A stretch of 64,000 nt of DNA, from the sequence record OZ035799.1. One strand, given 5' to 3'. This DNA is from Justusliebigvirus alia. Shown one piece after another: positions 1-64,000 of the stretch. Numbering within the stretch: the stretch's first letter is position 1; every line of letters starts with the position of its first letter. The position numbers and the translations under genes were made by a program. The notes below the pieces were generated by a model, which made no database searches, was not told where the DNA came from, and saw only the letters and a program-made list of their open reading frames with translations.

Positions 1-907
1 AACCGTCAACTTGAGTTTCCCAAGTGCCATGAATATTTCGGAACAATGTTGTTACACCTTTTGGTTCATTAATAATGATTGCCATAACAAGTTTAGGATC
101 GATAACAGACATAATCTTTTCCTCAATACCCTCTGTAATAACATTATTGCGCACAATATTAATTGCATCTTCTTGTACAGTAAGAGCACTTACGTTCTTA
201 AGAGTATATACCTGCTGCGTAGTGTAAATGATACGAACATAACTTACAGAACGAGTAGGCACAGGTTTACGCGGTCGGCGAAAACGTGGTTTTGGTGAAG
301 ATTCAGTCTTACTTTCATTTTTTGAATAATACTCCTCAAACAGTTTAGTAAATGTTTTTACATCAACTACAAACCGATCTTTCCTATATGGAGAATTCTT
401 ATGTGCACCATTAATACCACTGTTTTCATCGAAGAAAGTAATGTTTTCTTCAGTTGAATACATTAGATAATGATCTGCATTTTTCCAATGTGGTTGTGGA
501 CAATGAGGATTACAAACGGAAAGCAAGTAATTAATATTTTCTTCCGTGGCCTCAGTATCCAGGAAGCACGTATTATGCACAGTCAGTTGTACTTTTTCAG
601 CCATATCTTTTTCTTTATCCTCTTTAGCAAGATATTCAGTACGAATAATCTCCAGAAAACCTTCAGGTGTTACTTCCATAAATTTATATTCAGGATGAAG
701 CTCCATATATTCAAATCCACAACCATCTAATTGCTGTAGGAAGTTAGGGTAGAAGAACAAATCATTAACACTGTGAATCAGATCATTGATTTCTGCTTCA
801 GTTGTGTAACCAAAACTCTTGTGAATTGCTTCGTTAAGAATATGCAGGATACCCATCTCTTCTGCTGCTTTTTTAACTTCCAGTTTATTAGCGTAAAATG
901 CAATCAT
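1..907 (-). CDS. hypothetical protein (partial; 3' end lies beyond window start)
   Basis: Open minus-strand frame from ATG at 907-905 (MIAFYANKLEVKK...) running to position 1 without stop; not in ORF track because it has no stop in window; no recognisable motif. Confidence 0.4.
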   Translation of the reverse strand, partial: MIAFYANKLEVKKAAEEMGILHILNEAIHKSFGYTTEAEINDLIHSVNDLFFYPNFLQQLDGCGFEYMELHPEYKFMEVTPEGFLEIIRTEYLAKEDKEKDMAEKVQLTVHNTCFLDTEATEENINYLLSVCNPHCPQPHWKNADHYLMYSTEENITFFDENSGINGAHKNSPYRKDRFVVDVKTFTKLFEEYYSKNESKTESSPKPRFRRPRKPVPTRSVSYVRIIYTTQQVYTLKNVSALTVQEDAINIVRNNVITEGIEEKIMSVIDPKLVMAIIINEPKGVTTLFRNIHGTWETQVDG

Positions 908-924
908 TATGTTCTCCTTCTAAA

Positions 925-1359
925 TTAGTTTAAAATTTCTTTTGCAATGGTAGAAGCAAGTTTTCCATCATATTGATTCGGATACTCTGCTTTAAGGTGT
1001 TTCATCATATCTGGCATTTTCTTGCCTGTCAAGGCAAATTCTTCAGCAATAGCTCGAAGATCATCTTCAGATAGCATTTCTGGCAAATATTTTTCCAGAG
1101 TGGTGATATCACGCATAGCTCGCTCACACTTGCTAATGGAGGCATTAACTTTCTTAAGCGAGTCTAGTTCCTCTTTAGCGTGTGCAATACCAATCTTAAC
1201 AATGTTAATCATAATATCGTCTTCTGATTTGTTTAGATTTGCCTTTTGAGTACGAGCAAGGTCAAACTCACCAATAATATTAGTTAACAAAGCAAAAGCA
1301 CCCTTATCGGTTGTACGTGCTAAGATACGATCTGCTTTCATTTGTGTCACAATAGACAT
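925..1359 (-). CDS. GatB/YqeY domain-containing protein
   Basis: 144 aa; C-terminal ...LEKYLPEMLSEDDLRAIAEEFA...GKLASTIAKEILN resembles the YqeY/GatB C-terminal tRNA-binding-type domain. Confidence 0.55.
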   Translation of the reverse strand: MSIVTQMKADRILARTTDKGAFALLTNIIGEFDLARTQKANLNKSEDDIMINIVKIGIAHAKEELDSLKKVNASISKCERAMRDITTLEKYLPEMLSEDDLRAIAEEFALTGKKMPDMMKHLKAEYPNQYDGKLASTIAKEILN

Positions 1360-1371
1360 TCTATTCTCCTC

Positions 1372-1944
1372 TTATTTGCTAATGCTTTGAGTCTTGTTTA
1401 CAACACGATTTATTGCCAGTGAAGCCCTAGGCTCTGCAATACCTGTTGCATAGATATAAGGATGACCTCTTGGAGACTCCCTCATACCGAATGAACCTAA
1501 TTCTAAACCATATTCATCCTCTATGTCAACCCCAATATTAGTGGGTACTAAATATGTTTTAACTCCATAATAAGTAGAGAAGAAACAGCGCATAGAGTTA
1601 GCATACTCTTCAATTGTAGCATCAGGGTAGAACTCAATCAACTCCAATTTCAAGAAAATATTGAAATGAGTATCATCTAAATTTTCTTCTGTACGGTAAC
1701 ATGGTGTTAGTGCCATATAAGGATTACCTGCTGCAAATTCAAAACCATCCTTCTCCATTTGCAGGAAAGATTGTTCTGCACTAGCTACATAGTATTTACC
1801 GTTAGGATGACCTAATGGGCGATCCTCTTTATTTTCTGGTAGTGTGTACGCCAGTATATCAGCATCCACGAGGTATGGAACTTCTAACATTTGTGCAAAC
1901 CGACCATAGTAATCAATAGCTTGAGCTATTACTTCAACATTCAT
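1372..1944 (-). CDS. class II aminoacyl-tRNA synthetase-like catalytic core protein (minimal, 190 aa)
   Basis: CYRTEENLDDTHFNIFLKLELIEFY resembles class II motif 2 (fRxE...EF) as in AspRS/AsnA-type cores; GLELGSFGMRE resembles motif 3; too short for a complete synthetase. Confidence 0.4.
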   Translation of the reverse strand: MNVEVIAQAIDYYGRFAQMLEVPYLVDADILAYTLPENKEDRPLGHPNGKYYVASAEQSFLQMEKDGFEFAAGNPYMALTPCYRTEENLDDTHFNIFLKLELIEFYPDATIEEYANSMRCFFSTYYGVKTYLVPTNIGVDIEDEYGLELGSFGMRESPRGHPYIYATGIAEPRASLAINRVVNKTQSISK

Positions 1945-2192
1945 GAGCGACCTCCATTGCGGAATGCACGTTTAGTAATGTTCGACATAGTGATCAAATC
2001 TTGAAGCGTCATATCAGGAAAATGCTGTTCAAGAACACCTTCAACAGCGCCTACAATATCTGATAACTCAATAAGTTGCATCAGCTTGCAATCTTGATCA
2101 ATAGCATCTTGAAGTTCATAAAGCTCTTCTTGAATCTTAGCAACAGAACCATATTCCTCTTTGCTAATCTCCTTCAAATGATACCCTGCCAC
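1941..2192 (-). CDS. putative MazG-like nucleotide pyrophosphohydrolase domain protein
   Basis: 83 aa; EELYELQDAI and ELSDIVGAVEGV match the EExxE / ExxD acidic helix motifs of the all-alpha NTP pyrophosphatase fold; weak. Confidence 0.35.
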   Translation of the reverse strand: MAGYHLKEISKEEYGSVAKIQEELYELQDAIDQDCKLMQLIELSDIVGAVEGVLEQHFPDMTLQDLITMSNITKRAFRNGGRS

Positions 2193-2346
2193 TTTAACCC
2201 CCTTAGTTTACCAGTTTATTTATGTCTGGTAAAAGATTTATTTCACCTAAAAAATCACCTTCACCTTCCTCTAACCAACTCTCATATGCTTGTGCATGAT
2301 TATAGTTACCATCAAAAGAATCTGCAACAAATTTTTCTACAGTTTT

Positions 2347-4977
2347 TCAATATCTGCCAGCGCCAAATACACCAAGTTTAATACCATTGATCGGTAAAGT
2401 GGTGCTTGTTGGTACTTTCTCTGTTGCAACACGGTTGATATCTATAATCTCCTGTACGGTTGTATTCCATTGTAAGCATTTAACACAACGGGTGTGCGCT
2501 ACATACAGTAGGTTTCGCTCTGCCTCTTCTAGTCCTACCCATTCACCAGTCTTTTTATCATAGTTGGAAGGAAAATCATTAGCAACAATAACCTGATCCC
2601 ACTCCAAACCTTTAGACTTGTGTGCTGTAGTCAGTGTGACTTTTGCTGTAGGGGAATTTCTATGCGTTCTAAGTGTATGTGCTATAGTGTTTGCCTTACC
2701 AGAAACTACGATGTTTAACAAGCGTTTAGCATCTGGATCAGCCTCTGCACACTCAACAAATTCATCCCAGTCTGCATAAGGTAATACAGTTTCATGTTTT
2801 ACTTTCTCAATATCTCCTCTCCGAAGAGCATTAACACTATCTACCATAGAGATAAAATCCCTGGTATCTACGTTAATAATAATTTCTTCCCCATCTGCAA
2901 TACGATCCATTGCCTCCATAAGCAAGGTTAAATTCTTGCGAAAGATGATAGTGTAAGGTTTTGTATAGTCTACAACATCTGATTTGTAGCTACCTACTAC
3001 AGTATCAAAGCCTTTACCAACCAAAGGATGACGCAAAGGTTCTTTATCACTTAAAATCATATTGGCAATGTTTGCCACTTTGGGGCCAAAACGGAAGCAA
3101 GCAGTTAATGGAAGCTCTGCCCCATACTTAGCTGTTTCAATCATCATATTAGAGCTACCTCTAAATTGATAAATACAGTTGTGGCTAAGAATTTCATTGC
3201 CAAAGAAGTTAGCAGTATCCTCTACTTCAATATCATAGTAGATACCCTCACTATCTACAATATCCACAATCTCTTCTGCTGTTACAGTATCACCATCTTT
3301 TACCAACACAGACATGCCTTTAAACAAACCCGCTGCCGGAATTAAGTTATATTTGGCAGTGTCTACAGAGGACATGCATTCTTTTAAAGATGCAAACGGA
3401 ACTATTTCAAGGATCTTTTGTGCAAAACTCAATGCTTCACAATAAGAATTGAAATATTTACGTACACGGTAACGACCTTCCAATTTAGCAACACTTACGC
3501 TTACACCTGCTTTAATGAGTGAAGCATAGATCGGCATTTCACTTTCTGTCCACTCAAAACTGACTTGTGTTCCTTTACAACCTTGTGCTCGCAAAGTCAC
3601 TGTTAACATTTTTCTTTCATCTACTGCACAATTGATGCTGTGCCAATGTGGATAAGCAAAATGATAGTCTTTATCCTCTAAAAGTTTAAAACCATTCTGT
3701 CCGAATTGTTCAAAGATGTTATTGATCCTTTCTTGATTAATGCCGCGTGAACTTGCTTCAAATACACAAGTAGGAATGCCATATTGTAAACTGTATGCCA
3801 TTTCTTTTTCCATAGCAGCTTCGCGATTTTCAACAATGTCCAACACCCATAATTTCTGTGCTTTTTCAGAACGTGTACGTTGCCCCAGTTTAGAAAAACC
3901 TTCTTTATCATCGAATTTGTTAGTGATCCCTACTCGGAAACCTAAATCTTTCCTCCACATTAGGTATACCACCATCTGGTCATCTTTCAGAACATAGGAT
4001 GAAGCCCAAATACGATGGTTATGTGTCATATCTAAAGTTTTACCTGTAGCAGTAATAATATTCCTACCTTTTGTACGTGTAGATAAAGTCTTATTTGTTA
4101 CTTTTCTAAATGTAACTTTACCATTAGAATAAGACTCTACCTTATCACCGATTTGCAGGTCTTTCATTGTAACCTGACCATTCTCGGTGTTAAGTACCGT
4201 GTTTTCCGACACACATTGGAATTCATCGCCAACTACCACAATTTGTTTTGCAGATTTAGCATTTCGCAGAATAGACAAGAATGCAGGGTTAACATCCTGG
4301 AATTCATCACCAAAAATAATATCATAACCAAGATCAGCACCAGATAATTCAAACAATTTTACATAGGTGTCATGCGTCATCAAAGTATCTGTGTTAGGAT
4401 CGATGCGCTCTCGCCACAATTGTTTTGCATACTTAACTACTTCTGTAATTAGTTTGTGTTCGTTAATACCTTTTCTTTTAATATCTGCAAGATGTACACC
4501 AGGAAAATGTTTACGGCTGATAAAAGGATCATCCGAAAATTCAAACTTACCTACGGTTTGCTTGATCATTAAACCAATCATAGCACGAGTTAAAAGTGTT
4601 TTCCCTCGTTTATCAATAAGATTATTAATCTTAAATTTCTTTGCTATCTCGCTACCTGTACCTGCAACGTTAACATACTGTCCTTCTGGTCGTGACAGTT
4701 TTGCACGTAAACGATGATCCAGGAATTGATAGCAAATAGAATGCAATGTACGGCATTCTACATTTAGTGGCATCTTACGTCGTGCTTCTTCTGCCATGCT
4801 TTTATTGAAAGCTAAGTAAAGAATGCGATCTTCTGTACTGTTAGCCAGCAAATAAAGTGTTGACGTTTTGCCTGATCCAGATTTAGCTTGGATAGTTAAA
4901 AAGCGATGGTCTGGAAAAGCCTCCTTAATAGCTGTTTGCTCTTCTGTTGGAGTGAAGCTCAACTCTTTCTTAGCCAT
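2347..4977 (-). CDS. SF1 (UvrD/PcrA-like) DNA helicase, intein-containing precursor
   Basis: Walker A AKSGSGKTST, motif II GDEFQD, motif III split as VVVGDEFQ / CIYQFRGSS by an inserted intein; start chosen at MAKKELSF (ATG 4977) directly after the upstream stop. Confidence 0.75.
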   Translation of the reverse strand: MAKKELSFTPTEEQTAIKEAFPDHRFLTIQAKSGSGKTSTLYLLANSTEDRILYLAFNKSMAEEARRKMPLNVECRTLHSICYQFLDHRLRAKLSRPEGQYVNVAGTGSEIAKKFKINNLIDKRGKTLLTRAMIGLMIKQTVGKFEFSDDPFISRKHFPGVHLADIKRKGINEHKLITEVVKYAKQLWRERIDPNTDTLMTHDTYVKLFELSGADLGYDIIFGDEFQDVNPAFLSILRNAKSAKQIVVVGDEFQCVSENTVLNTENGQVTMKDLQIGDKVESYSNGKVTFRKVTNKTLSTRTKGRNIITATGKTLDMTHNHRIWASSYVLKDDQMVVYLMWRKDLGFRVGITNKFDDKEGFSKLGQRTRSEKAQKLWVLDIVENREAAMEKEMAYSLQYGIPTCVFEASSRGINQERINNIFEQFGQNGFKLLEDKDYHFAYPHWHSINCAVDERKMLTVTLRAQGCKGTQVSFEWTESEMPIYASLIKAGVSVSVAKLEGRYRVRKYFNSYCEALSFAQKILEIVPFASLKECMSSVDTAKYNLIPAAGLFKGMSVLVKDGDTVTAEEIVDIVDSEGIYYDIEVEDTANFFGNEILSHNCIYQFRGSSNMMIETAKYGAELPLTACFRFGPKVANIANMILSDKEPLRHPLVGKGFDTVVGSYKSDVVDYTKPYTIIFRKNLTLLMEAMDRIADGEEIIINVDTRDFISMVDSVNALRRGDIEKVKHETVLPYADWDEFVECAEADPDAKRLLNIVVSGKANTIAHTLRTHRNSPTAKVTLTTAHKSKGLEWDQVIVANDFPSNYDKKTGEWVGLEEAERNLLYVAHTRCVKCLQWNTTVQEIIDINRVATEKVPTSTTLPINGIKLGVFGAGRY
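3178..4215 (-). other. intein (about 346 aa) inserted in helicase motif III
   Basis: Block A CVSENTVL at insertion start, block B MTHNHRIW, C-terminal blocks YDIEVEDTANFFGNEILSHN followed by +1 Cys; flanking exteins rejoin to GDEFQ-CIYQFRG. Confidence 0.75.
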
Positions 4978-4978
4978 T

Positions 4979-5455
4979 TCAACCTCTCTTAATTTGTTTA
5001 ACAAGCATAGGAACAAAATCTCGTTTTAAAATTTGTTCAATAATATGATCAGGTAGCTGTTGGAAATTATAATTAAAAGCTACTGTCTCACCTTTAGGTG
5101 TTTCTACCCGCACATATAACATGTTACGAAGTTTATCCACTTGTGCTGTATATTCTAAACCATGTAATTGATGCATTGCAAACATCAAATCATCAGTTTC
5201 AGTTTGGAATCTATCATTTGCTTGCATTAAGGACAAGGTAAAAGGTAGATTTTCCCTAAGAGCCACCTTCTTAGGAACTAGTGAAGGAAAATACTCACCA
5301 ATAACTTCCTGTGTAAGCTGGATACACTCTTTTTCAATTTGGTTTTGTTCCTTAAGTTCACAAACACTTTTTTGTAAAGTGTTAACCTCTTTTTGCAAAG
5401 CTGCTAGTTGAGCACTTAACTTTCTTTTTTGATTACGACCAAAACGTTTAGACAT
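4979..5455 (-). CDS. hypothetical protein
   Basis: 158 aa ORF, basic N-terminus with predicted coiled-coil character; no recognisable motif. Confidence 0.5.
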   Translation of the reverse strand: MSKRFGRNQKRKLSAQLAALQKEVNTLQKSVCELKEQNQIEKECIQLTQEVIGEYFPSLVPKKVALRENLPFTLSLMQANDRFQTETDDLMFAMHQLHGLEYTAQVDKLRNMLYVRVETPKGETVAFNYNFQQLPDHIIEQILKRDFVPMLVKQIKRG

Positions 5456-5463
5456 ATTTCCCC

Positions 5464-5979
5464 CTAGTAAAACCCTTTAACAATCTGTATTAACTCGGCA
5501 CAACGGTTGACCAACTTTTCCTCATACAATACACGTTGTGGCATATGTTGTATAATATACTCCATTTGCTCATGCCATGTCCACTTTTCTTTTTTGTCTG
5601 GGATAACATCACTAGCACGAGAATTATCTTTTAATGTTTGTATAATCCAATTGCTTGGAAAGTGCTCTCCACCTTTCTTAAATGGTTTATAGTGGCCTAG
5701 AGTGAATTGAGAATCCCCTGTTAGAGCACCCAATTTATTTAGATGGATAATCAAACTACGAAACACGTAGTATTCATAGATGTTATCCACCGTATAGCAA
5801 GCATAATATTTCAAGATGCCCTTATCTCGCGGATACTTACCAACATCCAGATTGCACCAGTTGACATTTTCTGGATCATAGTGGTGTTCCTTAAGCCATA
5901 TTTCTCTTTCATCAAAGTCTGGATATATTACCGCTCTGCTTACAGAGTCAACAAGTGGAGATTGAGCATCAAAAAACAT
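5464..5979 (-). CDS. hypothetical protein
   Basis: 171 aa ORF in operon context; no recognisable motif. Confidence 0.5.
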   Translation of the reverse strand: MFFDAQSPLVDSVSRAVIYPDFDEREIWLKEHHYDPENVNWCNLDVGKYPRDKGILKYYACYTVDNIYEYYVFRSLIIHLNKLGALTGDSQFTLGHYKPFKKGGEHFPSNWIIQTLKDNSRASDVIPDKKEKWTWHEQMEYIIQHMPQRVLYEEKLVNRCAELIQIVKGFY

Positions 5980-6000
5980 TATATTTTCCTTATTGGTTTG

Positions 6001-6366
6001 TTAAACGTTTTCTAAATCTTTTAAGGCATTACCCAACGTTAAAACAATAACATCGTTTGCTGCCTCTTCCCCATTAATATTGGTGAAATTTGGTGTGACA
6101 AAAGTAACCATATAAAACTCGTCCACCTGGAAGACAGCAATAACACCGTCCATCTTAACATCTTGACGAAATGAAAAACCAAGCATCTTCTCTTGCAAAG
6201 GCATATCCCCTTCCTTCATTACTGCCAGGGAGTTTTCAGGAATGTTATATTTATCTGCTCCGATGTAGATGTACGTAATGTTATCTTTATCGTGATGATA
6301 CAGGGTTGCTTTTTCCATATCTAAACCTGACAGATCAAATACGTTAATTTCTTGTGTAGTCTTCAT
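6001..6366 (-). CDS. hypothetical protein
   Basis: Start moved to ATG 6366 (MKTTQEINVF) preceded by GGAGAAT SD; longer track ORF would overlap the upstream gene by about 100 nt. Confidence 0.45.
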   Translation of the reverse strand: MKTTQEINVFDLSGLDMEKATLYHHDKDNITYIYIGADKYNIPENSLAVMKEGDMPLQEKMLGFSFRQDVKMDGVIAVFQVDEFYMVTFVTPNFTNINGEEAANDVIVLTLGNALKDLENV

Positions 6367-6730
6367 AAATATTCTCCCAAATCCAATAATCATCTGTGTA
6401 AGTAGGATGCCTTTTATCCCACTCTGTTCTAGCCCAAGCAACCGCTGCTACCAACACATCACCATGACAAGGTTGAGGTGCGCAGAAGCAAACTAAGTCT
6501 TTCCCTTCTAATTCTAACAAATCCTCAAGAGTGATTTTACCACAACGAATTTGTTCCCACAACCACTCTTTATATCTTTGTATAGTTGATCCTCGTGGTT
6601 CATCATCCTTTAACTTAAAAGGATTTGCAAACTTTGAGGCTTTTAACCCCATATGAGGCATAGCTCTGCCAATGTACACTGCACCTTCAGGTATTACTTT
6701 ACCTAAGTGGTAAAAATTTAATACTTTCAT
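6344..6730 (-). CDS. DUF4326-like protein
   Basis: YIGRAMP...GLKASKFANPF ... GKDLVCFCAPQPCHGDVL pattern typical of the DUF4326 family common in phages; start at MKVLNFY. Confidence 0.55.
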   Translation of the reverse strand: MKVLNFYHLGKVIPEGAVYIGRAMPHMGLKASKFANPFKLKDDEPRGSTIQRYKEWLWEQIRCGKITLEDLLELEGKDLVCFCAPQPCHGDVLVAAVAWARTEWDKRHPTYTDDYWIWENIYEDYTRN

Positions 6731-6731
6731 A

Positions 6732-7082
6732 TTAACCCAAACACATCTGTGCAATCAAGCCCTGTATAAATTTATTAGCTTCTTTACTGTCGTAGTCAGT
6801 CTCTTCTGGATATCCATCTTCATCGTACACAACTGTACCTTCAATATACCCTGCCTCAATTAAGGCGCGGATCATATCAAATTGCCAGCATGAGTTACCA
6901 AATGGACGTTTACCATTAAAACACTCTTCTTCTCTCCATAACGTAGAGAGTAGTTGTCGGAAATATTCCCGTACAGTGACAGTACCAAGATCTGAATCCT
7001 CAAACATAACATCCAGGGCATCAGGATTGCTTTTCTCTACATAAGGGATATATTTAACACCATTAATAGTTACATCAAGCAT
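6732..7082 (-). CDS. hypothetical protein
   Basis: 116 aa acidic ORF; no recognisable motif. Confidence 0.5.
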   Translation of the reverse strand: MLDVTINGVKYIPYVEKSNPDALDVMFEDSDLGTVTVREYFRQLLSTLWREEECFNGKRPFGNSCWQFDMIRALIEAGYIEGTVVYDEDGYPEETDYDSKEANKFIQGLIAQMCLG

Positions 7083-7445
7083 TTATTTCTCCTTATCATC
7101 ATATTCTAAGAACATATCTGCACGATATGCTTTACGCTCTTCAAACTTAGCAGGATCTACAACAATAAGCAATACAAGGTTAACATCTAAATACTTCTTA
7201 ACAAATAGAAATAAATCTTTTCCACAGTTAAAACCTACACCAGTATAGGCATCCCCATATTGATCTACTGATTTAATCTTCTTACTAACCGTACATTCTA
7301 TGCTATTCTTTTCTTCTTGGTATAAGGCTTTCCCACCCCAATATGTAAAGAATTTAGTACCGTCAGCACCAAGTTTAAAACCTTCTGTTGCATGCCCAGC
7401 AAATGAAAGTAAACATAACCAAGTGATCATCAGGTACTTTAGCAT
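7083..7445 (-). CDS. putative secreted protein
   Basis: Start at MLKYLMITWLCLLSFAGHA gives an N-terminal signal-peptide-like hydrophobic segment ending AGHA. Confidence 0.5.
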   Translation of the reverse strand: MLKYLMITWLCLLSFAGHATEGFKLGADGTKFFTYWGGKALYQEEKNSIECTVSKKIKSVDQYGDAYTGVGFNCGKDLFLFVKKYLDVNLVLLIVVDPAKFEERKAYRADMFLEYDDKEK

Positions 7446-7446
7446 T

Positions 7447-7929
7447 TTAACCACCCAATTGCAAATGTTTAGAAAGAACAATATCCCACTGATCACCACA
7501 ACCGTTATCTATGCGGAACATAATGTACGTATCATCTTCTTCTACGACATATAACACCTCATAGGAATTACAACAGCCTTCCCAATTTTTAACAGCCTCT
7601 GGTGTATCATGTGTAAAAATTTCATTACCATCATATGACCAAAACAAAGGGGTGAGGTTTTCGAACGTCAGTGAAGTAGGGTTTACTTCATCTTTAACTG
7701 CTTCCTCGTATTCTTTATGCGTTTGTACTGCTTTAGTTAGTGTACTCATGTCTATCTCCTTTTCTCCTTCTTGACTATGGAGGATAGCGAACTCTCTAAA
7801 CTCCACTTCACGCCATGTTTTCAGGTAGTGCTTTATAATTTTATCAACATCTACCTGTTCAACATTACTTTTCAAGCAATAGTAATCATGGTCTTCGCCC
7901 ATTCTACCCCATATGCTGTACATTGTCAT
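7447..7929 (-). CDS. hypothetical protein
   Basis: 160 aa ORF; no recognisable motif. Confidence 0.5.
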   Translation of the reverse strand: MTMYSIWGRMGEDHDYYCLKSNVEQVDVDKIIKHYLKTWREVEFREFAILHSQEGEKEIDMSTLTKAVQTHKEYEEAVKDEVNPTSLTFENLTPLFWSYDGNEIFTHDTPEAVKNWEGCCNSYEVLYVVEEDDTYIMFRIDNGCGDQWDIVLSKHLQLGG

Positions 7930-8197
7930 CTGATTGATCCTTTACATTGCTCTTGGTATACACAGGAATAACATCGTCGTGATCTTTATTACTTTCATCT
8001 GTTAAAGCCCAAAACAATTTACCTGCTGGATGTTTAAAGATGTAAGCAATAGGTTCCTTTTCCTGGGCTTCTTTGCTACGGATACCATCCCGCCAGGCAA
8101 GCCAAGTGTAGATCATCATTTCTTGACGCTCTTCTTCGTTAGGCCACATATGTGGTGGGAAGTTTTTATCAAACCATTGCTTAAATTCTTCAGTCAT
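7904..8197 (-). CDS. hypothetical protein
   Basis: 97 aa ORF with AAGGAG SD upstream of ATG 8197. Confidence 0.5.
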   Translation of the reverse strand: MTEEFKQWFDKNFPPHMWPNEEERQEMMIYTWLAWRDGIRSKEAQEKEPIAYIFKHPAGKLFWALTDESNKDHDDVIPVYTKSNVKDQSDDNVQHMG

Positions 8198-8207
8198 AAT
8201 CTACTCC

Positions 8208-8372
8208 TTAGCGTACAAAGTTAACTTCTGCTTCTTTCAGTTTTGACACTTCTACATAACCACCATGATCATCTTTAATCCATTCTTTTCCTTTACGGAT
8301 GATAACAGGATATGTAGAGTGAGTAAGTTTAGGTACAGATCTTTTTGTTTTAGTGATAGAAATGTTTTGCAT
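8208..8372 (-). CDS. hypothetical small protein
   Basis: 54 aa ORF (MQNISITKTKRS...) not in track (under 60 aa); AAGGAG SD 8 nt upstream of ATG 8372. Confidence 0.35.
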   Translation of the reverse strand: MQNISITKTKRSVPKLTHSTYPVIIRKGKEWIKDDHGGYVEVSKLKEAEVNFVR

Positions 8373-8432
8373 AGTAGTCTCCTTAGTAAATTTTACATAG
8401 AGTCTAGATTATTTAGTAGATAGAGTCAATAA

Positions 8433-8699
8433 CTAATTACTGTTAGATCTGTATTCTGTCTTCCATTCACAATGGTAAACTTCAACAGGTTCTAACTTCC
8501 AATGTTCAGGAACTAGTTCAGGACAATATCTACAAAAGAGAAATAGATAGATAACTAAGACAGGTATTAAATAGTAAAATGGTATACGATCATAACCATA
8601 CTTACGAGATAACATGTAGACATATAGATAGGGTATAACAATTAATCCTATAACTATAAGTAAGAAGAGAAGTATAAACCTTAGTGTAGTAACATCCAT
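8433..8699 (-). CDS. putative membrane protein
   Basis: 88 aa; hydrophobic segments FILLFLLIVIGLIVIPYLYVYML and YYLIPVLVIYLFLF; GGAG SD. Confidence 0.5.
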   Translation of the reverse strand: MDVTTLRFILLFLLIVIGLIVIPYLYVYMLSRKYGYDRIPFYYLIPVLVIYLFLFCRYCPELVPEHWKLEPVEVYHCEWKTEYRSNSN

Positions 8700-8730
8700 A
8701 GTATTCTCCTATACAGTAATATACTCTGTT

Positions 8731-8760
8731 CCTGCCCCTCCATGAGTGACAGGAACAATA
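8731..8760. repeat. inverted repeat / stem-loop in intergenic region
   Basis: tgttcctg ... caggaaca arms separated by about 12 nt. Confidence 0.4.
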
Positions 8761-8778
8761 TCTATAGAGAATACTAAC

Positions 8779-8830
8779 TCGCTTCGCTCGTCACCTTTCA
8801 GGTTTAGGGTAGCATGTTTTTCTGAAAAAG
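8779..8830 (+). promoter_or_regulatory. conserved intergenic motif (copy 1): CTCGCTNCGCTCG ... TTAGGGTAGCATGTTTTTC-NN-GAAAAAG
   Basis: Near-identical to motif at 36622-36672; contains TTTTTC/GAAAAA inverted repeat. Confidence 0.4.
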
Positions 8831-8863
8831 TCAATACTCTCCACAAAACTTTACAAAATACTT

Positions 8864-9136
8864 TTACATAGGTACAACAGAGTCTGTTTTGAAGTCGTAC
8901 ATATGATTTACACCTGTGATTTTTGACATAGAGATTGCACGTTTAGCACCTGCAATTACCTGGTCTGTCTTCTTAATCTCTTCACGGAACTTACGTACAG
9001 TTAAAGAGAAGAAACGATGATCCATCCATTGACGATTCACACGATCACGCTTGAAGTGACGGAAATCTTCAATCTGTTTATTGCGCAATCGGCGCAGTAC
9101 ATGCAATAGTTGATAGTAAGGGTGTTTATTTTTCAT
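8864..9136 (-). CDS. hypothetical protein
   Basis: 90 aa basic ORF with GGAGAATAA SD. Confidence 0.5.
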   Translation of the reverse strand: MKNKHPYYQLLHVLRRLRNKQIEDFRHFKRDRVNRQWMDHRFFSLTVRKFREEIKKTDQVIAGAKRAISMSKITGVNHMYDFKTDSVVPM

Positions 9137-9139
9137 AAA

Positions 9140-9568
9140 TTATTCTCCAAATCGAAAGTCGTCAATATCATCAAACCATACACAATGGCGAGTCCTTTCT
9201 TTTTCTGTTGCAGATATTGTTTCAACAGCTTTAGGACTAAGCACAACAGGAATGTAACGAATAGGTCGTTCATAATAGTAGCCATACTTTTCTGTATTAG
9301 CTGCCTCAAAGACTTTACGGCGTTCTTCAAGATCTTCTATGGTGAATCCTACCATATAACCATCATGTTTGCTACCCCATCCTTCCTCACTTTCAACAAT
9401 TGGGATATAAAAGCCGTTACGCGTCCCTGACGCTGGTTTTTCTTGAGCCTGAAGGCAAGCCTCCCATCCTGCTTTAAAGACGTTATAGAGCGATTTACGC
9501 ACGTTATGAGTGCCGCTTTCGCTTGCTGGATAGAGTTCATTAAATTTATCTTGGATTTGTTGTGTCAT
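9140..9568 (-). CDS. hypothetical protein
   Basis: 142 aa ORF; no recognisable motif. Confidence 0.5.
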   Translation of the reverse strand: MTQQIQDKFNELYPASESGTHNVRKSLYNVFKAGWEACLQAQEKPASGTRNGFYIPIVESEEGWGSKHDGYMVGFTIEDLEERRKVFEAANTEKYGYYYERPIRYIPVVLSPKAVETISATEKERTRHCVWFDDIDDFRFGE

Positions 9569-9711
9569 ACTCGCCCCTTAGTGATTATTTGACCAGCTAA
9601 ACAAATAGCTTGTAGTACAATAAAGAAGTAGCCTAATTTTACACTACCCAATACCCAGAATGCAATGTTTGCAAACAAACAAAAAGCAATATTAAGTCTA
9701 AAGAATAACAT
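9565..9711 (-). CDS. hypothetical small hydrophobic protein
   Basis: 48 aa ORF (MLFFRLNIAFCLFANIAFWVLGSV...) filling gap; stop overlaps downstream ATG; not in track. Confidence 0.25.
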   Translation of the reverse strand: MLFFRLNIAFCLFANIAFWVLGSVKLGYFFIVLQAICLAGQIITKGRV

Positions 9712-9912
9712 TTAATCCCCTTCATATTTAGGTAAAGGCATATATGCCACAATAGGAGGGTAATCAAAGTGAAAATGATGGTTCACCACAATAATCTTAC
9801 CAGACATACTTTTATGCACTTCACAATACCCTTTTTCACCATCTTCCATTACCACCACATACTCACCTAGTGGGATATCGTATGGATCTTCTACTTTTAC
9901 CCATTCTGTCAT
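9712..9912 (-). CDS. hypothetical protein
   Basis: 66 aa ORF; 4-nt overlap with upstream gene. Confidence 0.45.
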   Translation of the reverse strand: MTEWVKVEDPYDIPLGEYVVVMEDGEKGYCEVHKSMSGKIIVVNHHFHFDYPPIVAYMPLPKYEGD

Positions 9913-10178
9913 TTTGGAAACACCTCTTGTCCATCTTCATGCATTTGTAGTAAAGTTTCACAGATTTCATACACATCTTGATATGTTACAACTGAGAGAT
10001 CAGATTCTTGATCTTCGACAAGCATAGCACAAAGAGCTTTAATGTCAATACCTTTACAATGTTCCGTAGCTATACGGTACATTTCACCATCCTCCCAAAC
10101 AATTGGTTGCGGAAGCAAAACGTCTGTACCATCTTCACAAGTTACAATGTAGTCTGCAATATTATCACGAATTTTCAT
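9909..10178 (-). CDS. hypothetical protein
   Basis: 89 aa acidic ORF; overlapping start/stop with neighbours. Confidence 0.5.
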   Translation of the reverse strand: MKIRDNIADYIVTCEDGTDVLLPQPIVWEDGEMYRIATEHCKGIDIKALCAMLVEDQESDLSVVTYQDVYEICETLLQMHEDGQEVFPK

Positions 10179-10432
10179 TGTACTACCCCCTTAAATCCAG
10201 ATGTGCTGCCAGTTTTAACTTTTGCTTTAAGATGTTCCAACTCTACCATAGGTGTTGCTACTTGTATAGGATTTTCCTCAACCTCATGAATATAATATTC
10301 ATAATAAGCATACTTACCAATAGAGTGCAGATACTTAATGGCATGTTCAGGCGAATCTGCTTCGACATACCCTAAATCTTTTGTGGTACGACCTTCACAA
10401 TCACCTTCGGTAGTTACATGATAAAGTGTCAT
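10175..10432 (-). CDS. hypothetical protein
   Basis: 85 aa ORF. Confidence 0.5.
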   Translation of the reverse strand: MTLYHVTTEGDCEGRTTKDLGYVEADSPEHAIKYLHSIGKYAYYEYYIHEVEENPIQVATPMVELEHLKAKVKTGSTSGFKGVVQ

Positions 10433-10581
10433 AAAACCTCCTCATAGTAAGGTAAAGCCTTGATCAGTTGTTCTGAAGTGCCATTTTGTACCCACGTAAC
10501 ACCATTGTCAACAGAAACATACCCTTTTTTGTCAATAAATTTACGCAGACAGCCAGTGAACTTATTTTTGTAGATAACCAT
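10429..10581 (-). CDS. hypothetical small protein
   Basis: 50 aa ORF (MVIYKNKFTGCLRKF...) with GGAG SD; stop overlaps next ATG; not in track. Confidence 0.3.
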   Translation of the reverse strand: MVIYKNKFTGCLRKFIDKKGYVSVDNGVTWVQNGTSEQLIKALPYYEEVL

Positions 10582-10593
10582 CTTTACTCCTTG

Positions 10594-10947
10594 TTACATC
10601 CACAGATTATGGAAATACTTAGCAAACAAAATGCGACCTTCTAAACGATCTTGCCGCTGCTTTTCATTAACTTCTTCTGGTGGAGTTGAGTCCTTAAAAG
10701 AAGACTCCATTTTTTCAAGAATTTCTAACCAGTGCTCTGATGCTCGTTCTTCCATATAAGGTAGATAGTCACCTTTAGCGTGTGGGTACATCCGACGAAG
10801 TAACCCACTAGGAATTTTAACATTATTTGTGGCTATCACTTTTGCACGATATGCAGAAAGTGCATTGTAGATCAGTTTACTTAGTGTCACATCTAAATCA
10901 AGAAGATCACTCTCTTCAAATTGAATTTCATCGTGTACAATTTTCAT
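10594..10947 (-). CDS. hypothetical protein
   Basis: 117 aa ORF. Confidence 0.5.
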   Translation of the reverse strand: MKIVHDEIQFEESDLLDLDVTLSKLIYNALSAYRAKVIATNNVKIPSGLLRRMYPHAKGDYLPYMEERASEHWLEILEKMESSFKDSTPPEEVNEKQRQDRLEGRILFAKYFHNLWM

Positions 10948-10958
10948 ATCACTCTCCT

Positions 10959-11249
10959 TTATAGTAAAACACGTTTTGCACTGCTTGGTGCATTGTCGAA
11001 CATGTTTATCACTTTGTCAAGTTTGTGTATTAACTCGTTCGTAATGTTCCACTCTTTGTATGATCTCCATTGTTTCTTATTCTCACCTACCTGGTGTAAA
11101 ACTTTGATTGGTGCATTCAAACGTACATTGCGTTCTTTGTCCTCTTCAAAAGAGGCTAACCATTTTTCGTTATGCCCATGAACAGCAATAATAATGCCAA
11201 AACCATCAAAAGTTTCTGTAATATTCTTAGTTGCTAGTGTGATGTTCAT
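10959..11249 (-). CDS. hypothetical protein
   Basis: 96 aa ORF with GAGG SD; first gene of the minus-strand block (divergent from 11374). Confidence 0.5.
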   Translation of the reverse strand: MNITLATKNITETFDGFGIIIAVHGHNEKWLASFEEDKERNVRLNAPIKVLHQVGENKKQWRSYKEWNITNELIHKLDKVINMFDNAPSSAKRVLL

Positions 11250-11373
11250 ATCTAACCTCTTTTGTTACGATACACACACACAGAGTACCAGAAATTAATT
11301 TCAGATCAAGTATTGACATACTGTTTTATTGTGCTAATCTTAATGCATACACAAATGAGAGGAGATAAACGAA

Positions 11374-11924
11374 TGCAAAACATCGATCTTACTTGGATAG
11401 AAGCCAAAGAAGCAATGTTAAAAGGCAAACGCGTTAAACATAAATACTTCTGCGAAGGAGAATGGTTTGAAATGCGTAACCGATCCATTGTAGATGAAAA
11501 AGGGAATGACATGCAACAATGGTTCAAAAATGAAATTTGGCAGGGAACAGGTTGGTCTGTAGTTGAAGAGCAGCCTAGCTCAAGCGCACTGTTTAGCCCT
11601 ACTATGTATCGCGTTATCGGTGCTTTAGTTGTTGATCACGGAATTGCAGTGGAAAAAGAATGCTGGGAAGAGGTATCTTTTTTCAACCTGGCTTCTTATG
11701 CAAAAAGCCATATGCACTTGTTTGAAGAAGGGGATGAATTTGTTCTTCGTATGCGATACGGCAAAGAATTCAGATTACCACTTGATAACGATGTAGACAC
11801 TGTTGTAAAATGGTTAGCAGAGCATTATGCTTACGATGCAATTTGTGGTCGCAGCTTCGGCAACGAACGCTGGGACATGATTTGTGAAAAATATGATTTT
11901 GAGCCGGAGTACGGAGTTTTATAA
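11374..11924 (+). CDS. hypothetical protein
   Basis: Start at MQNIDLTWIEAK with GAGAGGAG SD (11358-11365); track ORF starts further upstream without SD. Confidence 0.5.
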
Positions 11925-12175
11925 TGTTAAGTATCAAACCTAAAATGATAACAGAAGACGAAGCAGACTTTATTTTCAAATGTGGACGTGTATGGAGAGA
12001 ATTCACAAAAGGGAATGAAGTAGTGGTTGTTGTCGAACACAAGATATCTATTCAGGATCTGTTTGGACAATATGTTGATGTTATTAAATTAGGTATTGAC
12101 AAGGGTTTAGTTGAGGTGTTAACATTAGATCAAGTTGAAGCAGAGCACCTCGATAAAGTGGTGGTTGAATTTTAA
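11924..12175 (+). CDS. hypothetical protein
   Basis: 83 aa ORF, ATG overlaps previous stop. Confidence 0.5.
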   Translation: MLSIKPKMITEDEADFIFKCGRVWREFTKGNEVVVVVEHKISIQDLFGQYVDVIKLGIDKGLVEVLTLDQVEAEHLDKVVVEF

Positions 12176-12195
12176 AATACAGACGGGAGAAAGGT

Positions 12196-12369
12196 ATGAG
12201 TTTCTTTGTTACAGTATTTATGGCTATCTGGATTGTAGTCTCACTCGTTCTTTTCCTGGTGGGTTGTCTGGAAGAGATTAAGAAAGCGGTTATTTGCGGT
12301 TTCTTTGGCTTTATTATCTCTCCTGCCTGGATGTGGTTCTTCATTATGATTGGTTTCCTTAAAAGGTAA
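12196..12369 (+). CDS. hypothetical small membrane protein
   Basis: 57 aa, two hydrophobic segments (FFVTVFMAIWIVVSLVLFLVG; FGFIISPAWMWFFIMIGF); GGGAGAAAGG SD; not in track. Confidence 0.4.
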   Translation: MSFFVTVFMAIWIVVSLVLFLVGCLEEIKKAVICGFFGFIISPAWMWFFIMIGFLKR

Positions 12370-12383
12370 GTGAGGAATAAAGA

Positions 12384-12821
12384 ATGAGTAAAACAAACGC
12401 AATCGCAGATAAAGCAACGGATGTACTTCTGAACATGGTTAACGTCACTATTCAAACAATGAGTGATGTTGTGGAGTTTGGAAAACAACAAATTCCAGAA
12501 GTAATCCATCAATTATTAGTGTGGAAAGCAGTATCCGCAGGTTTATGGCAACTTTTTAGTATTTGCTTTATGGTTATTACTTTTATTGCTGTGCGGAACC
12601 TCGTAAAAGCAATTAAAGATAAAGAATGCCTGTGGTCACGAGATCGCTATGGTGAAGTATCTGCTTTACCTATTGTTGGCCTTGTTGTCTGTGCTTTCTT
12701 TTTCTTTTTAGGATTTGTTATTTTCTTTTCGAATTTTGATTGGCTAAAAATCATTATTGCACCAAAAGTGTATCTGATTGAATTTGCTGCTGATTTAATT
12801 CGTTCATCTCAACAAAAATAA
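12384..12821 (+). CDS. putative membrane protein
   Basis: 145 aa with hydrophobic segments (AVSAGLWQLFSICFMVITFIAV; LPIVGLVVCAFFFFLGFVIFF). Confidence 0.5.
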   Translation: MSKTNAIADKATDVLLNMVNVTIQTMSDVVEFGKQQIPEVIHQLLVWKAVSAGLWQLFSICFMVITFIAVRNLVKAIKDKECLWSRDRYGEVSALPIVGLVVCAFFFFLGFVIFFSNFDWLKIIIAPKVYLIEFAADLIRSSQQK

Positions 12822-12832
12822 AAGGGGTTAAA

Positions 12833-13960
12833 ATGAAATACACGATTTATGGTGATATTGTAAGTGTAAATAAAGATATGGGCGTGGAATCTAACTATCT
12901 TCCACCTGGATTCTATACTGTTAGTCGTGATCCCCTTGGCAATTACTTTTTAAGCCGTGGTAATCTAACAGGTGTACCGGATGTTCTGTATGGTGAAACA
13001 GAAAAACGAGCAAATCACGTTATTCGTACATTCCATCGCCGGAGTGCACAAGGTAAAAATACAGGTTTGCTCCTGACAGGCACTAAGGGCAGTGGTAAAA
13101 CTATGTTAGCCAAACTCATTAGTCGTGACCTTGTAGAAGAAGGTATTCCAACTATTATGGTTACTCAAGCCTACAGTGATGCTAATTTCATTGAGCTTAT
13201 TAGCAAGATCACCGACAAAGCAGTGATTATTTTTGACGAGTTTGATAAAGTATATGAGAAGAAACAAGATCAAGAAGCACTTCTCACTTTGTTAGATGGT
13301 ACTGGCAGTGGTAATAAACTGTTTATTCTGACTAAAAACAGTGGTTTTATCTCTGAATTCTTTTTAAATCGTCCTAGTCGTGTGTTTTATAATTTTAATT
13401 ATGATAAAATCTCACTAGAAACTATGATTGACTATTTAGATAAAAACCTGGATAACAAAGCACACTTTGATAATTTCCAAAGACTTTGGGATGTAAGTTT
13501 AGAGTTGTCCTTTGATGTGATCCAAGGTATAGTAGAAGAACTTAATTTCTACCCTGATTTATCCTTTAAAGAATGCATCTCTATGATGGGCGTTTCTTTG
13601 GGTGGTGGTAATAAGTGGGATATCAGCAGCGTTGTTATTAATGGGAAACTTCAGAAAGTTAGCTGGGTATCTAGTTGGCATAACTTCACACCTGCAATCT
13701 TTTTAGGTGGCTCGTGCACACTAGACGTGTACTTGTCATCTCCAAGTGATGCAGACTCTAAAGAAGCCCTTGCTAATAGCTCTTACGTGGTTTTTGATGA
13801 TGAAGGAGATGCTCGAATTCCATTGAATGCGACAAAAATGAAAGCAGATCTTATTACAGGCGGTAAAATCGTTGTGTTTAGTGATGATCCAGAAGATTCT
13901 TTCCGTATTGTTCTGGAACCAACTATCACCAATGGTGCAACTTTGGCAAGCGTGTTTTAA
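12833..13960 (+). CDS. AAA-family ATPase
   Basis: Walker A LLLTGTKGSGKTMLAK, Walker B AVIIFDEFD; function not assignable. Confidence 0.65.
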   Translation: MKYTIYGDIVSVNKDMGVESNYLPPGFYTVSRDPLGNYFLSRGNLTGVPDVLYGETEKRANHVIRTFHRRSAQGKNTGLLLTGTKGSGKTMLAKLISRDLVEEGIPTIMVTQAYSDANFIELISKITDKAVIIFDEFDKVYEKKQDQEALLTLLDGTGSGNKLFILTKNSGFISEFFLNRPSRVFYNFNYDKISLETMIDYLDKNLDNKAHFDNFQRLWDVSLELSFDVIQGIVEELNFYPDLSFKECISMMGVSLGGGNKWDISSVVINGKLQKVSWVSSWHNFTPAIFLGGSCTLDVYLSSPSDADSKEALANSSYVVFDDEGDARIPLNATKMKADLITGGKIVVFSDDPEDSFRIVLEPTITNGATLASVF

Positions 13961-13975
13961 GTAAGCCAGCAAATA

Positions 13976-14002
13976 AAAACCCGCTCCGGCGGGTTTTCTT
14001 GT
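13976..14002 (+). terminator. rho-independent terminator
   Basis: AACCCGCTCCGGCGGGTT hairpin followed by TTCTTGTATT; near-identical element at 40219. Confidence 0.6.
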
Positions 14003-14034
14003 ATTGATGCCAGATTTAATAAGAGGAGTAATAG

Positions 14035-15207
14035 ATGACAGCACCAAAATCATGGGAACAATATAAAGAAGAATTAACACCCCTTGCTAAAAATCGCAAT
14101 ATTCAAATCCTGGGTTATGTTGGTGAATGGAAAGGGAACAAGACTAAACTTAAGCTATCTTGCCCTAAACATGGAGAGTGGAACACCACGAACATTAATG
14201 ATTTTAAGAAGGGACGTGGTTGTCCTATCTGTTCTGGTAAGAAGCCGTTAACATGGGAAACAGAATTGCCGATCTTGGAAGAGATAGCACAGAAGAGGGG
14301 GTATCAGGTGTTAGGGTACGTGGGAGAATGGAAAGGGAATAAAACAAAACTTGATTTGTTGTGTCATTGTGGTAATAAATGGGATACTACAAGTATTAAC
14401 AATTTTAAACGTGGTAGCGGTTGTCCACAATGTAAGAGGGAGAGACAAACAATGTCCGACGATCAACATATTGCAGATTTCTTTTCTACAGGGGAATTTA
14501 AGGAAGGCACTATCTTCACCAATACAGGGAAACGTAACAAGCGTGATGCAGTATGGATGGTTGAGTGTCCTGTTTGCTCCCATGATGAATATGTTCAAGC
14601 AGGTGTTTGTGATGGTAAATTTTACTCTGCAGGACATAACCTTAAACAAGGGTATATTCCGTGTCGTTGTGGGAACTATCAGTATACAGAAGACCAGATC
14701 ACCTATAGGGTAAAAAAGGAAGTAGAAGGGAAAGGGTATGTCTGGGTAGATTGGATTACCAAACCCTCTTCTATAGGTAAGTTTAAATATCTTTGTCTTG
14801 TGCATGGTGATCAGATAGGGAGTGCTCGTAATTTATTAAGCCTCGGTCAAGGTTGTCCACAGTGTGCTGGTCATAATCAACAGCAATTATATATTAATAT
14901 TGTTAAAGATAATGATATTATAGTTGCTCTTAAGTTTGGTATATCTAAAGATAGCGATAGACGATTAAACGGTCAAAATAGCCGTAATCTGTTTTTTATG
15001 GAGCGTATTTGTTTATATGATTTTAGCACAGTGAAACAATGTAAGGCTGCTGAAAGAGCTATAAAGAAAAAATTAAAAACTGGTATTTTAACGGAAAGAG
15101 AGTTGAAAGACGGTTATACAGAAACAGTAAGTGTTTCTGATTTGGAAAATCTTCAAAAAATTATTACACAATATGGTGGCAAATTAGTATACAGTAAGGA
15201 GATGTAA
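14035..15207 (+). CDS. putative homing-endonuclease-like protein (tandem zinc-ribbon repeats + T5orf172/GIY-YIG-like C-terminal domain)
   Basis: Repeated LGYVGEWKGNKTKL...C..HG.W.....F..G.GCP.C modules (four Cys pairs); C-terminal ALKFGISKDSDRRLNGQN resembles the T5orf172 family motif. Confidence 0.45.
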   Translation: MTAPKSWEQYKEELTPLAKNRNIQILGYVGEWKGNKTKLKLSCPKHGEWNTTNINDFKKGRGCPICSGKKPLTWETELPILEEIAQKRGYQVLGYVGEWKGNKTKLDLLCHCGNKWDTTSINNFKRGSGCPQCKRERQTMSDDQHIADFFSTGEFKEGTIFTNTGKRNKRDAVWMVECPVCSHDEYVQAGVCDGKFYSAGHNLKQGYIPCRCGNYQYTEDQITYRVKKEVEGKGYVWVDWITKPSSIGKFKYLCLVHGDQIGSARNLLSLGQGCPQCAGHNQQQLYINIVKDNDIIVALKFGISKDSDRRLNGQNSRNLFFMERICLYDFSTVKQCKAAERAIKKKLKTGILTERELKDGYTETVSVSDLENLQKIITQYGGKLVYSKEM

Positions 15208-15759
15208 ATGCGGATTACTGATAAGTATGTGTTCTTCTTTTCAGCAAAAGATGAATTTAGCAACTGGTATCTATCATCTTTTATTGAACCTTTAGCACCC
15301 AAGTATAATAATTCTATTACAAGTTCTGTTGAATTTACTTGTGTGGAACAATATATGATGTGGAGAAAAGCATGTTTGTTTTATGATTACAGTATTGCAT
15401 CTTCTATTTTAACCGGAGATCTAAGATATACAGGAGAAAAAGAACAAGCATATTATAAACGACTAGGCAGATTAGTTAAAGATTATGATGAAGATACCTG
15501 GGCTTCTTTACGGGAGAAGATTGTCAAGCGTGGTTTGTATCTTAAATACACACAAAATGAAGATCTCAAAAATAAACTTATCGCTTACGCAGATAAGGAG
15601 TTCGTAGAGGCAAGCCCTTATGATTCTATTTATGGTATCAAAATGGGGATGTGGGATCGTGACGTGGAAAATAAGGACTGTTGGAAAGGACAAAATCTTT
15701 TAGGAAAATGGCATACAGACCTTGCTGTTTATCTAAAAGCACAATCTGATATTTCCTGA
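15208..15759 (+). CDS. NADAR (YbiA-like) domain protein
   Basis: FFFSAKDEFSNWY ... VEQYMMWRKACLF ... SPYDSIYGIKMG pattern matches NADAR family. Confidence 0.6.
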   Translation: MRITDKYVFFFSAKDEFSNWYLSSFIEPLAPKYNNSITSSVEFTCVEQYMMWRKACLFYDYSIASSILTGDLRYTGEKEQAYYKRLGRLVKDYDEDTWASLREKIVKRGLYLKYTQNEDLKNKLIAYADKEFVEASPYDSIYGIKMGMWDRDVENKDCWKGQNLLGKWHTDLAVYLKAQSDIS

Positions 15760-15974
15760 TATTTTGAAAATTTTTATTTTTATAAAAAGGGGTGTGGGTT
15801 TCATGTACGGAAATTCACCCTCTGAATAATATATCCAGAGTAAGTATTATTTTGTACTCTGTTAATAAATTATTTAATTTGTTTGTTGGAATATGTTATC
15901 TGGTTTTTAAAAGGCATACTATCTCTTAACTACTACTTATAACAGAACAGTAAAATCATTTTTATAAAAAGGAC

Positions 15975-16182
15975 AAAATTATTTAAAGTTTTTACAGATT
16001 TTTGGGTACAAATTTAGAAAATGAAAAGTTCAAGTTTGGTCAAAATTATTTAAAGTTTTTGTACGTATTTCTATCCAGATTTTGAAAATGAAAACTTCAA
16101 TTTTTTAAAAATTCCCCAGTTTATTTAAAGTTTTTTTGCCTTTTTCCGTAGAAAAATCAAAAATGAAAAGTTCAATTTCGTG
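15975..16182. repeat. three imperfect tandem repeats of about 65-75 bp
   Basis: Each unit begins (a)aaattatttaaagttttt and ends gaaaatgaaaa(g/c)ttcaa. Confidence 0.6.
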
Positions 16183-16195
16183 TTTTTATGGGTGT

Positions 16196-16295
16196 GCGTA
16201 TGATAATCATTTTCATTTGTAAATGAGAATCATTATCATTTAAGTATGTAAGTGATAATCATTCTCACTAAGAGAATGAGAATCATTAGCAAATG
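16196..16295. promoter_or_regulatory. cluster of Fur-box-like palindromes
   Basis: gtaaatgagaatcattatc and gagaatgagaatcattagc each match 16/19 of the Fur consensus GATAATGATAATCATTATC; flanked by gataatcatt half-sites. Confidence 0.35.
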
Positions 16296-16573
16296 AGAAT
16301 TTTTCTCATTTAGAGAATAACGCGCAGGGGTGGTGTTTGTCTCGCGCTCCCGTGTCCCCTCGCCATACAATAAGAATAGCATAACCAACAACAAAAGCAA
16401 GCGATTATTTTTATCTTTACATTTCTTTACAAATTTATTTTAGACGAGCTACCGGCGATCAACCTTCCAACCAGTAGTGCCCTGGTATGTTAGCCCCGCC
16501 TTTACGCCGTGGGGGTGGCGTTTCCTCTTCTGTATGTAAAACAGTATAAGCCCGATCCCTGGGCTTGTCAAGA

Positions 16574-16840
16574 TTATTTTTTGTTTTCTTGCCAGGATAG
16601 GACACCTAACCAAAAATACATGTCGCCCCGCGCCCCTGGCGGGATCTTGCTTTCCCCGCCGCCACTGCAAGCCCATAGATAACCATTTACGAACGTATCA
16701 AAGTGATCTATCTCTTCCACCTTATGATTGCCCAGGTTGAGAACGGTTTCAACCTTTAAGCCCGTTGCGCTTGCTACCTGGTGCACCGTGCCGCCTTGCC
16801 AGCCCAATGAGTGCATGAGATGTAAAGGAGTATTTGTCAT
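16574..16840 (-). CDS. hypothetical protein in GC-rich island
   Basis: 88 aa ORF (MTNTPLHLMHSLGWQGGTVHQVA...) with AAAGGG SD; sits in locally GC-rich segment unlike the rest of the window. Confidence 0.3.
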   Translation of the reverse strand: MTNTPLHLMHSLGWQGGTVHQVASATGLKVETVLNLGNHKVEEIDHFDTFVNGYLWACSGGGESKIPPGARGDMYFWLGVLSWQENKK

Positions 16841-17104
16841 GGTATCGCCCTTTCTTTGATGTGCGCCCTGGTTGGCGCGGTAGAAAGATAATAGCCGTTT
16901 CCTTTATAGATAGCAAGCAAAAAAGAAATGAAAAAAGATTAAAAAAATGGTTGACGTTCCTCACCTGGTAGCGTAGTATTCATCTTGTCGAGGGGGCGAG
17001 GCACAACGACAATAAACAAAAGGAGGGCGCAATGTAGGACGGGCAAAGGTGAGGATCTCCACAATCCACCGTCACAATAACATTACTTATAAAAGGTTGA
17101 TAAC

Positions 17105-17200
17105 GATGATCAAGAAAGAAAACAGCTTGACGGTTGGAACGATTAACGCTATCATTCTTGCCGTTCCATTTTGGGTTGTAGTAGCGGTTATTATTTTTTA
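17105..17200 (+). CDS. hypothetical small hydrophobic peptide
   Basis: 31 aa (MIKKENSLTVGTINAIILAVPFWVVVAVIIF); TTGACG-17-TAGTAT promoter-like sequence about 150 nt upstream; speculative. Confidence 0.2.
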
Positions 17201-17209
17201 AAAATATTC

Positions 17210-17267
17210 TTGACAACGTTTTTTAATCTGATAAGATGTATCACATAGGGCGGCAATAGTGCCGCTC
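17210..17267 (+). promoter_or_regulatory. promoter + 5' GC hairpin cassette
   Basis: TTGACA (17210-17215), spacer, CACATA, hairpin GGGCGGCAATAGTGCCGCTC (17248-17267), then AGAGAGA SD and ATG 17290. Confidence 0.5.
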
Positions 17268-17289
17268 ATAACAGAAGAGAGAAATAATC

Positions 17290-17562
17290 ATGGCATCATA
17301 TAGCGCATCAATGATTGTAATGGGTATCACTGGTAAACCTATGCGCGGTGGCGGATCTTTCGCTAACATCAATATTGATGGACGTTTATCCCTGGACGCA
17401 GCGATCACAGTGGCACGGGAAACGTTTAAAAAAGAATGTAATTTCAATAAACAAGATTATCTCGGCTTCGTTATTGAAAAAACCGCGCGCTTTGTTGATT
17501 ATAAAAGCCCGAAAATGATCGACACTACACTAAAGGCGCAAGATGTAGCTTTTTTGCTTTAA
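17290..17562 (+). CDS. hypothetical protein
   Basis: 90 aa ORF behind cassette. Confidence 0.5.
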   Translation: MASYSASMIVMGITGKPMRGGGSFANINIDGRLSLDAAITVARETFKKECNFNKQDYLGFVIEKTARFVDYKSPKMIDTTLKAQDVAFLL

Positions 17563-17570
17563 GGCTTGAC

Positions 17571-17625
17571 ACTGAAAAATAATTTGGTAATATATACCAC
17601 ATAAGGCGGGAAATGGTTTCCCGCC
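17571..17625 (+). promoter_or_regulatory. promoter + 5' GC hairpin cassette
   Basis: TTGACA ... TATATACCACATAA ... hairpin GGCGGGAAATGGTTTCCCGCC (17605-17625). Confidence 0.5.
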
Positions 17626-17647
17626 AAATCAAAGAAAGGGTAACACA

Positions 17648-18010
17648 ATGAGCAAGCAAATCAATACTATCATGTTAAACCTGGTATCTTTCCGTGATGA
17701 CGTGAAAAATCTTTCGCGTGATGCAGTGGATGCACGGATCGAAAGCTATCGCACACAGATCGCAACATTACCGTTAAAACGTGATCAACATGCCGCTAAT
17801 ATGATGCTTGATGCTATGATTAAAAAGATGATTCAGTGTGATCTTACCCTGGCTTATGAATATGCTGGCGATCTCTTTGTAACGTATAATAAGCCCGTTC
17901 CAGGTATGAGCACCACGGAAGAATTGCATGCCTTAAATCTGCGACAAGATGCATGGGATAACATGCGCCGTGTTATGGTATGGGCCGAAAGCGGTAAAAT
18001 TTACGAATAA
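17648..18010 (+). CDS. hypothetical protein
   Basis: 120 aa ORF behind cassette. Confidence 0.5.
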   Translation: MSKQINTIMLNLVSFRDDVKNLSRDAVDARIESYRTQIATLPLKRDQHAANMMLDAMIKKMIQCDLTLAYEYAGDLFVTYNKPVPGMSTTEELHALNLRQDAWDNMRRVMVWAESGKIYE

Positions 18011-18017
18011 AAACGGT

Positions 18018-18070
18018 TGACATTGCACGAAAACCTGATAAGCTATCTTAAAGCGGGAATAGTTCCCGCT
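18018..18070 (+). promoter_or_regulatory. promoter + 5' GC hairpin cassette
   Basis: TTGACA then hairpin AGCGGGAATAGTTCCCGCT (18052-18070). Confidence 0.5.
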
Positions 18071-18088
18071 TACATAGGATAAAACTTT

Positions 18089-18235
18089 ATGAAACAATAT
18101 GTAATGAGTATTCACACCAAAAACGGCGCTACTGTTACGACTCCGGCACGGTTTGCACTTGTAAACCGTTGCAAGAGACTAAAACGAGAGCTAAAAAATA
18201 ACCGTGCAACCGGTTTTAAACGCTGGGGAGGATAA
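18089..18235 (+). CDS. hypothetical small basic protein
   Basis: 48 aa (MKQYVMSIHTKNGATVTTPARFALVNRCKRLKRELKNNRATGFKRWGG); not in track. Confidence 0.35.
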   Translation: MKQYVMSIHTKNGATVTTPARFALVNRCKRLKRELKNNRATGFKRWGG

Positions 18236-18237
18236 TC

Positions 18238-18498
18238 TTGTTTTTTCTAAAAGTTTTTGATAATGTGATCGCTTTTGAACATGCTACGACGTTCGACCTG
18301 GCGAGATACGCTATCAGGTTTAAAGATAATGTTTATCCCCGTGCTGGCGGCGGTTACACTATTTTTAATCATCGTAATGCGCAACTAACAGATATAACGA
18401 ATCCAGATCCTGGAGTGTATCGCATAGGCTGGCTACCGTCAAAAGACGCTGCAAGCATGTTTAAGGTATGTAAACTACTAACAGAAGAGGCGAACTAA
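18238..18498 (+). CDS. hypothetical protein (TTG start)
   Basis: Track ORF begins at TTG 18238 preceded by GGGGAGGA SD. Confidence 0.4.
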   Translation: MFFLKVFDNVIAFEHATTFDLARYAIRFKDNVYPRAGGGYTIFNHRNAQLTDITNPDPGVYRIGWLPSKDAASMFKVCKLLTEEAN

Positions 18499-18499
18499 C

Positions 18500-19054
18500 A
18501 TGGGGCGTGAATATGTGATCCAGTCCTGGGTAAAGCATGATGCTAATGATCCGCGCATAATACCAGATGACATGATCGATCACATGGTAGGGTATAGCGG
18601 GGAGCAGATAGGAAATCGAGCGGCAAAGAGCAACGGCAACACCAGGACGCGATCCGTTCGCCCTGGATGGCTGGCGAATGGTAACGCTGACATTGCAAGC
18701 GCCGCAGATCCAAGCGATGACGCTAAAAATAATCCCTTATACAGCATTGATCCGGCTTTTAAGGTGTTGGAAGAGTATCCCGCTAAATTAGCCGCACTAG
18801 ATAAGGCATACGAAGAAAAGCGCATGGCATGGACTGTATACAACACCGCTAAAATGGTGCTAGATGCAAAATTGATTAAAGCCCAGGAGAAGATCAATAA
18901 ACTTGTTGCAGTAGCGCAAGAGGAAGACCAGGGCGACCAGGAGGAAGAGGAAGAAATCATGCCTACCCTGGAAGAGGAAGAGATCCAGCCATACATGCCG
19001 ACGGAAGAGGAAAAAAGACAAGCCTTAAAAAATTATGAAAATTGCATTGTGTAA
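18500..19054 (+). CDS. hypothetical protein with acidic C-terminal tail
   Basis: 184 aa; C-terminus EEDQGDQEEEEEIMPTLEEEEIQPYMPTEEE. Confidence 0.5.
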   Translation: MGREYVIQSWVKHDANDPRIIPDDMIDHMVGYSGEQIGNRAAKSNGNTRTRSVRPGWLANGNADIASAADPSDDAKNNPLYSIDPAFKVLEEYPAKLAALDKAYEEKRMAWTVYNTAKMVLDAKLIKAQEKINKLVAVAQEEDQGDQEEEEEIMPTLEEEEIQPYMPTEEEKRQALKNYENCIV

Positions 19055-19133
19055 GGCTTGACATATGCAAACAAGCCCCGTAATATATACCACATAGAGC
19101 GGGGCAACGCCTCAAAGGTGAAATAAAAATCAC

Positions 19134-19161
19134 TTGACACCTGAAATCAGTAAGCTATAAT
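19134..19161 (+). promoter_or_regulatory. sigma70-type promoter (consensus -35/-10)
   Basis: TTGACA (19134-19139), 16-nt spacer, TATAAT (19156-19161); drives ORF at 19199. Confidence 0.5.
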
Positions 19162-19198
19162 GCTTATATAGATTGAAACATTACTAAGGAATAAAAGC

Positions 19199-19378
19199 AT
19201 GGCTATTATTGCAAAGACTGAGATCGTAGGTTTAGATTCTATCATCCTGGCATATGAGGAAGCTATAGAAATGTATGTGGTTTCCTATGGTGATTATATC
19301 CGTGAATATAAATTTATTGATCTAGCTTTTGAATGTTATATTCACCAGGTCAATAAAGCCTATGATGATTATCGTTAA
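19199..19378 (+). CDS. hypothetical small protein
   Basis: 59 aa (MAIIAKTEIVGLDSIILAYEEAIEMYVVSYGDYIREYKFIDLAFECYIHQVNKAYDDYR); AAGGAATAA SD. Confidence 0.4.
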   Translation: MAIIAKTEIVGLDSIILAYEEAIEMYVVSYGDYIREYKFIDLAFECYIHQVNKAYDDYR

Positions 19379-19473
19379 AAGTTTTAGTCTTGTGCTATTG
19401 ACAACGAACGATAGTACAAGCATAATAACTTTTATCGGGAATACTCCTAACTAATCAAAAGAGATTAAAGACT

Positions 19474-19839
19474 ATGGCTAAAAATATCAATGTTTCTGCT
19501 TATGCTACCCTGGCTAACACTGCTAAAATTGAACTATCCAGCATTGAAGCGGTACATATTAGCGCCCGTCGCTGGTTTCAAAAGTCTTATGGTAATACTT
19601 ATTTCTCTTTGATGGTTGACGTTGAGATCGGCGGTAAACTGATTGAAGTCGTTAACGTTCCGTTTCATTATGGTTATGGTGATCATTTTGATACCGTTGC
19701 CCTGGAAGAGTTTAGCAAGGTTATCAACCTGGAAGGTAAAGACTTTTCAAATTATGCTTACCTTTCCCGTTTTTGCCGTGACAATGGGATCGCTGTATAC
19801 AGTCATGCAAGCGATGTTAAACGTAAAAAAGATTTATAA
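19474..19839 (+). CDS. hypothetical protein
   Basis: 121 aa ORF. Confidence 0.5.
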   Translation: MAKNINVSAYATLANTAKIELSSIEAVHISARRWFQKSYGNTYFSLMVDVEIGGKLIEVVNVPFHYGYGDHFDTVALEEFSKVINLEGKDFSNYAYLSRFCRDNGIAVYSHASDVKRKKDL

Positions 19840-19849
19840 AAAGCATTGA

Positions 19850-19904
19850 CAGCACGAATAAAAAGCATATAATACTTATATCGAGAGCGGGAATAGTTCC
19901 CGCC
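19850..19904 (+). promoter_or_regulatory. promoter + 5' GC hairpin cassette
   Basis: TTGACA-16-TATAAT then hairpin AGCGGGAATAGTTCCCGCC (19886-19904). Confidence 0.5.
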
Positions 19905-19927
19905 TCACTGAAAAAGAGATTAACATC

Positions 19928-20167
19928 ATGGCTAAATCTAAAATGTACAACGGTCACAAAAACAAAACTCATTGGAATGTAAGCCTTTGGATTAATAACG
20001 ATGAATCGTTATACTTATACGCTGTAGGTTTAATAAATGAGTGTGGTAATAAAGATAAAGCGGCGGATCTAATGTGCTACAGATTAAAACAGGACGGAAT
20101 CACTCATACACCTGATGGTTTCAAGTATAGTAAAACTGCAATCCGTGCCGCTATGGTTGGAATGTAA
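19928..20167 (+). CDS. hypothetical protein
   Basis: 79 aa ORF behind cassette. Confidence 0.5.
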   Translation: MAKSKMYNGHKNKTHWNVSLWINNDESLYLYAVGLINECGNKDKAADLMCYRLKQDGITHTPDGFKYSKTAIRAAMVGM

Positions 20168-20180
20168 AGGAGACATAAAA

Positions 20181-20261
20181 ATGAAACATCGTTCGACCTA
20201 TCTCACAAAACGTTTTAGCTTAGATCATAAATTGGGCTATTACGGAAGAAATAGAAAATAA
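20181..20261 (+). CDS. hypothetical very small protein
   Basis: 26 aa ORF with strong AAAGGAGA SD; speculative. Confidence 0.25.
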   Translation: MKHRSTYLTKRFSLDHKLGYYGRNRK

Positions 20262-20262
20262 T

Positions 20263-20322
20263 TTGACACTGTTTAAAATTCTGGTATAGTTTATCACATA
20301 GGGCGGGAAATGGTTTCCCGCC
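20263..20322 (+). promoter_or_regulatory. promoter + 5' GC hairpin cassette
   Basis: TTGACA (20263-20268), TATAGT (20285-20290), hairpin GGGCGGGAAATGGTTTCCCGCC (20301-20322). Confidence 0.5.
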
Positions 20323-20344
20323 AAATCAAAGAAAGGTTATCATT

Positions 20345-20572
20345 ATGGCTATCGTTATTGTTCGCGTATCCGGTACGGTTGGAATCTCTCAGGTAGTAGC
20401 AGTTATCACAGAGAAGAAAGGGGATGATCTTCACTCCTCCTTGAATAGCTGGGCGGTCGCTAACTTTGGGCAATGGTCGAGCGTTGAGTACATCGAAGCC
20501 TACCAGGTGCCAACGATTAGCCTAACCGATCTGAATGTTGATCGCTTGTTGTGCCTGGATCAATTAAATTAA
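20345..20572 (+). CDS. hypothetical protein
   Basis: 75 aa ORF behind cassette. Confidence 0.5.
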   Translation: MAIVIVRVSGTVGISQVVAVITEKKGDDLHSSLNSWAVANFGQWSSVEYIEAYQVPTISLTDLNVDRLLCLDQLN

Positions 20573-20580
20573 AAATAATA

Positions 20581-20638
20581 TTGACAAGATAACTAAAATC
20601 AGTAAAATGTAATGCATAGGGCGGCAATAGTGCCGCTC
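20581..20638 (+). promoter_or_regulatory. promoter + 5' GC hairpin cassette
   Basis: TTGACA (20581-20586), hairpin GGGCGGCAATAGTGCCGCTC (20619-20638). Confidence 0.5.
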
Positions 20639-20659
20639 CTAGTGAGAGAGATTATCAAA

Positions 20660-20875
20660 ATGACTAATATCCGCACCTTGTTAAAAAATGCAAAGCAAGT
20701 TTTATTTTCAGATGACGAATATTTTAATAAAGATATTACAGGCGTGAAAAATTTAAAAGACGTGAAGGATGTTATCGGTATCCGTGGATCTTTACGTAAA
20801 GGTGACATATACGGTAACAAGGTGCAATATAAACTGTCAAAAGATTATGATTTTACTTTGACATTTATTTCATAA
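20660..20875 (+). CDS. hypothetical protein
   Basis: Start at MTNIRTLLKNAKQ (ATG 20660) after hairpin; the longer track ORF would begin inside the hairpin. Confidence 0.5.
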   Translation: MTNIRTLLKNAKQVLFSDDEYFNKDITGVKNLKDVKDVIGIRGSLRKGDIYGNKVQYKLSKDYDFTLTFIS

Positions 20876-20920
20876 AACCGCTTGCAATACTGCAAAAATA
20901 AAGTAAACTGTACTCATCAA

Positions 20921-20942
20921 GGCGGTGGAATAGCCCACCGCC
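20921..20942 (+). promoter_or_regulatory. 5' GC hairpin (variant)
   Basis: GGCGGTGGAATAGCCCACCGCC; compensatory stem changes relative to other copies. Confidence 0.45.
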
Positions 20943-20965
20943 TAACAAAGAGAAGAGGAAACATC

Positions 20966-21136
20966 ATGATCACTTTCGCTACCCGTGAAGCCGCTCGCAA
21001 CGTTGCACGTAAAGTTAACGCCGCCAACCTGGGCGCTACGCTTAAAGCCCCGGTAAAAGATGAATCAGGTAAATGGATCTTCCCTGGTCTGCGTCACGCT
21101 GATAAGCTGGGAACGTTAACGCTAAAAAATAAATAA
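20966..21136 (+). CDS. hypothetical protein
   Basis: 56 aa (MITFATREAARNVARKVNAANLG...), GAGGAAACATC-ATG. Confidence 0.45.
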   Translation: MITFATREAARNVARKVNAANLGATLKAPVKDESGKWIFPGLRHADKLGTLTLKNK

Positions 21137-21181
21137 AATCCGCTTGACAGTAGCATCATTTATAAGTAAAGTAACAACAAC

Positions 21182-21202
21182 GGCGGGAAATGGTTTCCCG
21201 CC
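21182..21202 (+). promoter_or_regulatory. 5' GC hairpin
   Basis: GGCGGGAAATGGTTTCCCGCC after TTGACA at about 21143. Confidence 0.5.
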
Positions 21203-21222
21203 ATCAATAAAGAGATAAGATC

Positions 21223-21582
21223 ATGAAATCAGTAAAAGCAATTAAAACTTACATTGTGTCGGCTATTTCTTTTGATGGTACTACAACCGAAAAAGAAAAG
21301 ATCACCGAACTGATGCGCCGTTTTAACTCTGAATACTGGTATCCCGATAATCAAAAACGTTACAATTATAACGTGATCAAGGCGATAGCCTCATGGTTAC
21401 AAGGTTTACCGTCAGAAATCAATATTGCTTTTGATTATAACGAGATCGATCACTTGTTAATTGAATGGAAGTACATAAAAGAAACAAGCAAAGAAACAAC
21501 CGTTACCCGTGAGCGGGAAAATTATTGGTTATATATTGCAAGCATGATCGTAATCCTGGCAAAACAGCATAACGTGGCGTAA
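21223..21582 (+). CDS. hypothetical protein
   Basis: 119 aa ORF. Confidence 0.5.
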   Translation: MKSVKAIKTYIVSAISFDGTTTEKEKITELMRRFNSEYWYPDNQKRYNYNVIKAIASWLQGLPSEINIAFDYNEIDHLLIEWKYIKETSKETTVTRERENYWLYIASMIVILAKQHNVA

Positions 21583-21597
21583 TTAAGAGGAAGAAAC

Positions 21598-21735
21598 ATG
21601 AACGCATCACAGCAGATCGAAAAATTCAACCGCAGCAAGGCGCGTAAAGATTGGAACGAAGAGATCACCAAAAAAGGCGACAAGCGGAACAAAACAAAGA
21701 GAGATCGCAGCACAAAAAGATACTGGAACGAATAA
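21598..21735 (+). CDS. hypothetical small basic protein
   Basis: 45 aa, Lys/Arg-rich; AAGAGGAAGAAAC SD; not in track. Confidence 0.4.
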   Translation: MNASQQIEKFNRSKARKDWNEEITKKGDKRNKTKRDRSTKRYWNE

Positions 21736-21740
21736 CAAAA

Positions 21741-21766
21741 AAGGGCGCAATAAGCGCCCTTTTAGC
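21741..21766 (+). terminator. rho-independent terminator
   Basis: GGGCGCAATAAGCGCCC hairpin + TTTTAG; same hairpin family at 25952 and 27124. Confidence 0.6.
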
Positions 21767-21853
21767 TTATATAGAGGCTTGTTACCCATAGGCAATGGTA
21801 ATGCCAGGATAAGCCTATAAACCACGTTAGACAGCTTTACAGGAGCTTTAAAA

Positions 21854-22036
21854 ATGAAATTAGAAGAAATAAGCAAGGCACTAGCCCAGGGGCAAAGGTT
21901 AAACGCCCGTTATCGTGATCAATATGGCTTCATAACCAGCGGCGTGATCCTGGGGATTGAAGGCAATAAGATTTTTATTGACACGTTGAAAAACGTTGTA
22001 TATAGTGACAATATAATCTCAATAAAACATATATGA
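21854..22036 (+). CDS. hypothetical protein
   Basis: 60 aa ORF. Confidence 0.4.
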   Translation: MKLEEISKALAQGQRLNARYRDQYGFITSGVILGIEGNKIFIDTLKNVVYSDNIISIKHI

Positions 22037-22044
22037 GGCAAGAA

Positions 22045-22446
22045 ATGAAAAAATTATTGATCGCTGGTTTAATCTCTTTTGGCATGGTTGGAACATCTAG
22101 CGCGGCGATATCCTCCACAGTAGCAGAATTAAGCGCCGTTGATGCAATGGAAAACGTCATGCTTATTAATAATGCGATCCCCGATGAAATCATGGAGGAT
22201 TCACACATGATCGCTTATGGTGCTGTTACACAACTAACGGCAAAAATAGATAAATCTATTGTTAATGGCTTAAATGAAGATGTACCATGTGAAATTATTA
22301 CCAGTGTGCTCACTACTCAAAATTTTACGCCGTGGTTAAAAAGTATTCAAAAAGTACACAGTACAGCCGCAGATCGTAGCAATGAAAAACTAGTGTCAGC
22401 ACTTGCAACGTATACCCTAGCAAAATGTACCGAGATAAAAGATTGA
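22045..22446 (+). CDS. putative secreted/periplasmic protein
   Basis: N-terminal MKKLLIAGLISFGMVGTSSAA signal-peptide-like segment. Confidence 0.5.
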   Translation: MKKLLIAGLISFGMVGTSSAAISSTVAELSAVDAMENVMLINNAIPDEIMEDSHMIAYGAVTQLTAKIDKSIVNGLNEDVPCEIITSVLTTQNFTPWLKSIQKVHSTAADRSNEKLVSALATYTLAKCTEIKD

Positions 22447-22493
22447 CAATATAGAAAGCACGTTATAAGATACACACAACAAAGGAGAACTAC

Positions 22494-22796
22494 ATGAACG
22501 GCATAGCTAAAACGTTTTTTCTTTTTTCTGGTGTAAATGATCCATCAATAAAAGTCGATAGTGTAAAAGAAAACAATACTATCACAGCTAAATTGTCTCA
22601 AGATGAAACAAATAACGTGCTAATCATTAATCTTAAAGAAATAACAAAAGGTTATTACACTATTGCTTACCATGCGATCTATAATGCTGGTACTAGTGAG
22701 GAAGTGCAAACAAGCAACAACGAAAGCGCGGCGCTACCTGGTGATCTGGTGCTGGGCGTTATCAGTTTAATTGTCAATGATTTTTTTAAGGAGTAA
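22494..22796 (+). CDS. hypothetical protein
   Basis: 100 aa ORF; TTGACA promoter-like sequence at 22443. Confidence 0.45.
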   Translation: MNGIAKTFFLFSGVNDPSIKVDSVKENNTITAKLSQDETNNVLIINLKEITKGYYTIAYHAIYNAGTSEEVQTSNNESAALPGDLVLGVISLIVNDFFKE

Positions 22797-22800
22797 AACC

Positions 22801-22896
22801 ATGCCCTATTTACATTTATTTTTCGGTATCTTATTGACAGGATCTTTTTTCTTCTGTATGCTTGTTTCTATTGTAAACCACGTTTTAAGACATTAA
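22801..22896 (+). CDS. hypothetical small membrane peptide
   Basis: 31 aa (MPYLHLFFGILLTGSFFFCMLVSIVNHVLRH); not in track. Confidence 0.3.
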   Translation: MPYLHLFFGILLTGSFFFCMLVSIVNHVLRH

Positions 22897-22905
22897 GGAA
22901 ACAGC

Positions 22906-23025
22906 ATGAAAATTATTCCCGTACAGTATAGCGTAATAAATCCAGCATATGAGGAAGGAAGGAAAACAAGCATGGCTTTATGTTGTATTGCTACTATAGC
23001 CATGTTATTATATATTGTGTTTTAA
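22906..23025 (+). CDS. hypothetical small membrane peptide
   Basis: 39 aa with C-terminal hydrophobic stretch ALCCIATIAMLLYIVF. Confidence 0.3.
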   Translation: MKIIPVQYSVINPAYEEGRKTSMALCCIATIAMLLYIVF

Positions 23026-23119
23026 TAGGTTTTATAGTTGTACGCTTTAAAGGCTTGACAATTTTTTGTTATGCTTTAAAATATATCTTGAAAACGGCAA
23101 AGGCCGCAAACAAAAGGGT

Positions 23120-23449
23120 AAAATTATGAAATCTGTGATCGGTGTTTATTTGGATAACTCTGATTTTTTCTATCATCGTGCGCGTTTCCTTGATGCGATT
23201 GAAATGATAGAATCAGGCTTTAAAGAGTATCGCCTTGCACATGATGACCTGGAAGCATTACAGGGCAATAGTGTTTTTACATTGCAAGCTAAAGCACTAT
23301 GCAAAAGCCGGATCGACATTGCAAGCAAAAAGATAGAACGCGGCATGTCCTGGTTGCGCACCGCAGAAATCAACATGGGGCAATGGTACGGCGAAAACTT
23401 AGAAAATAAACACACTTTTGTAAATGTAGAAAATATTAAAGATTATTGA
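23120..23449 (+). CDS. hypothetical protein
   Basis: Start at MKSVIGVYLD with AAAGGGTAAAA SD. Confidence 0.5.
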   Translation, partial: KIMKSVIGVYLDNSDFFYHRARFLDAIEMIESGFKEYRLAHDDLEALQGNSVFTLQAKALCKSRIDIASKKIERGMSWLRTAEINMGQWYGENLENKHTFVNVENIKDY

Positions 23450-23450
23450 T

Positions 23451-23502
23451 TGACAGCACACCTGATAAGTAATATATTGTATCTCATAGAGCGGGGAAAT
23501 GG
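23451..23502 (+). promoter_or_regulatory. promoter + 5' GC hairpin cassette
   Basis: TTGACA (23451), TATATT, hairpin GCGGGGAAATGGTTTCCCCGC (23481-23501). Confidence 0.5.
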
Positions 23503-23531
23503 TTTCCCCGCCTTAACAGAAGAGATAAGAT

Positions 23532-23816
23532 ATGAAGATCACAAAAGCACTTTCCAACTATGCAGCACGTCGCGGCTTATGCTTAACCGTTGAAAACTTA
23601 GGGAAAGAAGATTTTTTGTGCTTTTGGGAGCTTGAGAATGATAATGAGTGGATCTTCTCTTATTCTATCTGCAAAGATCAAAATGGTTGCTTGTTAACAT
23701 GGCGAGGTAATATCTATTTACCGGAAGAAATAAAACAAGAATTACCAGGCACGATCATGACTGAGAAACAGCTTAAGGAAGTGATCAATTTTGTAGGGCA
23801 AAACATTAAAAAATAA
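23532..23816 (+). CDS. hypothetical protein
   Basis: 94 aa ORF behind cassette. Confidence 0.5.
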   Translation: MKITKALSNYAARRGLCLTVENLGKEDFLCFWELENDNEWIFSYSICKDQNGCLLTWRGNIYLPEEIKQELPGTIMTEKQLKEVINFVGQNIKK

Positions 23817-23817
23817 T

Positions 23818-23877
23818 TTGACAGTAGGCAAACAACGTAGTAAAGTTTATCACATAGGGCGGGAAATGGTTTCCCGC
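23818..23877 (+). promoter_or_regulatory. promoter + 5' GC hairpin cassette
   Basis: TTGACA (23818), hairpin GGGCGGGAAATGGTTTCCCGC (23857-23877). Confidence 0.5.
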
Positions 23878-23900
23878 TCACAACAAAAGAGAAACAAATC

Positions 23901-24071
23901 ATGATCCCGACTATGTTTTACGTATCGCGCAAAGGTCACAATATTTTTTGGTCTGAAGATTTAAATGAAGCCATGACGTTTGCCCGTGATCGTGTTGCTA
24001 TCGGTGGCGTTAATATTACCGTAACCGATGAAAACGGCATTGAATACTACAACGGCGACGATGAAGAGTAA
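23901..24071 (+). CDS. hypothetical protein
   Basis: 56 aa (MIPTMFYVSRKGHNIFWSEDLNEAMTF...); not in track. Confidence 0.4.
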   Translation: MIPTMFYVSRKGHNIFWSEDLNEAMTFARDRVAIGGVNITVTDENGIEYYNGDDEE

Positions 24072-24078
24072 TTAATAA

Positions 24079-24100
24079 GGCGGGGGGAGTATTCCCCGCC
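24079..24100 (+). promoter_or_regulatory. 5' GC hairpin without upstream -35 box
   Basis: GGCGGGGGGAGTATTCCCCGCC starts 8 nt after the preceding stop codon; no TTGACA upstream. Confidence 0.45.
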
Positions 24101-24119
24101 ATCAATAAAGAGATAAATC

Positions 24120-24389
24120 ATGAAAATATCATTGGACGTTGCAATCAAGGCCATCGAATCCGGTTACACCCTGGTAAAAGATGATAAGGCTAAAATAGTG
24201 CATCATGTTAACAAGGAAACAGGCGAAAGCATGATCACATATAAAGCCGCCTACTTTCTCCAATCAGTAGCAGATCCGCGCGTACAGCGCCAGGTCACGG
24301 CGGCTATTGCTAAAAAATTATGTGCTTTACAGGGCACAAGTTTTAACGAGATCCCGCCGTGTTTTGACTGGTCGAGCTTGAAAAAATAG
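24120..24389 (+). CDS. hypothetical protein
   Basis: 89 aa ORF. Confidence 0.5.
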   Translation: MKISLDVAIKAIESGYTLVKDDKAKIVHHVNKETGESMITYKAAYFLQSVADPRVQRQVTAAIAKKLCALQGTSFNEIPPCFDWSSLKK

Positions 24390-24391
24390 TT

Positions 24392-24448
24392 TGACAAAAA
24401 TTATAAATCGGGTAGAATGTATTTCGTAGGGCGGCAATAGTGCCGCTC
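24392..24448 (+). promoter_or_regulatory. promoter + 5' GC hairpin cassette
   Basis: TTGACA (24392), hairpin GGGCGGCAATAGTGCCGCTC (24429-24448). Confidence 0.5.
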
Positions 24449-24469
24449 GCAACTAAAAGAGAAATCATC

Positions 24470-24664
24470 ATGGCGCTTAAAAAACTAACAAGCAATACTC
24501 GTTGGGATGAAATCGACGGGGAAGTATACATTTTCGCCCGTAAACCAGGTGATCAAAAATGGTCAAAGGCTTTTACTTGTCACCCTGCAACAATAGATCT
24601 AATAAAAAGTAAAGGTTTACGTGAAGCAGTAGCGAGAAGTTTACTGATTCCTTGTAAAAAATAG
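24470..24664 (+). CDS. hypothetical protein
   Basis: Start at MALKKLTSNTRW (ATG 24470) after hairpin. Confidence 0.45.
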   Translation: MALKKLTSNTRWDEIDGEVYIFARKPGDQKWSKAFTCHPATIDLIKSKGLREAVARSLLIPCKK

Positions 24665-24727
24665 TTTGACAATATGCGGTTATCTGGTAAAGTGTACCAC
24701 GTAGGGCGGGGCAATAAGGCAACGCCC
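24665..24727 (+). promoter_or_regulatory. promoter + 5' GC hairpin cassette (variant)
   Basis: TTGACA (24665), hairpin GGGCGGGGCAATAAGGCAACGCCC (24704-24727). Confidence 0.45.
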
Positions 24728-24745
24728 ACTAATGAGGGTAAAATC

Positions 24746-24850
24746 ATGTTAGAGAAAATTTTCACGGTTGTAATAGTGGGCCTGGCGTTATCGGTTGGAG
24801 TGATTGCAACTATGGCTAACATGATCCTATCTTCCCACGGTATTGGATAA
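24746..24850 (+). CDS. hypothetical small membrane peptide
   Basis: 34 aa (MLEKIFTVVIVGLALSVGVIATMANMILSSHGIG); not in track. Confidence 0.3.
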   Translation: MLEKIFTVVIVGLALSVGVIATMANMILSSHGIG

Positions 24851-24860
24851 GGTGAATCAA

Positions 24861-25076
24861 ATGATCACGAATAAGACAGGTAAAACGGAATTTTTACGCG
24901 GCTTGCAAATAGGTAAACCTGAGATCTGGCATTGCACTAAAAGACCACGTGACGAAATGAAAGATTTCACCGCTACTTTACAACGTGTTAAAATATCTAT
25001 CACACAGAAAAAAGCCTTGTTAGTAGTAGAAAACGAGATCCCGCAAACCATTATTATTGTCGAGCGTACAGCATGA
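24861..25076 (+). CDS. hypothetical protein
   Basis: First ATG (MITNKTGKTE) of a track ORF whose listed start is TTG. Confidence 0.45.
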   Translation: MITNKTGKTEFLRGLQIGKPEIWHCTKRPRDEMKDFTATLQRVKISITQKKALLVVENEIPQTIIIVERTA

Positions 25077-25459
25077 AAACTGAAATCATTAACGAAATGA
25101 TCAACGGCTATAAAGAAGCCTTTATTTTTGCCGAACCAGCGACGGATCACAATGGGGAATATATTGAGAATCTAGACGATTATGATTTTTCTCCTAGCGC
25201 CCTGAAACGTATTACCAGCGATGTGACCGCCTTTTGTAGTGCCAATGTTGCCGCTATCTCTGAGGCAATGAGCGACGGCGCAACAGCAAACCAGATCGGG
25301 AATGACTTACATTTCACCCGTAACGGTCACGGCGTAGGCTTTTGGGATCGCCCTGAAATATACACTACTAACACCGCCAACCGCCTAACAAATGCAGCTA
25401 AATTAATGCCATCGGTGCATGCTTACATTGGTGAAGATAATTTGATTTATATTGAATAA
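25073..25459 (+). CDS. hypothetical protein
   Basis: 128 aa ORF, ATGA overlap with previous gene. Confidence 0.5.
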   Translation: MKTEIINEMINGYKEAFIFAEPATDHNGEYIENLDDYDFSPSALKRITSDVTAFCSANVAAISEAMSDGATANQIGNDLHFTRNGHGVGFWDRPEIYTTNTANRLTNAAKLMPSVHAYIGEDNLIYIE

Positions 25460-25465
25460 AAGTAT

Positions 25466-25523
25466 TGACACCGATCCCCAGTATGGTATTATTTACCACG
25501 TAGGCGGGAAATGGTTTCCCGCC
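25466..25523 (+). promoter_or_regulatory. promoter + 5' GC hairpin cassette
   Basis: TTGACA (25466), hairpin GGCGGGAAATGGTTTCCCGCC (25503-25523). Confidence 0.5.
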
Positions 25524-25546
25524 AGGTAATCAAAAAGGTAAATACT

Positions 25547-25936
25547 ATGCGCAACCTGGTTTCTGTTTCTAACGTTGAAAAATTCCAATCTTTACAGGGT
25601 ATCGTTAACAACGTAGCGCCTTTTTTAGTCAATGGCTTGATTGCAAAGATGAAGAATAAACATCATGCCGCATGGTCTGCTTACTGCTTTGACAATGATG
25701 AAAAAGCGGCTGAAATGATGTTAAATATGCTGTTAGACAGTGTAGAATCATCTTTACCGGAAAACATCGCAGAAGAGATCACCTATCGTTATAATATGGC
25801 GATCACTTACCAGGAGGTTGCGCAATTTAATATGATGGATGATGACGAACAACAGGATCAGGAAATTTTCTGGGAGTATGCTGATCGCCAATCGGCTTTT
25901 GATGAAAAATTAGCGATGTATTATAATGAATATTAA
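25547..25936 (+). CDS. hypothetical protein
   Basis: Start at MRNLVSVSNV with AAAAAGG SD; track ORF begins inside hairpin. Confidence 0.5.
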   Translation: MRNLVSVSNVEKFQSLQGIVNNVAPFLVNGLIAKMKNKHHAAWSAYCFDNDEKAAEMMLNMLLDSVESSLPENIAEEITYRYNMAITYQEVAQFNMMDDDEQQDQEIFWEYADRQSAFDEKLAMYYNEY

Positions 25937-25951
25937 TACACGGTAAAAGAA

Positions 25952-25977
25952 AGGGGCGCACTAAGCGCCCTTTTTTG
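25952..25977 (+). terminator. rho-independent terminator
   Basis: GGGGCGCACTAAGCGCCC hairpin + TTTTTTG. Confidence 0.65.
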
Positions 25978-26399
25978 TATTCTTTTTTCACAATGGAAGC
26001 GACACGTAAAGAATAGGCGTAAAGGTGGCGTAAAACCATCTAAAACCGACTGTAACCGCTTAAACAAGGTAGGAATGATTAATCACCTTACCAGGATGAA
26101 AAAGCCGTTATAAAGCTATCTAGAGCGTTTAAAGCACATAGGAAATAATTTGCTTTTTATCTTGCCTTTTATTCTGCTTTTGATTATTATTATGGAACGG
26201 GCGGCACCTGGGGACAGGGGGAAGATAATCACCGGACGACCCCGCTATATATTGATAGCTAACATCTATCAAACAACAAAACATCAAAGAAATAAACTAT
26301 CAAATCTTTACAATCTCATCTATTGACCGATAAATCATAGCAGTTTAATATTGTTTTTAGAGGGTAGAACATACCCAAAACGAAAACAGGAAAAAGAAA

Positions 26400-26636
26400 A
26401 TGAAAGAAGTCATGATCCTCAAAAAATCACCTATTTTACGTGGTGGCTTTATCGCTTACTCTGATGATCTGTTAATTGCAACGGTTGCAAAAATACTAAA
26501 ATCAGAAGAGGATAGTAAAAACGGCGTTTATCGTATCTGTTTCACCCGTGGGAAATTGCAAGGCAAGATCGCCTATGCTTTTGATTTACAAGATGTAAAT
26601 GATAAAATCTGCGCTGTTATTGATTATGCAAAATAA
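26400..26636 (+). CDS. hypothetical protein
   Basis: 78 aa ORF preceded by TTGACC-17-TAATAT promoter-like sequence. Confidence 0.5.
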   Translation: MKEVMILKKSPILRGGFIAYSDDLLIATVAKILKSEEDSKNGVYRICFTRGKLQGKIAYAFDLQDVNDKICAVIDYAK

Positions 26637-26723
26637 TTAACTTTCTTATTGACACCGGATCACGCTTACATTATTATTTATCACGTAGGGCAAATCATTT
26701 TAAACGGTAAACGAGGAAACACC

Positions 26724-27107
26724 ATGAGCAATATCATCAACCTGGCAGCGACTGTAAACGGTAAAGACTTTAACGGCGCTGTAGACCGTGATCCTATGTG
26801 GTGCTTATCAGTGTTTAAAGGCGACCTGGTTGAAGTTAGAACAACCGAAGGGTATAGCGATGATTATAAATGCGAGATCCATTTACATAACTGGTACACG
26901 GGTAAAACTTATGCGCTGAATCACGCGTTTATCGGGAAAATTGAATATCGCGAAATGATCGACGAAGAAACGGGGCAAGATTTTAGCGATTATGTTTATA
27001 TTCGTTCCGAAACATTAGCCGAACGGTTGATCGAGAAAATGAAAGCAAAAAATAAAATTAATTTATCTCATTGGATTGATATAACAAACGATCCAGCTTA
27101 TCAGTAA
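26724..27107 (+). CDS. hypothetical protein
   Basis: Start at MSNIINLAATVNGK with GAGGAAACACC SD. Confidence 0.5.
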   Translation: MSNIINLAATVNGKDFNGAVDRDPMWCLSVFKGDLVEVRTTEGYSDDYKCEIHLHNWYTGKTYALNHAFIGKIEYREMIDEETGQDFSDYVYIRSETLAERLIEKMKAKNKINLSHWIDITNDPAYQ

Positions 27108-27123
27108 ATAACATTCCATACAA

Positions 27124-27149
27124 GGGCGCAATAAGCGCCCTTTCTTTTT
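27124..27149 (+). terminator. rho-independent terminator
   Basis: GGGCGCAATAAGCGCCC hairpin + TTTCTTTTT; closes the plus-strand small-gene array. Confidence 0.65.
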
Positions 27150-27429
27150 ACCTCAATAAAGATGATAGCTTTTACCTATCAAAAACGTTCACCGAAAAAA
27201 GTGAATAGATCGCGGTATCGAGCTAATCAAGGAGCAGATGAACAACCATACCATGAAGATCATAAGGCGCTTACAACGTGTTTTAGACCGCTTATTTTTA
27301 ATTTCTTCATGCAACTATCTGGCAAAAACAGCCTTTTTCTTGTCTTTCCTCTTAAATGATAATCATTCTTATTTATAGCTGATTATTTATGCAATAAACT
27401 GCATAATGCAATAATGATAATCATTCTTA

Positions 27430-27780
27430 ACTTATGACCATCTAACCTATAAAATAATAAGTTATCTAACTAAATTAAAACTAATTATCTTACTTTTATT
27501 TATAACTTACTGTTACTATCTCATTGATAACCTTATATTAAACAACAATAACTAATATAAATCATTACTAAGCTAAATATAATCTATCTAACCTTTAAAA
27601 CTATAACTATAATCTATTGAATTATTGCACAAAGTAACTATTAAATCGTTAGTAACATTACTAAATAATTAATATCCTATTTATTTATGATCTAATCTTT
27701 ACCTTACTATCTATTACCTAAATAATCATTTTATACCGTAATCATTTCATACAATAATTATAACAAGAAATATAATTAGC
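27430..27780. other. G-poor, extremely AT-rich noncoding tract (strand-asymmetric composition)
   Basis: Top strand almost devoid of G over about 350 bp (cta/taa-rich); no ORFs. Confidence 0.4.
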
Positions 27781-27816
27781 AAGCGTATCATTAGCAGCCT
27801 ATGCCGGACACATAGG

Positions 27817-27965
27817 CGGCTAATAATAACGCAACTACACACCCCACATAATAACCATCACCGATAGTTATTATTTGTGCTTATGTAGCTTGCAACAACT
27901 GCAAGCGCAACAATATACATGGTATATTGTATTCCCTTACATTGTTGCGGTGCGTTATTATTAGC
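27817..27965. repeat. long-range inverted repeat (15-bp perfect arms) enclosing a palindrome
   Basis: GCTAATAATAACGCA (27818-27832) and TGCGTTATTATTAGC (27950-27964); internal GCTTGCA-acaac-TGCAAGC palindrome near 27890. Confidence 0.5.
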
Positions 27966-27984
27966 TAATGTTTAGAACATTGGC

Positions 27985-28062
27985 TATAATATAAGCTATC
28001 CAATAATATAAGCTATCCAATAATAATAAGCTATACAATAATAATAAGCTATACAATAATAA
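27985..28062. repeat. iteron-like direct repeats (4 copies, 17-18 bp)
   Basis: ataagctatccaataat x2 followed by ataagctatacaataata x2 in tandem. Confidence 0.6.
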
Positions 28063-28944
28063 ACATCGTGAATAATGATGCTGATGATCATAATGCGCCA
28101 CCTTCCAGGGCGGCGCTATGTGAACACAAAGAAATCTTTCTTGTCAAGAAAAATATTAACACTATTGCGCAAAATTATTTATATATGAATAGATGGTTTT
28201 TCATACTATTGCCCCTATAACATACCTCATTTGTTGCAATGTACCTTCCTATTTGTTGAGTATAGTTATAGCCTATTTGTTGAGCCTACTTTCTTAAAAG
28301 CGCAATAAAGTAGAAATATCTTGATTTTTAGTCGGTTTTATAGTACAGAAAGTATGCAAATGATAATCATTATCAGCTATCTTCCACGGGTAGCACTATT
28401 TCACGCCAGATCATTTCATTTGGCAAGGTGTATATAGATGTTTAGACTTGCCAAGCCATTGATTTACTTAGAATTTATCTGTTTTGTTGTGAGTAGTACC
28501 TTTCTTGCTCAGAAAATAATCAAAAGTCTTATAAGTCATTGAATGATAATGCAAATGATAATTATTCTCATTGATATTTGAGGGGGACGGTCGGCAGAAA
28601 TCGGGGGGCGCTGAAAATCGCGTTAAGCACCTCTCGCAAGCGAGCAGTATTTTGCGGCAAGTTATTGATATTATTGACTTTACGCTTATGAAAAGGGGGT
28701 GTGTCGAAATAAATCGGGTATACCGGAAAATTTTTGTGGCATAGATATTTATTTGTCTATATTATGTACAAAGGGGTGTGTTAAAAATATTAGGTATATA
28801 TAGAATAATTGATAGGGAAATCCTATGCTAATCCCTCCATTAATGATGTTCCTATGTTACTGTTCTTGTAATAGATGAAAAGACGCTGTATGATGTGTGG
28901 CATGAAACGTAAACTTACAACGTAAACTTATAAAGGAGTCTGAT

Positions 28945-29322
28945 ATGTGTGTTCCTCTTAGCAGTCCACTGCTGTTAGAATTTTACAAAGCATGGATGCA
29001 AGATCATTCCTCAATGCATCGTGAGAATGTTGGTTTGTGTATTTGCCTTATGGATTATCTGGCAACCACTATGTCAAAGAAAAAACCTACGCGAGAAGAT
29101 ATAGAACATTTCAAAATGGTTCGCAGTAAAACGCTGGAAGAGATGAAATTGCAATTCACGTGTGCTGGGCTATCCTCCTTCCTGCCCTTTAATGATGATC
29201 TTCTGTGTTATGAAGATGAAGGTAAGAAACATTCTTGCCATACTAACCCAGAGAGATTGCAGTGGGTGAAAGATCGTATTGCCGATTCATGTTTGGTGTT
29301 AGGGGGTGATAATGAAAAGTAA
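28945..29322 (+). CDS. hypothetical protein, paralog family A (copy 1)
   Basis: Shares L..FY.AW, GLC.CL.DY, QFTCAGL...LPFN, CHTN..RLQWVKDRI with ORFs at 29312, 31604, 32596. Confidence 0.5.
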   Translation: MCVPLSSPLLLEFYKAWMQDHSSMHRENVGLCICLMDYLATTMSKKKPTREDIEHFKMVRSKTLEEMKLQFTCAGLSSFLPFNDDLLCYEDEGKKHSCHTNPERLQWVKDRIADSCLVLGGDNEK

Positions 29323-29680
29323 TATTCCGTTGAGTAGTGCAGCTTTAATACGATTCTATAAAGCATGGATTGCCAACCATCCGGCAATGAATCGCACAAC
29401 GAGTGGCTTGTGTGGTTGTCTGGTAGATTATGTAGATGATTTTGTTGGTGAGGTAACTAGAGAAGAAGATAAAAGATGGCGTGATCGTTTGTTGGATAGT
29501 TTGAAATACGAAATGAGGAAACAATTTACATGTGCAGGACTGGACTACAATCTTCCGTTCAATGCAGATTGCATGGATTACCTTTCAGAATGTATAGACT
29601 TGGCGTGTCATACCAACACGTTACGTCTTCAATGGGTGAAAGACAGAATCGAAGATGCAAATAATGCTTGCATTGAATAG
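29312..29680 (+). CDS. hypothetical protein, paralog family A (copy 2)
   Basis: Same motif set as copy 1; start could also be 29306. Confidence 0.5.
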   Translation: MKSNIPLSSAALIRFYKAWIANHPAMNRTTSGLCGCLVDYVDDFVGEVTREEDKRWRDRLLDSLKYEMRKQFTCAGLDYNLPFNADCMDYLSECIDLACHTNTLRLQWVKDRIEDANNACIE

Positions 29681-29751
29681 AAATGCCTGTACACTGTGTT
29701 CCATAAGATATGCAATATCGCGCATAACAAAACTACTAATGAGAGGTGTAA

Positions 29752-30210
29752 ATGAAAACTGTATCTTTGTATCTTGCTAACACGGAGCGTGTACATAATC
29801 TTGTAAAAGAATGCGGTGTGAGTGTTCAATTTAACATAGGAACGCCTTCCGTGGTGACAGGCAGCGAGATGTGTGTTATTGATTTCATCAATGAATATTT
29901 TCGTGGGAAGCCTATTGCTCGTCACTTCATTCGAGAAATGCGAGATGTACAACAGGATTATGAATTCTACCCAGAAATTTGTGAACGCTATGAAACTATT
30001 CTTAGTTCTGTAGAAGATCCAGATACCAGTGAAACAGGTGTTTCCCACTTACTGTGGATGTTGAATGAAATCCAGGATGGGTGTAATGATATGTCTGAAA
30101 CCAAACGCCATCGTTGGCTAGGCTATATTCAGGGTGTTATGGTTATGAAAAACCTTATTACAGTTGATGATGAACGTAACGCTACGCGCCCCGTCTTTAA
30201 TGGAGCATAA
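29752..30210 (+). CDS. hypothetical protein
   Basis: 152 aa; no secure motif. Confidence 0.5.
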   Translation: MKTVSLYLANTERVHNLVKECGVSVQFNIGTPSVVTGSEMCVIDFINEYFRGKPIARHFIREMRDVQQDYEFYPEICERYETILSSVEDPDTSETGVSHLLWMLNEIQDGCNDMSETKRHRWLGYIQGVMVMKNLITVDDERNATRPVFNGA

Positions 30211-30211
30211 C

Positions 30212-30427
30212 ATGAAAAGCATCCAGGTGTGTATTGAAAATAATTGTGGTTATCTGGGATTGACACACGTTGCTTTCCCTCTTATGTTAGATGCCGATAT
30301 CGCTTACAGCGGAGTTGCTTATGTGTCATTCAAGACAATGAGCCAAGTACCTGGCTGGAAGTGGGAAGTAGTTGATGTTGTTGAAGGAGAAGACTATGTT
30401 TTCCTTCCACACGAATATACTGTTTAA
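30212..30427 (+). CDS. hypothetical protein
   Basis: Start at MKSIQVCIENN with GGAG SD directly after upstream stop. Confidence 0.45.
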   Translation: MKSIQVCIENNCGYLGLTHVAFPLMLDADIAYSGVAYVSFKTMSQVPGWKWEVVDVVEGEDYVFLPHEYTV

Positions 30428-30441
30428 AAGAGGAAAAGAAG

Positions 30442-30618
30442 ATGGATAAACAAACTACTGTGTACTTAGTAACAAAGAATACCCCAGGCTGGAGCCAATG
30501 CAGCACTGTACCTTACAAAATCTGTGCAACATTAGAACTAGCACAACGTGCAGAAGCAGAAGTGAATGCCATGCAATACAGCTATGGTGAAATCATTCCT
30601 TTTACTCTTGAACAATAA
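30442..30618 (+). CDS. hypothetical small protein
   Basis: 58 aa (MDKQTTVYLVTKNTPGWSQCSTVPYKICATLELAQRAEAEVNAM...); AGAGGAAAAGAAG SD; not in track. Confidence 0.35.
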   Translation: MDKQTTVYLVTKNTPGWSQCSTVPYKICATLELAQRAEAEVNAMQYSYGEIIPFTLEQ

Positions 30619-30629
30619 GGAGTTGTGTA

Positions 30630-31082
30630 ATGTTTGAAATTGGTAAAGTGTATCGTTTTAAAAACCCATCTTATATCCGTAAGTTTGCTAACGTGTCTGA
30701 GTGCAATAGCAGGATTGCTTCTTTTTTAGGTGATTCCTATTTTCGTGTATTAGATGTGGATGACTGGTATGGTGTCACTGCTTTGCAATCCTTAGCAGGA
30801 GAACAAGAAATTATCGCTCAAAATGAAGGAGACTTTCTTCAGTGTTACACGTTGCTTGCAAAAAGTGAGTTTGAGTATTTTGTAGAAGTCTTAGAGGAAG
30901 CACCAAAAAGTAAACACGAAGAGAAATACCTGCTTGTAGTGGATGGAGTTCCGATCATGGAAACCATCTCCCGTGAGGAAGTTGAAAAAGAGGCGAAACG
31001 TTACAAACTGGATCGTACACAGAGTGTAGTTGAAGTCTATTCTCTTGTTGGTGTTGCAGATATTCATGTGAACATTGTATAA
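30630..31082 (+). CDS. hypothetical protein
   Basis: 150 aa ORF. Confidence 0.5.
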   Translation: MFEIGKVYRFKNPSYIRKFANVSECNSRIASFLGDSYFRVLDVDDWYGVTALQSLAGEQEIIAQNEGDFLQCYTLLAKSEFEYFVEVLEEAPKSKHEEKYLLVVDGVPIMETISREEVEKEAKRYKLDRTQSVVEVYSLVGVADIHVNIV

Positions 31083-31085
31083 TAT

Positions 31086-31298
31086 ATGTGTAATGACAGA
31101 TACATTCTTCGTGTATCTGATAAGTCTCCTATGTTTGACTGGCGGGGCTGGTGGCTACTGGCTCCGATGCAAGGTCTGACTGACGTGGAAAAGGAGGCTT
31201 ATGTGTATACAAAAGAAGATATAGAAGATAACCTTTATTTGACAGATAACATTAAGAATGGTATCTTTGAGTGTAAATTGAAAGGAGAGGAAGAATGA
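31086..31298 (+). CDS. hypothetical protein
   Basis: 70 aa ORF. Confidence 0.4.
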   Translation: MCNDRYILRVSDKSPMFDWRGWWLLAPMQGLTDVEKEAYVYTKEDIEDNLYLTDNIKNGIFECKLKGEEE

Positions 31299-31594
31299 CT
31301 GTTACAGAAAAACTGCGTTGTATTGCAAAGCAAAGTGGAGAAGGCTTATGGTTTCCTATTGATGAAGTTATTCAGGACTGTTATGATCAGGCTAAGACTG
31401 GCAAATATTCCAAAGCATTTAAACCATCTGTTTTCGGTTTGGATGACTATCCGACAAATGAACAAGCAAGGAAACGCCAAGTTGATTTGATTGATCTTGC
31501 TATGGAAGCACTACGAGAGCGTGGGCTTAGTAAGGTGTATGCTTTAAACACCAAAGAGGGTTTTGTAGATTCAGTGATCGTAGATTGGCATTAA
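31295..31594 (+). CDS. hypothetical protein
   Basis: 99 aa ORF, ATGA overlap. Confidence 0.5.
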   Translation: MTVTEKLRCIAKQSGEGLWFPIDEVIQDCYDQAKTGKYSKAFKPSVFGLDDYPTNEQARKRQVDLIDLAMEALRERGLSKVYALNTKEGFVDSVIVDWH

Positions 31595-31603
31595 GGAGAA
31601 GCC

Positions 31604-31972
31604 ATGCAAGAAAATAATAAAGTGTGTAACATGAAAAGCAGCCCCTATTTGCTACAATTTTATGAGTGGTGGTTAGAACAAGAAGATACAAACTTTAGCA
31701 AAAAGCATTATGGTCTTTGCACGTGTCTTGTAGACTTCTTATACAATATTGCTTGGATAAAAGATGTTGAGAATGTATCAAAGCTCCAATCCTCTGTACG
31801 AGAGGAAATGAAGGAACAATTTAAGAAAGCGGGTTTGAACCATTTACATCCGTTTAATACGGATTTCTCGCACTACTTTACGGAAACAGAGCTAGGCATT
31901 GCACACCTTAATAAAGAACGTGTACAATGGGTGATTGATCGTATTCGTGATATGGAGGAATACAATGGTTAA
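31604..31972 (+). CDS. hypothetical protein, paralog family A (copy 3)
   Basis: LLQFYEWW, GLCTCLVDF, QFKKAGL..LHPFN, RVQWVIDRI. Confidence 0.5.
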   Translation: MQENNKVCNMKSSPYLLQFYEWWLEQEDTNFSKKHYGLCTCLVDFLYNIAWIKDVENVSKLQSSVREEMKEQFKKAGLNHLHPFNTDFSHYFTETELGIAHLNKERVQWVIDRIRDMEEYNG

Positions 31973-32183
31973 GTTTAAAACTTTCTGTGCAATCACTGTT
32001 TGTCTTATTCTTGCATACGTGTTATTCTCTGGTATCGTTCGTTTAGGTGAGTATATGGCAAGAGAAGCTCGTGCAAGCGAAGCTAAAAAAGAACAGTGTA
32101 TTGTGTTCAAGCATCAAAGAGATGCTGAAAAGTTTCTCGCACTTGATTGCAATCGTTATGTATCTTATCAAATGTATGAGTAA
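31965..32183 (+). CDS. hypothetical membrane-anchored protein, paralog family C (copy 1)
   Basis: N-terminal TM helix then KEQCIVFKHQRDAEKFL..DCNRY, similar to ORF 36047; GGAGGAATACA SD. Confidence 0.45.
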   Translation: MVKFKTFCAITVCLILAYVLFSGIVRLGEYMAREARASEAKKEQCIVFKHQRDAEKFLALDCNRYVSYQMYE

Positions 32184-32192
32184 GGAGGGTTT

Positions 32193-32417
32193 ATGGTAAA
32201 ACGTCTAGAATGGGATGCGTGTACTGCTCACGCTTGTCACTGTGATATTGTTGAAGATCCTAACGGAGAGATGGTGTATTATGAGGATTACGAAGCATTG
32301 CACAATGCTGTGATTGCTTTGCTGGATGATATTAGCTCACGCTATCCAGGACAACAATTCACGTGTCCACATATCCAACTATTAGCCGAACTTACGGAGT
32401 ATCCAAGTGTTCCATAA
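32193..32417 (+). CDS. hypothetical protein, paralog family B (copy 1)
   Basis: MVKRLEWDACTAHACHCDIVEDPNGEMVYYEDYEAL resembles ORF 36953 (CDIVPDPEGDYVLLADYNKL). Confidence 0.45.
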   Translation: MVKRLEWDACTAHACHCDIVEDPNGEMVYYEDYEALHNAVIALLDDISSRYPGQQFTCPHIQLLAELTEYPSVP

Positions 32418-32418
32418 T

Positions 32419-32586
32419 ATGGGTGTCCCTGAACAACTCCTCTTTATTGTAGGATTAGTAGGCTTATTGGCGGCTGGAGCTAAAGCCGCTTCTCACACGC
32501 ATCACATAATGTTAAGATTTCTATTCCTGCTCCCTTCTATCCTCGTACTACTAGTCATACTGATCGATAACATTTTTCACAATTAA
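32419..32586 (+). CDS. hypothetical small membrane protein
   Basis: 55 aa with two hydrophobic segments; not in track. Confidence 0.3.
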   Translation: MGVPEQLLFIVGLVGLLAAGAKAASHTHHIMLRFLFLLPSILVLLVILIDNIFHN

Positions 32587-32595
32587 GGAGAGGCT

Positions 32596-33180
32596 ATGAG
32601 TAAAATTATACCAAGCAGTTATGAATTATTGCAGTTTTATGTATATTATATAGACTGGGTTAATAGATCGAATGTTAAAGACAATGCGATGTTTAGTAAA
32701 AACATCTGTTTAACAGAAAGTATCTTCCGTTATTGGCACACAGGCAGAAAGTGTACACACAGTGAAGCTATGCGTATTGTAGGTGAATACCTGGAGCAAT
32801 TGCAAAAAGCAGAACTTCCTGTCCTTCACCCATTCAATGAATCTAAAGAAGAATTAGAACAAGAGTGTAGAGAAGGTAAGTGCCATCTGAATGAAAAACG
32901 TATCGAATGGGTGAGGCAACGTTTAGCCGATGCAGGAAATCCTCCTAGTGACTCTGACTATACGTGGTATGATGTAGAGGGTTTAGTTCAAGGTTTTGAG
33001 GCTTGTGCTATAGATAATACCAACTTTGCCAAAGTTTTATGCGAGGCTTATGACCTGGCAGATAAAATCCGAAATCACGGATGGAAACAAGAGCATAAAG
33101 AATCATATGAACGCCTTGACAAGATTTTCAAACAGATCTATTCTAACCACAAGAAGATGTTCCAAATGGAGGATGTGTAA
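32596..33180 (+). CDS. hypothetical protein, paralog family A (copy 4, extended C-terminus)
   Basis: LLQFYVYYIDW, LPVLHPFN, RIEWVRQRL plus about 80 extra C-terminal residues. Confidence 0.5.
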   Translation: MSKIIPSSYELLQFYVYYIDWVNRSNVKDNAMFSKNICLTESIFRYWHTGRKCTHSEAMRIVGEYLEQLQKAELPVLHPFNESKEELEQECREGKCHLNEKRIEWVRQRLADAGNPPSDSDYTWYDVEGLVQGFEACAIDNTNFAKVLCEAYDLADKIRNHGWKQEHKESYERLDKIFKQIYSNHKKMFQMEDV

Positions 33181-33246
33181 TGAAAGAGATTATGTTTGAA
33201 GGGCATCGCATTGAATTGCTAAAACACGTTAAATAAGGAGAGTAAT

Positions 33247-33651
33247 ATGTGGTCTGTTAAAATCAAATATAATGCGCAGTATTATGGTGGAAAGCCTTAC
33301 GAAGTTGTTATTTGTGACTGTATCTCTAAAGAAGTTGCACAGCTTTGTGGTGCTGGTGTTAGTGAAGCTATGAACAAAATGCATAACTCGACTGTGCGTT
33401 ACCTGGATCAAGATATTCCAGAAGATGTAAATGACTATGCTTACGAAGTTATTTACAGTGAAGGTAAGAAGCTCTCTATTGAAGATGCACTTAAAGCACT
33501 ACCTGCTATGTGCAGCCCAACACCAGAAGCAGTTAAAGAGATTTTACCAGAATCCAACCCCGATGAATATGCCTCTATGGTTGCTTCAGATATGTGGAAT
33601 CTCTGTCGAGAAACTATGATTAAAAATCTTGTGGAAATGGCACATGAGTAA
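33247..33651 (+). CDS. hypothetical protein
   Basis: 134 aa ORF with AAGGAGAG SD. Confidence 0.5.
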   Translation: MWSVKIKYNAQYYGGKPYEVVICDCISKEVAQLCGAGVSEAMNKMHNSTVRYLDQDIPEDVNDYAYEVIYSEGKKLSIEDALKALPAMCSPTPEAVKEILPESNPDEYASMVASDMWNLCRETMIKNLVEMAHE

Positions 33652-33862
33652 AACGCACTTTATACATCCGTTTGATCCAAAGAACAAAGAGGTTATACAC
33701 CGCCGTTGGACTGAAACGCGCATTACAAAATGTCCTGTGCCAGCAGCACAGGAATATAACAAAACATATAAAGCAGAATTTGTGGAGTACACCTTTGTGA
33801 ATAACAAAGGGAAGGAGGTTTATGTTCCAGAATACTGCCTTTGGATAAAATGGGAGGAATAA
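33644..33862 (+). CDS. hypothetical protein
   Basis: Start at MSKTHFIHPF; overlaps upstream stop. Confidence 0.4.
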   Translation: MSKTHFIHPFDPKNKEVIHRRWTETRITKCPVPAAQEYNKTYKAEFVEYTFVNNKGKEVYVPEYCLWIKWEE

Positions 33863-34029
33863 TGCAAACATTTTTTATCGACAAGTTCAATAAAAGTATG
33901 AACACGTGGATGGCAACATTCACTATGCAATTTGCGTCATTTAAAGAAGCTCAAGAATGGTGCGATCAACACAAGGATTTTGATTTTTACTATCAAGTTA
34001 ATGCAAACCTTTCTCCAGAGGAGAAATAA
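33862..34029 (+). CDS. hypothetical protein
   Basis: Start at MQTFFIDKF with GGGAGGAATA SD; track ORF start is TTG. Confidence 0.35.
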   Translation: MQTFFIDKFNKSMNTWMATFTMQFASFKEAQEWCDQHKDFDFYYQVNANLSPEEK

Positions 34030-34030
34030 T

Positions 34031-34375
34031 ATGTTAGCTGATATTGAAATCCTTATGTACCGACAAGGTATGATCAAAATGTGGCTAGATTCTTTTAGCA
34101 ACATATACTGCACAGTACGATCAGCAGACGAGCGTAAAACGCTTATTTTATCTGCTATTGTTGATAAACAACGTTTCTTCAAAGAAATTTTGCAAACAGG
34201 CTTCTCCGATGCAGGAGTAGAGATTGCAACGCTTAGTCTTGGAGTGCTGTCTTACTTGGAATCCGTTGTTTTATATGTCTTCTCTTTAGAAGAACACTTG
34301 CAATTTGAAGCATTAAAACTTATCTTAGATGCTGCAATTGACATAGAACAAAATCGAATTGATTCTTTTGAATAA
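34031..34375 (+). CDS. hypothetical protein
   Basis: Start at MLADIEILMY with GGAGAAATAAT SD. Confidence 0.45.
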   Translation: MLADIEILMYRQGMIKMWLDSFSNIYCTVRSADERKTLILSAIVDKQRFFKEILQTGFSDAGVEIATLSLGVLSYLESVVLYVFSLEEHLQFEALKLILDAAIDIEQNRIDSFE

Positions 34376-34391
34376 AAATAAGGAGGAAACT

Positions 34392-34850
34392 ATGCAAGAG
34401 GTTAAACATTATCCACATGGTCGTAGTTTTGTAGCTGTATGGCATGTTCCTGCTCGTAATGAACTATTTTGTGCATCTTTTCATTACAAAGATGGACAAT
34501 ATTTCACCTATGACGAAACGATGGATGATTTTATCCCAGAGTGCGATCATGGGTATACACCAATGTTCTTTAAACGTATGAAAGCTCGTTTCTTCGTTAC
34601 AGATGTTGATGGTGAACCTACTTGGCACATCGAAGAAGATTGGCAAGATTCTGTGGATATTAAAGAAGCCCCAGAATGGGCTACATTACTGGTACACGTC
34701 AAAACCCCTACTCTTGACGTTATGGCGTGGGTTAATCATGATGATACCCATTACCAATACATAAATGGTAGCACAGAGATTTCTGGTGAGATTATTGGTC
34801 GTTGGAAGCCTACGAATCAGGTTGCTATTGTCGGGTATAAGACAGTATAA
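34392..34850 (+). CDS. hypothetical protein
   Basis: Start at MQEVKHYPHG with AAGGAGGAAAC SD. Confidence 0.5.
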   Translation: MQEVKHYPHGRSFVAVWHVPARNELFCASFHYKDGQYFTYDETMDDFIPECDHGYTPMFFKRMKARFFVTDVDGEPTWHIEEDWQDSVDIKEAPEWATLLVHVKTPTLDVMAWVNHDDTHYQYINGSTEISGEIIGRWKPTNQVAIVGYKTV

Positions 34851-34851
34851 T

Positions 34852-35046
34852 ATGAAAAATAGTGTAGATTGGGATGATTTATCCGATTTTGAAAAATGGT
34901 TCTTAGGTAGTGGTTGTTATGCAGATGGGGATCTCGAAAGAGATCCTTCTGGAAACTACACTATGCCATTAACCCAAGGTTTTTATGAGTGCTGGTGCGC
35001 AGCACAAAACAACGTACTGAATAAGGAGACAACACAATGCAATTAA
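34852..35046 (+). CDS. hypothetical protein
   Basis: Start at MKNSVDWDD. Confidence 0.4.
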   Translation: MKNSVDWDDLSDFEKWFLGSGCYADGDLERDPSGNYTMPLTQGFYECWCAAQNNVLNKETTQCN

Positions 35047-35276
35047 ACATCGGACAACCCATTTTTGATGCAGATACTGGTCAATATGCAGTGATTGTTG
35101 CTCGTATGAGCGGTGATGACCTTATTGTTTCAGAACTACTCGGATCAGATCCACAACTGCGCGTAGTATGTGACCTATATCTTCGAGACGAAAGTGATCG
35201 CATTGCACTGAAAGAAGATGGTATGCTCTACTATACCTGGACTAGAGATCCTGGGGTAACGGAGGTAGAGGTATAA
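35037..35276 (+). CDS. hypothetical protein
   Basis: 79 aa ORF. Confidence 0.45.
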   Translation: MQLNIGQPIFDADTGQYAVIVARMSGDDLIVSELLGSDPQLRVVCDLYLRDESDRIALKEDGMLYYTWTRDPGVTEVEV

Positions 35277-35575
35277 TGGTAAGGAATAGGGGTTTACATA
35301 AAAGAAGACACCTTACTTACTGGCATCGTAAAGTACATGAACCTGTATCAAAGAAAGAATGGCAGTATCTGCCTTATGGGAAGGAGCGAAGAAAGTATTT
35401 GTTAGCTCATTTAAGGGTACATGGTTCTCTTCCTGTTAACAGTAAGTGGCAATTGCAAACAGCTTATGACGAAGATATGAAATATCTGTTAAAGAGGGGC
35501 ATTATTTGCCTTGTTAAGATCGGACGATGGAAATCTCGTCAATCTTATATCGTACTTAAACAGGAGAAACGATGA
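35276..35575 (+). CDS. hypothetical basic protein
   Basis: 99 aa, Lys/Arg/His-rich. Confidence 0.45.
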   Translation: MVRNRGLHKRRHLTYWHRKVHEPVSKKEWQYLPYGKERRKYLLAHLRVHGSLPVNSKWQLQTAYDEDMKYLLKRGIICLVKIGRWKSRQSYIVLKQEKR

Positions 35576-35823
35576 ATATCAAAGATGTTGTAGCATACGT
35601 AGAAGATGAAGTTAAAAACCATACAAGTTTACTGAAAGTAATGGTTGTGGTTAAAGATGGTATTGGACAAGTAAACGTACAACATGTCTTATCTGACACT
35701 GTATATAATGTGTTTGAATGTAAAGAAACACCTCATGGAGTACGTGTGGTTTATATTGATAACAATTTCAAAGAATGTGTGAGACATACCTTAGAAAATG
35801 AACTAAGGATCACAATCTTATGA
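35572..35823 (+). CDS. hypothetical protein
   Basis: 83 aa ORF, ATGA overlap. Confidence 0.45.
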   Translation: MNIKDVVAYVEDEVKNHTSLLKVMVVVKDGIGQVNVQHVLSDTVYNVFECKETPHGVRVVYIDNNFKECVRHTLENELRITIL

Positions 35824-35993
35824 GTTATTATGTTGTACCTTATGCCAATAAGTGGAGAGTAAGAGAAACTTGTTTTCTATTCTCCTGGTGGGCTACGTTC
35901 GGAGATGGTTGTGGGAATGATACAGGAAAGCCTGTAGAGTACGACACAAAAGAAGAATGTGAACAGTGGATAAAATTAACACAAAGATGTTGA
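35820..35993 (+). CDS. hypothetical small Cys-rich protein
   Basis: 57 aa (MSYYVVPYANKWRVRETCFLFSWWATFGDGCGND...ECEQWIKLTQRC); not in track. Confidence 0.3.
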   Translation: MSYYVVPYANKWRVRETCFLFSWWATFGDGCGNDTGKPVEYDTKEECEQWIKLTQRC

Positions 35994-36046
35994 CACGATC
36001 TTAACTTCTTGTTAGTATCAATGTGTACTAACGATAAGGAGGGTTT

Positions 36047-36271
36047 ATGAAGTCTGTAAACAAGTTGCAACAATTTTTGTTATCAACAGCAATCTTTTTG
36101 CTTTTGTTAATTGGTATTCTGTATGGTGCATCTAATTTGTACAATCTACATAATGATGTAGAACAGAACAAAGAGAAGTGCATCATTCTAAAACACAATA
36201 AACAAGCAGAAGATTTCTTAAAGAATAAGTGTTACAACTACATTGATTATGAGGAGACAAACAATGATTAA
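36047..36271 (+). CDS. hypothetical membrane-anchored protein, paralog family C (copy 2)
   Basis: TM helix then KEKCIILKHNKQAEDFLKNKCYNY; AAGGAGGG SD. Confidence 0.45.
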   Translation: MKSVNKLQQFLLSTAIFLLLLIGILYGASNLYNLHNDVEQNKEKCIILKHNKQAEDFLKNKCYNYIDYEETNND

Positions 36272-36506
36272 AGAATTAGGTATGCGAGTATACAGTGAGT
36301 GGACTCCAAGCAATGGCCCAGGAGTTGTTGCAGCTAAATGTATCAATGGTCGTATTGAGTACCTGGAAGGGTATGAAGATAATGAAGAGTTAGTAGATTA
36401 TGCTAAATCTTTTATTGAAGATGATACAGACTTTATTGTATTATATGATACAGGAGAGTTAGAGTATGGATATGATGGAGATGGGGATATCTTTGAACTT
36501 CAATAA
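36264..36506 (+). CDS. hypothetical protein
   Basis: Start at MIKELGMRVY with GAGGAGACAAAC SD (track start is TTG). Confidence 0.45.
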   Translation: MIKELGMRVYSEWTPSNGPGVVAAKCINGRIEYLEGYEDNEELVDYAKSFIEDDTDFIVLYDTGELEYGYDGDGDIFELQ

Positions 36507-36507
36507 G

Positions 36508-36553
36508 AGTAGTAAGTAAGATATAAAGAGTAGTAAGTAAGATATAAAGAGTA
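36508..36553. repeat. tandem direct repeat, 21 bp x 2
   Basis: gagtagtaagtaagatataaa repeated back to back. Confidence 0.5.
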
Positions 36554-36621
36554 TATAGTTAGTTATAGAGTTAGTAACATTACATATACTCTTTCCATGT
36601 ATAACATGGAATATTCTCTAC

Positions 36622-36672
36622 CTCGCTATCGCTCGGTATATAAGATTAGGGTAGCATGTTTTTCACGAAAAG
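36622..36672 (+). promoter_or_regulatory. conserved intergenic motif (copy 2)
   Basis: CTCGCTATCGCTCG ... TTAGGGTAGCATGTTTTTCACGAAAAG; about 65 nt upstream of ORF 36735. Confidence 0.4.
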
Positions 36673-36734
36673 TAAAACTGTTTATACCGATTGATAGCAG
36701 GTTTTTAATAGATTCTATCTATGAGGAGTAGAAA

Positions 36735-36953
36735 GTGTACAAATTATATAAAGGAAAAGATAAGTTTACGGGTAATACATCTGGTTTCTATGTAACACCA
36801 CGTGGTGTTGCTGTATTTGATTGGATTCCTGGTACTCCAGATCGTGAAATGATCTCTCTTGTAAAACTGTCGGAACAAGAATATACTTATGGTGACATTA
36901 CAACATTCTATTCTCGTGCAGAAAATCCAAAACTGATCGCGGAGTGGGAATAA
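36735..36953 (+). CDS. hypothetical protein (GTG start)
   Basis: GAGGAG SD 7 nt before GTG 36735. Confidence 0.4.
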   Translation: MYKLYKGKDKFTGNTSGFYVTPRGVAVFDWIPGTPDREMISLVKLSEQEYTYGDITTFYSRAENPKLIAEWE

Positions 36954-37216
36954 TGGTTACACGATATGGTTTAGAGGTGTACAGCCAAGGTGCTGCTGGT
37001 CAATGTGATATTGTACCAGATCCAGAAGGAGACTATGTTCTTCTTGCTGATTACAACAAGCTAGAAGAAAGACTTCTGGCTGTGTATGCTAAAGAGAACA
37101 AAACAATCTGTCCTTATTGCAATGGAATGGGTTGGGTGGTTGCAGATGTTGGACAAATGTATGAATGTGTACCTTGTAAAACCACAGGCTTTATTGAAAA
37201 GGATACTGACAAATGA
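36953..37216 (+). CDS. hypothetical protein, paralog family B (copy 2) with zinc-ribbon-like C-terminus
   Basis: CDIVPDPEGDYVLLADY...ICPYCNGMGWV...CVPCKTTG. Confidence 0.45.
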   Translation: MVTRYGLEVYSQGAAGQCDIVPDPEGDYVLLADYNKLEERLLAVYAKENKTICPYCNGMGWVVADVGQMYECVPCKTTGFIEKDTDK

Positions 37217-37461
37217 CTGTAGCAGATAAAATGAGAGAACTGGCAGAAAACGCAGAACTTAACAAAGCAAAGGAGAGTTTACAAAACATCTACGCGTATA
37301 TTGAAAGAGCAGCTAAAGATGGAGACAGAGAAGCTGCTATATACACGCTTTATCCAACTTTTGTAAAAGTTAGCTTGGATGCTGAAGGTTTTTCAACTTT
37401 TATTGATACAGAAACATCTCATTACGATGAAAACTTTACTCGAATAGTTATTCGATGGTAA
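37213..37461 (+). CDS. hypothetical protein
   Basis: 82 aa ORF. Confidence 0.45.
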   Translation: MTVADKMRELAENAELNKAKESLQNIYAYIERAAKDGDREAAIYTLYPTFVKVSLDAEGFSTFIDTETSHYDENFTRIVIRW

Positions 37462-37566
37462 ATTTCTGATATTTATGCGCCCTGGCTACCTGGGCGTAAT
37501 AAATTCAGCTTATATTTGATCCGCGCCTTCGGCGCTTAGGCAAAGCCACGCCACACAGGAGAGTTT

Positions 37567-37977
37567 ATGTTCAAATGGTTAAAAGAGTTTCTAACATCTT
37601 TGGTAGAACCTAAGCAAGACGTTATTAAAAGCTCTATCACAGGAAAACCGCTTGTTATAGTTACAGGCGGCTTTGGTCATGGGTTTTCTCTTAAACAAAC
37701 AGATATAGGTTTACAGGGATCTTTGATTAGTTTTAGAATCACTCAATTAGGAGATAATAGACAAACAATCTTAGACCTTTTCAATGGGGAATTTGATGAC
37801 TATTTATCCAAGAGTGGTAAAGAACGTCTGATCGAGCATATAAAACACCGCTATGAGCATGGTGGTTACTACTTAGATACAAAACGTAATGCACAAGGTG
37901 ATCTTGACATAGTTCGTATAGCGTGGGATAATGAATTTAAAACTAAACTTGGTAAACTTCTGGAGGAGTTATGGTAA
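37567..37977 (+). CDS. hypothetical protein
   Basis: 136 aa ORF with GGAGAG SD. Confidence 0.5.
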   Translation: MFKWLKEFLTSLVEPKQDVIKSSITGKPLVIVTGGFGHGFSLKQTDIGLQGSLISFRITQLGDNRQTILDLFNGEFDDYLSKSGKERLIEHIKHRYEHGGYYLDTKRNAQGDLDIVRIAWDNEFKTKLGKLLEELW

Positions 37978-38153
37978 ATATTAAAACAGGTGATATTGTA
38001 CGTCTTGCTAGTGAAGAAATGTTAATGACTGTAATGGTATCTACCTACGATACTTGCGAAGTGGTGTGGTTTGATGTTAATGAACAACTACAGAAAGCTA
38101 CATTTGATAAACGTATGCTTCGTAAAGTTGAAGAAGTGAAGGAGGAAGAATAA
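37971..38153 (+). CDS. hypothetical protein
   Basis: 60 aa ORF. Confidence 0.4.
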   Translation: MVNIKTGDIVRLASEEMLMTVMVSTYDTCEVVWFDVNEQLQKATFDKRMLRKVEEVKEEE

Positions 38154-38154
38154 T

Positions 38155-38367
38155 ATGACAATGTTGCTTCGTATGTTTGTGTTTCTTATGTTCTGGATTA
38201 TCGTTGGTAACGGTATTGTGTTTTTGATTTTTCCTGAAGTAATGACAGGTAATGAAAATAAGGCAGTGCCTTACATTATGCTTATCGGTTACGGTATTGG
38301 TACACTCGGATTACTGTTTGCTGACTGGTTAGTCAATACTTTGTTCTCTAAGTACAGGAACAACTAA
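38155..38367 (+). CDS. putative membrane protein
   Basis: Two hydrophobic helices (LLRMFVFLMFWIIVGNGIVFLIF; IMLIGYGIGTLGLLFADWLV). Confidence 0.45.
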   Translation: MTMLLRMFVFLMFWIIVGNGIVFLIFPEVMTGNENKAVPYIMLIGYGIGTLGLLFADWLVNTLFSKYRNN

Positions 38368-38368
38368 T

Positions 38369-38641
38369 ATGTCGGAAAAATTACCTAATGTTTTCTTTTG
38401 TTTTGTAGATTGTGTTACACAAGAAATTATAGTTGACGAAGAAGGTATGTTTACTTATTTTGCATCTGAAGAAGAGGCAAAACTGTCAGCTATGAAATGT
38501 ATAAGCCAATTGTCAGTACCTGCTGTCAACAGGTTCGGTATTGCACAGGTGTATAAAACAGTGACAGAGTTTACACCAGATCGAAAACTAACTTTTCTTA
38601 ACGTTCACTTTATTTGTAAGTTTAGTGAACTACGACATTAA
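38369..38641 (+). CDS. hypothetical protein
   Basis: 90 aa ORF. Confidence 0.45.
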   Translation: MSEKLPNVFFCFVDCVTQEIIVDEEGMFTYFASEEEAKLSAMKCISQLSVPAVNRFGIAQVYKTVTEFTPDRKLTFLNVHFICKFSELRH

Positions 38642-38654
38642 ATCAGGAGTAAAA

Positions 38655-39254
38655 ATGAAAGAATATTGGAGTGGTGAGAAGGGCTTACTAAAGCCAGGAA
38701 TGCTTTTGCGAGTGAAGAACATGTTGATCACACAAGATTACATAATGCCTAATCCTGGAGCATTAGTAGAATTCCTTACTGCGCGAGATCAACCTGGGGT
38801 TGGTGAAATGTGGATAGTAACGTGGATATCTCTCGATGGTAAATTGCGCGTTGCTCCTATTGACCCAAAACACCTAGAATCTCCTTACGCCAGTATTGAT
38901 CCTCGGATCATAGATTTGGCTAGAGTTTATAAAGCTCGTACTGGTGTAGAATTAAATGTGGAAATTTTAAATCAATGTATTGACTTCTTACCGGAAAAAG
39001 TGCATAATGCACAACAAGAAGGTAACGGTTTAGAAGTTGTTCTTCTTAATGATGGGATGTTCTCTGGTTTGGCATCCGTAGATTTTCCAATAACATTAAG
39101 ATTGTTACCTGGAGAATATGTACTGGATGAAGATACTATTGCTATATCCTCTAAAATTTTAGAACTCATTCCAGGTGCAAGGTGTGTTGGTGATACATCT
39201 TCCTTGCTGTTTACTCTGAATGAAGAAGCCATTATAGTTAAAAAGGAGAAGTAA
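38655..39254 (+). CDS. hypothetical protein
   Basis: Start at MKEYWSGEKG with AGGAGTAAAA SD. Confidence 0.5.
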   Translation: MKEYWSGEKGLLKPGMLLRVKNMLITQDYIMPNPGALVEFLTARDQPGVGEMWIVTWISLDGKLRVAPIDPKHLESPYASIDPRIIDLARVYKARTGVELNVEILNQCIDFLPEKVHNAQQEGNGLEVVLLNDGMFSGLASVDFPITLRLLPGEYVLDEDTIAISSKILELIPGARCVGDTSSLLFTLNEEAIIVKKEK

Positions 39255-39359
39255 ATGATGACGTTTATTGTTGGTGTTGTTGTTGGTTATTTTGGTCACA
39301 AGTACCAGGATGTTATCATCGCTAAAGTTGACGAAGTAATCGAAAAATTTAAACACTAA
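39255..39359 (+). CDS. hypothetical small membrane peptide
   Basis: 34 aa (MMTFIVGVVVGYFGHKYQDVIIAKVDEVIEKFKH); AAAAGGAGAAG SD. Confidence 0.3.
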   Translation: MMTFIVGVVVGYFGHKYQDVIIAKVDEVIEKFKH

Positions 39360-39410
39360 TTTTTTAAAAGGCTGTACTGCTGTGCAGCCTATCTTTCAAA
39401 GGAGAGTAAA

Positions 39411-39584
39411 ATGTTCAAAGATACCAATTATAAATGTGTACATTGTGGTAAATCTTTTGGTGATCACAAAGCTAAAACATTCAATTGTCCACGAAAAGGG
39501 CGGGGTAGCTTTAAAGGTTTTAATCCATCCCACGTTTATTCTCCCAACTACGAGAAACCAGAAGAAGAAAAATTTGTAATCTGA
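39411..39584 (+). CDS. hypothetical small zinc-ribbon protein
   Basis: 57 aa with CVHC...NCPRK motif; AAAGGAGAG SD; replaces the track ORF 39382..39579 in another frame. Confidence 0.4.
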   Translation: MFKDTNYKCVHCGKSFGDHKAKTFNCPRKGRGSFKGFNPSHVYSPNYEKPEEEKFVI

Positions 39585-39593
39585 GGAGGCAAT

Positions 39594-39881
39594 ATGGAAC
39601 TAGTGCAAGAAGTTTATGAAAAACTGAAAGAAGAGAATCTTGATTGGCCTGAACATGCTCTTATTGTCGTCAAAGATACTAATGGTGAAATAAAATTCTC
39701 AAGTGTAAGTGAAGATGATGTTGTTTTAAGTCCTACAGGATATTATATGAGAGGTGTTACGTGTCTATTCAACACCAAAGTGTATCCTGAAATTAAACTT
39801 AGTTACGGTGAACCTGATCATCCAGAAATCGTTACACGTAATGAATATGAAAATTATTATTTTGCTCGTGAAAGCAAATAA
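39594..39881 (+). CDS. hypothetical protein
   Basis: 95 aa ORF with GGAGG SD. Confidence 0.5.
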   Translation: MELVQEVYEKLKEENLDWPEHALIVVKDTNGEIKFSSVSEDDVVLSPTGYYMRGVTCLFNTKVYPEIKLSYGEPDHPEIVTRNEYENYYFARESK

Positions 39882-39889
39882 GGAAAACT

Positions 39890-40213
39890 ATGCAAAAAAT
39901 AAACACTGGTTCTCGTTATAAACAGAAGCAAACAAAAGCAAGGGTATCTTATGTTGACAACTCTTGTTATAATTTCAAAAATGTTAAAGAAGTTATCATT
40001 GATGAAAAAGAAGGTTTGATTCACATTTCATCTGAACGTTTGAAAGGTAGTGTTACTCTTCGTGAGAATGTATCTATACCTATGAAAGTTGTGGCTACAC
40101 TCTGTGTTGATAAACCAGATGTTGTTAACTACTATGTGTTCCGTGATAGTTGTATTTCATTACATAATAAGATTTTTAAATCTTCGCACGTTAAAACAAA
40201 ACACATTGTATAA
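39890..40213 (+). CDS. hypothetical protein
   Basis: 107 aa ORF. Confidence 0.5.
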   Translation: MQKINTGSRYKQKQTKARVSYVDNSCYNFKNVKEVIIDEKEGLIHISSERLKGSVTLRENVSIPMKVVATLCVDKPDVVNYYVFRDSCISLHNKIFKSSHVKTKHIV

Positions 40214-40218
40214 CACAT

Positions 40219-40242
40219 AAACCCGCTCCGGCGGGTTTTCTT
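40219..40242 (+). terminator. rho-independent terminator
   Basis: ACCCGCTCCGGCGGGT hairpin + TTTCTTG; same element as 13976. Confidence 0.6.
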
Positions 40243-40287
40243 GTATGTGTGTTTTTATTTGTCTTAGCATAAACAATAGGAGGTATT

Positions 40288-40509
40288 ATGTCTGTAGTTG
40301 TAGAAGGTAGTATTGGTTTCTTAGTAGATAACCCTCACCCTTTCGTGGTTAAGGTTCATATTCAAGAAAAGGTAAGCAACAATACGTGGTTGTGCTTGTT
40401 AGATAGTAAGATACACTCTTATACAGAGGTTTATCTTCACACTTGGCAAATTGGTACGATAACAGCAGAGGATGAATTGATAATTGAACTATATGAACGA
40501 GATCTATAG
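40288..40509 (+). CDS. hypothetical protein
   Basis: 73 aa ORF with AGGAGG SD. Confidence 0.45.
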   Translation: MSVVVEGSIGFLVDNPHPFVVKVHIQEKVSNNTWLCLLDSKIHSYTEVYLHTWQIGTITAEDELIIELYERDL

Positions 40510-40579
40510 ATGACTTTATTAGAGAGTATTGTAGTGTTAATCATCTTTATCGTTGTTGTCATAGGATATTTTACAGAAG

Positions 40580-40612
40580 ACTAAAATAAAGCCCCTAGAA
40601 GCGATTCTAGGG
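40580..40612. terminator. bidirectional rho-independent terminator
   Basis: AAAATAAAGCCCCTAGAAGCGATTCTAGGGGCTTTTGTTTG: A-run, hairpin, T-run; separates convergent plus and minus blocks. Confidence 0.65.
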
Positions 40613-40684
40613 GCTTTTGTTTGCATTAGATAGGGAAACGTATTACTAAAATAAAAAGTGCGTTAGAATGCGTTACAGGAGGTT

Positions 40685-40942
40685 TTAAGAATGCATAAAA
40701 TCTTCTTCAGGGCAGGTTGAGAGATAAGAGATGCACGTTGGGACAACAACAACATTATCTTTAAGGTTTGCAACCAAGCCTTTTGTAATTCCAGCCACTG
40801 CCCCGTTAATATCTGCTTGACGGATACCAAAACCTTGTTGTGCGGATAGATAACAAAATCCCTCACCTTTCTGTTGATTATTATTGAAGTAATAAACGTA
40901 GTGCATCATAAAATGGTCTTTAACGATTTGTTCTGTGGTCAT
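40685..40942 (-). CDS. hypothetical protein
   Basis: 85 aa ORF with GGAGAATATT SD; follows a minus-strand terminator hairpin (40957-40975). Confidence 0.4.
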   Translation of the reverse strand: MTTEQIVKDHFMMHYVYYFNNNQQKGEGFCYLSAQQGFGIRQADINGAVAGITKGLVANLKDNVVVVPTCISYLSTCPEEDFMHS

Positions 40943-40985
40943 AATATTCTCCTATAAGAAAAGGGGCTTTCGCCCCTTGGTCAAG

Positions 40986-41798
40986 TTACTTAGTCAAATG
41001 ATCTTCTATCATTTTTATGAAAGCAGGATTGCTAAAAGCATCTGCTGCCTTTTCTCTATAAACAAAGACTCCTCTATCTTCGTAAAGAAGAGTTTCTTCG
41101 TAATTAATTCCTGGGTTAACAACAATCATTTTTGTACCCATACTAAGTGCAGGGAATAATTCCCAATTAAAATTGATAACTTGGTTTGAACATCCTACTA
41201 CAACAACCAAATCTTGCATGGTCAAAGTATCAAACAAGTGAGCCATATCTGCATACAAAGGTGCAGCCTCACCAAAAAATACAACATTAGGCTTCACCCA
41301 ATTATAATCATCTATGTTTATACTATTGTAACCAATGTCTACCAGTGTTTTGTAATCTCCAGGATGCATACGGTAAACTACTTCAGGAAGATACCCGTGC
41401 ACGTGAATAACAGAATCCCTGTCCACACCTGCTCGCTCTAGTAGATCATCAACGTTTGTTGTCAAGTTTACTACTTGGTTAGGATATTCCTTAAACCACT
41501 TTGCTATTTGAATATGTGCAGCATTAGGTTGTACATCTTTAAGCTCAACACGTCTTTTGTTATAAAATTCGTGTGTTTTGGCATACAAGTCCATACCGTT
41601 CTCGTCTACACCACCGACCACTGGAAGATCTGGTGATGTTCTCACACGATAACCTGCTTGGAAAGCTCCAATATCGCAGATCTCTTCTAAATCCCATTCT
41701 TCCCATAAGGCACGACCACTATCTGTGTCTGTTCGGAATGTTCGAATCCCACTGTCTGCACTTAAACCAGCTCCACTAACAAAAATTACTCTTCGCAT
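40986..41798 (-). CDS. Sir2 (sirtuin)-family protein, apparently lacking the zinc-ribbon module
   Basis: VIFVSGAGLSADSGIRTFR (GAGxS..SGIxxFR), catalytic His in VIHVHGYL, VVVVGCSNQV (GTS-like); no CxxC pairs seen. Confidence 0.7.
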   Translation of the reverse strand: MRRVIFVSGAGLSADSGIRTFRTDTDSGRALWEEWDLEEICDIGAFQAGYRVRTSPDLPVVGGVDENGMDLYAKTHEFYNKRRVELKDVQPNAAHIQIAKWFKEYPNQVVNLTTNVDDLLERAGVDRDSVIHVHGYLPEVVYRMHPGDYKTLVDIGYNSINIDDYNWVKPNVVFFGEAAPLYADMAHLFDTLTMQDLVVVVGCSNQVINFNWELFPALSMGTKMIVVNPGINYEETLLYEDRGVFVYREKAADAFSNPAFIKMIEDHLTK

Positions 41799-42355
41799 TC
41801 AATATCCTCTTCGTAATCATCATCCCAAGAAGATGCATCGTAACGCTCTTCCTCTTCGAAATCCCAATTAATTTCTACTCCAAAATCTAAAAACAATTTA
41901 ACAATGTTTTCTGTAGAATAGTATTTATCATAAGCGTTAGCTAGTTCCCAATACTTGTCACTCAATTTTTTATAAGTAGGATCATTATAGTCATAATCTA
42001 CTTTATAACCATAGTCATACATCTCTTGTTCAGCTTTAAGCATAGCTTCTGGTGTAAGAAGATTAGGGAACGGACGATTTCTTTCTTTTAACTTAGAAGC
42101 GATCCAGTTTGCAACATTCACCACTTCACCATCTCGATTATCACCTAAACAACTTGCATAATCTCCATCTTCGTAAGTGCCTAAATCCCCACTAACTTCA
42201 TGTACAATAGACGAATACGATCCACACGTTTCACAATCTGAAAAAGTGTCTACTGTTGTAATATCAACAGATAAAACTGGTAAAGCCATAGCTTCTTTCA
42301 CACAAGCCTCCTCATATAATAACATGTCATCAAAACCCATATATCCTCCAGACAA
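41786..42355 (-). CDS. hypothetical acidic protein
   Basis: 189 aa, Asp/Glu/Tyr-rich, C-terminus DDDYEEDIECEE; overlaps Sir2 start by 13 nt. Confidence 0.5.
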   Translation of the reverse strand: MSGGYMGFDDMLLYEEACVKEAMALPVLSVDITTVDTFSDCETCGSYSSIVHEVSGDLGTYEDGDYASCLGDNRDGEVVNVANWIASKLKERNRPFPNLLTPEAMLKAEQEMYDYGYKVDYDYNDPTYKKLSDKYWELANAYDKYYSTENIVKLFLDFGVEINWDFEEEERYDASSWDDDYEEDIECEE

Positions 42356-42358
42356 ATA

Positions 42359-42380
42359 AAGCCCCTGCTTGGGGGCTTTG
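42359..42380 (-). terminator. rho-independent terminator (minus strand)
   Basis: AAATAAAGCCCCTGCTTGGGGGCTTT; A-run on top strand precedes the hairpin. Confidence 0.5.
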
Positions 42381-42395
42381 GTTAAGTTTTACGGA

Positions 42396-43004
42396 TTATA
42401 CCAGACTTTTAAGGTACTTGTCAAGGGCTTCTTGATCACCTTGACAAACATAGCAACGGAAGTCTTGAGCAGAAGGTTCTTTGTCTTCGTCCCAATCCCA
42501 ATAGACAGTACCTTTATAGCGTGAACCTGGGAACTCGAAATATGCTGTATGAGTAATATGATGTGGGCCACCCCAAAACTGTGTAAAAGTAAATTGAGGA
42601 TACGCTGCTTTAACTGTATTTTCAAACCAAGTTTTACGATCTAATGCTTCGTTTATAAAATAAGCATGGCGTTCCATTTCATCCCAGTTTTTCCAAACGC
42701 ATTTTTCATCCAGAGAAAAAACAAAATCTTCACTGTTGAATTCATCTGTATCTTCCAAAATATCATAATCATGTGCACTAGGTATCCACCATCCAGCTTC
42801 TAGTAGTGCTTTCACGGGTACAAAACCTTTTTCAGCATATTGATCAAATTCTTTTACTCTACGTACAGTGCAGTATTCATCTTCACCACCAATGTCCAGT
42901 AGACAAGCACCTTTGCGTCTTGCTGCAAGACCATGTGTATCAAAAACTACAACACTACCTTCACCGTCTTCACGATCTACTTGATATGCAACTTTTTGAG
43001 TCAT
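42396..43004 (-). CDS. hypothetical protein
   Basis: 202 aa ORF; no recognisable motif. Confidence 0.5.
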   Translation of the reverse strand: MTQKVAYQVDREDGEGSVVVFDTHGLAARRKGACLLDIGGEDEYCTVRRVKEFDQYAEKGFVPVKALLEAGWWIPSAHDYDILEDTDEFNSEDFVFSLDEKCVWKNWDEMERHAYFINEALDRKTWFENTVKAAYPQFTFTQFWGGPHHITHTAYFEFPGSRYKGTVYWDWDEDKEPSAQDFRCYVCQGDQEALDKYLKSLV

Positions 43005-43127
43005 ATTACCCCCAATGTATATGGGAAATTAACCAAAAGATAAATTCCCAAAAACACCAACCAAGAAAAGTTAATGGAATTATAAAAGCTATCAGAGCAG
43101 TCTTCCAGCCTTTCCACAATGTTTCCA

Positions 43128-44117
43128 CTATTCCTCCATACATTTAAGAATATGTGCAATGACAGGTATAGTCCAACCGTTACCTAACATCTTATATGCT
43201 TGTGTATTACTACTCACTTTAAAGTAGTCATCTGGCACACCTTGCAAACGGCAACACTCTTTAACGGTTAACTTTCTATAATGTACGCCTTCACTCAATT
43301 TTTCAAAAGCATCTAAATATCTTCCAGGTGGAATGTAAGCTAATAGTACGTCTTTCGGCACAGTCGTGAGGCAACGAGTTTTTTCACTGTCCTGAACTTC
43401 CAAACAATGTACCAAACGATCAGTTTTAGATGTACTACGTTTGCCATTTTCATTAATTCTACGCCCATATATTGCTGCTGGATAAAAAACCAGTTGTCTG
43501 CGACTCTTTTCAAAATACTGTTCTATATTACCACCTTTGGCATAATTTGCATCTATGCAATAAGCCTTATCTCTGTCTACAATACTATCATCTTCAATGA
43601 TATCTTGCAACACTTCATTGGTAATATCCCAGGGTTTTATTTCCCAGTTGCACCAGTATAAACGTTGTCTATTCTGTGCCGTGAAATCTGCGGAGTTAAT
43701 GAATACGGGATCAACACCTAAGTAACTTGTGATCACGTTTTCCCACTCCACTTTCATCTTAACGTTTTCGAGCATGAACTTAACATTAGGGTTAAACTTT
43801 TTAATATGTTCAAGAATCTCAACATATTCGAAGAATAGCTTAGATCGCGGATCTTGAAAGTTCAAACCCTTACCAGAAGAAGAGAAGCCTTGACACGGAC
43901 TACCACCTAACAAAAGATCAATTTCTCCCCACGGAATATCCCATTCTCTCCATTTTGTAACATCGCCTAACTGAATAATATCTGGAAAATTTGCTTGGCT
44001 TTCAGCTATGGCGAATTTGTCTAATTCTGAAGCATAATATGTATCTACTTCAATACCTGCACTTTTTAGCGCAAGCATTCCTCCTGACATACCATCAAAA
44101 AGACTTAAAACTTTCAT
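43128..44117 (-). CDS. DNA (cytosine-5)-methyltransferase
   Basis: Motif I LSLFDGMSGG, motif IV GGSPCQGFS, motif VI FMLENV, motif VIII QNRQRLYW, C-terminal GNGWTIPV. Confidence 0.85.
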   Translation of the reverse strand: MKVLSLFDGMSGGMLALKSAGIEVDTYYASELDKFAIAESQANFPDIIQLGDVTKWREWDIPWGEIDLLLGGSPCQGFSSSGKGLNFQDPRSKLFFEYVEILEHIKKFNPNVKFMLENVKMKVEWENVITSYLGVDPVFINSADFTAQNRQRLYWCNWEIKPWDITNEVLQDIIEDDSIVDRDKAYCIDANYAKGGNIEQYFEKSRRQLVFYPAAIYGRRINENGKRSTSKTDRLVHCLEVQDSEKTRCLTTVPKDVLLAYIPPGRYLDAFEKLSEGVHYRKLTVKECCRLQGVPDDYFKVSSNTQAYKMLGNGWTIPVIAHILKCMEE

Positions 44118-44530
44118 TATTGCTTCTTCTCCTTAACACTAGCTGGTAATTCTGCCTTGAGGCAGAAGTTTAAACGGTAAGCCTCATTTTCATTTAAAAG
44201 TACAGATTCACACGATAACCAGAACAAGAGATCCTCAATACCAGGGCTGTTAAGCCAACAGTGCAGAAGAGAATGTTGTTCTATATCAATGTAATTTAGT
44301 AACAAGGCTTGTAAGGCGTAACTAGTTCCTGTCGTTTTTGCTTTTTCAAGGATGATATTGTGTTTACTAACAACTTTCTTCCTAAGACCAAACCATTTAT
44401 TAACAACAACAGTCTCCTCTTGTAGTTGTTTTCTTATTTTCTCACATTCTTTAACTACAATCTGCATCTTATCCACTGCCGATTGAAGTTGTTCTTTTGT
44501 TGGGTTTACAAAATAATCACTATAATACAT
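44117..44530 (-). CDS. hypothetical protein
   Basis: 137 aa ORF immediately upstream of the C5-MTase, 1-nt overlap. Confidence 0.5.
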   Translation of the reverse strand: MYYSDYFVNPTKEQLQSAVDKMQIVVKECEKIRKQLQEETVVVNKWFGLRKKVVSKHNIILEKAKTTGTSYALQALLLNYIDIEQHSLLHCWLNSPGIEDLLFWLSCESVLLNENEAYRLNFCLKAELPASVKEKKQ

Positions 44531-44585
44531 GCTAATCTCCTCTTCTGTTTTTCTGTAGTTTATTCGAAAAAACTGGTGTTGTCAA

Positions 44586-44612
44586 CAAAAAACCCGCCGA
44601 AGCGGGTTTATA
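44586..44612. terminator. bidirectional rho-independent terminator
   Basis: AAAAAACCCGCCGAAGCGGGTTTATATT. Confidence 0.6.
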
Positions 44613-44870
44613 TTATTCTACAGGAACTTCTTCACCAAGAGAGACTTCTAAACGGAATGCTTTACTTTCAATACACTCACTACCTTTTAGAAAATCAAAT
44701 TGCACTATAGACTGACTTAATAGGATAGATAGAATCACATCGCAATCTTCACTAGGAGCTAGATGTTTGTATTCTTCCTTCAAGGTAACATCATAAAAAC
44801 ATAAATCCCCTACTCCTAGTTCATCCCATCCTTCCCACGCATCTACAAAGTTAAATTCTAAACCTTTCAT
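44613..44870 (-). CDS. hypothetical protein
   Basis: 85 aa ORF. Confidence 0.45.
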   Translation of the reverse strand: MKGLEFNFVDAWEGWDELGVGDLCFYDVTLKEEYKHLAPSEDCDVILSILLSQSIVQFDFLKGSECIESKAFRLEVSLGEEVPVE

Positions 44871-45391
44871 ACAACCTCCTCGTAGTTGTTATTGTGTTTT
44901 ACTGTCTCAACATACAATAAAGATTCCATCTGTAATACATTACCAGAAATAATAAACCCATAGGCCATTTCAGATGTGTCTATATCATATGCCCCGTCTT
45001 CCGGTTTAGCAAAGTGTAAAACTATTTCATCTGGGTTTTCTTCATCCCATAGTTTAGAAATTTTCCGAACCAGAATGTTCGCTAAAATAGTTGACATTCG
45101 GGATAAAGCTGTATCCTCATATCTTTTAAAACCTAGCCAATAGAGGTTAAGAATTTCTACTTCTTCTTGTGTTAAGTTTTTGTCTAAAGTAATCAGATCT
45201 GTAGAGCACGGCGTTTTTGTTGAACCTACTGTTACAAAACCTGGGGTGTTATGAAAAACAATCTTAACTTTATCACGTATAAAGTTTAAACCTTGTGCCT
45301 CAACTATATATTGTATTGTAGGTACAATATCGTTTGTTACATCAATAAAACTATCTTTAATGACGCTTATATTATTTCTGGACAAGACCAT
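44867..45391 (-). CDS. hypothetical protein
   Basis: 174 aa ORF. Confidence 0.5.
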   Translation of the reverse strand: MVLSRNNISVIKDSFIDVTNDIVPTIQYIVEAQGLNFIRDKVKIVFHNTPGFVTVGSTKTPCSTDLITLDKNLTQEEVEILNLYWLGFKRYEDTALSRMSTILANILVRKISKLWDEENPDEIVLHFAKPEDGAYDIDTSEMAYGFIISGNVLQMESLLYVETVKHNNNYEEVV

Positions 45392-45953
45392 TCTCCTCTA
45401 AAATAGGCTTAATAAATTCGAAAATTTGTTTTTTACTTTTACCTCGAATATTAAAACAAGGAACATTAAACTTTTTAGCCAACATCCAAGCTGTTCTTGT
45501 ACCACCTAAAGGATCTCCATTTTTATCTGTATTTGCACAAGCTAAAAGAAAACAAGATGGTTTTGGATTCTCAAGATCTCTTCCAAGAACTTGGTGGATA
45601 TTTCTTTGATGTAATTTTTTAGCACCTTGAGATAATCTGTCCCAAGCTGGATGCAATTCTTTTGCATATTGCAAGGTTAAAGCATAGTTTACACTATCTG
45701 GTCTATCAAGAACAATAACCTCTCCCTCTATCTCATTACCTTTAAACGAGAGCCAAGGAATGTATATTTCTTTCTTTGTATTGTTCCCACTCTCATATAC
45801 CCCGCATTCAAATGCGGAATCTGCACCTTCTGCTTTACCAGATCGCAAAATGAACCATGTAGATAACCATTTTGCAACAGATACCATAGTATCCCATTCT
45901 TCGTCTGTAATATCTCTGCTACCAACACCTGTGTAGAATAAATCGCTCATGGT
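45372..45953 (-). CDS. DprA/SLOG-like Rossmann-fold protein (putative nucleotide-binding)
   Basis: YTGVGSRDITDEEW ... ILRSGKAEGADSAFE resembles the GSR...SG.A.GAD signature of DprA/SMF-type Rossmann domains; start set to MSDLFY. Confidence 0.4.
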   Translation of the reverse strand, partial: TMSDLFYTGVGSRDITDEEWDTMVSVAKWLSTWFILRSGKAEGADSAFECGVYESGNNTKKEIYIPWLSFKGNEIEGEVIVLDRPDSVNYALTLQYAKELHPAWDRLSQGAKKLHQRNIHQVLGRDLENPKPSCFLLACANTDKNGDPLGGTRTAWMLAKKFNVPCFNIRGKSKKQIFEFIKPILEENGLVQK

Positions 45954-45960
45954 TTTCTCC

Positions 45961-46281
45961 TTAACAAGTAATATTGGGAGTAACAATTGGATTAACAATT
46001 GGAGTGATAGGGTACGTAAACCAAGGGCTTCCAATTTCCCAAGGATTATAAGGTCTACGAGGATCAAATGGAGGAGTTACTTCAGGCTTTTTCCAAATCT
46101 CCGCTAGTTGTTTCTTCCATTTATCCCTTGCTGTCTCATTATCTTCATCCAACTGTTCATCATTATCTTTTATTTCTGGTTTTGGAAATAAAAGCTCTTT
46201 GACTAACTCAACATCTTCCGTCTCAATAGTAGTTTCTTTCGTAAGTTCTCCTACTGTTTCTTTAATTGTGATTTTATACAT
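45961..46281 (-). CDS. hypothetical Pro-rich protein
   Basis: 106 aa, C-terminal PPFDPRRPYNPWEIGSPWFTYPITPIVNPIVTP. Confidence 0.45.
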   Translation of the reverse strand: MYKITIKETVGELTKETTIETEDVELVKELLFPKPEIKDNDEQLDEDNETARDKWKKQLAEIWKKPEVTPPFDPRRPYNPWEIGSPWFTYPITPIVNPIVTPNITC

Positions 46282-47027
46282 TAGTCCTCCTCTAAAGTAG
46301 AATAAAATTGTAACGTATTTGAATCATCAAAATATGCAAAGGTTAAATTACCATTGAAGCAAGATCCTGTGTCCATATATACCCTATTACTGCTAATTAC
46401 AGGCTTAGGAACATAAGAATGCCCGTGAAATACATAATCTACTCCTGAAACTCTAGGAAGAAGAATCCCTTCAAGTGCGCAATCTATCATATCACGATCC
46501 CACATTAAAGATTCTGTGAATCGAGAAACTTGCTCTTTATTCATATTCAAACAAAATGGCAAAACTTCTGTCACTGGTAAATGTTCCAAAACTGAAGGAT
46601 ACCCACCGTGAATAAAGCCTAGTTTCATATTACGATAATTGACAACAAGTACAACAGGTAAATCTTCTAGCATCAAAGCAAGAGCAGTTGCACCCTCTTC
46701 TCCACACTCGTCTAGAACTGTATGGCCTCCGTTCTGAAACCAACATTCGTAATATCGTCTATCACCTTCTAGCAACCCTTTAATCATCATATCTTCATGA
46801 TTTCCACGAATACCATAACGATTTAGCTTTCTGGTGAATTCAACAACACAACGAAAATTCTGCTTGCCGCGATCTGTAAGATCTCCTAGAGATACAACAA
46901 CATCTTGATCTCGGATACCTAAAGTATTAACACCTTTCTGGTACAAATCAAAGCAACCATGTAAATCACCAATAATAAACAGGTCTTGATCATCTTTTAC
47001 ACTAATTTCTTGATATACTAACATCAA
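46281..47027 (-). CDS. Ser/Thr protein phosphatase (calcineurin-like metallophosphatase)
   Basis: IIGDLHGC, SLGDLTDRG, GNHE metallophosphatase motifs. Confidence 0.8.
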   Translation of the reverse strand: MMLVYQEISVKDDQDLFIIGDLHGCFDLYQKGVNTLGIRDQDVVVSLGDLTDRGKQNFRCVVEFTRKLNRYGIRGNHEDMMIKGLLEGDRRYYECWFQNGGHTVLDECGEEGATALALMLEDLPVVLVVNYRNMKLGFIHGGYPSVLEHLPVTEVLPFCLNMNKEQVSRFTESLMWDRDMIDCALEGILLPRVSGVDYVFHGHSYVPKPVISSNRVYMDTGSCFNGNLTFAYFDDSNTLQFYSTLEED

Positions 47028-47350
47028 CTCTCCTCAAAATCCATAAGTATAAAGATATTAACTTTACCTTCTATATTATGTTCTACAACAAGATCTGCAA
47101 ATTCTTTGTAGGCTTTTTCTTCTATTTGTTCAATGTGAGACGCTACATCTTTGTATATAGCGTCACCATCTACTTTAACAAGGAGGAATAGAGATCTTAC
47201 TTCAATCTCTTTATTTTTACGGGGTAGAAAATCGACGGCTTCTTGTATACGCCAGCCGAGATACCCTGGAGTCCTTTGAATATCCTCCAAATGACTTTCT
47301 AAGATTTCCCTTCCTTTGTCTATTAAAGCCTGTTCTGTCGTTATTTTCAT
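47024..47350 (-). CDS. hypothetical protein
   Basis: 108 aa ORF. Confidence 0.5.
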   Translation of the reverse strand: MKITTEQALIDKGREILESHLEDIQRTPGYLGWRIQEAVDFLPRKNKEIEVRSLFLLVKVDGDAIYKDVASHIEQIEEKAYKEFADLVVEHNIEGKVNIFILMDFEES

Positions 47351-47360
47351 CCCCTTCTCC

Positions 47361-47933
47361 TTAATGTGTTAATGAAACTGCGTAGCTAAACACAGGTTCA
47401 GATATTACATCGGCTACAGTAATAAAAACGTCTTCGTCTTGAGTTGTTTCTACACGACATACAGTTACACCATTCACCACGAATTCAACGCAATGTGGAA
47501 TATCTTCACAAACGAAGGTAGTGTAAGTAACACCCAAAGCATCATACAAAGATTTAACAGTGTTTGCAAGTGCCGCAGTTTCTTCTTTTTCTGAGACAAT
47601 GAATGCTGTAACAACAAGATTGTTTGCATAGTTTAGACTGTCCTCTATAGCCAATGATTTACAAGGTAGTAATGCAAAATATTTACCTGGTTTAATCAGA
47701 CCTGCTTCCCATTGATTCAAAATTGCCTGGGATGGTTTAGTAATATAAAACAGATTTTCACTTGGGTTATCAATATTACTTCTGGCGATACAACGTGAAG
47801 GATTATTAATATCAAATACATGATCAAAATCTACACAAACAGGTAAACTGAAAGGTGTGAATTTTTTACCTAATAATCCTATGGCTGATAATATGTTTGC
47901 TGTGCTTATCTTCCCGTTAAAAGCTAAACGCAT
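47361..47933 (-). CDS. hypothetical protein
   Basis: 190 aa ORF. Confidence 0.5.
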   Translation of the reverse strand: MRLAFNGKISTANILSAIGLLGKKFTPFSLPVCVDFDHVFDINNPSRCIARSNIDNPSENLFYITKPSQAILNQWEAGLIKPGKYFALLPCKSLAIEDSLNYANNLVVTAFIVSEKEETAALANTVKSLYDALGVTYTTFVCEDIPHCVEFVVNGVTVCRVETTQDEDVFITVADVISEPVFSYAVSLTH

Positions 47934-47944
47934 ATTTAACTCCT

Positions 47945-48148
47945 TTAACTAGCAACCGTAACTTCCGAACTTTCTTCTTTCGTACTGTCTACGATATGCC
48001 TGGTGGCAATATACGAGACTTGCCAGTTACCATCTGGTGTAGTCTCAATAAGTACCCTATCTACTTCGAGAAAATGCAAAAATTCAACCATCGCTCGCTT
48101 CGATAGGAATTGTTTTTTAACAGTCTCCTCAAAAGATTGAACTGCCAT
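47945..48148 (-). CDS. hypothetical protein
   Basis: 67 aa with AAGGAGGAAA SD. Confidence 0.45.
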   Translation of the reverse strand: MAVQSFEETVKKQFLSKRAMVEFLHFLEVDRVLIETTPDGNWQVSYIATRHIVDSTKEESSEVTVAS

Positions 48149-48157
48149 GTTTCCTCC

Positions 48158-48820
48158 TTATTTAATATTCAATTTTGCACAAAGACGTTGTACCGCTTTG
48201 GCATCGAACAAACTCCCACGAATAGTTCTCTTTCCTGATTCATTCAGATGCTTTGCAATCGTCATATATGGCGTTCTACAAGCTCTGTATGCAACTAAAG
48301 AATCTTTTAAAGAAAGCGCAAACTCTCTTGAGCGTTTTGCTTCTTCCGTTTTCGTATAATCTGTTCTTTTGTATTTAGGGTTTGCTGCACCAAGAAGCGT
48401 TCCCTTCGCTTTTGCTACCTTAAGGCTCTTCTTAACACGATCAGATATTGCACGAGCCTCTTCTTCTGCCAGAACTGCTAAAATATTTATTATCATATTT
48501 TCAGCGGAGGGCATAGTTGCAATCCGTACATTAATCATCTCTAACAAGGTTGCAACAGAAGCTGTGTTACGTCCAAGACGGTCAACCTTAGCAACAACAA
48601 GTGTAGCACCTGTTTCTTTGCAAAGATTAACAGCTTTTACAAGCTCTCTACGTTGCTTCCAATCGCCTTTACCAGAATAAAACTCTGCAAAGCTACCTAC
48701 AATAGTATAATTTTCTTGTGAATCCAGGAAGCGTTGGATATCTGCTTCCTGTGATTCTATACCATACTGGTTGCCTTGTTGTTTCTTCTTAGAAAGTCGA
48801 TGATACAGTACAAACTTCAT
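48158..48820 (-). CDS. serine recombinase (resolvase/invertase family)
   Basis: N-terminal VLYHRLSKKKQ with catalytic Ser context, GIESQ, VAKVDRLGRN; C-terminal helix-turn-helix-like segment; AGGAGG SD. Confidence 0.75.
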   Translation of the reverse strand: MKFVLYHRLSKKKQQGNQYGIESQEADIQRFLDSQENYTIVGSFAEFYSGKGDWKQRRELVKAVNLCKETGATLVVAKVDRLGRNTASVATLLEMINVRIATMPSAENMIINILAVLAEEEARAISDRVKKSLKVAKAKGTLLGAANPKYKRTDYTKTEEAKRSREFALSLKDSLVAYRACRTPYMTIAKHLNESGKRTIRGSLFDAKAVQRLCAKLNIK

Positions 48821-48877
48821 AATACCCTCCTGTTCTGTTGCAGGAAGTATGCACTACCTTAATGTTAAAGTCAACAG

Positions 48878-49081
48878 TTAAGTAGTGGTAATATCATCCT
48901 CTTGAATAGCAGGGTCAACTTCTGCAAAGATAGCCTCTACAGGAATTTCTTCACCTGCTATTCTAGAAAGAAGCACTGAACCAATAGCTTTTGCGTGTTC
49001 TTCGGATTCCGCATAAACATTAGTTCCTGTGTCTTTTTTCTTAGTTTCGTTAAAATATACCAGATAGTAATTGTATGCCAT
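48878..49081 (-). CDS. hypothetical protein
   Basis: Start at MAYNYYLVYF (track start is TTG). Confidence 0.4.
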   Translation of the reverse strand: MAYNYYLVYFNETKKKDTGTNVYAESEEHAKAIGSVLLSRIAGEEIPVEAIFAEVDPAIQEDDITTT

Positions 49082-49332
49082 TATTCTTCCCAATCGTTGT
49101 TACGAGCACTTTCAAGAACCTTGACAACTTCTGCATACTCTACAGCTAAACCAGCACACACTTCAGCTTGTTTTGCAATTGCTTGTTTAAAGAACATAGC
49201 GATTGCAACACTCTGTGTTGTGTGAATGTTATCTGCTTTAGTTGATACATGAAGATCAAAATCTTCTTCATCAAAGGTGAGTTCCATAGTAACAATAAAT
49301 TTCTCGGTCATAAAAATGCTCCTCTTAAACAA
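49081..49332 (-). CDS. hypothetical protein
   Basis: 83 aa ORF. Confidence 0.45.
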   Translation of the reverse strand: MFKRSIFMTEKFIVTMELTFDEEDFDLHVSTKADNIHTTQSVAIAMFFKQAIAKQAEVCAGLAVEYAEVVKVLESARNNDWEE

Positions 49333-49834
49333 AATAGAAAGGTTGAGTTAAACCCAGCCTGTTTTTTGGGTCGTAGACGTACCAAGCATATGCTGTCTTG
49401 TCAGTACCACCTGCAACAAAAGATGGTCGTTCAGAAAGAACGATCAAATTTGTTGGTGGATTCTGTTTATGGAATTCCCTTCGTTTAATAGACTCTAGGA
49501 ACCCAAGACGCAACAAGTATATGCAAACGTCTGCTTCTTTTAAGCTCTTTTGCAAGAACTCAAGTGCAAGTCTGAATGGTGGATTTGTGATTATAATATC
49601 CGGCTTAGTATGCCATTCGTGGTTAAAATAATCCTTCCCTTCTTCTAACTCACAATATTCTGATCCTTCTGGAAAATGTTGATAAATTGCAGCAGCAGCG
49701 CCTTTACACGGTTCTGCAAAAATAAAACCTTCTTCTTTAAGGTTATTAAAATCTATTACACTAAATAATGCATTTATACATTTTTGTGGAGTAGGATAGT
49801 AATCAGTTGGTGGACGATCATACTTATTTGCCAC
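49325..49834 (-). CDS. DNA methyltransferase (amino-MTase, likely N6-adenine)
   Basis: Motif IV IIITNPPF and SAM-binding-like FAEPCKGAAA. Confidence 0.6.
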   Translation of the reverse strand: MANKYDRPPTDYYPTPQKCINALFSVIDFNNLKEEGFIFAEPCKGAAAAIYQHFPEGSEYCELEEGKDYFNHEWHTKPDIIITNPPFRLALEFLQKSLKEADVCIYLLRLGFLESIKRREFHKQNPPTNLIVLSERPSFVAGGTDKTAYAWYVYDPKNRLGLTQPFYFV

Positions 49835-50252
49835 TACTTAAAATCTCCTCTTTTGTGATTTCAGGGTCTTCTTCAAAAACCATAATATCTCTTAAGAACG
49901 TTAATTCTTCCATAGATACTGGTATTGTATCTTCTTCTGTTTTTCGTTTACATAAATCGTCAAGAAAGTTTTTAAAGTTTTCTGACAAATCATAAAATTT
50001 CAACAGTTGATAATCACAGGAGGAGATCCTATCTAGTTCTAACATTCTTTCTAAGATATTTTCTGTGTTGCCGTACAACACACGAACTTCTCCAAAAGGG
50101 TTGACTGAATATTGTGAAGTTCTGAACCATCCCTTTTTAGATACAGTGTAACGCTGTTCTGCTAAACTTTCAATAAAATTTTTAGCTCTTTTACAGTTTT
50201 GTTCTAAAGAGTAGTAGGCTTTTTCTACAAAGGTTACAGGTACTGGTAACAT
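49824..50252 (-). CDS. hypothetical protein
   Basis: 142 aa ORF with GGAGGAGA SD. Confidence 0.5.
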   Translation of the reverse strand: MLPVPVTFVEKAYYSLEQNCKRAKNFIESLAEQRYTVSKKGWFRTSQYSVNPFGEVRVLYGNTENILERMLELDRISSCDYQLLKFYDLSENFKNFLDDLCKRKTEEDTIPVSMEELTFLRDIMVFEEDPEITKEEILSSGK

Positions 50253-50265
50253 ATCTCCTCCTAAT

Positions 50266-50285
50266 AACCCCCCTTGAAGGGGGTT
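50266..50285 (-). terminator. rho-independent terminator (minus strand)
   Basis: AACCCCCCTTGAAGGGGGTT hairpin preceded on top strand by TAATAA. Confidence 0.5.
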
Positions 50286-50294
50286 TATACTAGA

Positions 50295-50948
50295 TTAATT
50301 ATCAGAGGACACTTTATCAAGTTTTTCAGAGACTGTCAATACTTTTTCTTGTGATTCTTTCATTTCTGCTAAAATACTTTCAGCTTCATCACTATCAGGA
50401 TCACCAGTCAACAGCATACTAATTAGTTGCTCCTTGCTGAAGTTCAGAATATCTTCCGCTGTTAGCTCCAGTTGTTCTTCGATCTCTTCGATAAAAGTTT
50501 CACCGCCGGAAAAAGCATCTCGTAGTTTTGCAACTTCCATCGCTTCTTCTGGAGTTGCCCCTGCATCTAAAGCTGCTAAAGCAAAATCTGCCCCACTACC
50601 AACAGCATAATAATCTTCAGTTAAAGGATATGCTCGCGTGGGATTATTACCCTCGTGCATATAAATTTTACCGTCTGGGTGAACAACCAATGCCACAAAC
50701 TCTTCATCTTCTTTATCAGGATCTGACTGGATCACCAAACCTGGGATTGTCTCTTGTGCTGCTTGGCATTGTAAGTTTTGTTCGAACCAAGAAAAGAAAG
50801 TCAGGATAGAAGACAGACGTCCTGCACCACCAACAAGGTAATCCCCAATTTTACGCACTTTCTTGAAATTTAAAGTGTCTACACGACTACCTACTGTTAC
50901 TTTACCGTCAGACAGAATTTTGTTACGTGTTGCAATAATTGTTGTCAT
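50295..50948 (-). CDS. HslV/proteasome-beta-like Ntn-hydrolase with acidic C-terminal extension
   Basis: N-terminal MTTIIATRN (Thr after Met), YAVGSGADFALAAL resembling the HslV GSG motif. Confidence 0.5.
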   Translation of the reverse strand: MTTIIATRNKILSDGKVTVGSRVDTLNFKKVRKIGDYLVGGAGRLSSILTFFSWFEQNLQCQAAQETIPGLVIQSDPDKEDEEFVALVVHPDGKIYMHEGNNPTRAYPLTEDYYAVGSGADFALAALDAGATPEEAMEVAKLRDAFSGGETFIEEIEEQLELTAEDILNFSKEQLISMLLTGDPDSDEAESILAEMKESQEKVLTVSEKLDKVSSDN

Positions 50949-51439
50949 TGTACTTCCTCCTGTAGTGTTTTAAGGACTGCTTTACCACCGCTTACATATT
51001 TACGGAGGTAATCAATAGCTCTTAGTGTTTCTTTATCCACAAGAATTTTATTAGTTCTTGTTAGTGGATGATTTAGTAAATCACTGCAATTTCTTACTAA
51101 CATAGATTTCTTGTGAAAGATACTGCTAAGAAAAAGAAGTTTAGAATCTTCTTCATCAATCAGGAGTAATTCTGAATTAGACCCAGCTATATTTATTATA
51201 CACTCAAACAAGCCTTCTTGACTATCAGATAATTCCTGGTAATATTTAGTTAGCCAATCCTCGCCTTTTAACCAACTAAAAAACATCTGAACTTTTTGCA
51301 AAGTTGTCATGTTCTCTAAACGAAGAGATATTTCTTTTTCAATCTTGTCAATATAAATCTGTCTAAACTCATTCGGCTTAACTAAGCCAGCTTGATAGCA
51401 TTCATCAATACCATTGCGATCAATCTCAATTAGCGTCAT
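50945..51439 (-). CDS. hypothetical protein
   Basis: 164 aa ORF. Confidence 0.5.
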   Translation of the reverse strand: MTLIEIDRNGIDECYQAGLVKPNEFRQIYIDKIEKEISLRLENMTTLQKVQMFFSWLKGEDWLTKYYQELSDSQEGLFECIINIAGSNSELLLIDEEDSKLLFLSSIFHKKSMLVRNCSDLLNHPLTRTNKILVDKETLRAIDYLRKYVSGGKAVLKTLQEEVQ

Positions 51440-51475
51440 TTAACCTCCATAACAGGCATCCTTGCCTTGTAATTA

Positions 51476-52228
51476 TTAATATACTTCCGTAATGAACTGA
51501 GACAAACGGGAACGTTGGTTATCAGCAGTTGTCATTTCAACATAACCAATAAAATCCACAATAGCTTCCCTTTCTCCTTCTTCATTAATAGGAACAACAC
51601 GATCTAACAAATCACCTAACCCGTTAGCTCTTCGTTTAATTGCATATGTTTGATTAACATCACCCATAATGACAATACGTGTATTAAGACCTGCTCGCTC
51701 AAGGAGAAGTTTTACTGTATTTGGTGACATAAGTTGAACTTCATCAATAAGAATAATGCTGTTATCCCACGTAGCACCTAGTGCATAGTTTGGAATATTA
51801 AGTTCAATTTTGCCACTTGCAATATCGTTTTCCAATTTATTTGCAGTCATAAACTGTTGGAAAATTCTTTTAGTTGATTCATAGTGTGCTGCTAGTTTAT
51901 CAGTCTTATCTCCAGATAAGAAACCAATTTGATCATCACCTACTTCTGTCGGGTTTTTAAGGAAAATCAACTTTCTGAAATCACCAGCTTTAAGCATTTG
52001 CAATGCTTTCCATAGTGCTGTTGTTGTTTTTCCTGTTCCTGCTGGGGCATTAACAATGGTTAAATCATTCCAAACCATGCTTCTTACAATAGCTTCTTGA
52101 TTCCCAACAGGGGTAAATTCATCAAGACGGTAATCATCATTTCCTACTGCTTTAGCCGCATAACGACTGGCACGTTTGTCATCATTGGCTGCTGATTGAC
52201 GACGAGCCTTTGCGGTTTTGTTTCCCAT
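51476..52228 (-). CDS. phoH: PhoH-like ATPase
   Basis: Walker A NAPAGTGKTTTA, Walker B ILIDEVQ. Confidence 0.8.
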   Translation of the reverse strand: MGNKTAKARRQSAANDDKRASRYAAKAVGNDDYRLDEFTPVGNQEAIVRSMVWNDLTIVNAPAGTGKTTTALWKALQMLKAGDFRKLIFLKNPTEVGDDQIGFLSGDKTDKLAAHYESTKRIFQQFMTANKLENDIASGKIELNIPNYALGATWDNSIILIDEVQLMSPNTVKLLLERAGLNTRIVIMGDVNQTYAIKRRANGLGDLLDRVVPINEEGEREAIVDFIGYVEMTTADNQRSRLSQFITEVY

Positions 52229-52243
52229 GTTTGCACTCCTTAT

Positions 52244-52263
52244 AAAAGGGGCTTTCGCCCCTT
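52244..52263. terminator. bidirectional rho-independent terminator
   Basis: ATAAAAGGGGCTTTCGCCCCTTTGTTT. Confidence 0.6.
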
Positions 52264-52266
52264 TGT

Positions 52267-52767
52267 TTAGTTATAAGCGTCTAATGTTCCAGTTTTAAGT
52301 ACCTGAATTACACGCTCTGCGCGATTAGGCGTTTGGCGATACCATTTACTTTTACGTAAATTTATAGAGGCTTGAGTATAATATGAATTACTCACTAAAG
52401 TCAAGCTATTTTTGAAAGATTCTGCACCTTTCAACCCCATTTGAAATACCATATTAATAATAGCCATTTTACGATTAGGACTTACTTTATCGTAAATAGG
52501 AGATAGTATGGTACTTGAATGGATTTGTTGTATCGCTTTCTTTACATCACTCTCAAAGATTTTTCTAACTTCCGCTTCAGTAATAACTCCATTGGTTTTT
52601 CTACCTACTAAGTTATCAAGAATGCGTATAGCTTCTGCTTTATCTTTGCGTTTTGTCAGAAGGTGTCCAATACCAACTGTCCAATACCCTTCGGTATCAG
52701 GATATACAGTTAGCTTTAGTCCTTCATCAAAACGTAACATATCAAACACATCAACTACTTTAGCCAT
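52267..52767 (-). CDS. T4-type lysozyme (endolysin, glycoside hydrolase family 24-like)
   Basis: FDMLRFDEGLKLTVYPDTEGYWTVGIGHLLT ... INMVFQMG ... SKWYRQTPNRAERVI closely parallels T4 lysozyme including catalytic Glu/Asp/Thr region. Confidence 0.85.
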   Translation of the reverse strand: MAKVVDVFDMLRFDEGLKLTVYPDTEGYWTVGIGHLLTKRKDKAEAIRILDNLVGRKTNGVITEAEVRKIFESDVKKAIQQIHSSTILSPIYDKVSPNRKMAIINMVFQMGLKGAESFKNSLTLVSNSYYTQASINLRKSKWYRQTPNRAERVIQVLKTGTLDAYN

Positions 52768-52779
52768 GTTTTCCTTATA

Positions 52780-52923
52780 TCAGTCGCCCTCCCCATGATC
52801 TAGCTCTTGAAACAGTAGGTGTTCAGGAGACATTTCACGTTTAGGCTTCGTCTTTTTAGTTTGGGACTTAAGCTCTGTTGCCAAAGCACGAGAAAAGATC
52901 TTACGTTTCTGTTTACCTTTCAT
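52780..52923 (-). CDS. hypothetical small basic protein
   Basis: 47 aa (MKGKQKRKIFSRALATELKSQTKKTKPKREMSPEHLLFQELDHGEGD); GGAG SD; not in track. Confidence 0.3.
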   Translation of the reverse strand: MKGKQKRKIFSRALATELKSQTKKTKPKREMSPEHLLFQELDHGEGD

Positions 52924-52927
52924 ATTG

Positions 52928-53194
52928 TTACTCCGCAATCTGAGCCATGAATTCACGTAGTTCAGAAAAACCTCCTACGTGGGTTAGCTGTTCACCATCT
53001 TCCACAAAAATCTGAGGAAATGTGCGTGGTAGAACACCTGTTTTCTCTAAAACCAGATTCTGAATCTGATCTAAAGAATAGTCTTCATCTAAGGTAAGAT
53101 ATTTAAAATCCTGTTCACGCTGTTCTAGTAGAATCTTAGCGTTAGTGCAGAAAGGACAATTTGGTTTACCGTAGATAATAAAATTCATTTTCAC
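52928..53194 (-). CDS. glutaredoxin (NrdH/Grx-like redoxin)
   Basis: IIYGKPNCPFCTNAK active-site CPFC motif. Confidence 0.75.
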   Translation of the reverse strand: MKMNFIIYGKPNCPFCTNAKILLEQREQDFKYLTLDEDYSLDQIQNLVLEKTGVLPRTFPQIFVEDGEQLTHVGGFSELREFMAQIAE

Positions 53195-54021
53195 TCCTTG
53201 TTTAAAAGTATAGTTAAAGTTCTTACAATACCGCTATCAACACTTCGCGGATTTAAAGTAGGATCTGTTTTTAAATAAGATGTTGCTGGTCTGACTGCTT
53301 TGGAATTATAGGTTGAAGCAGATACAGGATTAACTGTAACAGATAAATCTATAACAAGAAATATCTTTCGTGCAAAATCATACCAAGAAATATAATCTGC
53401 ACCTGCATAGTGTACAATTTTACTATTTACACCATCTTTTACAAGTTTAAAAATTGTTTCTGCAAGATCAGGTGCATAAGTAGGACATGACAAATGATCA
53501 CATACTACATTAAATTCTTTTTGACCACCGTTGTAGCGTTCCAACATAGTTTTCAAAAAGTTATGTCCAAATTCACTATAAACAGAAGCTGTTCTGATAA
53601 TAAGTGCTGTAGGACAAACTGTTTGTACTAAAGTTTCACCTAATTGTTTACTGTAACCGTAGGTGTTCAAGGGGTTTGTTTTACTATCTTCTGTGCCAGC
53701 AACACGCCCATCAAAAACATAGTCTGTTGAAATATGTACAAACTGTATCAGTAAATCATTACATGCTTTGGCAATGTTTGTTGCACCGTATGCATTAACA
53801 TTTATACAGGTGTTAACATCTTCTTCAGCTTTATCTACTGCCGTGTAAGCCGCACAATTCACAACAACATCAGGCACATGCTGTACAAGACTATTCATAA
53901 CATCTTTAAAGTTGGTAATGTCTACATCACTTGCTTCAATCAAAATAACATCTTCGGGCGCAACTTTTGCCAAAGACTGTCCTAATTGACCTTTTGAACC
54001 AAAGATTAAAAATTTTGTCAA
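53191..54021 (-). CDS. rmlD: dTDP-4-dehydrorhamnose reductase
   Basis: FGSKGQLGQ N-terminal NAD(P)-binding motif, STDYVFDG, YGYSK. Confidence 0.8.
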   Translation of the reverse strand: MTKFLIFGSKGQLGQSLAKVAPEDVILIEASDVDITNFKDVMNSLVQHVPDVVVNCAAYTAVDKAEEDVNTCINVNAYGATNIAKACNDLLIQFVHISTDYVFDGRVAGTEDSKTNPLNTYGYSKQLGETLVQTVCPTALIIRTASVYSEFGHNFLKTMLERYNGGQKEFNVVCDHLSCPTYAPDLAETIFKLVKDGVNSKIVHYAGADYISWYDFARKIFLVIDLSVTVNPVSASTYNSKAVRPATSYLKTDPTLNPRSVDSGIVRTLTILLNKE

Positions 54022-54572
54022 AATATGATCTCCTTTAGTGTTTTGGCTTGCTGATCTTTTTGTGACAAGATAGGTTTAAAATTAATATCATTAAAGATTA
54101 AATCAAAACCCCAATCAATATTGATATCTGGATCATTCCACGCAAGACTACATTCTGAAGTCGGATCGTAATATTCTGTACATTTATATTCAAAATCAGC
54201 AATGTCACTAATCACAACAAAGCCATGAGCGAAACCAGGAGGAATCCAAAATTGTGTTTTATTCTTTTCAGATAAGAGAACACCTACCCATTCTCCAAAT
54301 GTTGGACTACCAACCCTAATATCTACAGCAACATCATAAACTTCACCACGAACACAACGTACTAACTTCCCTTGTGGGTTTTTCTTTTGAAAATGAAGCC
54401 CACGTAGAACTCCTCGAATAGAACGTGAATGGTTATCTTGGACAAAGTTTTGTTTACCTATGTATTGATCATATAAAGCCTGATTAAAACTTTCTAAGAA
54501 AAAACCACGTTCATCTCCGTAAACGTCAGGTTGAATGATCAACAAATCTTCGATTTTTGTTGCTTGAATCAT
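54018..54572 (-). CDS. rmlC: dTDP-4-dehydrorhamnose 3,5-epimerase
   Basis: GDERGFFLESFN ... RGLHFQ ... KLVRCVRGEVYDVAVDIR cupin-type RmlC motifs. Confidence 0.85.
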   Translation of the reverse strand: MIQATKIEDLLIIQPDVYGDERGFFLESFNQALYDQYIGKQNFVQDNHSRSIRGVLRGLHFQKKNPQGKLVRCVRGEVYDVAVDIRVGSPTFGEWVGVLLSEKNKTQFWIPPGFAHGFVVISDIADFEYKCTEYYDPTSECSLAWNDPDINIDWGFDLIFNDINFKPILSQKDQQAKTLKEIIF

Positions 54573-54584
54573 TTAATCTCCCCT

Positions 54585-55454
54585 TTATTTTAATTTAAGT
54601 AAATACTTGCCGTAGTCTGTTTTACTTAAAACCTCTCCAGAACTTTTTACGGAATCTAAAGTAATCCATTCATTTTTAAAAGCAATCTCTTCCAGGCATG
54701 CAACCTTCATACCTTGTTGCTTTTCTATTGCATGAACAAATTGAGATGCTTCCATAAGACTTTCATGTGTCCCTGTATCCAGCCAAGTGAAACCTCTTCC
54801 TAGTTTACAGACACGTAAAGCCTTTTCTTTCCAGTACATCTCATTTATATCTGTAATCTCTAACTCCCCTCTAGCAGAAGGTTTAACGCTTTTAGCTTTC
54901 TGTATAACAGAATTATCGTAAAAGTACAAGCCTGTGATTGCATAGTTGCTTTTTGGTGCTTTTGGTTTTTCTTCAATACTCACCACTGTACCTTCAGAAT
55001 CAAACTCAACAACACCAAATCTTTCAGGATCATTTACGTGATACCCAAAAATATTAGCTCCACCATTCTTCTCAATATGTTCTTTAGCAGAATCTAAAAT
55101 GCTACCAAAACTCTGACCAAAGAATAAATTATCACCTAGCACAAGTGCTACAGAATCTTCACCAATAAAGTTCTCACCAATAATAAATGCTTCTGCTAAA
55201 CCTTTTGGGCTGTTCTGTACTGCATACTGTAGGGAAATACCAAAAGAAGAACCATCACCTAGGAGATTTACAAAATTAATTTGATCTTCTGGTGTTGTAA
55301 TTATTAGTATTTCCCTAATTCCAGAAAGCATTAGGACAGAGAGTGGATAATAAATCATAGGCTTATCGTAAATTGGTAATAGTTGTTTACTAACCCCTTT
55401 AGTAACTGGGTAAAGTCTTGTTCCACTACCACCTGCTAAGATAATACCTTTCAT
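54585..55454 (-). CDS. rmlA: glucose-1-phosphate thymidylyltransferase
   Basis: [18 protein letters not shown] ... [16 protein letters not shown]; typical 289 aa length. Confidence 0.85.
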
Positions 55455-55462
55455 ACTCCTCC

Positions 55463-56452
55463 TTAAACTTTATTTTCCCACCACTCTTTGTTATCTACAT
55501 ACCAATCAATGGTTGAATAAAGTTTTTCTTCAAATGTGCCTTTAGCTTTCCACCCTAATTCCTTTTCAATCTTATAAGGATTCACTTCATATCTTAAATC
55601 ATGCCCAGGTCTATCTGTAACCATTTCAATGAGGCTACAAGCATCTGTTTCAGATGGATACACCGCATCCATATAATCACAAATCATATAGATTACATCA
55701 ATATTAGTTCTAGGGTTTCTGCTCCCAATATTATATGTTTCTCCAGATTTGCCTTTAGTTACTACTAGGTGTAATGCTTCTGCGTGATCGTCAACGTATA
55801 ACCAGTCTCTTACTTGAAGACCATTGCCATAAACAGGGATTGGTTTATGCATCAAGATATTTGTTATCGTTTTAGGTATTAGTTTTTCTGGATGATGATA
55901 CGCTCCAAAATTATTTGAACAATTTGTTATAACTGTCGGAATACCATAAGTACGATGCCACGCTCTTACCAAATGATCGCTTGCAGCTTTAGATGCAGCA
56001 TATGGACTACTTGGTTTATAAGGATTCTGTTCTGTAAACGGATAATCCCCTTCTTCCATATCACCATACACTTCATCTGTTGAAATATGATGAAACATTT
56101 TAAGATTTGATTTATCTCCCATTAAACGAACAGCTTCTAGAAGATTAAATGTTCCAACAATATTTGAATTTATAAAAACACTCGGTGATGCTATTGAATT
56201 ATCTACGTGACTTTCTGCTGCAAGATGCATTATATAATCTGGGTTAACATCTGCCACAATCTTAGCAGTTAACTGAGCATTTGTCAAGTCAACACGACAA
56301 AACTTTACATTAGGTGTTTCTGATAAATTTCTAGGGTCTGAAGCGTAACCCCATTTATCTATAACGTAAATATCATTCTTAGTATTTTTAGCCAGGAAAC
56401 GAACTACCGCACTTCCAATAAAACCTAAACCACCTGTTACTAAGTATTTCAT
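55463..56452 (-). CDS. rmlB: dTDP-glucose 4,6-dehydratase
   Basis: [10 protein letters not shown] Rossmann motif, [11 protein letters not shown] (YxxxK), HISTDEVYG. Confidence 0.85.
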
Positions 56453-56646
56453 TTAGTCTCCTTCCAATTATTCCCTTCAGTAAAAATAATACCTTCATAA
56501 AACAACCATCTGGAACCTTTTTCAACAGGAACAGGAAGCTCTTCTTCAGTAAAGTTATAAACCTCTCTAGCATCTTCTAAAAGTGACGCAAATGTTTTTG
56601 GACTTACTGTTACGCGAGGAGCATTGATCAGTTGATCTAGCATCAT
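56449..56646 (-). CDS. hypothetical protein
   Basis: Start set to MMLDQLINAP with AGGAGGATAG SD. Confidence 0.4.
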   Translation of the reverse strand: MMLDQLINAPRVTVSPKTFASLLEDAREVYNFTEEELPVPVEKGSRWLFYEGIIFTEGNNWKETK

Positions 56647-56659
56647 TCTACTATCCTCC

Positions 56660-56986
56660 TTACCAAACGTGTTGAGAAATAATAGTTTCCGTTTCAATGT
56701 TATATTTTTCAAGAAGTTGTGCGTAGGCTTCTTTTGCATTCTTATTTAGTTGCTCAAGATCTACAGCTACACTTCCTTCGCCACCTTCTAAATAAATCCC
56801 ATATATGCAATAAGATGCATCAGCGTCATAGAAAGGTGAGATACGGCTTAAATCAAGACCTTCTTGTAAGAACCAATTAAAATCTCCATCAAATTCTTCT
56901 TCAATTCTAGGATCTTCTCCTACAGCCTCTTCCCATTTATTAAAAGGTGCACCCTGTAACATACGCCATTCAGTGGCAACTCCCAT
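56660..56986 (-). CDS. hypothetical protein
   Basis: 108 aa acidic ORF with AGGAGGAAGATA SD. Confidence 0.5.
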   Translation of the reverse strand: MGVATEWRMLQGAPFNKWEEAVGEDPRIEEEFDGDFNWFLQEGLDLSRISPFYDADASYCIYGIYLEGGEGSVAVDLEQLNKNAKEAYAQLLEKYNIETETIISQHVW

Positions 56987-57122
56987 TATCTTCCTCCTCT
57001 TCTTTTTCTTCCGTGTGAACGAAGCCTAAACCGTTACAATTCCAACACGGAATAAATTGTTCCATACTAACAATAAAATTCCCAGTACCACCGCAGATAG
57101 GACAAATACTTACATCGTCCAT
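56970..57122 (-). CDS. hypothetical small zinc-ribbon protein
   Basis: 50 aa (MDDVSICPICGGTGNF...CWNCNGLGF...) with two CxxC pairs; GAGGAG SD; resembles the zinc-ribbon tail of ORF 36953; not in track. Confidence 0.35.
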   Translation of the reverse strand: MDDVSICPICGGTGNFIVSMEQFIPCWNCNGLGFVHTEEKEEEEDNGSCH

Positions 57123-57124
57123 TA

Positions 57125-57331
57125 TTAAAGCTCCTCAATCTTTTCTAACATCTGTTTTAACTCATTCTCTGTTAATAGAATTTCTGTGATACCATCATAA
57201 GTTTCTACCATCAGAGTAAAACATTTCTCTCCATCTGAACATATAAAAGCACCACCTTCATCTTCTGTTAAGTCAGAATTAATATCTACATCAACAAAAT
57301 CAATCATCTTTTTCTCCTTTGATAATTTCAA
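57125..57331 (-). CDS. hypothetical protein
   Basis: 68 aa acidic ORF. Confidence 0.45.
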   Translation of the reverse strand: MKLSKEKKMIDFVDVDINSDLTEDEGGAFICSDGEKCFTLMVETYDGITEILLTENELKQMLEKIEEL

Positions 57332-57518
57332 ACTTGGCTACACCATTAACTATAATATGACCGCAAGACATAACTCCTAGCCAATGATCACCATTCTTTT
57401 TTAAACGTTTGCCGTAAACATCACAGAAACCATTCTGTAATTCGGAAGCCTCATAAGAGGCTCCCTTTTCGAAAACGTCTTTGAAGTCAGAAATTAATCC
57501 AACACAAAGTAGTTTCAT
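57300..57518 (-). CDS. hypothetical protein
   Basis: 72 aa ORF. Confidence 0.45.
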   Translation of the reverse strand: MKLLCVGLISDFKDVFEKGASYEASELQNGFCDVYGKRLKKNGDHWLGVMSCGHIIVNGVAKFEIIKGEKDD

Positions 57519-58603
57519 TAGAAGTCTAACTCCTCGTCATCACTTACATCTTTATTTGCTGAATTCAGTTTGTAAGCTGTAATTTGGATCTCCTGTGCTG
57601 CTGCTTGAATTTGATCTGGATTTAACCAAACATCCATCCAAGGCAGTGGACTTTTCTTCGGTGCACGGAATTTGTGTTTCATTTTCAGTCTGCGATAGAT
57701 AGGCGCAGCATTGAAGTAAACCCAAAGTTTGAACAACTCTGCGTTACCACCAACGATAATCCTTCCTTCACTAAACAGATAGTCACACCAATCTTCCTCT
57801 TGTCCAACTACCGTGTCAAGAATTTCTGTCAGAACGTCGATATTATCTTCGTATACTTTTCTCCAGACAGGATCTTTCAGCAGTGCATCAATAATAGCAT
57901 AATCCATTTTAACGTGCAATAGTTCATCCAACATAATTTTTTGAATGAGTTTAGCTGCACCTACAAACAGTTGCTGCTCTGCTAAGGCAAATGTTGCAGC
58001 AAAAGATGATATGAATTGAATGCCTTCCAGACCGATAAGTGCAATCATTCCTTTCAGAATCAGTAGACGAAGATTATCATCCTTCTCAATCAGACCTAGA
58101 GCATATTTATGTCCTGCCTCTGCCAGATCACTCATTATCTCTTCAACTATACCCATCCTCTGGAAGATTCTTTCATTCTCCATGATCTGATCGATAACTT
58201 CATTTGGATTAGGGATACACTGACGAATAATTTCAGAATATGTCAAAGCGTGTAAAACTTCCATCTCTGATTGCTTCATCATCATTGCACATGCTTCGTT
58301 GTTGCTTAAAAATGGTGCAAACAAAGTGATGATTGATTTAGCAAGTGAATCATTTTCCCATTGGAAAGATAGGTTTTTGATCATAACATCATAGTTGCTT
58401 TTAGAACAAGCTACGAAATCTTTTCGTGTCTGATCTAAGTTTACTTCGTTTTCATCCCAATCTTGCTGTTTTTGTAGTTTGTACAGACGATGCATTTCTG
58501 GGTATGTTACATTAATAGAATCAAAAATACCTAACTGTTCTCCCAAAAATACAGGGTAGAAACCTTCTTTGTAAGTGTCGTTGTATAAGTTAATTGCTGC
58601 CAT
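57518..58603 (-). CDS. nrdB: ribonucleoside-diphosphate reductase beta subunit (class Ia)
   Basis: 361 aa; ferritin-like di-iron fold residues (E...H pairs) and NrdB-typical C-terminal acidic tail DDEELDF. Confidence 0.9.
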   Translation of the reverse strand: MAAINLYNDTYKEGFYPVFLGEQLGIFDSINVTYPEMHRLYKLQKQQDWDENEVNLDQTRKDFVACSKSNYDVMIKNLSFQWENDSLAKSIITLFAPFLSNNEACAMMMKQSEMEVLHALTYSEIIRQCIPNPNEVIDQIMENERIFQRMGIVEEIMSDLAEAGHKYALGLIEKDDNLRLLILKGMIALIGLEGIQFISSFAATFALAEQQLFVGAAKLIQKIMLDELLHVKMDYAIIDALLKDPVWRKVYEDNIDVLTEILDTVVGQEEDWCDYLFSEGRIIVGGNAELFKLWVYFNAAPIYRRLKMKHKFRAPKKSPLPWMDVWLNPDQIQAAAQEIQITAYKLNSANKDVSDDEELDF

Positions 58604-58925
58604 TTAAATCCTCCACAATATCACACATTGCTTTTATTGTATCAATGTGTTCTCTCTCCATACCATCCTCTAGGTAAGCCTTCTCTAATGCGTCCCATAC
58701 ACTCTTTGTGAGTAGTATAGTAACCTCTCCCTCATACCTTGCTCTGGTTAAAGCATACCAGGTAGCTATGGGATCATTGGAAGCCCATATTTCAACACTG
58801 GAAAATTGAAAACCTGCAATATAATGACAACACCAATCGAATGTAAAATCTTTACTATCTACCAGTGTATAATTTCCCCAGCGTCTTTGTGGTGTTGCCC
58901 CAGGTAATACAACTAATGTAGGCAT
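58590..58925 (-). CDS. hypothetical protein between nrdA and nrdB
   Basis: Start set to MPTLVVLPG with AAGGAGG SD; no motif recognised. Confidence 0.4.
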   Translation of the reverse strand: MPTLVVLPGATPQRRWGNYTLVDSKDFTFDWCCHYIAGFQFSSVEIWASNDPIATWYALTRARYEGEVTILLTKSVWDALEKAYLEDGMEREHIDTIKAMCDIVEDLNGSN

Positions 58926-58939
58926 ATTCCTCCTTAAGA

Positions 58940-58957
58940 AAGGGGGACAAAGCCCCC
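58940..58957 (-). terminator. putative attenuator/terminator hairpin
   Basis: AGGGGGACAAAGCCCCCT hairpin preceded on top strand by AAGAAA, located between nrdA stop and next start. Confidence 0.4.
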
Positions 58958-58965
58958 TAGTTTCA

Positions 58966-61227
58966 TTACATCTTACAAGCCTCACAACCGGATTCTTCAT
59001 CCTCTTGAGCGAGTGAGGTTGCCGATTTTGTTCTGCTATTTAGATAGTACAAAGATTTACCACCAAGTTTTGCAAACTGAAGAATATATTGCATTTCTGA
59101 TTTAATGGATAAACGACCACCTTCCATCTTAGAATAGTCAATCCACTTATCACATGATGCACCTTGATCTAAGAATTTAGTCAACAGTCCATATGCTTCA
59201 GCCATATCTTTATCTGGTGTATCCCAAGCCGATTGGTAAATATCTTTTAGTTTATCGTAGTCTGGCACAATAAACAGAACATTACCCTTTTGGCTTTGTT
59301 TATAAACTATAGTATCACGTACAGGATACACAGAGTTAGTCGTATTACTTACAAGACTACTGGACTCATTTGGAGCAATAGCTGCTAATACGCTATTTCG
59401 GATACCACCTTGTGCAATGATATCTTGTCGTAAACCTTCCCAATCCATTTTAAGTTTAAAATTGCCAATATCGTCTACAGCTTTAGCGTAGGTGTCAATA
59501 GGCAACCATCCTTCAGGCCATTTGGTTTTATGCATCCATTCTGCATTACCTTTCTCTTTTGCCAAACGAAGAGAAGCTCTTGCTAACCAATAATAATGTC
59601 TTTCTGCTAATTCGTGAATTAGTTTTTTGCCGTAAGGATCTGAATAAGTAACAAAATTACTTGCCAGATAATGTGCAAGGTTTGTAATACCTACACCGAT
59701 AGACCTACGTGCTTTAGCAGTGATTTCGTTATGTTTAAACGGATACTGCATTGTTTCAATAACATTATCAATAGTTAGAACGGTATAATATGCAACATCT
59801 TCATATTCTTCTGGTGTAACACGACCAGCTACAATAGAAGACAGGAAGCATAATGCCAATTCTTGATCTTCTGTATTCTCACCCGTGAAAAGATCAGTCA
59901 TATTGTGAAATGCTTTCGTAGGTAAGAAAATTTCTTGGCACAAGTTTGACTGATAAATAACATCCTTAAACGGAGTATGTTTATTAACATTGTCAGCAAA
60001 GAACATATAAATACGTCCTGTCTCTGCTCTTTGTGTAATAATTTCTGCCAGAAGATCTCGTGCTTTTACAAACTTCTTCTTAATTCGTTTGCGACTAACT
60101 TTTTCATATACTTCTTCAAACTCTTCCTCGCTTTTATAAAGCGCCTCATAGAGTTCTGGTGCTTCGTCATAACTGACTAGCATCCAATCTTTACCTTTTG
60201 CTGCACGACGCAGGAAAGCATTGTTTACTACGATAGAGTAATCAAGTTTATCTACTCGTTTTTCACTAACCGTAGTTGGGTTTTTCAAACGTACCAGATC
60301 TTCAAAGTCAGGCTCTAATATTGTGAACGTTACTGTTGCACTTCCACCACGACTTGCTTGTTTTGATGCTCCAACACTTGTTTCCATCCACTTCAGATAT
60401 GGTAAAAGACCACCGTGAACGATACGGTTGTTCTTAACACCTTGTCCTGTAGCACGGGTTTGGAGGTTAACACCAATACCTGCATTATTCAAGGTATATT
60501 CATGAGCAAGATAGTTAGCAATTGCTAAAGATTCTGCTGTATCATCTGCTCTAAACAGACAACAAGAAGCACTACCTTTAATCTTAGTACGCAAAGTTGT
60601 TAAATAAGGCGATGGTAAATTAATCTTAAGATCACTTACGTAGGTATATAGACGTTTAATGTCTTCTACTCTGCGATCTTTTGGTTGAATTTCCATTACC
60701 TTCATTGCTACACCAATGAATAAAAACTGTGGTGATTCAAAAACAACATCATTGATCGCATCTTTCACAAGATACTTATCAACCATCTGGCGCAGTACGG
60801 AATAACCATAAGTTAGGTTTTTATCGTGATTGACAATTTTACCAATCTCAATAATTTCTTCTTCTGTATAATCCATTTTTCCCCAATAGCCTTTACTTAC
60901 AGACATATTGTAGAAATCCAGGAGGGAGGGGATATTGTGATATCCCCCATGAGCCTGTTTATAAATCATACCAAGAAGTAACCGACCTGCCATATCACTA
61001 TATGCCTGATCTTTCTTATCAATACATGCTGCTATCATAGCTTTATGTAAATCACGAGTAGGCACACCGTCGTAACAACGTTTAACAGCTTCAAGTTCAA
61101 TTTCAGACCAATTTAATTTACCAGCAGCAAACTCTGACCATTTACGAAGTTTTTCTGGATTAAATTCTTCTTTCTTGCCGTTTGTTTTTGTTACATAACG
61201 GATAGATTTGCTTAGATACTGAGTCAC
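58966..61227 (-). CDS. nrdA: ribonucleoside-diphosphate reductase alpha subunit (class Ia)
   Basis: 753 aa; N-terminal ATP-cone-like region, active-site region NLCQEIFLP, C-terminal redox Cys pair (ESGCEACKM). Confidence 0.9.
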   Translation of the reverse strand: MTQYLSKSIRYVTKTNGKKEEFNPEKLRKWSEFAAGKLNWSEIELEAVKRCYDGVPTRDLHKAMIAACIDKKDQAYSDMAGRLLLGMIYKQAHGGYHNIPSLLDFYNMSVSKGYWGKMDYTEEEIIEIGKIVNHDKNLTYGYSVLRQMVDKYLVKDAINDVVFESPQFLFIGVAMKVMEIQPKDRRVEDIKRLYTYVSDLKINLPSPYLTTLRTKIKGSASCCLFRADDTAESLAIANYLAHEYTLNNAGIGVNLQTRATGQGVKNNRIVHGGLLPYLKWMETSVGASKQASRGGSATVTFTILEPDFEDLVRLKNPTTVSEKRVDKLDYSIVVNNAFLRRAAKGKDWMLVSYDEAPELYEALYKSEEEFEEVYEKVSRKRIKKKFVKARDLLAEIITQRAETGRIYMFFADNVNKHTPFKDVIYQSNLCQEIFLPTKAFHNMTDLFTGENTEDQELALCFLSSIVAGRVTPEEYEDVAYYTVLTIDNVIETMQYPFKHNEITAKARRSIGVGITNLAHYLASNFVTYSDPYGKKLIHELAERHYYWLARASLRLAKEKGNAEWMHKTKWPEGWLPIDTYAKAVDDIGNFKLKMDWEGLRQDIIAQGGIRNSVLAAIAPNESSSLVSNTTNSVYPVRDTIVYKQSQKGNVLFIVPDYDKLKDIYQSAWDTPDKDMAEAYGLLTKFLDQGASCDKWIDYSKMEGGRLSIKSEMQYILQFAKLGGKSLYYLNSRTKSATSLAQEDEESGCEACKM

Positions 61228-61238
61228 TTCCTCTCCTA

Positions 61239-61499
61239 TTAATTGTGCATGTTTAGAACATCTACATCATAACCGCCACGCATCTCATTATATAAGCCAT
61301 TTGCGTATAGAAAACCTTCAAAATGATCTATACCTTCAAAACCTTTTGCCTTTGCTTTGCGGTCTGCTTCTTGTCTTTTTGGGGATAATCTTTTAGATGT
61401 ATCAAGGATAACTGTTACATTGCAACCTAATGTTTCATCAAAATAGACTTCAATTTCACAGCCTTCATATTTATTACTTTCTGTCATTTGGCCTCTCAA
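61239..61499 (-). CDS. hypothetical protein
   Basis: 86 aa ORF. Confidence 0.45.
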   Translation of the reverse strand: MRGQMTESNKYEGCEIEVYFDETLGCNVTVILDTSKRLSPKRQEADRKAKAKGFEGIDHFEGFLYANGLYNEMRGGYDVDVLNMHN

Positions 61500-61910
61500 T
61501 TAGAATTCAGAATCATCATCTCGTGATGGATCATGTTCATTTCCGAAGTCTTCCATTTTGATATGAGAGCTACCCCAACCTGTAAAATCTTCTTCTCCAA
61601 AGTGCAAAATATCTACACCTTGATAGATTCGCTTATATTTATAGTCTTGTCGAACTGGGAAAGTATACAATGTAGTATTTGCAAACACCACACGTCGATT
61701 GTTGTTACTACGAATATTAACACCACGTTCTACTGTATAATGTCCATCGGTAGACATACCAAGCATTACTAATGCTGCTCGCAATGTAGTGTTATGATAC
61801 TCGTGAGGAATTTTTCCTCCGTGCTTTTTAGCCATTTCTTTCCAGATCGGTGTAGCCTTAATGGTAGACATACTTACGGTCGCCCAAATGGTTGTATTAA
61901 TTAGTGACAT
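61500..61910 (-). CDS. hypothetical protein
   Basis: 136 aa ORF. Confidence 0.5.
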   Translation of the reverse strand: MSLINTTIWATVSMSTIKATPIWKEMAKKHGGKIPHEYHNTTLRAALVMLGMSTDGHYTVERGVNIRSNNNRRVVFANTTLYTFPVRQDYKYKRIYQGVDILHFGEEDFTGWGSSHIKMEDFGNEHDPSRDDDSEF

Positions 61911-62007
61911 AAATTCTCCTTCTCTCTTTTAAGGAGAGCATAGCTCTCCTAACGTTAGCCTATACTACACGAATCTCAATTAAAAGTCAACTATAATTTT
62001 AAGTTGA

Positions 62008-62979
62008 TCACCATTTTGTATGGTTAGTCAAAAGTTGACGATGTTGAATCCAACCGCAGAAGTTTCCACTCCACAAACGATGTTTACGATCCATATGTGT
62101 AATACCTTCTTCCCAAGAAGTAGGGAACGGAGGAATATTAATACCACCTTTCTGTTGTTTTAATCCTGACAAATCCATTTCTTTCATTGGCGTTGCCTGG
62201 TGTTCAAACGGAGATGCATGTACCTTTTGTCCAGACAGCAAACGAGAATAGATATCCAATGCTTTATCTTTAGTATCATTCAACTTACGATAACTTACCT
62301 GAGCGCAACAAGAAGCTGAAATAGCTTTTGCTTCCTCTTCTGTCAACATTTTCTCGTTGGAGAAGGTTTCACCCAAGAAATAACGGATCATACCAGTTTC
62401 TGGATCTCGATCACGATTAACGTAAGGTGTATGCCATTCCCCTGGGAAAAGAAGATATGGTTCAGAAGATTCATACAGTTTTTTAATTTCTTTAGCAAGA
62501 GCCTCAATAGTAGGATCTGCATCAGCATCTACACGCAACCACAAGAAGTTTTCTAGCTCTGTAGTGGTTACTACAGTCTTCATACGCTGGAATGGTTCTA
62601 GTAGGCGGTTTGCAACCTGTTTATGATAACCAGCAAGGGCAAACTCTTCTGCAAAACGTGCAGCACTTAGTGCAGCCAAGTCCCACCATTCTTTTGCAGT
62701 GTAACCTGCATCAATCAGGGCATCGTGATCTGTGCCTTTATCTTGCATACCTGGTTGGTTAGCACCAAAACGATAAGGACGTGCTGGAGATTGCCGTACC
62801 ATTTCAATTAGAGTTTTAACAGGGATAGCTCGACTTGATGCGGCATTACGAGAAAACAAACGATGCGTCATCAATTCAGAGTGAATGATTCGAGGATATT
62901 CAAGTTCAAAGGTAACAATATCCTTACCTTCAGATGTTTGAGAGTGTGCAATAATTTTTGCTGAAATAGAGTTTGTCAT
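62008..62979 (-). CDS. thyX: ThyX-like (flavin-dependent) thymidylate synthase
   Basis: ELMTHRLFSRNAASSRAIP matches the ThyX RHR...S....S.R signature; longer (323 aa) than typical ThyX. Confidence 0.55.
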   Translation of the reverse strand: MTNSISAKIIAHSQTSEGKDIVTFELEYPRIIHSELMTHRLFSRNAASSRAIPVKTLIEMVRQSPARPYRFGANQPGMQDKGTDHDALIDAGYTAKEWWDLAALSAARFAEEFALAGYHKQVANRLLEPFQRMKTVVTTTELENFLWLRVDADADPTIEALAKEIKKLYESSEPYLLFPGEWHTPYVNRDRDPETGMIRYFLGETFSNEKMLTEEEAKAISASCCAQVSYRKLNDTKDKALDIYSRLLSGQKVHASPFEHQATPMKEMDLSGLKQQKGGINIPPFPTSWEEGITHMDRKHRLWSGNFCGWIQHRQLLTNHTKW

Positions 62980-62988
62980 TATTTCTCC

Positions 62989-63579
62989 TTAAGGTAGTAA
63001 AATACTTTCAATTTCTTCCCACTGATTATCTAAACCAGTGATAATTACATTAGGAAGTTTCTTTAACTCTTCCAAGTATGGATCTTCGTAAATAGTGTTG
63101 AAATATATTTTCAACGTTTCATCTGGAAATAGGACAAGATTTTCAGCCCTATCGTCAATAGTTACGTCGCAAGGTAATAAGTATTTTTCTTTTGTTGCGA
63201 AAAAGCCATTACCAGATGTTCTACTAAAGTCCACTTTATCTAAAGATCGTGTTACGTGTCTATATTTAGAACTAAGGTGTCCACCCTTAGTGTGGCTTGC
63301 TATAGATATATTAGCTCCATTTGCAATTATACGATGAACAACATCTGTACTATTAGGTACTACTCCCATAGTATCATATAGATGTTGGTTATCCCAAAAA
63401 GAGTAAGGATCTACACCAAATTGCTTTTTAAAATCAGGAAAATATTTCGTAATATCATAATGCACAGTCTTTTGTGTCTTATCAAACTTGATATTAGATC
63501 TACTTACCGCATTTAACCAACTCAACCATTCTATATCGGCAGGAGCTATTACTAAATCCCAATCACATACTAGACGCAT
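62989..63579 (-). CDS. putative 5'(3')-deoxyribonucleotidase (HAD superfamily)
   Basis: Start at MRLVCDWDLVIA gives an N-terminal DxD-type HAD motif I; later DVTIDDR motif. Confidence 0.5.
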   Translation of the reverse strand: MRLVCDWDLVIAPADIEWLSWLNAVSRSNIKFDKTQKTVHYDITKYFPDFKKQFGVDPYSFWDNQHLYDTMGVVPNSTDVVHRIIANGANISIASHTKGGHLSSKYRHVTRSLDKVDFSRTSGNGFFATKEKYLLPCDVTIDDRAENLVLFPDETLKIYFNTIYEDPYLEELKKLPNVIITGLDNQWEEIESILLP

Positions 63580-64000
63580 TTTTTCTCCTGTTATAACATT
63601 TTCTACACATTGTTTCGTAAATGTCTTCTCCTCCAATAACAATCTGTTCTTTAGAGTCGATAAGTCTAGCATTGAAAATAGCTTTTCTTCCACATTTACA
63701 AATGCTTTTCAATTCTGTAATTGAATCTGCTATGGCTAATAACCGTTCAGAACCTTCGAACAATTCTGTAGCAAAATCTGTTTTAAGCCCATAACAGAAT
63801 ACAGGAATATCGTAATTATCTACCACATCTCCAAGAATGTCAACCATATCTTTAGTTAGGAATTGTGATTCGTCCACAAATACTGCATCTACTGGATTTT
63901 CTTTAAGTTGTGTATAAATTTCCAGCATATCTTCTTTTGTTTTAACTGGTTTTGCTTCCTCTTTAATACCTATCCTAGAAGCAATAGCACAACCAGATCT
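63563..64000 (-). CDS. tdk: thymidine kinase (partial; N-terminus beyond window end)
   Basis: VFVDESQFL (TK motif), C-terminal zinc-ribbon Cys pairs CKCGRKA ... CRKCY. Confidence 0.7.
   Translation of the reverse strand, partial: RSGCAIASRIGIKEEAKPVKTKEDMLEIYTQLKENPVDAVFVDESQFLTKDMVDILGDVVDNYDIPVFCYGLKTDFATELFEGSERLLAIADSITELKSICKCGRKAIFNARLIDSKEQIVIGGEDIYETMCRKCYNRRKNASSM

Follow-up and report, generated by a model that had tools for sequence, protein, structure and literature searches.

What does a protein of 190 residues that resembles the catalytic core of a class II aminoacyl-tRNA synthetase (aaRS) do in a bacteriophage? This question is raised by a locus of Justusliebigvirus alia, a phi92-like coliphage, in the window analyzed here, a stretch of 64,000 nucleotides from record OZ035799.1. 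An initial annotation, made from the sequence alone, had placed the core-like protein between a putative MazG-like pyrophosphatase and a YqeY/GatB-type protein and had read the core and the YqeY protein as the two halves of a split amino-acid ligase. All three minus-strand open reading frames were confirmed:

1941 to 2192, minus strand: HisE/MazG-like all-alpha protein, 83 aa (phrog_6408, E 2.3e-43)
1372 to 1944, minus strand: miniature class II aaRS catalytic core, SerRS-derived, 190 aa (phrog_4806)
925 to 1359, minus strand: YqeY/GatB-C-terminal-like protein, 144 aa (Pfam YqeY; phrog_1460, 1.5e-36)

The genes form one tight minus-strand run with operon-like packing. The stop codon of the 83-aa gene overlaps the start of the 190-aa gene (ATGA), with GGAGG just 5' of the overlap, and the 190-aa stop and the YqeY start lie 12 nt apart, with GAGGAG inside the gap. 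No terminator-like site was found between the three genes.

Kinship of the 190-aa protein was detectable using profiles and structure prediction, not by single-sequence searches, which returned no meaningful match in Pfam, PDB sequences or NCBIfam (including TIGR00414 serS); its best Pfam score, for tRNA-synt_2d, was 11.5 bits against a curated cut-off of 19.8. A PDB search with the core-family profile matched exclusively class II aaRS, with SerRS (2.5e-5) ahead of AspRS (1.8e-4) and then PylRS and AsnRS. Using hhalign, the family matched E. coli SerRS with an E value of 2.8e-6; core residues 14-149 correspond to SerRS 186-345, and the core protein starts at motif 1. The AF2 model of the 190-aa protein (pLDDT 95.5) is predicted to adopt the antiparallel beta-sheet class II fold rather than an unrelated one, and its best structural match is the SerRS catalytic domain. 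The class II resemblance is confirmed as far beyond chance, and we regard it as virtually certain that the protein is a class II core.

Descent from SerRS is documented by phage G gp287, a bridging homologue that adjoins a member of the 83-aa family. It matches the serS equivalog TIGR00414 (9e-21, 74 bits against a cut-off of 301), E. coli SerRS in BLASTP (1e-14) and the core family (97% probability). The mini core descends from the SerRS catalytic domain, with which it shares the VPYLV, T..LP, (T/S)AE, TPC(F/Y)RxE, FxKxE, ExxS and T-x5-R signatures. In contrast to SerRS, whose catalytic domain comprises about 325 aa, it has 190 aa, lacks the C-terminal tail, has a shorter motif-2 loop and trimmed insertions, stays far under the serS equivalog cut-off and is partnered with a HisE/MazG-like protein. 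The N-terminal coiled-coil tRNA arm of SerRS is absent from it, and the 83-aa protein showed no Seryl_tRNA_N match. The Asp/Asn/Lys-type character proposed initially holds at the Pfam level, where 12 of 42 core relatives match tRNA-synt_2 and are in that sense nearer to D/K/N cores (one alone, P0205, exceeds the cut-off, with 27.6 bits against 25); as a subclass assignment it gives way to a SerRS origin, which fits better.

The core motifs map as follows:

1864 to 1893, minus strand: motif 1 region, residues 18-27, QMLEVPYLVD; VPYLV is identical in E. coli SerRS (hhalign) and P23 is nearly invariant
1768 to 1782, minus strand: S55-A-E57-Q-S59, equivalent of the SerRS 'TAE' (TxE) amino-acid-binding loop; aligns with 'PTAEVP' of SerRS; S55, E57 and Q58 invariant
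1636 to 1713, minus strand: motif 2, residues 78-103, ALTPCYRTEENLDDTHFNIFLKLELI; aligns with 'HTPCFRSE...HQFDKVE' of SerRS; R84, F97, K99 and E101 invariant
1477 to 1506, minus strand: strand L147-E156 with E148-x-x-S151, probably the SerRS 'REISS' metal-site strand; E148, G150, S151 and G153 invariant
1405 to 1458, minus strand: true motif 3, residues 163-180, YIYATGIAEPRASLAINR; T167, P172, R173 and S175 invariant

The motif 1 proline, motif 2 (fRxE...F) and motif 3 (g.g...R) are all present. Counted over 42 core-family sequences with identities down to 30%, residues S55, E57, R84, F97, K99, E101, E148, S151, T167 and R173 are invariant in 42/42. Motif 2 had been correctly assigned as TPCYRTEENLDDTHFNIFLKLE; its loop is several residues shorter than that of E. 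coli SerRS (hhalign) and acidic (LDDTH). GLELGSFGMRE, initially taken as motif-3-like, was misplaced: this strand precedes motif 3 and is most simply the ExxS strand of SerRS 'REISS'. The register of the E148/S151 strand depends on the method, since model strand order and pairwise alignment place it on 'REISS' and hhalign on 'YDLEV'. Motif 3 itself has the core segment Y165-A-T-G-I-A-E-P-R173 and has as its aligned counterparts 'NGSGLAVGRTLVAV' in E. coli SerRS and 'SNTGIATPRILIPF' in phage G gp287.

We take the roles of the SerRS contact residues to be those seen in the T. thermophilus structures. By alignment, the presumed serine/adenylate contacts (TxE, the FxKxE Glu, ExxS with its method-dependent register, and the Thr six positions before the motif-3 Arg) are present and invariant. 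Judged from the sequences, the residues predicted to contact ATP and the amino acid are kept across a very divergent family. Profile matches, the AF2 fold and these invariant positions support the initial description of a minimal class II core with predicted amino-acid-activating function that lacks an anticodon-binding or tRNA-arm domain.

On its own sequence, the 83-aa protein is only weakly MazG-like: it matches Pfam PRA-PH with an E value of 0.034 (15 bits, below the curated cut-off of 21.3), and comparison of the family with a single E. coli HisI sequence by hhalign gave no match. The MazG-like call is backed by nine of 19 relatives that match PRA-PH (best 4.6e-4), by HisE as the top PDB match (E 0.06) and by an invariant residue pattern. 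Invariant positions are Y4, H5, I9, K19, E22, E23, E26, E42, D45, T73, F77 and R82. The K..EExxE...ExxD pattern (K19/E22/E23/E26/E42/D45), which includes the EExxE...ExxD metal-binding motif of MazG/HisE, is intact in each of the 19 members aligned, among them fused forms, and its positions lie on two consecutive helices in the fusion model.

Far from being a bystander, as first assumed, this protein is the conserved partner of the core. Of 64 IMG/VR viral loci, 62 have it on the strand of the core at a distance of no more than 1.5 kb, and in 49 of these it is within 150 nt or fused. Seven of eight C-terminally extended homologues, as well as MAP_131 of Ma-LMM01, carry the partner fused to the C-terminus of the core, and the modeled fusion is one compact body (pLDDT 95.1, pTM 0.87). 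Both families have a near-identical distribution among phage records (272 for the core, 263 for the partner). Genetic coupling of the core with the 83-aa protein is obligate, and the two very probably act as a functional pair. Sequenced large phages that carry the pair number in the hundreds and include BASEL-collection coliphages, T4-like phages of Acinetobacter, phiCbK-like phages, megaphages, cyanophage Ma-LMM01 and phage G. The core family spans at least 10 host genera and 1,604 protein clusters at 50% identity, which contradicts the view that such a protein is unusual for a phage.

The YqeY neighbor behaves differently. Its identity was verified (Pfam PF09424, E 5.3e-7, 30.3 bits with a cut-off of 27). 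An iterated YqeY profile, however, detected a YqeY gene at up to 8 kb from the core in just two Justusliebigvirus loci (L014, L015) and contig L010, and none is annotated beside the core in phiTE, KARL-1, CcrColossus or Ma-LMM01. YqeY occurs in 151 phage records, mostly of Vibrio and other phages, a spread unlike that of the core. We therefore rejected YqeY as a conserved partner; the core-YqeY pair is not conserved, while the core-83-aa pair recurs, and the proposal that YqeY is the functional second half of a split enzyme is not supported, given its restriction to Justusliebigvirus and one other lineage. The 144-aa protein is a lineage-specific neighbor, possibly a tRNA-binding helper in J. 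alia alone. Deinococcus radiodurans GlnRS has an appended YqeY domain, and the C-terminal tail of GatB is YqeY-type. The likeness, a YqeY-type domain beside an aaRS core, would fit a helper with generic tRNA affinity, although the alia YqeY is a separate protein and does not accompany the core beyond the lineages named.

Does the genomic context point to tRNA? In five independent lineages, the module lies within a phage tRNA array or borders one. Proximity to tRNA genes was seen in 6 of 47 groups (p = 0.03 at an assumed 5% background); this enrichment is weak, and after merging related loci into five lineages we estimate p to be near 0.1. Proximity to tRNA arrays was rejected as proof of function, the enrichment being weak. 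In J. alia, the 15 tRNA genes are about 80 kb away from the module. Scattered neighbors include RNA ligase (3), PTH2, HisRS, a tRNA-synt_1b (Tyr/Trp-type) aaRS, a CCA-adding enzyme, Archease and RlaP, and CcrColossus-type phages have a core with a fused HhH (RNAP alpha-CTD-like) domain. Core and partner are both acidic (median pI 5.0 and 4.8). No recurrent third gene beside the pair emerged from BLAST clustering of 1,814 neighboring ORFs or from Pfam scans of 242 immediate neighbors, and the downstream proteins of about 320-340 aa in alia, KARL-1 and Vibrio phage 2.275.O are mutually unrelated.

We propose as a working model that the 83-aa and 190-aa proteins would be one two-part enzyme; in some phages they are a single fused polypeptide. 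The 190-aa subunit is a SerRS catalytic core that has shed internal insertions, some of the motif-2 loop and both the N-terminal tRNA arm and the C-terminal tail, and by alignment it retains every residue by which SerRS holds ATP, Mg2+ and the amino acid. It would bind ATP together with a small amino acid, of which serine is the likeliest, and form an aminoacyl-adenylate. The aminoacyl group would then be transferred to the ribose of the terminal adenosine of an RNA, most likely a tRNA, recognized without the canonical SerRS arm. The 83-aa partner would provide a second Mg2+/nucleoside-triphosphate (pyrophosphate-bond) site, acting on a nucleotide that this reaction consumes or produces, and in J. 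alia the co-transcribed YqeY may lend generic tRNA affinity in trans.

To this two-part aminoacylating enzyme as a whole, with serine and a tRNA acceptor most likely, we assign a probability of roughly 35%. Its parts differ in strength. The core is probably an active adenylate-forming enzyme. Serine as the substrate, suggested by alignment to the SerRS residues, has a little less than an even chance, and a tRNA or other RNA 3' end as the acceptor is doubtful, with tRNA the leading, weakly supported candidate. The part played by the partner is a guess, because no pathway known to us joins a class II core to an all-alpha NTP pyrophosphohydrolase. Counted against the model were the missing tRNA arm and anticodon-binding domain, the short acidic motif-2 loop and the acidity of both proteins. 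Counted likewise were the weak tRNA-gene enrichment, the distance of the alia tRNA genes, the lack of a third gene, the method-dependent register of E148/S151 and the relatives that are nearer to D/K/N cores in Pfam.

Alternatively, the pair would perform tRNA-independent nucleotide chemistry. Aminoacyl-AMP would be attacked by a nucleotide held by the partner, giving Ap4N or an aminoacyl-nucleotide that the partner may trim, and the product would serve as an infection signal or counter-signal. SerRS and LysU are able to make Ap4N, and Belrhali and colleagues are said to have reported in 1995 that T. thermophilus SerRS synthesizes Ap4A. A core devoid of a tRNA-binding domain agrees with such chemistry, as does the fact that its sole universal partner is a predicted NTP-binding or -hydrolyzing domain with an apparently intact metal site. 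Core and partner are fused in some phages and would therefore share or channel a small substrate, and the pair, which keeps no constant neighbors, behaves like a mobile unit complete in itself. However, a dedicated enzyme of this kind has no precedent known to us, no specific product is predicted, and such chemistry explains neither the links to HhH and YqeY nor the tRNA-related context; we consider this chemistry unlikely. Rather unlikely in our view is regulation as in HisZ, with the HisE/MazG-like protein as the true enzyme (on dNTPs, NTPs or an alarmone) and the class II core as an amino-acid/ATP sensor that switches it. The partner is most similar to HisE, albeit under curated thresholds, and class II paralogues are established as regulators (HisZ, the HisRS-like domain of GCN2). 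Yet HisZ is non-catalytic and works with HisG, whereas the phage core keeps its catalytic residues: the motif-2 Arg, the motif-3 Arg and ExxS are all invariant, although pseudo-enzymes usually lose such residues, and no HisG-like family was found among the 242 neighboring proteins scanned.

A ligase that forms amide or ester bonds on a protein or a small molecule would have several models. EpmA/PoxA lysylates EF-P, AsnA joins Asp and NH3, and SerRS-like amino acid:[carrier protein] ligases of about 300 aa, whose ancestor is the Zn-dependent SerRS of methanogen type, charge a carrier protein that bears phosphopantetheine. The 83-aa protein was rejected as an acyl or peptidyl carrier protein: several members have Ala or Thr in place of its 'ELSD' Ser, a position outside the invariant set, so it has no conserved phosphopantetheine site. 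Unlike the carrier proteins of such ligases (Bradyrhizobium Bll0957, PDB 3mey), it carries a pyrophosphohydrolase motif, which a ligase leaves unexplained. EpmA/PoxA/GenX and AsnA, which are class IIb-derived and tRNA-independent, are larger (about 325-330 aa), use known protein or ammonia acceptors, match the core structurally less well than SerRS and have no pyrophosphohydrolase partner. With no carrier protein, PPTase or EF-P-like target recurring among the neighbors scanned, a ligase seems distinctly unlikely. Nucleotide or DNA hypermodification, in which the MazG-like subunit would convert (d)NTP to (d)NMP and the core would add an amino acid to a base or sugar, is very improbable. Phage base-modifying enzymes receive dNMPs from MazG-like enzymes, with T4 gp56 as the precedent for such supply. 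One neighbor is a DUF1599 'nucleotide modification associated domain' protein, and a Mom-like gene lies 7 kb from the core in L010; amino-acid and tRNA-dependent DNA modification is documented for Mom (PMC13219725), and MazG-like enzymes of jumbo phages are discussed in PMC7824862. Against it, the neighbors scanned show no recurrent hydroxymethylase, kinase or glycosyltransferase, and the pair is spread over lineages as different as T4-like phages, phiCbK-like phages and cyanophage Ma-LMM01.

Coupling with a pyrophosphohydrolase-type domain has, to our knowledge, no counterpart among the known aaRS paralogues (HisZ, AsnA, EpmA, amino acid:carrier-protein ligases, GluQRS), and its obligate nature points to an uncharacterized reaction. 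The pair may be a new kind of enzyme, although this is a tentative reading that we hold to be somewhat unlikely: the smallest natural class II adenylate-forming core (175-200 aa, urzyme-sized) joined to a HisE/MazG-type pyrophosphate-bond site, with a product other than canonical aminoacyl-tRNA and a role in translation control or host conflict of large phages from many lineages. Candidate products would be an aminoacyl-nucleotide, a dinucleotide of the Ap4N type or an RNA end that is aminoacylated or repaired.

Our search of the literature found no functional study of the core or partner, and genome notes repeat the annotation (e.g. PMC8953757). A comprehensive survey of jumbo phages (PMC7824862) nowhere uses 'class II' and has no aminoacyl or synthetase passage on such a protein. 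GenBank names already given include 'putative seryl-tRNA synthetase' and 'histidyl tRNA synthetase'. As labels, 'histidyl tRNA synthetase', 'seryl-tRNA synthetase' and 'tRNA amidotransferase' say more than is warranted, and annotation pipelines spread them.

Class II urzymes such as the HisRS urzyme of the Carter laboratory (about 120-140 aa) are likewise very small cores with motifs 1-2 (and 3) that could still activate an amino acid. These are laboratory constructs, whereas the phage core, with its predicted activity, is natural, widespread, conserved, 175-200 aa long and partnered. If active, the mini core would show how strongly a class II synthetase can be reduced in nature, would bear on the debate over ancestral urzymes and would offer a compact engineering scaffold.

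Over positions 800-2400, the window was 100% identical to positions 64800-66400 of Justusliebigvirus alia OZ035770.1 and shared 98% identity with over 50 phi92-like coliphages (Stephanstirmvirinae); on the basis of this identity we place it at about 64001-128000 in the 148-kb genome of a virulent myovirus. The genes of interest follow one another in minus-strand order:

2347-5016, minus strand, intein-containing UvrD helicase
1941-2192, minus strand, 83-aa ORF
1372-1944, minus strand, 190-aa ORF
925-1359, minus strand, 144-aa ORF, YqeY

In relatives, the 144-aa ORF is followed, beyond the window, by a 316-aa hypothetical protein and NrdD/NrdG. The stop codon of the 83-aa ORF overlaps the start of the 190-aa ORF (ATGA), with GGAGG just 5' of the overlap, and the 190-aa stop is separated from the YqeY start by only 12 nt, which contain GAGGAG. 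No terminator-like site was found between the 83-aa, 190-aa and YqeY genes.

As a single query, the 190-aa protein gave no above-threshold match in Pfam, NCBIfam or PDB sequences; it matched PHROG 4806 ('histidyl tRNA synthetase') at 2e-71. Searching 5.8 billion proteins, we recovered 57 relatives with lengths of 162-261 aa, whose alignment contains 21 invariant columns. In the PDB, every match to the profile of this alignment was a class II synthetase (Aquifex SerRS, 2.5e-5; AspRS, 1.8e-4; then PylRS and AsnRS), and the AlphaFold2 model of the 190-aa protein was confident (pLDDT 95.5, pTM 0.89). Because of these class II-only matches and this model, the protein is not assigned to an unrelated fold, and the class II synthetase-like core proposed in the initial annotation is borne out.

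Within class II, the evidence points to SerRS. Alignment of the mini-core family with E. coli SerRS by hhalign (88% probability, E 2.8e-6) paired VPYLV with VPYLV, T..LP with TGQLP, SAE with TAE, TPCYRxE with TPCFRSE, and FLKLE with FDKVE. In Bacillus phage G, gp287 (230 aa), encoded directly after the 83-aa family member gp286, matched the serS model of NCBIfam over the full catalytic domain (9e-21), E. coli SerRS by BLASTP (1e-14) and the mini-core family (97% probability, E 8.5e-11), and thus bridges the two. The class IIb-like, Asp/Asn/Lys-type impression of motif 2 has a basis, since 12 of 42 relatives matched the Pfam D/K/N family (best E 7.5e-5) versus one for the G/H/P/S/T family, but the weight of evidence favours a shrunken SerRS. 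Reasoning from the T. thermophilus SerRS structures, we take the following invariant residues to be equivalent:

S55-x-E57, TxE loop
R84-x-E86, motif 2
F97-x-K99-x-E101, second motif-2 strand, including the serine-binding Glu
E148-x-x-S151, ExxS metal site
T167, Thr six residues before the motif-3 Arg
R173, motif-3 Arg

The segment GLELGSFGMRE, previously read as motif 3, was placed one strand earlier by hhalign and probably corresponds to the SerRS ExxS strand, the motif-3 Arg being R173.

We then characterized the 83-aa protein using an alignment of 19 diverse members, ten of which are C-terminal domains of fusion proteins (nine representatives plus Ma-LMM01). Y4, H5, I9, K19, E22, E23, E26, E42, D45, T73, F77 and R82 were invariant in all 19. 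In all-alpha NTP pyrophosphohydrolases, the pattern K..EExxE...ExxD constitutes the metal site. In Pfam, nine members matched PRA-PH (best E 4.6e-4) and one MazG, with every other family matching at most two; the top PDB sequence match was HisE 2a7w (E 0.06), followed, after one unrelated protein, by SSO3215 (1vmg, 95 residues; E 0.11), which we take to be MazG-like. Because all of these matches fall below curated thresholds, membership in the HisE/MazG all-alpha pyrophosphohydrolases is probable only; to that extent, the earlier MazG-like assignment stands. A carrier protein was rejected, as the Ser of 'ELSD' is Ala or Thr in several members. Both proteins are acidic (median pI 5.0 for the core and 4.8 for the partner).

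The mini core was present in 272 phage records, covering Stephanstirmvirinae, Certrevirus, Cronobacter, Erwinia and Pectobacterium phages, Acinetobacter T4-like, Caulobacter phiCbK-like and Brevundimonas jumbo phages, and Microcystis Ma-LMM01; the 83-aa family (phrog_6408; 263 records) has nearly the same distribution. In phiTE and CcrColossus its gene immediately precedes that of the core, and in Ma-LMM01 it is the C-terminal domain of MAP_131. An exhaustive HMM search yielded 1,604 core clusters at 50% identity (1,070 at E <= 1e-30), mostly 175-200 aa long with a minority of 250-275 aa, and seven of eight C-terminally extended homologues tested were fusions of core and phrog_6408. Of 64 IMG/VR loci, 62 had the partner on the core's strand no more than 1.5 kb away, and in 49 the distance was at most 150 nt or the two were fused (three fusions). 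The 83-aa protein is the conserved partner of the core, and the genetic coupling of the core with a pyrophosphohydrolase-type domain is obligate.

Two fused forms (L068 126-968; L073 2124-3026) lie on contigs labelled giant-virus MAGs (GVMAG) in IMG/VR; either the pair extends to giant viruses of eukaryotes or the contigs are phage fragments that were binned wrongly. An N-terminal extension of ~85 aa occurs on the core of Caulobacter phage CcrColossus (gp133; L004 3743-4597) and at loci L064 and L066. It is RNAP alpha-CTD-like (PF03118, 27.3 bits versus a cut-off of 23.8; helix-hairpin-helix) and is predicted to be a nucleic-acid- or protein-binding module.

The 144-aa protein exceeded the Pfam YqeY threshold, in agreement with the YqeY/GatB-type domain described directly downstream of the core. 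The further proposal that it forms the second half of the core's unit did not hold: YqeY-like genes were present in 151 phage records, most of them from Vibrio phages and others outside the core's distribution, and the only hits of an iterated profile within 8 kb of the core were in Justusliebigvirus and on one 125-kb contig (L010). YqeY may help the pair in the Justusliebigvirus lineage but lies outside the conserved unit. On L010 (133-732, 5743-6189 and 7553-8688), a Mom-like gene lies 7 kb upstream of the pair and YqeY is the second gene upstream, while genes for a Macro domain and an R2K ATP-grasp ligase follow the pair immediately.

The initial observation was confirmed and its interpretation was right in part; the notable feature is a widespread, self-contained pair of a mini-SerRS core and a HisE/MazG-like partner rather than the YqeY neighbour.

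BLAST clustering of 1,814 neighbouring ORFs revealed no third recurrent family near the pair. A Pfam scan of three genes on each side at 42 dereplicated loci gave scattered matches: DSP phosphatases and RNA ligase (three each), HD domains and UvrD helicases (two each), and PTH2, HisRS, NADAR, R2K ATP-grasp and DUF1599 (one each). Individual loci also contained Archease, RlaP, a tRNA-synt_1b (Tyr/Trp-type) synthetase or a CCA-adding enzyme. On a short metagenomic contig (L008 1102-1530 and 1592-2122), the gene P0187, which encodes a core-partner fusion, precedes genes for Archease, a cofactor of the RNA ligase RtcB, and for a UDG-family protein. In 6 of 47 groups, the pair lay inside or bordered a tRNA gene array (p = 0.03 at an assumed 5% background); this enrichment is weaker still, because merging related loci leaves five independent lineages. 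The 15 tRNA genes of alia, including two ordinary long-arm tRNA-Ser, lie ~80 kb from the pair. ARAGORN also reported CUA-anticodon tRNAs ('tRNA-Pyl', amber-suppressor-like) on two large-phage contigs carrying the pair, in each case within a tRNA array (L049 1968-2041; L053 967-1123).

The core has the class II fold, SerRS ancestry and conserved ATP, metal and amino-acid residues, from which we infer that it would still form an aminoacyl adenylate, most likely seryl. We rank an RNA or tRNA 3' end first as acceptor, with a probability of about 0.3-0.35; this ranking rests on descent from SerRS, on neighbourhoods with a tRNA and RNA-repair flavour, and on the associations with YqeY and the helix-hairpin-helix domain. 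A nucleotide acceptor with Ap4N-type chemistry is unlikely, and a HisZ-like regulatory arrangement somewhat more so; a protein or small-molecule ligase is more doubtful again, and nucleotide or DNA hypermodification the least probable. We class the pair with the aaRS-like paralogues. Full-text searches returned only genome papers with the label 'seryl-tRNA synthetase', such as PMC8953757, in which MazG genes lie a few genes from the gene so labelled; a broad jumbo-phage survey (PMC7824862) nowhere uses the term 'class II', and no such protein is described in its aminoacyl or synthetase passages.

The UvrD/Rep-type helicase directly upstream of the pair (2347-5016, minus strand) has Hint and Intein_splicing matches between residues 267 and 613 that interrupt its helicase motifs, and is annotated in one relative as 'intein-containing UvrD/Rep family helicase precursor'. 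Sigma-70 consensus matches (11/12) on the coding (minus) strand lie inside the mini-core CDS (1529-1500) and the YqeY CDS (1032-1004); with 27 matches in the region versus 18.9 ± 4.4 expected, these two could be internal promoters or chance. Four GenBank 'Campylobacter phage' records with host C. jejuni (MG065639, MG065645, MG065656 and MG065689) are 98.4% identical over the region to this E. coli phage, which suggests an error of labelling or contamination, not a true host range. Some 5-7 kb downstream of the pair in Escherichia phage JohannJBalmer (L001 999-3214, outside the window), consecutive genes carry the annotations macrodomain protein, phosphoribosyltransferase and HAD-like protein, and they could form an NAD/ADP-ribose-related module.

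Follow-up and report, generated by a model that had tools for sequence, protein, structure and literature searches.

A probable mobile class 1 intein with a conserved nested domain in motif III of a UvrD/FBH1-like phage helicase

The helicase gene and its insert

The window analysed here is a stretch of 64,000 nucleotides from Justusliebigvirus alia (sequence record OZ035799.1), and on its minus strand lies a helicase gene whose motif III is interrupted by an in-frame insert. The maximal open reading frame (2347..5016, minus strand, 889 aa) is counted from the first TTG; we place the start at the ATG at 4977, which is preceded by GAGAGG, is the annotated start in relatives, and agrees with the annotated coding sequences of phi92 gp198 and PaulScherrer bas60_0082. 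The stop codon is TGA (2347-2349). The gene and its parts are as follows:

2347..4977, minus strand: helicase precursor coding sequence, 876 aa and 99 kDa from the ATG at 4977
4216..4977, minus strand: N-extein, 254 aa, with Walker A, motif II and the first half of motif III
4858-4887, minus strand: Walker A, AKSGSGKT, in the N-extein
4291-4308, minus strand: motif II, DEFQD, in the N-extein
4216-4239, minus strand: first half of motif III, VVVGDEFQ, in the N-extein
3178..4215, minus strand: class 1 intein, 346 aa, 39.3 kDa, from Cys1 to His345-Asn346, followed by Cys+1
2350..3177, minus strand: C-extein, 276 aa, with Cys+1, the second half of motif III and motif VI
3175-3177, minus strand: Cys+1 codon, in the C-extein
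3151-3177, minus strand: second half of motif III, CIYQFRGSS, in the C-extein
2596-2631, minus strand: motif VI, TAHKSKGLEWD, in the C-extein

The host protein has the Walker A, motif II (DExQ), motif III (GDxxQxIYxFRG) and motif VI of a UvrD-like SF1 helicase, and its assignment to that family in an earlier sequence-only reading is borne out by matches to Pfam UvrD-helicase (8.8e-12) and UvrD_C (1.1e-10) and to the phrog_1967 DNA helicase (1.6e-156), with human FBH1 as the best solved relative (1.6e-31). In this genome alone a premature stop removes 48 C-terminal residues, which may impair the host helicase or else reflect wrong base calls.

The same reading had placed an intein of about 346 aa at 3178-4215, inside motif III, and all the strings that it quoted (GDEFQ, CIYQFRGSS, MTHNHRIW and YDIEVEDTANFFGNEILSHN) are present. 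These boundaries proved exact to the base: the junction is GDEFQ / CIYQFRGSS, the first intein codons (CVSENTVL) start at 4213-4215, and the last (...ILSHN) end at 3178-3180. The position within motif III is equally clear from D. radiodurans UvrD, in which VVGDPDQSIYKFRGA pairs with VVGDEFQ/CIYQFRGS across the junction. In the Eryne allele exactly these 1038 bp are missing and the protein reads GDEYQ/SIYQFRGSQ; the empty site in Eryne or DIJ07P1 is GTGGGTGACGAATATCAG/AGCATCTACCAGTTCCGT.

The splicing domain

The two ends of the insert are a Hint splicing domain with every canonical catalytic residue, distributed as follows:

3985..4215, minus strand: Hint N-terminal part, intein aa 1-77, with PDB profile matches at profile positions 5-73
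4192-4215, minus strand: block A, CVSENTVL, in the Hint N-terminal part
4006-4029, minus strand: block B, MTHNHRIW, in which T64-H-N-H67 forms the TxxH motif
3178..3393, minus strand: Hint C-terminal part, aa 275-346, with a TIGR01443 match and PDB profile matches at positions 278-340
3178-3237, minus strand: blocks F and G, YDIEVEDTANFFGNEILSHN, in the Hint C-terminal part

The intein signal in the insert is confirmed to be far above chance. On the single intein sequence, Pfam Intein_splicing covers residues 8-346 at E = 4e-8 with 33.6 bits, about 2 bits short of its gathering score of 35.8, while the Hint model scores 29.7, equal to its cut-off, and TIGR01443 (intein_Cterm) exceeds its own. 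Intein_splicing matches 33 of 33 members of the intein family (best E = 4.5e-17), and a profile of these sequences matched solved inteins at both ends only (gp41-1, 2e-17). C1, H67, H345 and N346 are the same in all 33 members, and D328 in nearly all. The junction reads SHN/C, that is, His-Asn and then Cys+1, and among family members the +1 residue is Ser in 77, Cys in 23 and Thr in 1. An AlphaFold2 model built on the 33-sequence alignment (pLDDT 92.8, pTM 0.89; a 3-sequence input gave only pLDDT 48.8) has the Hint fold, with pLDDT 96-98 in the Hint N-terminal part, and blocks A, B, F and G find support in the profiles, in the invariance of C1, H67, H345 and N346, and in the predicted fold. 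An in-frame insert with Cys1, a block B TxxH, and His-Asn before a nucleophile at +1 is the pattern of a class 1 intein. A six-frame search of the window with the family profile found no further intein.

Block F of the intein carries Ala in place of the usual His (TANFF), and splicing itself is a step that we infer; both points fit a permanent Hint-like domain that is kept in the mature helicase. Such a domain, however, would leave an ATPase/DNA-binding motif split, and because motif III is contiguous in all intein-less homologues we read the insert as a splicing intein. All the nucleophiles and the His-Asn pair are, moreover, invariant family-wide, presence and absence of the insert are exact to the codon, and the carrier phages are viable isolates, so that permanent retention is highly improbable.

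Distribution among phages and co-conversion

Of about 132 records of related phages, 37-38 carry the intein. Between the window and phage DIJ07P2 the intein is 99.6% identical, while identity falls to 73% in the N-extein and to 80% in the C-extein, and DIJ07P2 amounts to its sibling DIJ07P1 plus the intein and a 280-bp donor tract, with the 5' junction at most 3 nt from the insertion site. Two tracts lie around the intein:

2898..3177, minus strand: co-conversion tract, 280 bp directly 3' of the intein, moved with the intein into Phapecoctavirus DIJ07P2
3127..4242, minus strand: older foreign patch around the insertion site, with dense substitutions relative to intein-less Justusliebigvirus alleles

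Within 2898..3177 DIJ07P2 matches the window at 97-100% identity and DIJ07P1 at only 60-77%, whereas outside the 280-bp tract it is 95-100% identical to DIJ07P1. The intein, along with adjoining extein DNA, has recently crossed from one phage genus to another, and this explicit transfer gives substance to the earlier suggestion that it could serve as a marker of phage gene flow. In the older patch, which extends 27 bp upstream of the intein (4216-4242) and 51 bp beyond its downstream end (3127-3177), 10 positions differ from Eryne in -27..-1 and 17 in +1..+51, while the genes are 97-98% identical elsewhere. A precise intein-loss allele (an empty site with intein-type flanks) was absent from the 132 records, the best single-piece match reaching 90.3%.

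Sporadic presence, an intein more similar than its flanks, and flanking co-conversion are the marks of a homing element. Ordinary recombination in co-infection, not homing initiated by an endonuclease, could in principle account for the transfer into DIJ07P2, and this phage group recombines readily, as its mosaic identity profiles attest. The domain nested in the intein might be no nuclease at all and instead a DNA-binding or structural remnant, the intein spreading passively or by means of a nuclease encoded elsewhere. Against this, the junction lies at most 3 nt from the insertion site in flanks that are just 70-80% identical, and a site-specific break therefore fits better than a random crossover. 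As for a helper enzyme, the upstream gene at 5464-5979 (minus strand), to which the phi92 record gives a predicted HNH endonuclease-like fold and for which we found no matching Pfam family, occurs in intein-plus and intein-minus genomes alike; the neighbouring genes have no nuclease or intein-related Pfam matches.

The nested central domain

Between the two Hint parts lies a domain of about 200 aa, modelled with pLDDT above 90, in which three sub-domains can be distinguished by the secondary structure of the AlphaFold2 model and by conservation among 110 sequences (23-98% identical to the window copy):

3766..3984, minus strand: central sub-domain 1, aa 78-150, beta-beta-alpha-beta-alpha; most conserved; candidate catalytic module
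3619..3765, minus strand: central sub-domain 2, aa 151-199, two conserved helices (RGINQERINNIFEQFGQNGFKLLED) and a conserved P189
3394..3618, minus strand: central sub-domain 3, aa 200-274, beta-beta-alpha-beta-alpha; most variable; candidate DNA-recognition module

Sub-domain 1 contains VVYLMWRKDLGFRVGIT, followed by R113xxxE117, W123 and E138, and in the 110 sequences Y84, G92, R94, G96, R113, E117, W123 and E138 are each conserved at 97% or more. The domain as a whole is conserved and under purifying selection: relative to KP2025, dN/dS is 0.03 in sub-domain 1, 0.15 in sub-domain 2 and 0.28 in sub-domain 3 (dS 0.98), and 0.24 over the whole centre of the intein. The order of secondary structure is alike in sub-domains 1 and 3, and a search for an internal duplication gave no sequence signal.

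Relatives of the domain are abundant in metagenomes: a search of 1.84 billion representatives gave 1232 cluster representatives at E <= 1e-3, or a minimum of 1232 clusters at 50% identity, and the family also has free-standing derivatives. It is almost confined to inteins that sit in conserved motifs of UvrD-like helicases; the 150 best proteins hold 162 copies of the domain, 101 of them at the same motif III site. One free-standing copy, devoid of the splice residues, is the immediate upstream neighbour of a gene for a UvrD-like helicase that has no intein. No Pfam model or solved structural relative of the whole domain was found in the Pfam and PDB searches, and a BFVD search gave it only in other inteins, with DOD inteins at TMq < 0.31; these fold searches took the whole intein as the query, which lowers sensitivity for a small nested domain.

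Such data also bear on the notion of a remnant. The catalytic motif of any known nuclease is not recognisable in the domain, and its Arg, Trp and Tyr on beta-strands are typical of DNA-binding sheets too; yet purifying selection peaks on sub-domain 1, the domain has been kept across all those clusters, two of its Glu residues are invariant, and a comparison with AP2-type DNA-binding domains was negative (P = 0.097, 17 columns). We consider it improbable that the domain is no nuclease, and on sequence grounds it is a putative homing endonuclease.

Comparison with known nuclease types

The sequence-only reading had presumed a homing endonuclease in the centre and had seen no clear LAGLIDADG motif there, an impression upheld by the Pfam, PDB and fold comparisons. 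LAGLIDADG (DOD) enzymes have one or two LAGLIDADG helices in an alpha-beta-beta-alpha-beta-beta-alpha fold, and the nested domain has neither. HNH enzymes are built on a beta-beta-alpha-metal motif in which His, Asn and a second His are conserved, in many cases along with Cys, whereas the centre has no Pfam HNH match and no conserved His or Cys in 110 members. PD-(D/E)xK nucleases share conserved acidic residues and a Lys (D...(D/E)xK), and Vsr-like ones an EDxHD motif; such residues are not conserved in the 110 members, and Pfam and PDB matches to these types are lacking. An AP2/ERF-type domain, brought to mind by a W-x9-EAA-x-...-G resemblance in sub-domain 1, was rejected by the hhalign result given above. 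Other frames and the antisense strand of the intein hold only ORFs of 59-85 aa with no Pfam match.

GIY-YIG nucleases are defined by a three-stranded sheet flanked by helices that carries GIY and YIG 10-11 residues apart, a conserved Arg, and a catalytic Glu and Asn. A GIY-YIG-like motif occurs in none of the window ORFs. Sub-domain 1 may represent a GIY-YIG-like catalytic core that has diverged very far: its beta-beta-alpha-beta-alpha order is that of the GIY-YIG core, and its conserved residues occupy the places of the GIY-YIG catalytic residues, with Y84 on strand 1, R94-V-G96-x-T98 on strand 2, R113xxxE117 on helix 1 and E138 on helix 2. In hhalign, an alignment of UvrC N-terminal domains matched it over 66 columns in register (P = 0.014), pairing VVY with GVY, FRVG with IYVG, and E138 with the catalytic Glu; the score was reached by 3 of 120 column shuffles, none of which aligned more than 24 columns. 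Pfam GIY-YIG was matched by 1 of 10 members, at E = 0.12, in the corresponding region. Co-conversion in DIJ07P2 is one-sided, as with I-TevI, an enzyme that cuts away from its insertion site. On the other side of the ledger, the hhalign probability is just 3-4%, the I-TevI family gave no signal (from a thin profile of 9 close I-TevI relatives), the second Tyr is replaced by Arg, the conserved Asn is absent, and the stretch between strand 2 and helix 1 is longer by about 9 residues. In a positive control, UvrC against phage GIY-YIG domains gave P = 1e-4 with equally thin profiles, so the test has some power and the match of the nested domain is the weaker one. That the domain joins a highly divergent GIY-YIG nuclease (sub-domain 1) to DNA-binding modules (sub-domains 2 and 3), in an I-TevI-like arrangement nested in an intein, is a tentative reading that we would not put at even chances.

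A nuclease fold outside the six described homing-endonuclease families would account for a confident model with no whole-domain relative in PDB or Pfam, for the restriction of BFVD matches to other inteins, and for the invariant charged residues of the 110 sequences, and an active nuclease fits both the mobility signature and the occurrence of a free-standing copy beside a helicase gene. The missing matches, however, came from a whole-intein query, which is poor for small-domain similarity, and the weak GIY-YIG signal competes; we regard a new fold as somewhat unlikely.

Relation to described inteins

With the canonical class 1 inteins PI-SceI, PI-PfuI, PI-PkoII and TliVMA about 131-133 Hint residues superpose, but their LAGLIDADG domain has no counterpart in the helicase intein. 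The mini or split inteins gp41-1 and NpuDnaB are without a nested domain, and their hosts are helicases of the DnaB type, not SF1. GIY-YIG enzymes such as I-TevI and the UvrC N-terminal nuclease share with sub-domain 1 the order of secondary structure and the placement of Tyr, Arg and Glu, but the match is below usual significance, there is no structural match, and I-TevI itself is unmatched. The same host family is seen in the bacterial UvrD/PcrA/Rep inteins described in passages of PMC4760082 and PMC5874633: the former count UvrD among the 15 commonest bacterial intein hosts, with 16 inteins (Novikova et al. 2016), and the latter put DnaB, PcrA and UvrD inteins at the P-loop. A motif III site is not mentioned in these passages, and the term "motif III" is absent from PMC4760082.

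Non-canonical inteins of actinobacteriophages (Gosselin et al., bioRxiv 10.1101/2025.01.02.630785) likewise have no in-frame LAGLIDADG and show recent local transfer. Their endonucleases are HNH, antisense or out-of-frame LAGLIDADG, VSR-like or EndoVII-like, whereas the centre of the helicase intein is in frame, confidently folded, and matches none of these types. The yeast HO endonuclease (PMC3384342) is a free-standing enzyme derived from an intein, though of LAGLIDADG type and eukaryotic. HO-like in this sense are six stand-alone metagenomic relatives of about 330-366 aa (P0046, P0051, P0062, P0065, P0067 and P0137), in which the Hint-like ends and the central domain persist but Cys1 and the His-Asn pair are gone.

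Proposed mechanism and significance

We propose that the element is a class 1 mobile intein in motif III of the UvrD/FBH1-like helicase of a phi92-like E. coli phage, and that it is probably spliced out of its host protein and would home by means of its nested domain; splicing and DNA cleavage by the intein we infer from sequence and model. The 99-kDa precursor would be translated, a thioester formed at Cys1 would be attacked by Cys+1, cyclisation of Asn346 would free the 39-kDa intein, and religation would yield a 60-kDa helicase with motif III intact. In a mixed infection the nested domain of the free intein would cut the intein-less motif III site of the co-infecting phage, and recombinational repair would copy the intein, with some adjoining bases, into the cut allele. 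More tentatively, the nested domain may be the catalytic and DNA-recognition module of an undescribed homing-endonuclease family, either a seventh structural family or a new GIY-YIG branch, specialised on motifs II, III and VI of UvrD-like helicases.

The nested domain represents a large uncurated family without a solved relative, and if it is an endonuclease, it widens the repertoire of homing enzymes, which are of interest for genome engineering as long-site DNA cutters programmable by evolution, and it would account for the colonisation of several SF1-helicase motifs by inteins. The siblings DIJ07P1 and DIJ07P2, with the many phi92-like phages that have or lack the intein, make up a ready natural homing system, and since these E. 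coli phages can be grown in culture, they would allow intein homing, the length of co-conversion tracts and the cost in fitness to be measured.

As an intein the element is ordinary. No paper describing this helicase intein was found, but the intein is already annotated in GenBank records of BASEL phages (MZ501100, MZ501084, PQ110661) and is not a discovery. The GenBank note on the phi92 helicase speaks only of "2 discontinuous domains".

An intein in motif III of a UvrD-like helicase

The window has the same sequence as record OZ035770.1, of the phi92-like E. coli myovirus Justusliebigvirus alia, and its helicase gene shares 99.1% identity with that of phage phi92. The exteins, that is, the helicase parts on either side of the insert, match Pfam UvrD-helicase, AAA_19 and UvrD_C as well as PHROG 1967 ('DNA helicase', E = 1.6e-156), and the closest solved structure to the 530-aa helicase without its insert is that of the human F-box helicase FBH1 (1.6e-31). 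The sequence-only reading had claimed an intein of about 346 aa, at 3178-4215, splitting motif III. Both claims hold: the segment is exact, running for 346 residues from Cys1 to ...ILSHN and followed by a Cys codon, and the alignment of 'IHVDEYQDTN ... LLVVGDPDQSIYKFRGA' of D. radiodurans UvrD with 'IIFGDEFQDVN ... IVVVGDEFQCIYQFRGS' of the window helicase places the insert in motif III, after its Gln and before its Ser/Cys. Motif II (DEFQD) lies upstream of the insertion.

Features of the helicase gene and its intein
2347..5016, minus strand: helicase ORF, 889 aa counted from the first TTG
4977, minus strand: ATG, with GAGAGG ahead of it, annotated as the start in relatives; gives 876 aa in the window
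4213-4215, minus strand: intein Cys1 (start of CVSENTVL)
3178-3180, minus strand: C-terminal end of the intein (...ILSHN), 346 residues in all
3175-3177, minus strand: +1 Cys codon, directly after the intein end

Taken singly, the window intein matches Pfam Intein_splicing in an alignment that spans residues 8-346 and loops out the centre (E = 4e-8; 33.6 bits against a cut-off of 35.8), scores exactly at the cut-off of the Hint model, and exceeds that of NCBIfam intein_Cterm. We also aligned it with 32 whole inteins cut from HMMER-found relatives of its nested domain; Intein_splicing matches all 33 (best E = 4.5e-17), and the invariant columns include the catalytic residues C1, H67 (TxxH of block B), H345 and N346, which bears out the splicing blocks named earlier. 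The profile of these 33 inteins matches solved inteins by its two ends only, among them gp41-1 (2e-17) and inteins of DnaB, RecA, VMA and DnaE. Splicing would be expected to follow class 1 chemistry, from a Cys1 thioester through attack by Cys+1 to cyclisation of Asn346, and we infer that the window precursor splices. The element is confirmed as a real mobile class-1 intein, an interpretation that the evidence supports, and it is probably active.

The window helicase stops (2347-2349) 48 codons earlier than those of phi92, PaulScherrer and Eryne. A cluster of three substitutions creates the TGA (GGCAGATATTGA in place of GGCACATCTCGA), and the 48 codons past it (2203-2346) are intact and still in frame. 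This variant, found only in OZ035770 among 55 related records, is explained by a genuine truncation or by an error in base calling.

In GenBank, the helicases of the BASEL phages PaulScherrer and JohannJBalmer are annotated as 'intein-containing UvrD/Rep family helicase precursor', and the intein is entered there as a mature peptide whose span takes in the +1 codon; PQ110661 carries 'intein-containing UvrD', and the phi92 record '2 discontinuous domains'. UvrD is a recognised intein host (PMC4760082). The window intein has thus been annotated before and is of an ordinary kind. On inteins, the BASEL paper mentions only their identification during annotation (PMC8594841). A 2024 paper, the only literature found to combine 'intein' with these phage genera, states that none had been reported in coliphages so far and places its own in a Kagunavirus minor head protein gene (PMC11162368). 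What the present analysis adds is an uncharacterised nested domain and a documented intergeneric transfer.

Distribution and transfer between genera

The intein is present in 37-38 phage records, and some 95 related helicase genes are without it. In Eryne, likewise a Justusliebigvirus, precisely the 1038 bp of the intein are missing, and the site reads GDEYQ|SIYQFRGSQ. Of the 27 bp upstream of the site, 10 differ between intein-plus alleles and Eryne, as do 17 of the 51 bp downstream, whereas away from this patch the helicase genes are 97-98% identical; this substitution-dense patch is foreign DNA that arrived with the intein. The collection of phage records compared contains no empty site flanked by intein-type sequence, and thus no precise intein loss was seen.

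A transfer can be followed in the Phapecoctavirus DIJ07P2, whose intein is 99.6% identical to that of the window, whereas the N-extein and C-extein are 73% and 80% identical. Up to the insertion site its helicase gene is 95-100% identical to that of its intein-less sibling DIJ07P1, and this identity resumes from window position 2897 onward. In the 280 bp that immediately follow the intein (3177-2898), DIJ07P2 shares 97-100% identity with the window and just 60-77% with DIJ07P1. On the upstream side the junction falls no more than 3 nt from the insertion site, since position -4 still agrees with DIJ07P1. Sequence comparison shows that the intein moved recently between phage genera into DIJ07P2. 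This pattern is that expected of a break at or near the empty site and repair from an intein-plus donor with one-sided co-conversion, the break presumably being made by an endonuclease.

OZ035770, named 'Justusliebigvirus alia', carries the intein and the original isolate 'Escherichia phage alia' (MN850632.1) has an empty site, so that the species name spans both genome types. Five records labelled 'Campylobacter phage', host Campylobacter jejuni (MG065645, MG065689, MG065639, MG065656 and MG065650), match phi92-like E. coli phages at 98% identity across the helicase gene, and their host labels look doubtful.

The nested domain

Structure prediction gives intein residues 78-274 a confident fold in three parts.

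Predicted parts of the nested domain
aa 81-145: beta-beta-alpha-beta-alpha
aa 161-181: two helices
aa 203-271: second beta-beta-alpha-beta-alpha

In BFVD the domain recurs only in the phi92-type protein and in two further viral inteins (TMq 0.57-0.60), of which one lies in a helicase and the other in a protein named adenine methyltransferase. Among 110 members, which share 23-98% identity with the window copy, Y84, M86, G92, R94, G96, R113, E117, W123, E138, S142, P148 and P189 are at least 97% conserved, and dN/dS between the window and Klebsiella phage KP2025 is 0.03, 0.15 and 0.28 for sub-domains 1 (aa 78-150), 2 (aa 151-199) and 3 (aa 200-274). This conservation and the low dN/dS clearly point to a functional domain. 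Window 3394-3618 (aa 200-274) has dS 0.98 and dN 0.27 against KP2025 and is far more diverged than other parts of the intein (dS 0.15-0.72, dN at most 0.034), suggesting that the intein is a mosaic or that its DNA-recognition surfaces evolve fast.

As to the type of enzyme, the 110 members have no conserved His or Cys, which rules out HNH, and no D...(D/E)xK pattern; no ORF able to supply an endonuclease was found in the other frames or strand of the intein. GIY-YIG was tested because the secondary-structure order of sub-domain 1 and the positions of its Tyr, Arg-Val-Gly-x-Thr, Arg and Glu recall the GIY-YIG core. With hhalign, an I-TevI-family alignment gave no match, and a UvrC N-terminal alignment gave 66 columns in register (P = 0.014, probability only 3%), pairing VVY with GVY, FRVG with IYVG and E138 with the catalytic Glu. 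Of 120 column-shuffled controls, three score as high and none aligns more than 24 columns; Pfam GIY-YIG touches one of 10 members in the matching region (E = 0.12), and UvrC compared with phage GIY-YIG as a positive control gave no better than P = 1e-4, the profiles being this thin. The possible GIY-YIG relationship of sub-domain 1 should be taken as a lead rather than a result. Neither an AP2-like DNA-binding domain nor an internal duplication was supported.

Relatives of the nested domain

An exhaustive HMMER search found 1232 relatives of the central region. The best 150 of these proteins hold 162 domain copies, with two or more copies in each of 11 proteins. Of the 162 copies, 101 lie in inteins at the same motif-III site, 15 at a motif-II site (VDE|CQD...) and fewer at two other sites, one of them resembling motif VI.

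Free-standing forms also occur. The database protein P0002 (4001-4798 of the phage-like contig L007) is a 265-aa central-domain copy without Cys1 or His-Asn, and its ORF comes immediately before the gene of a UvrD-like helicase that has no intein. This helicase has the motif III GDSYQ|AIYGFR, and a canonical GIY-YIG gene flanks it on the other side. Six stand-alone metagenomic proteins of 328-366 aa (P0046, P0051, P0062, P0065, P0067 and P0137) are homologous to the whole intein, with Met for Cys1 at the start and His-Asn gone at the end; they recall yeast HO, and may be domesticated or free-standing intein derivatives.

The orthologous 1198-aa helicase of Klebsiella phage KP13-16 (OP617741, CDS 1706-5302) contains two inteins, one in the Walker A loop (GTGK|A...THN|T) with the LAGLIDADG-like motif LLRGLMDTDGS, and one in motif III (GDKHQ|C...SHN|CIYGWRGS) that is a relative of the window intein, 66% identical to it. 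On the contig of another relative (P0001), an intein-containing UvrD-like gene at 2997-6107 is split into four consecutive ORFs of 136, 207, 431 and 220 aa, and is either a decaying copy or a product of frameshift-rich assembly.

Follow-up and report, generated by a model that had tools for sequence, protein, structure and literature searches.

The closest described counterparts of the element analysed here are the PeSL (promoter-early stem-loop) cassettes of T4-type phages, which Arbiol and colleagues reportedly described in 2010, and the 5′-terminal stem–loops of the ompA type, which are said to stabilise mRNAs, reportedly after work of Emory and colleagues in 1992. The element shares with these systems a putative sigma-70 early promoter, a stem–loop that follows within a few nucleotides and the repetition of this arrangement in gaps between small early genes. 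Unlike in the PeSL and ompA-type structures, however, the hairpin has an invariant core of 13-14 nt and is not just any stable stem. It further differs from the PeSL cassettes in that three copies are found at fixed positions, that one of them is antisense and without an open reading frame, and that the element also occurs in bacterial integrative islands. We know of no experimental work on the organisation of early transcription or on the replication start sites of phi92/rV5-like phages.

The element is found in Justusliebigvirus alia, a myovirus of the phi92 type that belongs to the Stephanstirmvirinae subfamily. The window, that is, the whole stretch of 64,000 nt that was analysed, corresponds to positions 64001-128000 of OZ035770.1 (Justusliebigvirus alia, 148,442 bp) as established by direct comparison, with 100% identity at both sites. 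Positions refer to the window unless they are given as genome positions, and the features of the two copies within the window are collected in Table 1.

A repeat with three copies per genome

The preliminary description of this DNA reported an intergenic element which is present twice. Indeed, the exact 19-mer TTAGGGTAGCATGTTTTTC is located on the plus strand at 8804-8822 and 36646-36664, and no other match is found in the window even if three mismatches are allowed. By chance this 19-mer is expected 0.03 times, and two matches were obtained in none of 100 shuffled sequences. The block given as CTCGCT-N-CGCTCG was likewise recovered (CTCGCT-T-CGCTCG at 8778-8790 and CTCGCT-AT-CGCTCG at 36622-36635); copy 1 has an inner spacer of 1 nt, copy 2 one of 2 nt. 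The gap between the two blocks had been put at about 10 nt. Measured to TAGGGTA, copy 1 has 14 nt and copy 2 has 11 nt. The repeat of 50 bp is real, and the similarity reaches beyond it to about 70 nt. The flanking genes do lie on opposite strands: those at copy 1 (8433-8699 and 8864-9136) are minus strand genes, those at copy 2 (36243-36506 and 36735-36953) plus strand genes. Copy 2 precedes a plus strand open reading frame by 63 nt, close to the 65 nt first estimated, and the 21-bp tandem duplication seen beside it is located at 36505-36546. Over a query of 801 nt comprising the copy 2 region, other Justusliebigvirus genomes are 21 nt shorter, which is consistent with the absence of one unit of this duplication.

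An absence of further copies from the genome had been named in the preliminary description as a point against its reading. The search was carried out and a third copy was found at genome 140215-140287 on the opposite strand; in addition the element is conserved in the Stephanstirmvirinae representatives examined, that is, in Justusliebigvirus, Phapecoctavirus, Klebsiella phages and Citrobacter phage Tr1. Homologues were taken from phAPEC8, from IMG/VR contigs of 148-153 kb, from the Klebsiella phages and from Tr1. We built a covariance model from 20 relatives and ran it on the whole 148-kb genome. Copy 1 (8772-8843) scores 71.5 bits, copy 2 (36616-36685) 69.8 bits and copy 3 63.4 bits, and the next best match in the genome reaches 16 bits (E = 0.23). 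According to the covariance model the copy number is exactly three per genome. The element is real, non-random and conserved across the phage subfamily.

No Rfam family reached its gathering score in the window, and around both copies only noise was obtained at E values up to 10. ARAGORN predicted 0 tRNA or tmRNA genes in the window. In the annotated records which we examined no feature is given at either site except, in some, a small hypothetical open reading frame. We dismissed the small open reading frames that overlap the element (8709-8846, minus strand; 8746-8871, plus strand; phAPEC8_0059) because of length differences of 1-2 nt in the conserved blocks; as these differences fall inside the core and the spacer, a coding explanation is ruled out. 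Searches of the literature by phage transcriptome and by motif string returned no description of the element, and the string matches were to ColE1-derived vectors. Thus, the element is not described in any Rfam family or paper that we found.

A promoter-like sequence and a covarying hairpin on the minus strand

All three copies of the genome carry, on the minus strand of the element, a sequence built like a promoter, together with a covarying hairpin whose core is invariant. When the element is reverse-complemented and aligned to its homologues, the minus strand reads, in this order, TTGAC(T/A), 17-18 nt, TGn, TACCCT and A. The -35 sequence is TTGAC[TA] in 19 of the 22 non-identical family members, and reads TTGACT in copy 1, TTTACT in copy 2 and TTGACA in copy 3. 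All 22 relatives have 17 or 18 nt between -35 and -10, with a variable spacer sequence, and all 22 have the TG at -15/-14 as well as TACCCT. The -35 sequence, the spacer length and the TG were part of no search pattern used to find family members. Since every member was collected by means of a pattern or BLAST seed comprising TACCCTA or the core, the invariance of these two is partly due to ascertainment. Read by eye from the spacers and not computed, most relatives have a pyrimidine–purine step 6-7 nt past the -10 sequence, and in about 19 of 22 the 7th nucleotide is a purine that follows a pyrimidine.

On its minus strand the element looks like a host sigma-70 promoter of the extended -10 type. 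The -10 sequence TACCCT fits TAnnnT at the three key positions, yet agrees with TATAAT at only three of six positions, and for this reason a simple promoter scan omits the element. An invariant, GC-rich -10 sequence is an unusual trait for a promoter. The C at -13 and the C at -8 presumably resemble the preferences of the stationary-phase sigma factor. The preliminary description had considered a promoter for a phage-modified polymerase; the promoter is probably right, but strand and polymerase are wrong, as a minus-strand sigma-70 extended -10 promoter fits.

Table 1. Features predicted at the two copies of the element within the window
Feature	Position	Strand	Basis or remark
Copy 1, -35 TTGACT	8829..8834	-	sequence; TTGAC[TA] at this position in 19/22
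Copy 1, extended -10 TGC TACCCT	8806..8814	-	17 nt after -35
Copy 1, predicted start G	8799	-	7th nt after -10, preceded by a pyrimidine; predicted from sequence
Copy 1, hairpin UGAC/GA/GC-GAA-GC/GA/GUUA	8775..8793	-	RNAfold and covariation
Copy 1, long leader hairpin	8701..8774	-	predicted to pair the AGGAGA ribosome-binding site
Gene after copy 1, 88-aa hydrophobic protein	8433..8699	-	about 100 nt downstream
Copy 2, -35 TTTACT	36671..36676	-	sequence; TTGACT in Phapecoctavirus homologues
Copy 2, extended -10 TGC TACCCT	36648..36656	-	17 nt after -35
Copy 2, predicted start A	36641	-	7th nt after -10; predicted from sequence
Copy 2, hairpin UACC/GA/GC-GAUA-GC/GA/GGUA	36619..36638	-	RNAfold and covariation
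Copy 2, further hairpins 36594-36610 and 36547-36593	36547..36611	-	predicted leftward non-coding transcript

At a distance of 9-16 nt past the -10 sequence follows the invariant C-GA-GCG-N(N)-AGC-GA-G, whose free N(N) is A, C, AT, AA, GG or TA among the tabulated family members. The hairpin cores CGAGCGAAGCGAG of copy 1 and CGAGCGATAGCGAG of copy 2 are the reverse complements of 8778-8790 and 36622-36635, respectively. For both copies RNAfold predicts ((((..((...))..)))), which is the same as the covarying fold, and the copy 2 hairpin has a free energy of -7.9 kcal/mol (z = -4.56, RNAfold). In nearly every member the three bases on either side of the core are complementary, with sequences that differ from member to member; examples of the closing stem are TACC/GGTA, TGAC/GUUA, UUAC/GUAG, GUGCC/GGUAU and UUAAC/GUUAA.

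Covariation was assessed on an alignment of 16 sequences with 500 shuffles and with slid controls. In the closing stem 94.8% of the cells are paired versus 81.6 ± 3.0 in the shuffles, and the covariation score is 0.419 versus 0.182 with none of the 500 shuffles as high, a figure which overstates independence because the aligned sequences are related paralogues and orthologues. The slid controls, which are free of this kinship problem, score at most 0.16. One closing pair is C-G nine times, A-U five times and U-A once. Since the core is invariant and the stem is compensated across genera and paralogues with diverged flanks, we conclude that selection acts on the hairpin itself. G.U pairs and the tandem G.A pairs are present on the minus strand only, and G.T wobbles account for 10 of the 48 variable cells of the closing stem.

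The centre of the hairpin core, GCGN(N)AGC, matches the consensus of an "extraordinarily stable mini-hairpin" of DNA, which is GCGNAGC or GCGNNAGC with any N (PMC13037366), and N is free in both. In the copies with a long spacer a second small hairpin, recognised by eye, spans the predicted start (for example ACCT-GAA-AGGT, CAC-GAA-GTG and AAAC-nCGAA-GTTT). Because of this position it could form in DNA only and not in RNA.

Surroundings of the copies and occurrence outside the phages

GC skew and open reading frames divide the genome into strand blocks, namely minus from 37 to 75.5 kb, plus from 75.5 to 104 kb, minus from 104 to 140.3 kb and plus from 140.4 kb onwards. Copy 1 (genome 72.8 kb) is located in a gap of 164 nt, is co-directional with its minus-strand neighbours and points into a gene for a small, hydrophobic membrane protein. 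This 88-aa protein has no Pfam match. A related IMG/VR contig has the same layout from cassette to gene, and the N-terminus of its gene product is visibly similar to the 88-aa protein. The leader of copy 1 (99 nt) is predicted to fold with -32.9 kcal/mol (z = -4.65), and none of 200 shuffled sequences was as stable. In the Klebsiella phages, the homologues of copy 1 have UUUUCUUUU between the corresponding long leader hairpin and the gene.

Copy 2 (genome 100.6 kb) faces against the surrounding plus strand genes and has no conserved open reading frame behind it. Both the orientation and the lack of an open reading frame are the same in phAPEC8, in a Phapecoctavirus-like IMG/VR contig, in the Klebsiella phages and in Tr1; tiny open reading frames within the copy 2 transcripts were rejected as they are not conserved. 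The predicted transcript of 111 nt contains three hairpins (z = -3.46), and at its end no convincing intrinsic terminator was found in any genus examined. Beside copy 2 a terminator-like site is located on the plus strand at 36593-36611, and the hairpin 36594-36610 looks like it is also the terminator of the upstream plus strand gene. A small RNA, another proposal of the preliminary description, is possible for the 36.6-kb copy, but on the minus strand.

Copy 3 lies in a divergent region of 410 bp, bounded by phi92 gp106A and by gp107, which is homologous to PRPP synthetase. Behind copy 3 come about 120 nt, then a pure A+T tract of about 60 nt and finally a second promoter sequence, TTGACT-17-TAGAGT, which adjoins the gene. 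Of the two predicted promoters upstream of the PRPP synthetase and NAD-salvage genes, copy 3 is the more distant one. In the rV5 paper promoters were sought but not found in the divergent region which we take, by layout only, as the equivalent of copy 3. Copy 1, copy 3 and their homologues all point into downstream genes. Since copy 2 and its homologues in three genera run against the surrounding genes, and since copy 3 and also the island copies described below have a second, gene-proximal promoter, the cassette is mostly not the immediate promoter of an mRNA. A Pfam search with ten neighbouring proteins revealed no regulator, NusG-like or RNA-binding domain.

Bacterial genomes were scanned with a 19-base pattern spanning TACCCTA and the core. 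The matches are mostly due to chance, as expected for a pattern of this length, and a minority has the whole promoter architecture. The latter are found in Citrobacter sp. OP27 (CP191518.1), in a Scandinavium MAG and in three further contigs. In these islands the stop codon of the gene for a tyrosine integrase (DUF6538 and Phage_integrase) directly precedes the cassette; the latter is oriented towards a non-coding stretch of about 800 nt that contains direct repeats. Past this stretch follow a strong proximal promoter, two open reading frames of unknown function, an endonuclease VII homologue and a DUF5906 protein; we assume that the DUF5906 family comprises primase-helicases of the D5/P4 type. 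The Klebsiella phages and the islands have only about 42 nt in common, from the -10 sequence to the core, with 93% identity, and no homology was detected between the island and phage proteins. Because the block is shared without protein homology, the module is portable between virulent phages and satellite-like islands. A comparison of the island with complete E. coli genomes gave no match, in near or in distant mode. P4 has no cassette of TACCCT plus core and the element has no likeness to the leader of the P4 left operon (PLE/CI RNA); Rfam had no match in the island leader.

About six unrelated IMG/VR families with the motif were left out of the family, as their number agrees with the chance expectation for a 19-base pattern. 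In one of these, from marine phages, the motif is located about 137 nt upstream of an open reading frame of about 500 aa which by eye is similar to a large terminase subunit. The core is also seen to cap longer repeated hairpins in many phyla, for example GTCATTC-core-GAATCT, and Rfam has no family for bacterial hairpin elements of this type.

ColE1 contains the 13-mer CGAGCGTAGCGAG a single time, 152 nt past the origin landmark and on the RNA II-sense strand, which is displaced at the start of leading-strand synthesis; the chance expectation is about 0.002. Judged from its position, it may lie inside ssiA. The replicons pMB1 and pUC presumably carry GACCGAGCGCAGCGAGTCAGTGAGCGAGGAAGCGGAAG just past the origin. 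In phiX174, AGCGAAGCG and CCGAAGCGG are located in the F-G intergenic region, the place of the classical n′ site, where the match to the 13-mer is partial. The location given for the ssiA/n′-pas site is downstream of the RNA/DNA switch (PMC3167613).

Possible functions and comparison with known systems

We suggest that the element is a cassette made up of a minus-strand promoter and a 5′-leader hairpin, a reading that may well be correct and could about as easily turn out to be wrong. E. coli RNA polymerase would begin transcription near 8799 and near 36641 in the leftward direction, and near genome 140260 in the rightward one. The hairpin core would begin 3-10 nt after the predicted start, and the first 25 nt or so of the transcript would fold into four base pairs, tandem sheared G.A pairs and two G-C pairs, capped by a loop of the GNA or GNNA type. 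Situated at or near the 5′ end, the hairpin could be a leader element that guards the RNA from 5′-end-dependent decay. Alternatively, it could be the fixed recognition site for a factor which controls the structured leaders behind it. Copy 1 would then drive the small membrane-protein gene with its ribosome-binding site buried in the leader, and copy 2 would give rise to an antisense or non-coding RNA of about 100 nt. Both transcription from the copies by the host polymerase and a leader function of the hairpin at the 5′ end are what we infer.

We prefer such an RNA leader for the three cassettes mainly because the combination of promoter and hairpin is common in this phage. Sites of the form TTGAC[AT]-16..18-TAnnnT, listed for the whole genome, include twelve other plus strand sigma-70-like promoters at 17210-25465, and each has a stable GC-rich hairpin about 10 nt past the -10 sequence (for example GGCGGGAAAtggTTTCCCGCC, with -14 to -17 kcal/mol). 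An early promoter with a 5′ hairpin thus appears to be a general design in this phage. Points against the cassette are the poor agreement of its -10 sequence with the consensus, the orientation of copy 2, the second promoters behind copy 3 and the island copies, the second small hairpin across the predicted start, and a core that equals a motif which is known for its stability as DNA and which occurs near the ColE1 origin.

The main alternative is that the element is a signal or origin for single-strand initiation and works at the DNA level: the promoter would open the duplex or form an R-loop, and the hairpins on the displaced non-template strand would be a site for primosome assembly of the phiX174/ColE1 type or for the entry of primase. 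The three cassettes would then be origins of phage replication, and the island copy would belong to the origin of the island. We judge this to be unlikely, though it deserves serious consideration. The consensus of the mini-hairpin is found at the priming origins of G4, St-1 and alpha3, in ssiA of RSF1010 and in the N4 promoters (PMC13037366), and the ColE1 13-mer as well as the two phiX174 sequences fit into this series. The ColE1 site, however, is about 700 nt away from the RNA II promoter, versus 10-25 nt here. An origin would explain that copy 2 disregards the orientation of the genes, and it would suit the pure A+T tract after copy 3, the island copy which opens the repeat-bearing non-coding region near the DUF5906 gene, and the second small hairpin across the start, with its restriction to DNA. 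Against this, copy 1 sits in its narrow gap tightly coupled to a gene and to a leader predicted to sequester the ribosome-binding site, and the twelve other cassettes of the window resemble ordinary mRNA leaders. Further, the frequent G.T wobbles in the closing stem fit better to RNA, and the GC skew tracks the gene strand and gives no origin signal. The more specific proposal, that the cassettes are not primarily mRNA promoters but transcription-opened initiation signals, at which host RNA polymerase would fire from TTGACT-17-TGnTACCCT and the purine-rich non-template strand would form one or two GNA mini-hairpins, and as such the replication origins of phi92/phAPEC8-like phages, with the islands being satellite-like and using the same or a mimicked signal, seems to us slightly less probable still.

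The leader-hairpin cassette also has to be weighed against the possibility that the copies are dispersed homology, that is, mobile regulatory cassettes similar to PeSL which serve recombination and module shuffling, and whose hairpin has no special function. A cassette that is repeated, intergenic and portable would be expected here, and the block shared by Klebsiella phages and islands without protein homology fits well. This explanation nevertheless appears improbable to us as it does not account for an invariant 13-nt core and a compensated stem amid fully diverged flanks, nor for three copies only at conserved positions.

A further possibility, which we consider a little more improbable again, is a site similar to ops, at which the non-template GCGN(N)AGC would fold on the polymerase and recruit a NusG-family protein or another elongation or antitermination factor, with whose help the polymerase would pass the structured or terminator-like leaders. 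Like ops/opsX (RfaH, UpxY), the element presents on the non-template strand of the leader, given the predicted promoter, a hairpin of the GCGNNAGC or GCGNAGC type. The ops hairpin of E. coli is GCGGTAGC and the Bacteroides opsX is YGCGNAGCR (PMC11213015). The core of the copy 2 type, GCGATAGC, is one base off the ops hairpin, and the Klebsiella-phage leaders of copy 1 with their long hairpin and UUUUCUUUU ahead of the gene could be read in the same way. Unlike ops, however, the element misses the consensus, as the 12-nt ops sequence GGCGGTAGnnTG is matched at 9 of 12 positions only, and this in the best copy (copy 2). The loop G of ops is essential for recognition by RfaH. This base is absent from the element: it is replaced by A in copy 2, and the other copies have three-base loops. 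With regard to opsX, GCGNAGC and the 3′ purine match but the base 5′ to GCGNAGC is A and not Y, and no cognate factor was found. Moreover, no NusG-like domain is present in the ten neighbouring proteins scanned, and the long covarying outer stem exceeds the transcription bubble.

Finally, a plus strand promoter or a plus strand small RNA, as read in the preliminary description, would agree with the short distance from copy 2 to the plus strand open reading frame and with the terminator-like plus strand hairpin that precedes copy 2, but is very improbable, because the block distance varies from 9 to 16 nt among the relatives without matching a -35/-10 pair, the G.U and G.A pairs turn into C.A and C.T mismatches, copy 1 and its homologues would be antisense, and no Rfam family is found on either strand.

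The significance of the element depends on which of these readings applies. If the minus-strand cassette holds a leader hairpin only, it is a modest addition to the annotation of phage promoters. The cassette amounts, though, to three precisely placed sites per genome, and an invariant 13-nt hairpin must have a reader, which could be RNA polymerase, a factor that binds RNA or the machinery for priming. One structural motif links virulent phages, the islands of Citrobacter and Scandinavium and the ColE1 origin, and thus three kinds of mobile elements, and it bears on the question whether the DNA mini-hairpin has a general biological role.

Beyond the systems discussed so far, three comparisons are instructive. 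With the n′-pas/ssiA of ColE1 the element shares a 13-mer which is identical save for N and lies on the displaced strand, and the n′ region of phiX174 has AGCGAAGCG; unlike n′-pas/ssiA, the hairpin is only 10-25 nt away from a promoter and is located inside a large double-stranded DNA phage. The lambda nut boxB and the HK022 put sites are similar by analogy only, in that a hairpin with a GNRA-like loop follows early promoters and is itself followed by a second hairpin and structured leaders. Unlike nut and put, the element has no boxA and no sequence similarity to these sites, no N-like protein was identified, and one copy faces away from genes. The promoters of the phage N4 virion RNA polymerase, in turn, use a hairpin with a three-base loop, GCGGAGC or GCGAAGC, as the recognition element. 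The N4 hairpins are located upstream of the start and on the template strand; with the same geometry the element would give plus strand transcripts, and copy 1 would be antisense.

Small open reading frames and sequences beside the element

Several deposited genomes annotate small open reading frames overlapping the element as hypothetical proteins (table below). The conserved blocks of the element, however, differ in length by 1-2 nt. Length changes of this kind amid conserved blocks indicate that these reading frames are not genes, and we have ruled them out as such.

Immediately past the predicted transcript of copy 2 lies a perfect 21-bp tandem duplication of AAGAGTAGTAAGTAAGATATA. With a query spanning the duplication, the alignments of other Justusliebigvirus genomes are 21 nt shorter, which is consistent with a single copy of the repeat in these genomes. 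At copy 3, a pure A+T tract of about 60 nt with internal repeats (AATTAAATAATAAATTAAATAATAAAT) is placed between the element and the gene-proximal promoter. In phage inny a 26-bp 'repeat_region' is annotated within the same intergenic region. The inny record starts or ends near copy 2 and the ALITA record near copy 3.

Coordinates of the features discussed (L-numbers are handles of compared records)
Feature	Record	Position	Strand	Remark
Small ORF over element	window	8709-8846	-	called hypothetical protein
Small ORF over element	window	8746-8871	+	called hypothetical protein
Small ORF over element	L002	1509-1628		called hypothetical protein
Promoters with hairpin (starts)	window	17210, 17566, 18017, 19846, 20263, 20581	+	TTGACA-16..18-TAnnnT
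Promoters with hairpin (starts, continued)	window	21144, 23450, 23818, 24391, 24666, 25465	+	TTGACA-16..18-TAnnnT
21-bp tandem duplication	window	36505-36546		two repeat units
A+T tract	genome (outside window)	140380-140445		L005 (genome portion with copy 3), about 40380-40445
Island cassette region	Citrobacter sp. OP27, CP191518.1 (L088)	about 3100-4123	-
13-mer	ColE1, NC_001371.1 (L183)	1331	+

Promoters with stem–loops in the early region

Between 17210 and 25465 the window contains 12 sigma-70-like promoters (TTGACA and TAnnnT, 16-18 nt apart), each followed about 10 nt past the -10 box by a GC-rich stem–loop, for example GGCGGGAAAtggTTTCCCGCC or GGGCGGCAatagTGCCGCTC (-14 to -17 kcal/mol). 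These cassettes are a second, putative promoter-plus-hairpin family which is larger in number than the three-copy element.

Cassette and related hairpins in other replicons

The same promoter-hairpin cassette is found in integrative islands, namely in the Citrobacter sp. OP27 chromosome and in the records L085, L029, L155 and L177. Here the cassette lies directly 3′ of a gene for a DUF6538-type tyrosine integrase. Beyond the cassette stretches a non-coding region of about 800 nt that contains a direct repeat of about 94 nt and TCTGTTCCTGT-like repeats. Then come a proximal promoter (TTGACA-17-TATTAT), two unknown open reading frames, an endonuclease VII homologue and a DUF5906 protein. The cassette-bearing island may be a satellite-like element.

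A hairpin element of the form (C)TGTCATTC-CGAGCGNAGCGAG-GAATCT is widespread in bacterial contigs from many phyla (L065, L068, L081, L086, L092, L113, L145, L150, L151, L167, L176 and others). Its outer stem covaries (ATTC/GAAT, ATCC/GGAT, ATTT/AAAT, ATTG/CAAT), and a search of these elements against Rfam gave no family match. In one Planctomycetaceae MAG, a longer hairpin with the same core as cap occurs in at least 10 copies.

The motif TACCCTATCCCCCCC(A/T)ACGAGCG(N)AGCGAGTGGG occurs in a group of IMG/VR phage contigs that appear to be marine (L006, L008, L019, L021 and about 25 more), about 137 nt upstream of an open reading frame of about 500 amino acids which by eye looks like a terminase large subunit; one contig (L016) has two inverted copies at one end. 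This motif may be a chance match or a distant relative.

Finally, the core is also present beside the ColE1 origin. The 13-mer CGAGCGTAGCGAG is found on the RNA II-sense strand, some 150 nt beyond the origin, with GGAAGCGGAA following it; at the matching place pMB1-derived vectors have CGAGCGCAGCGAG.
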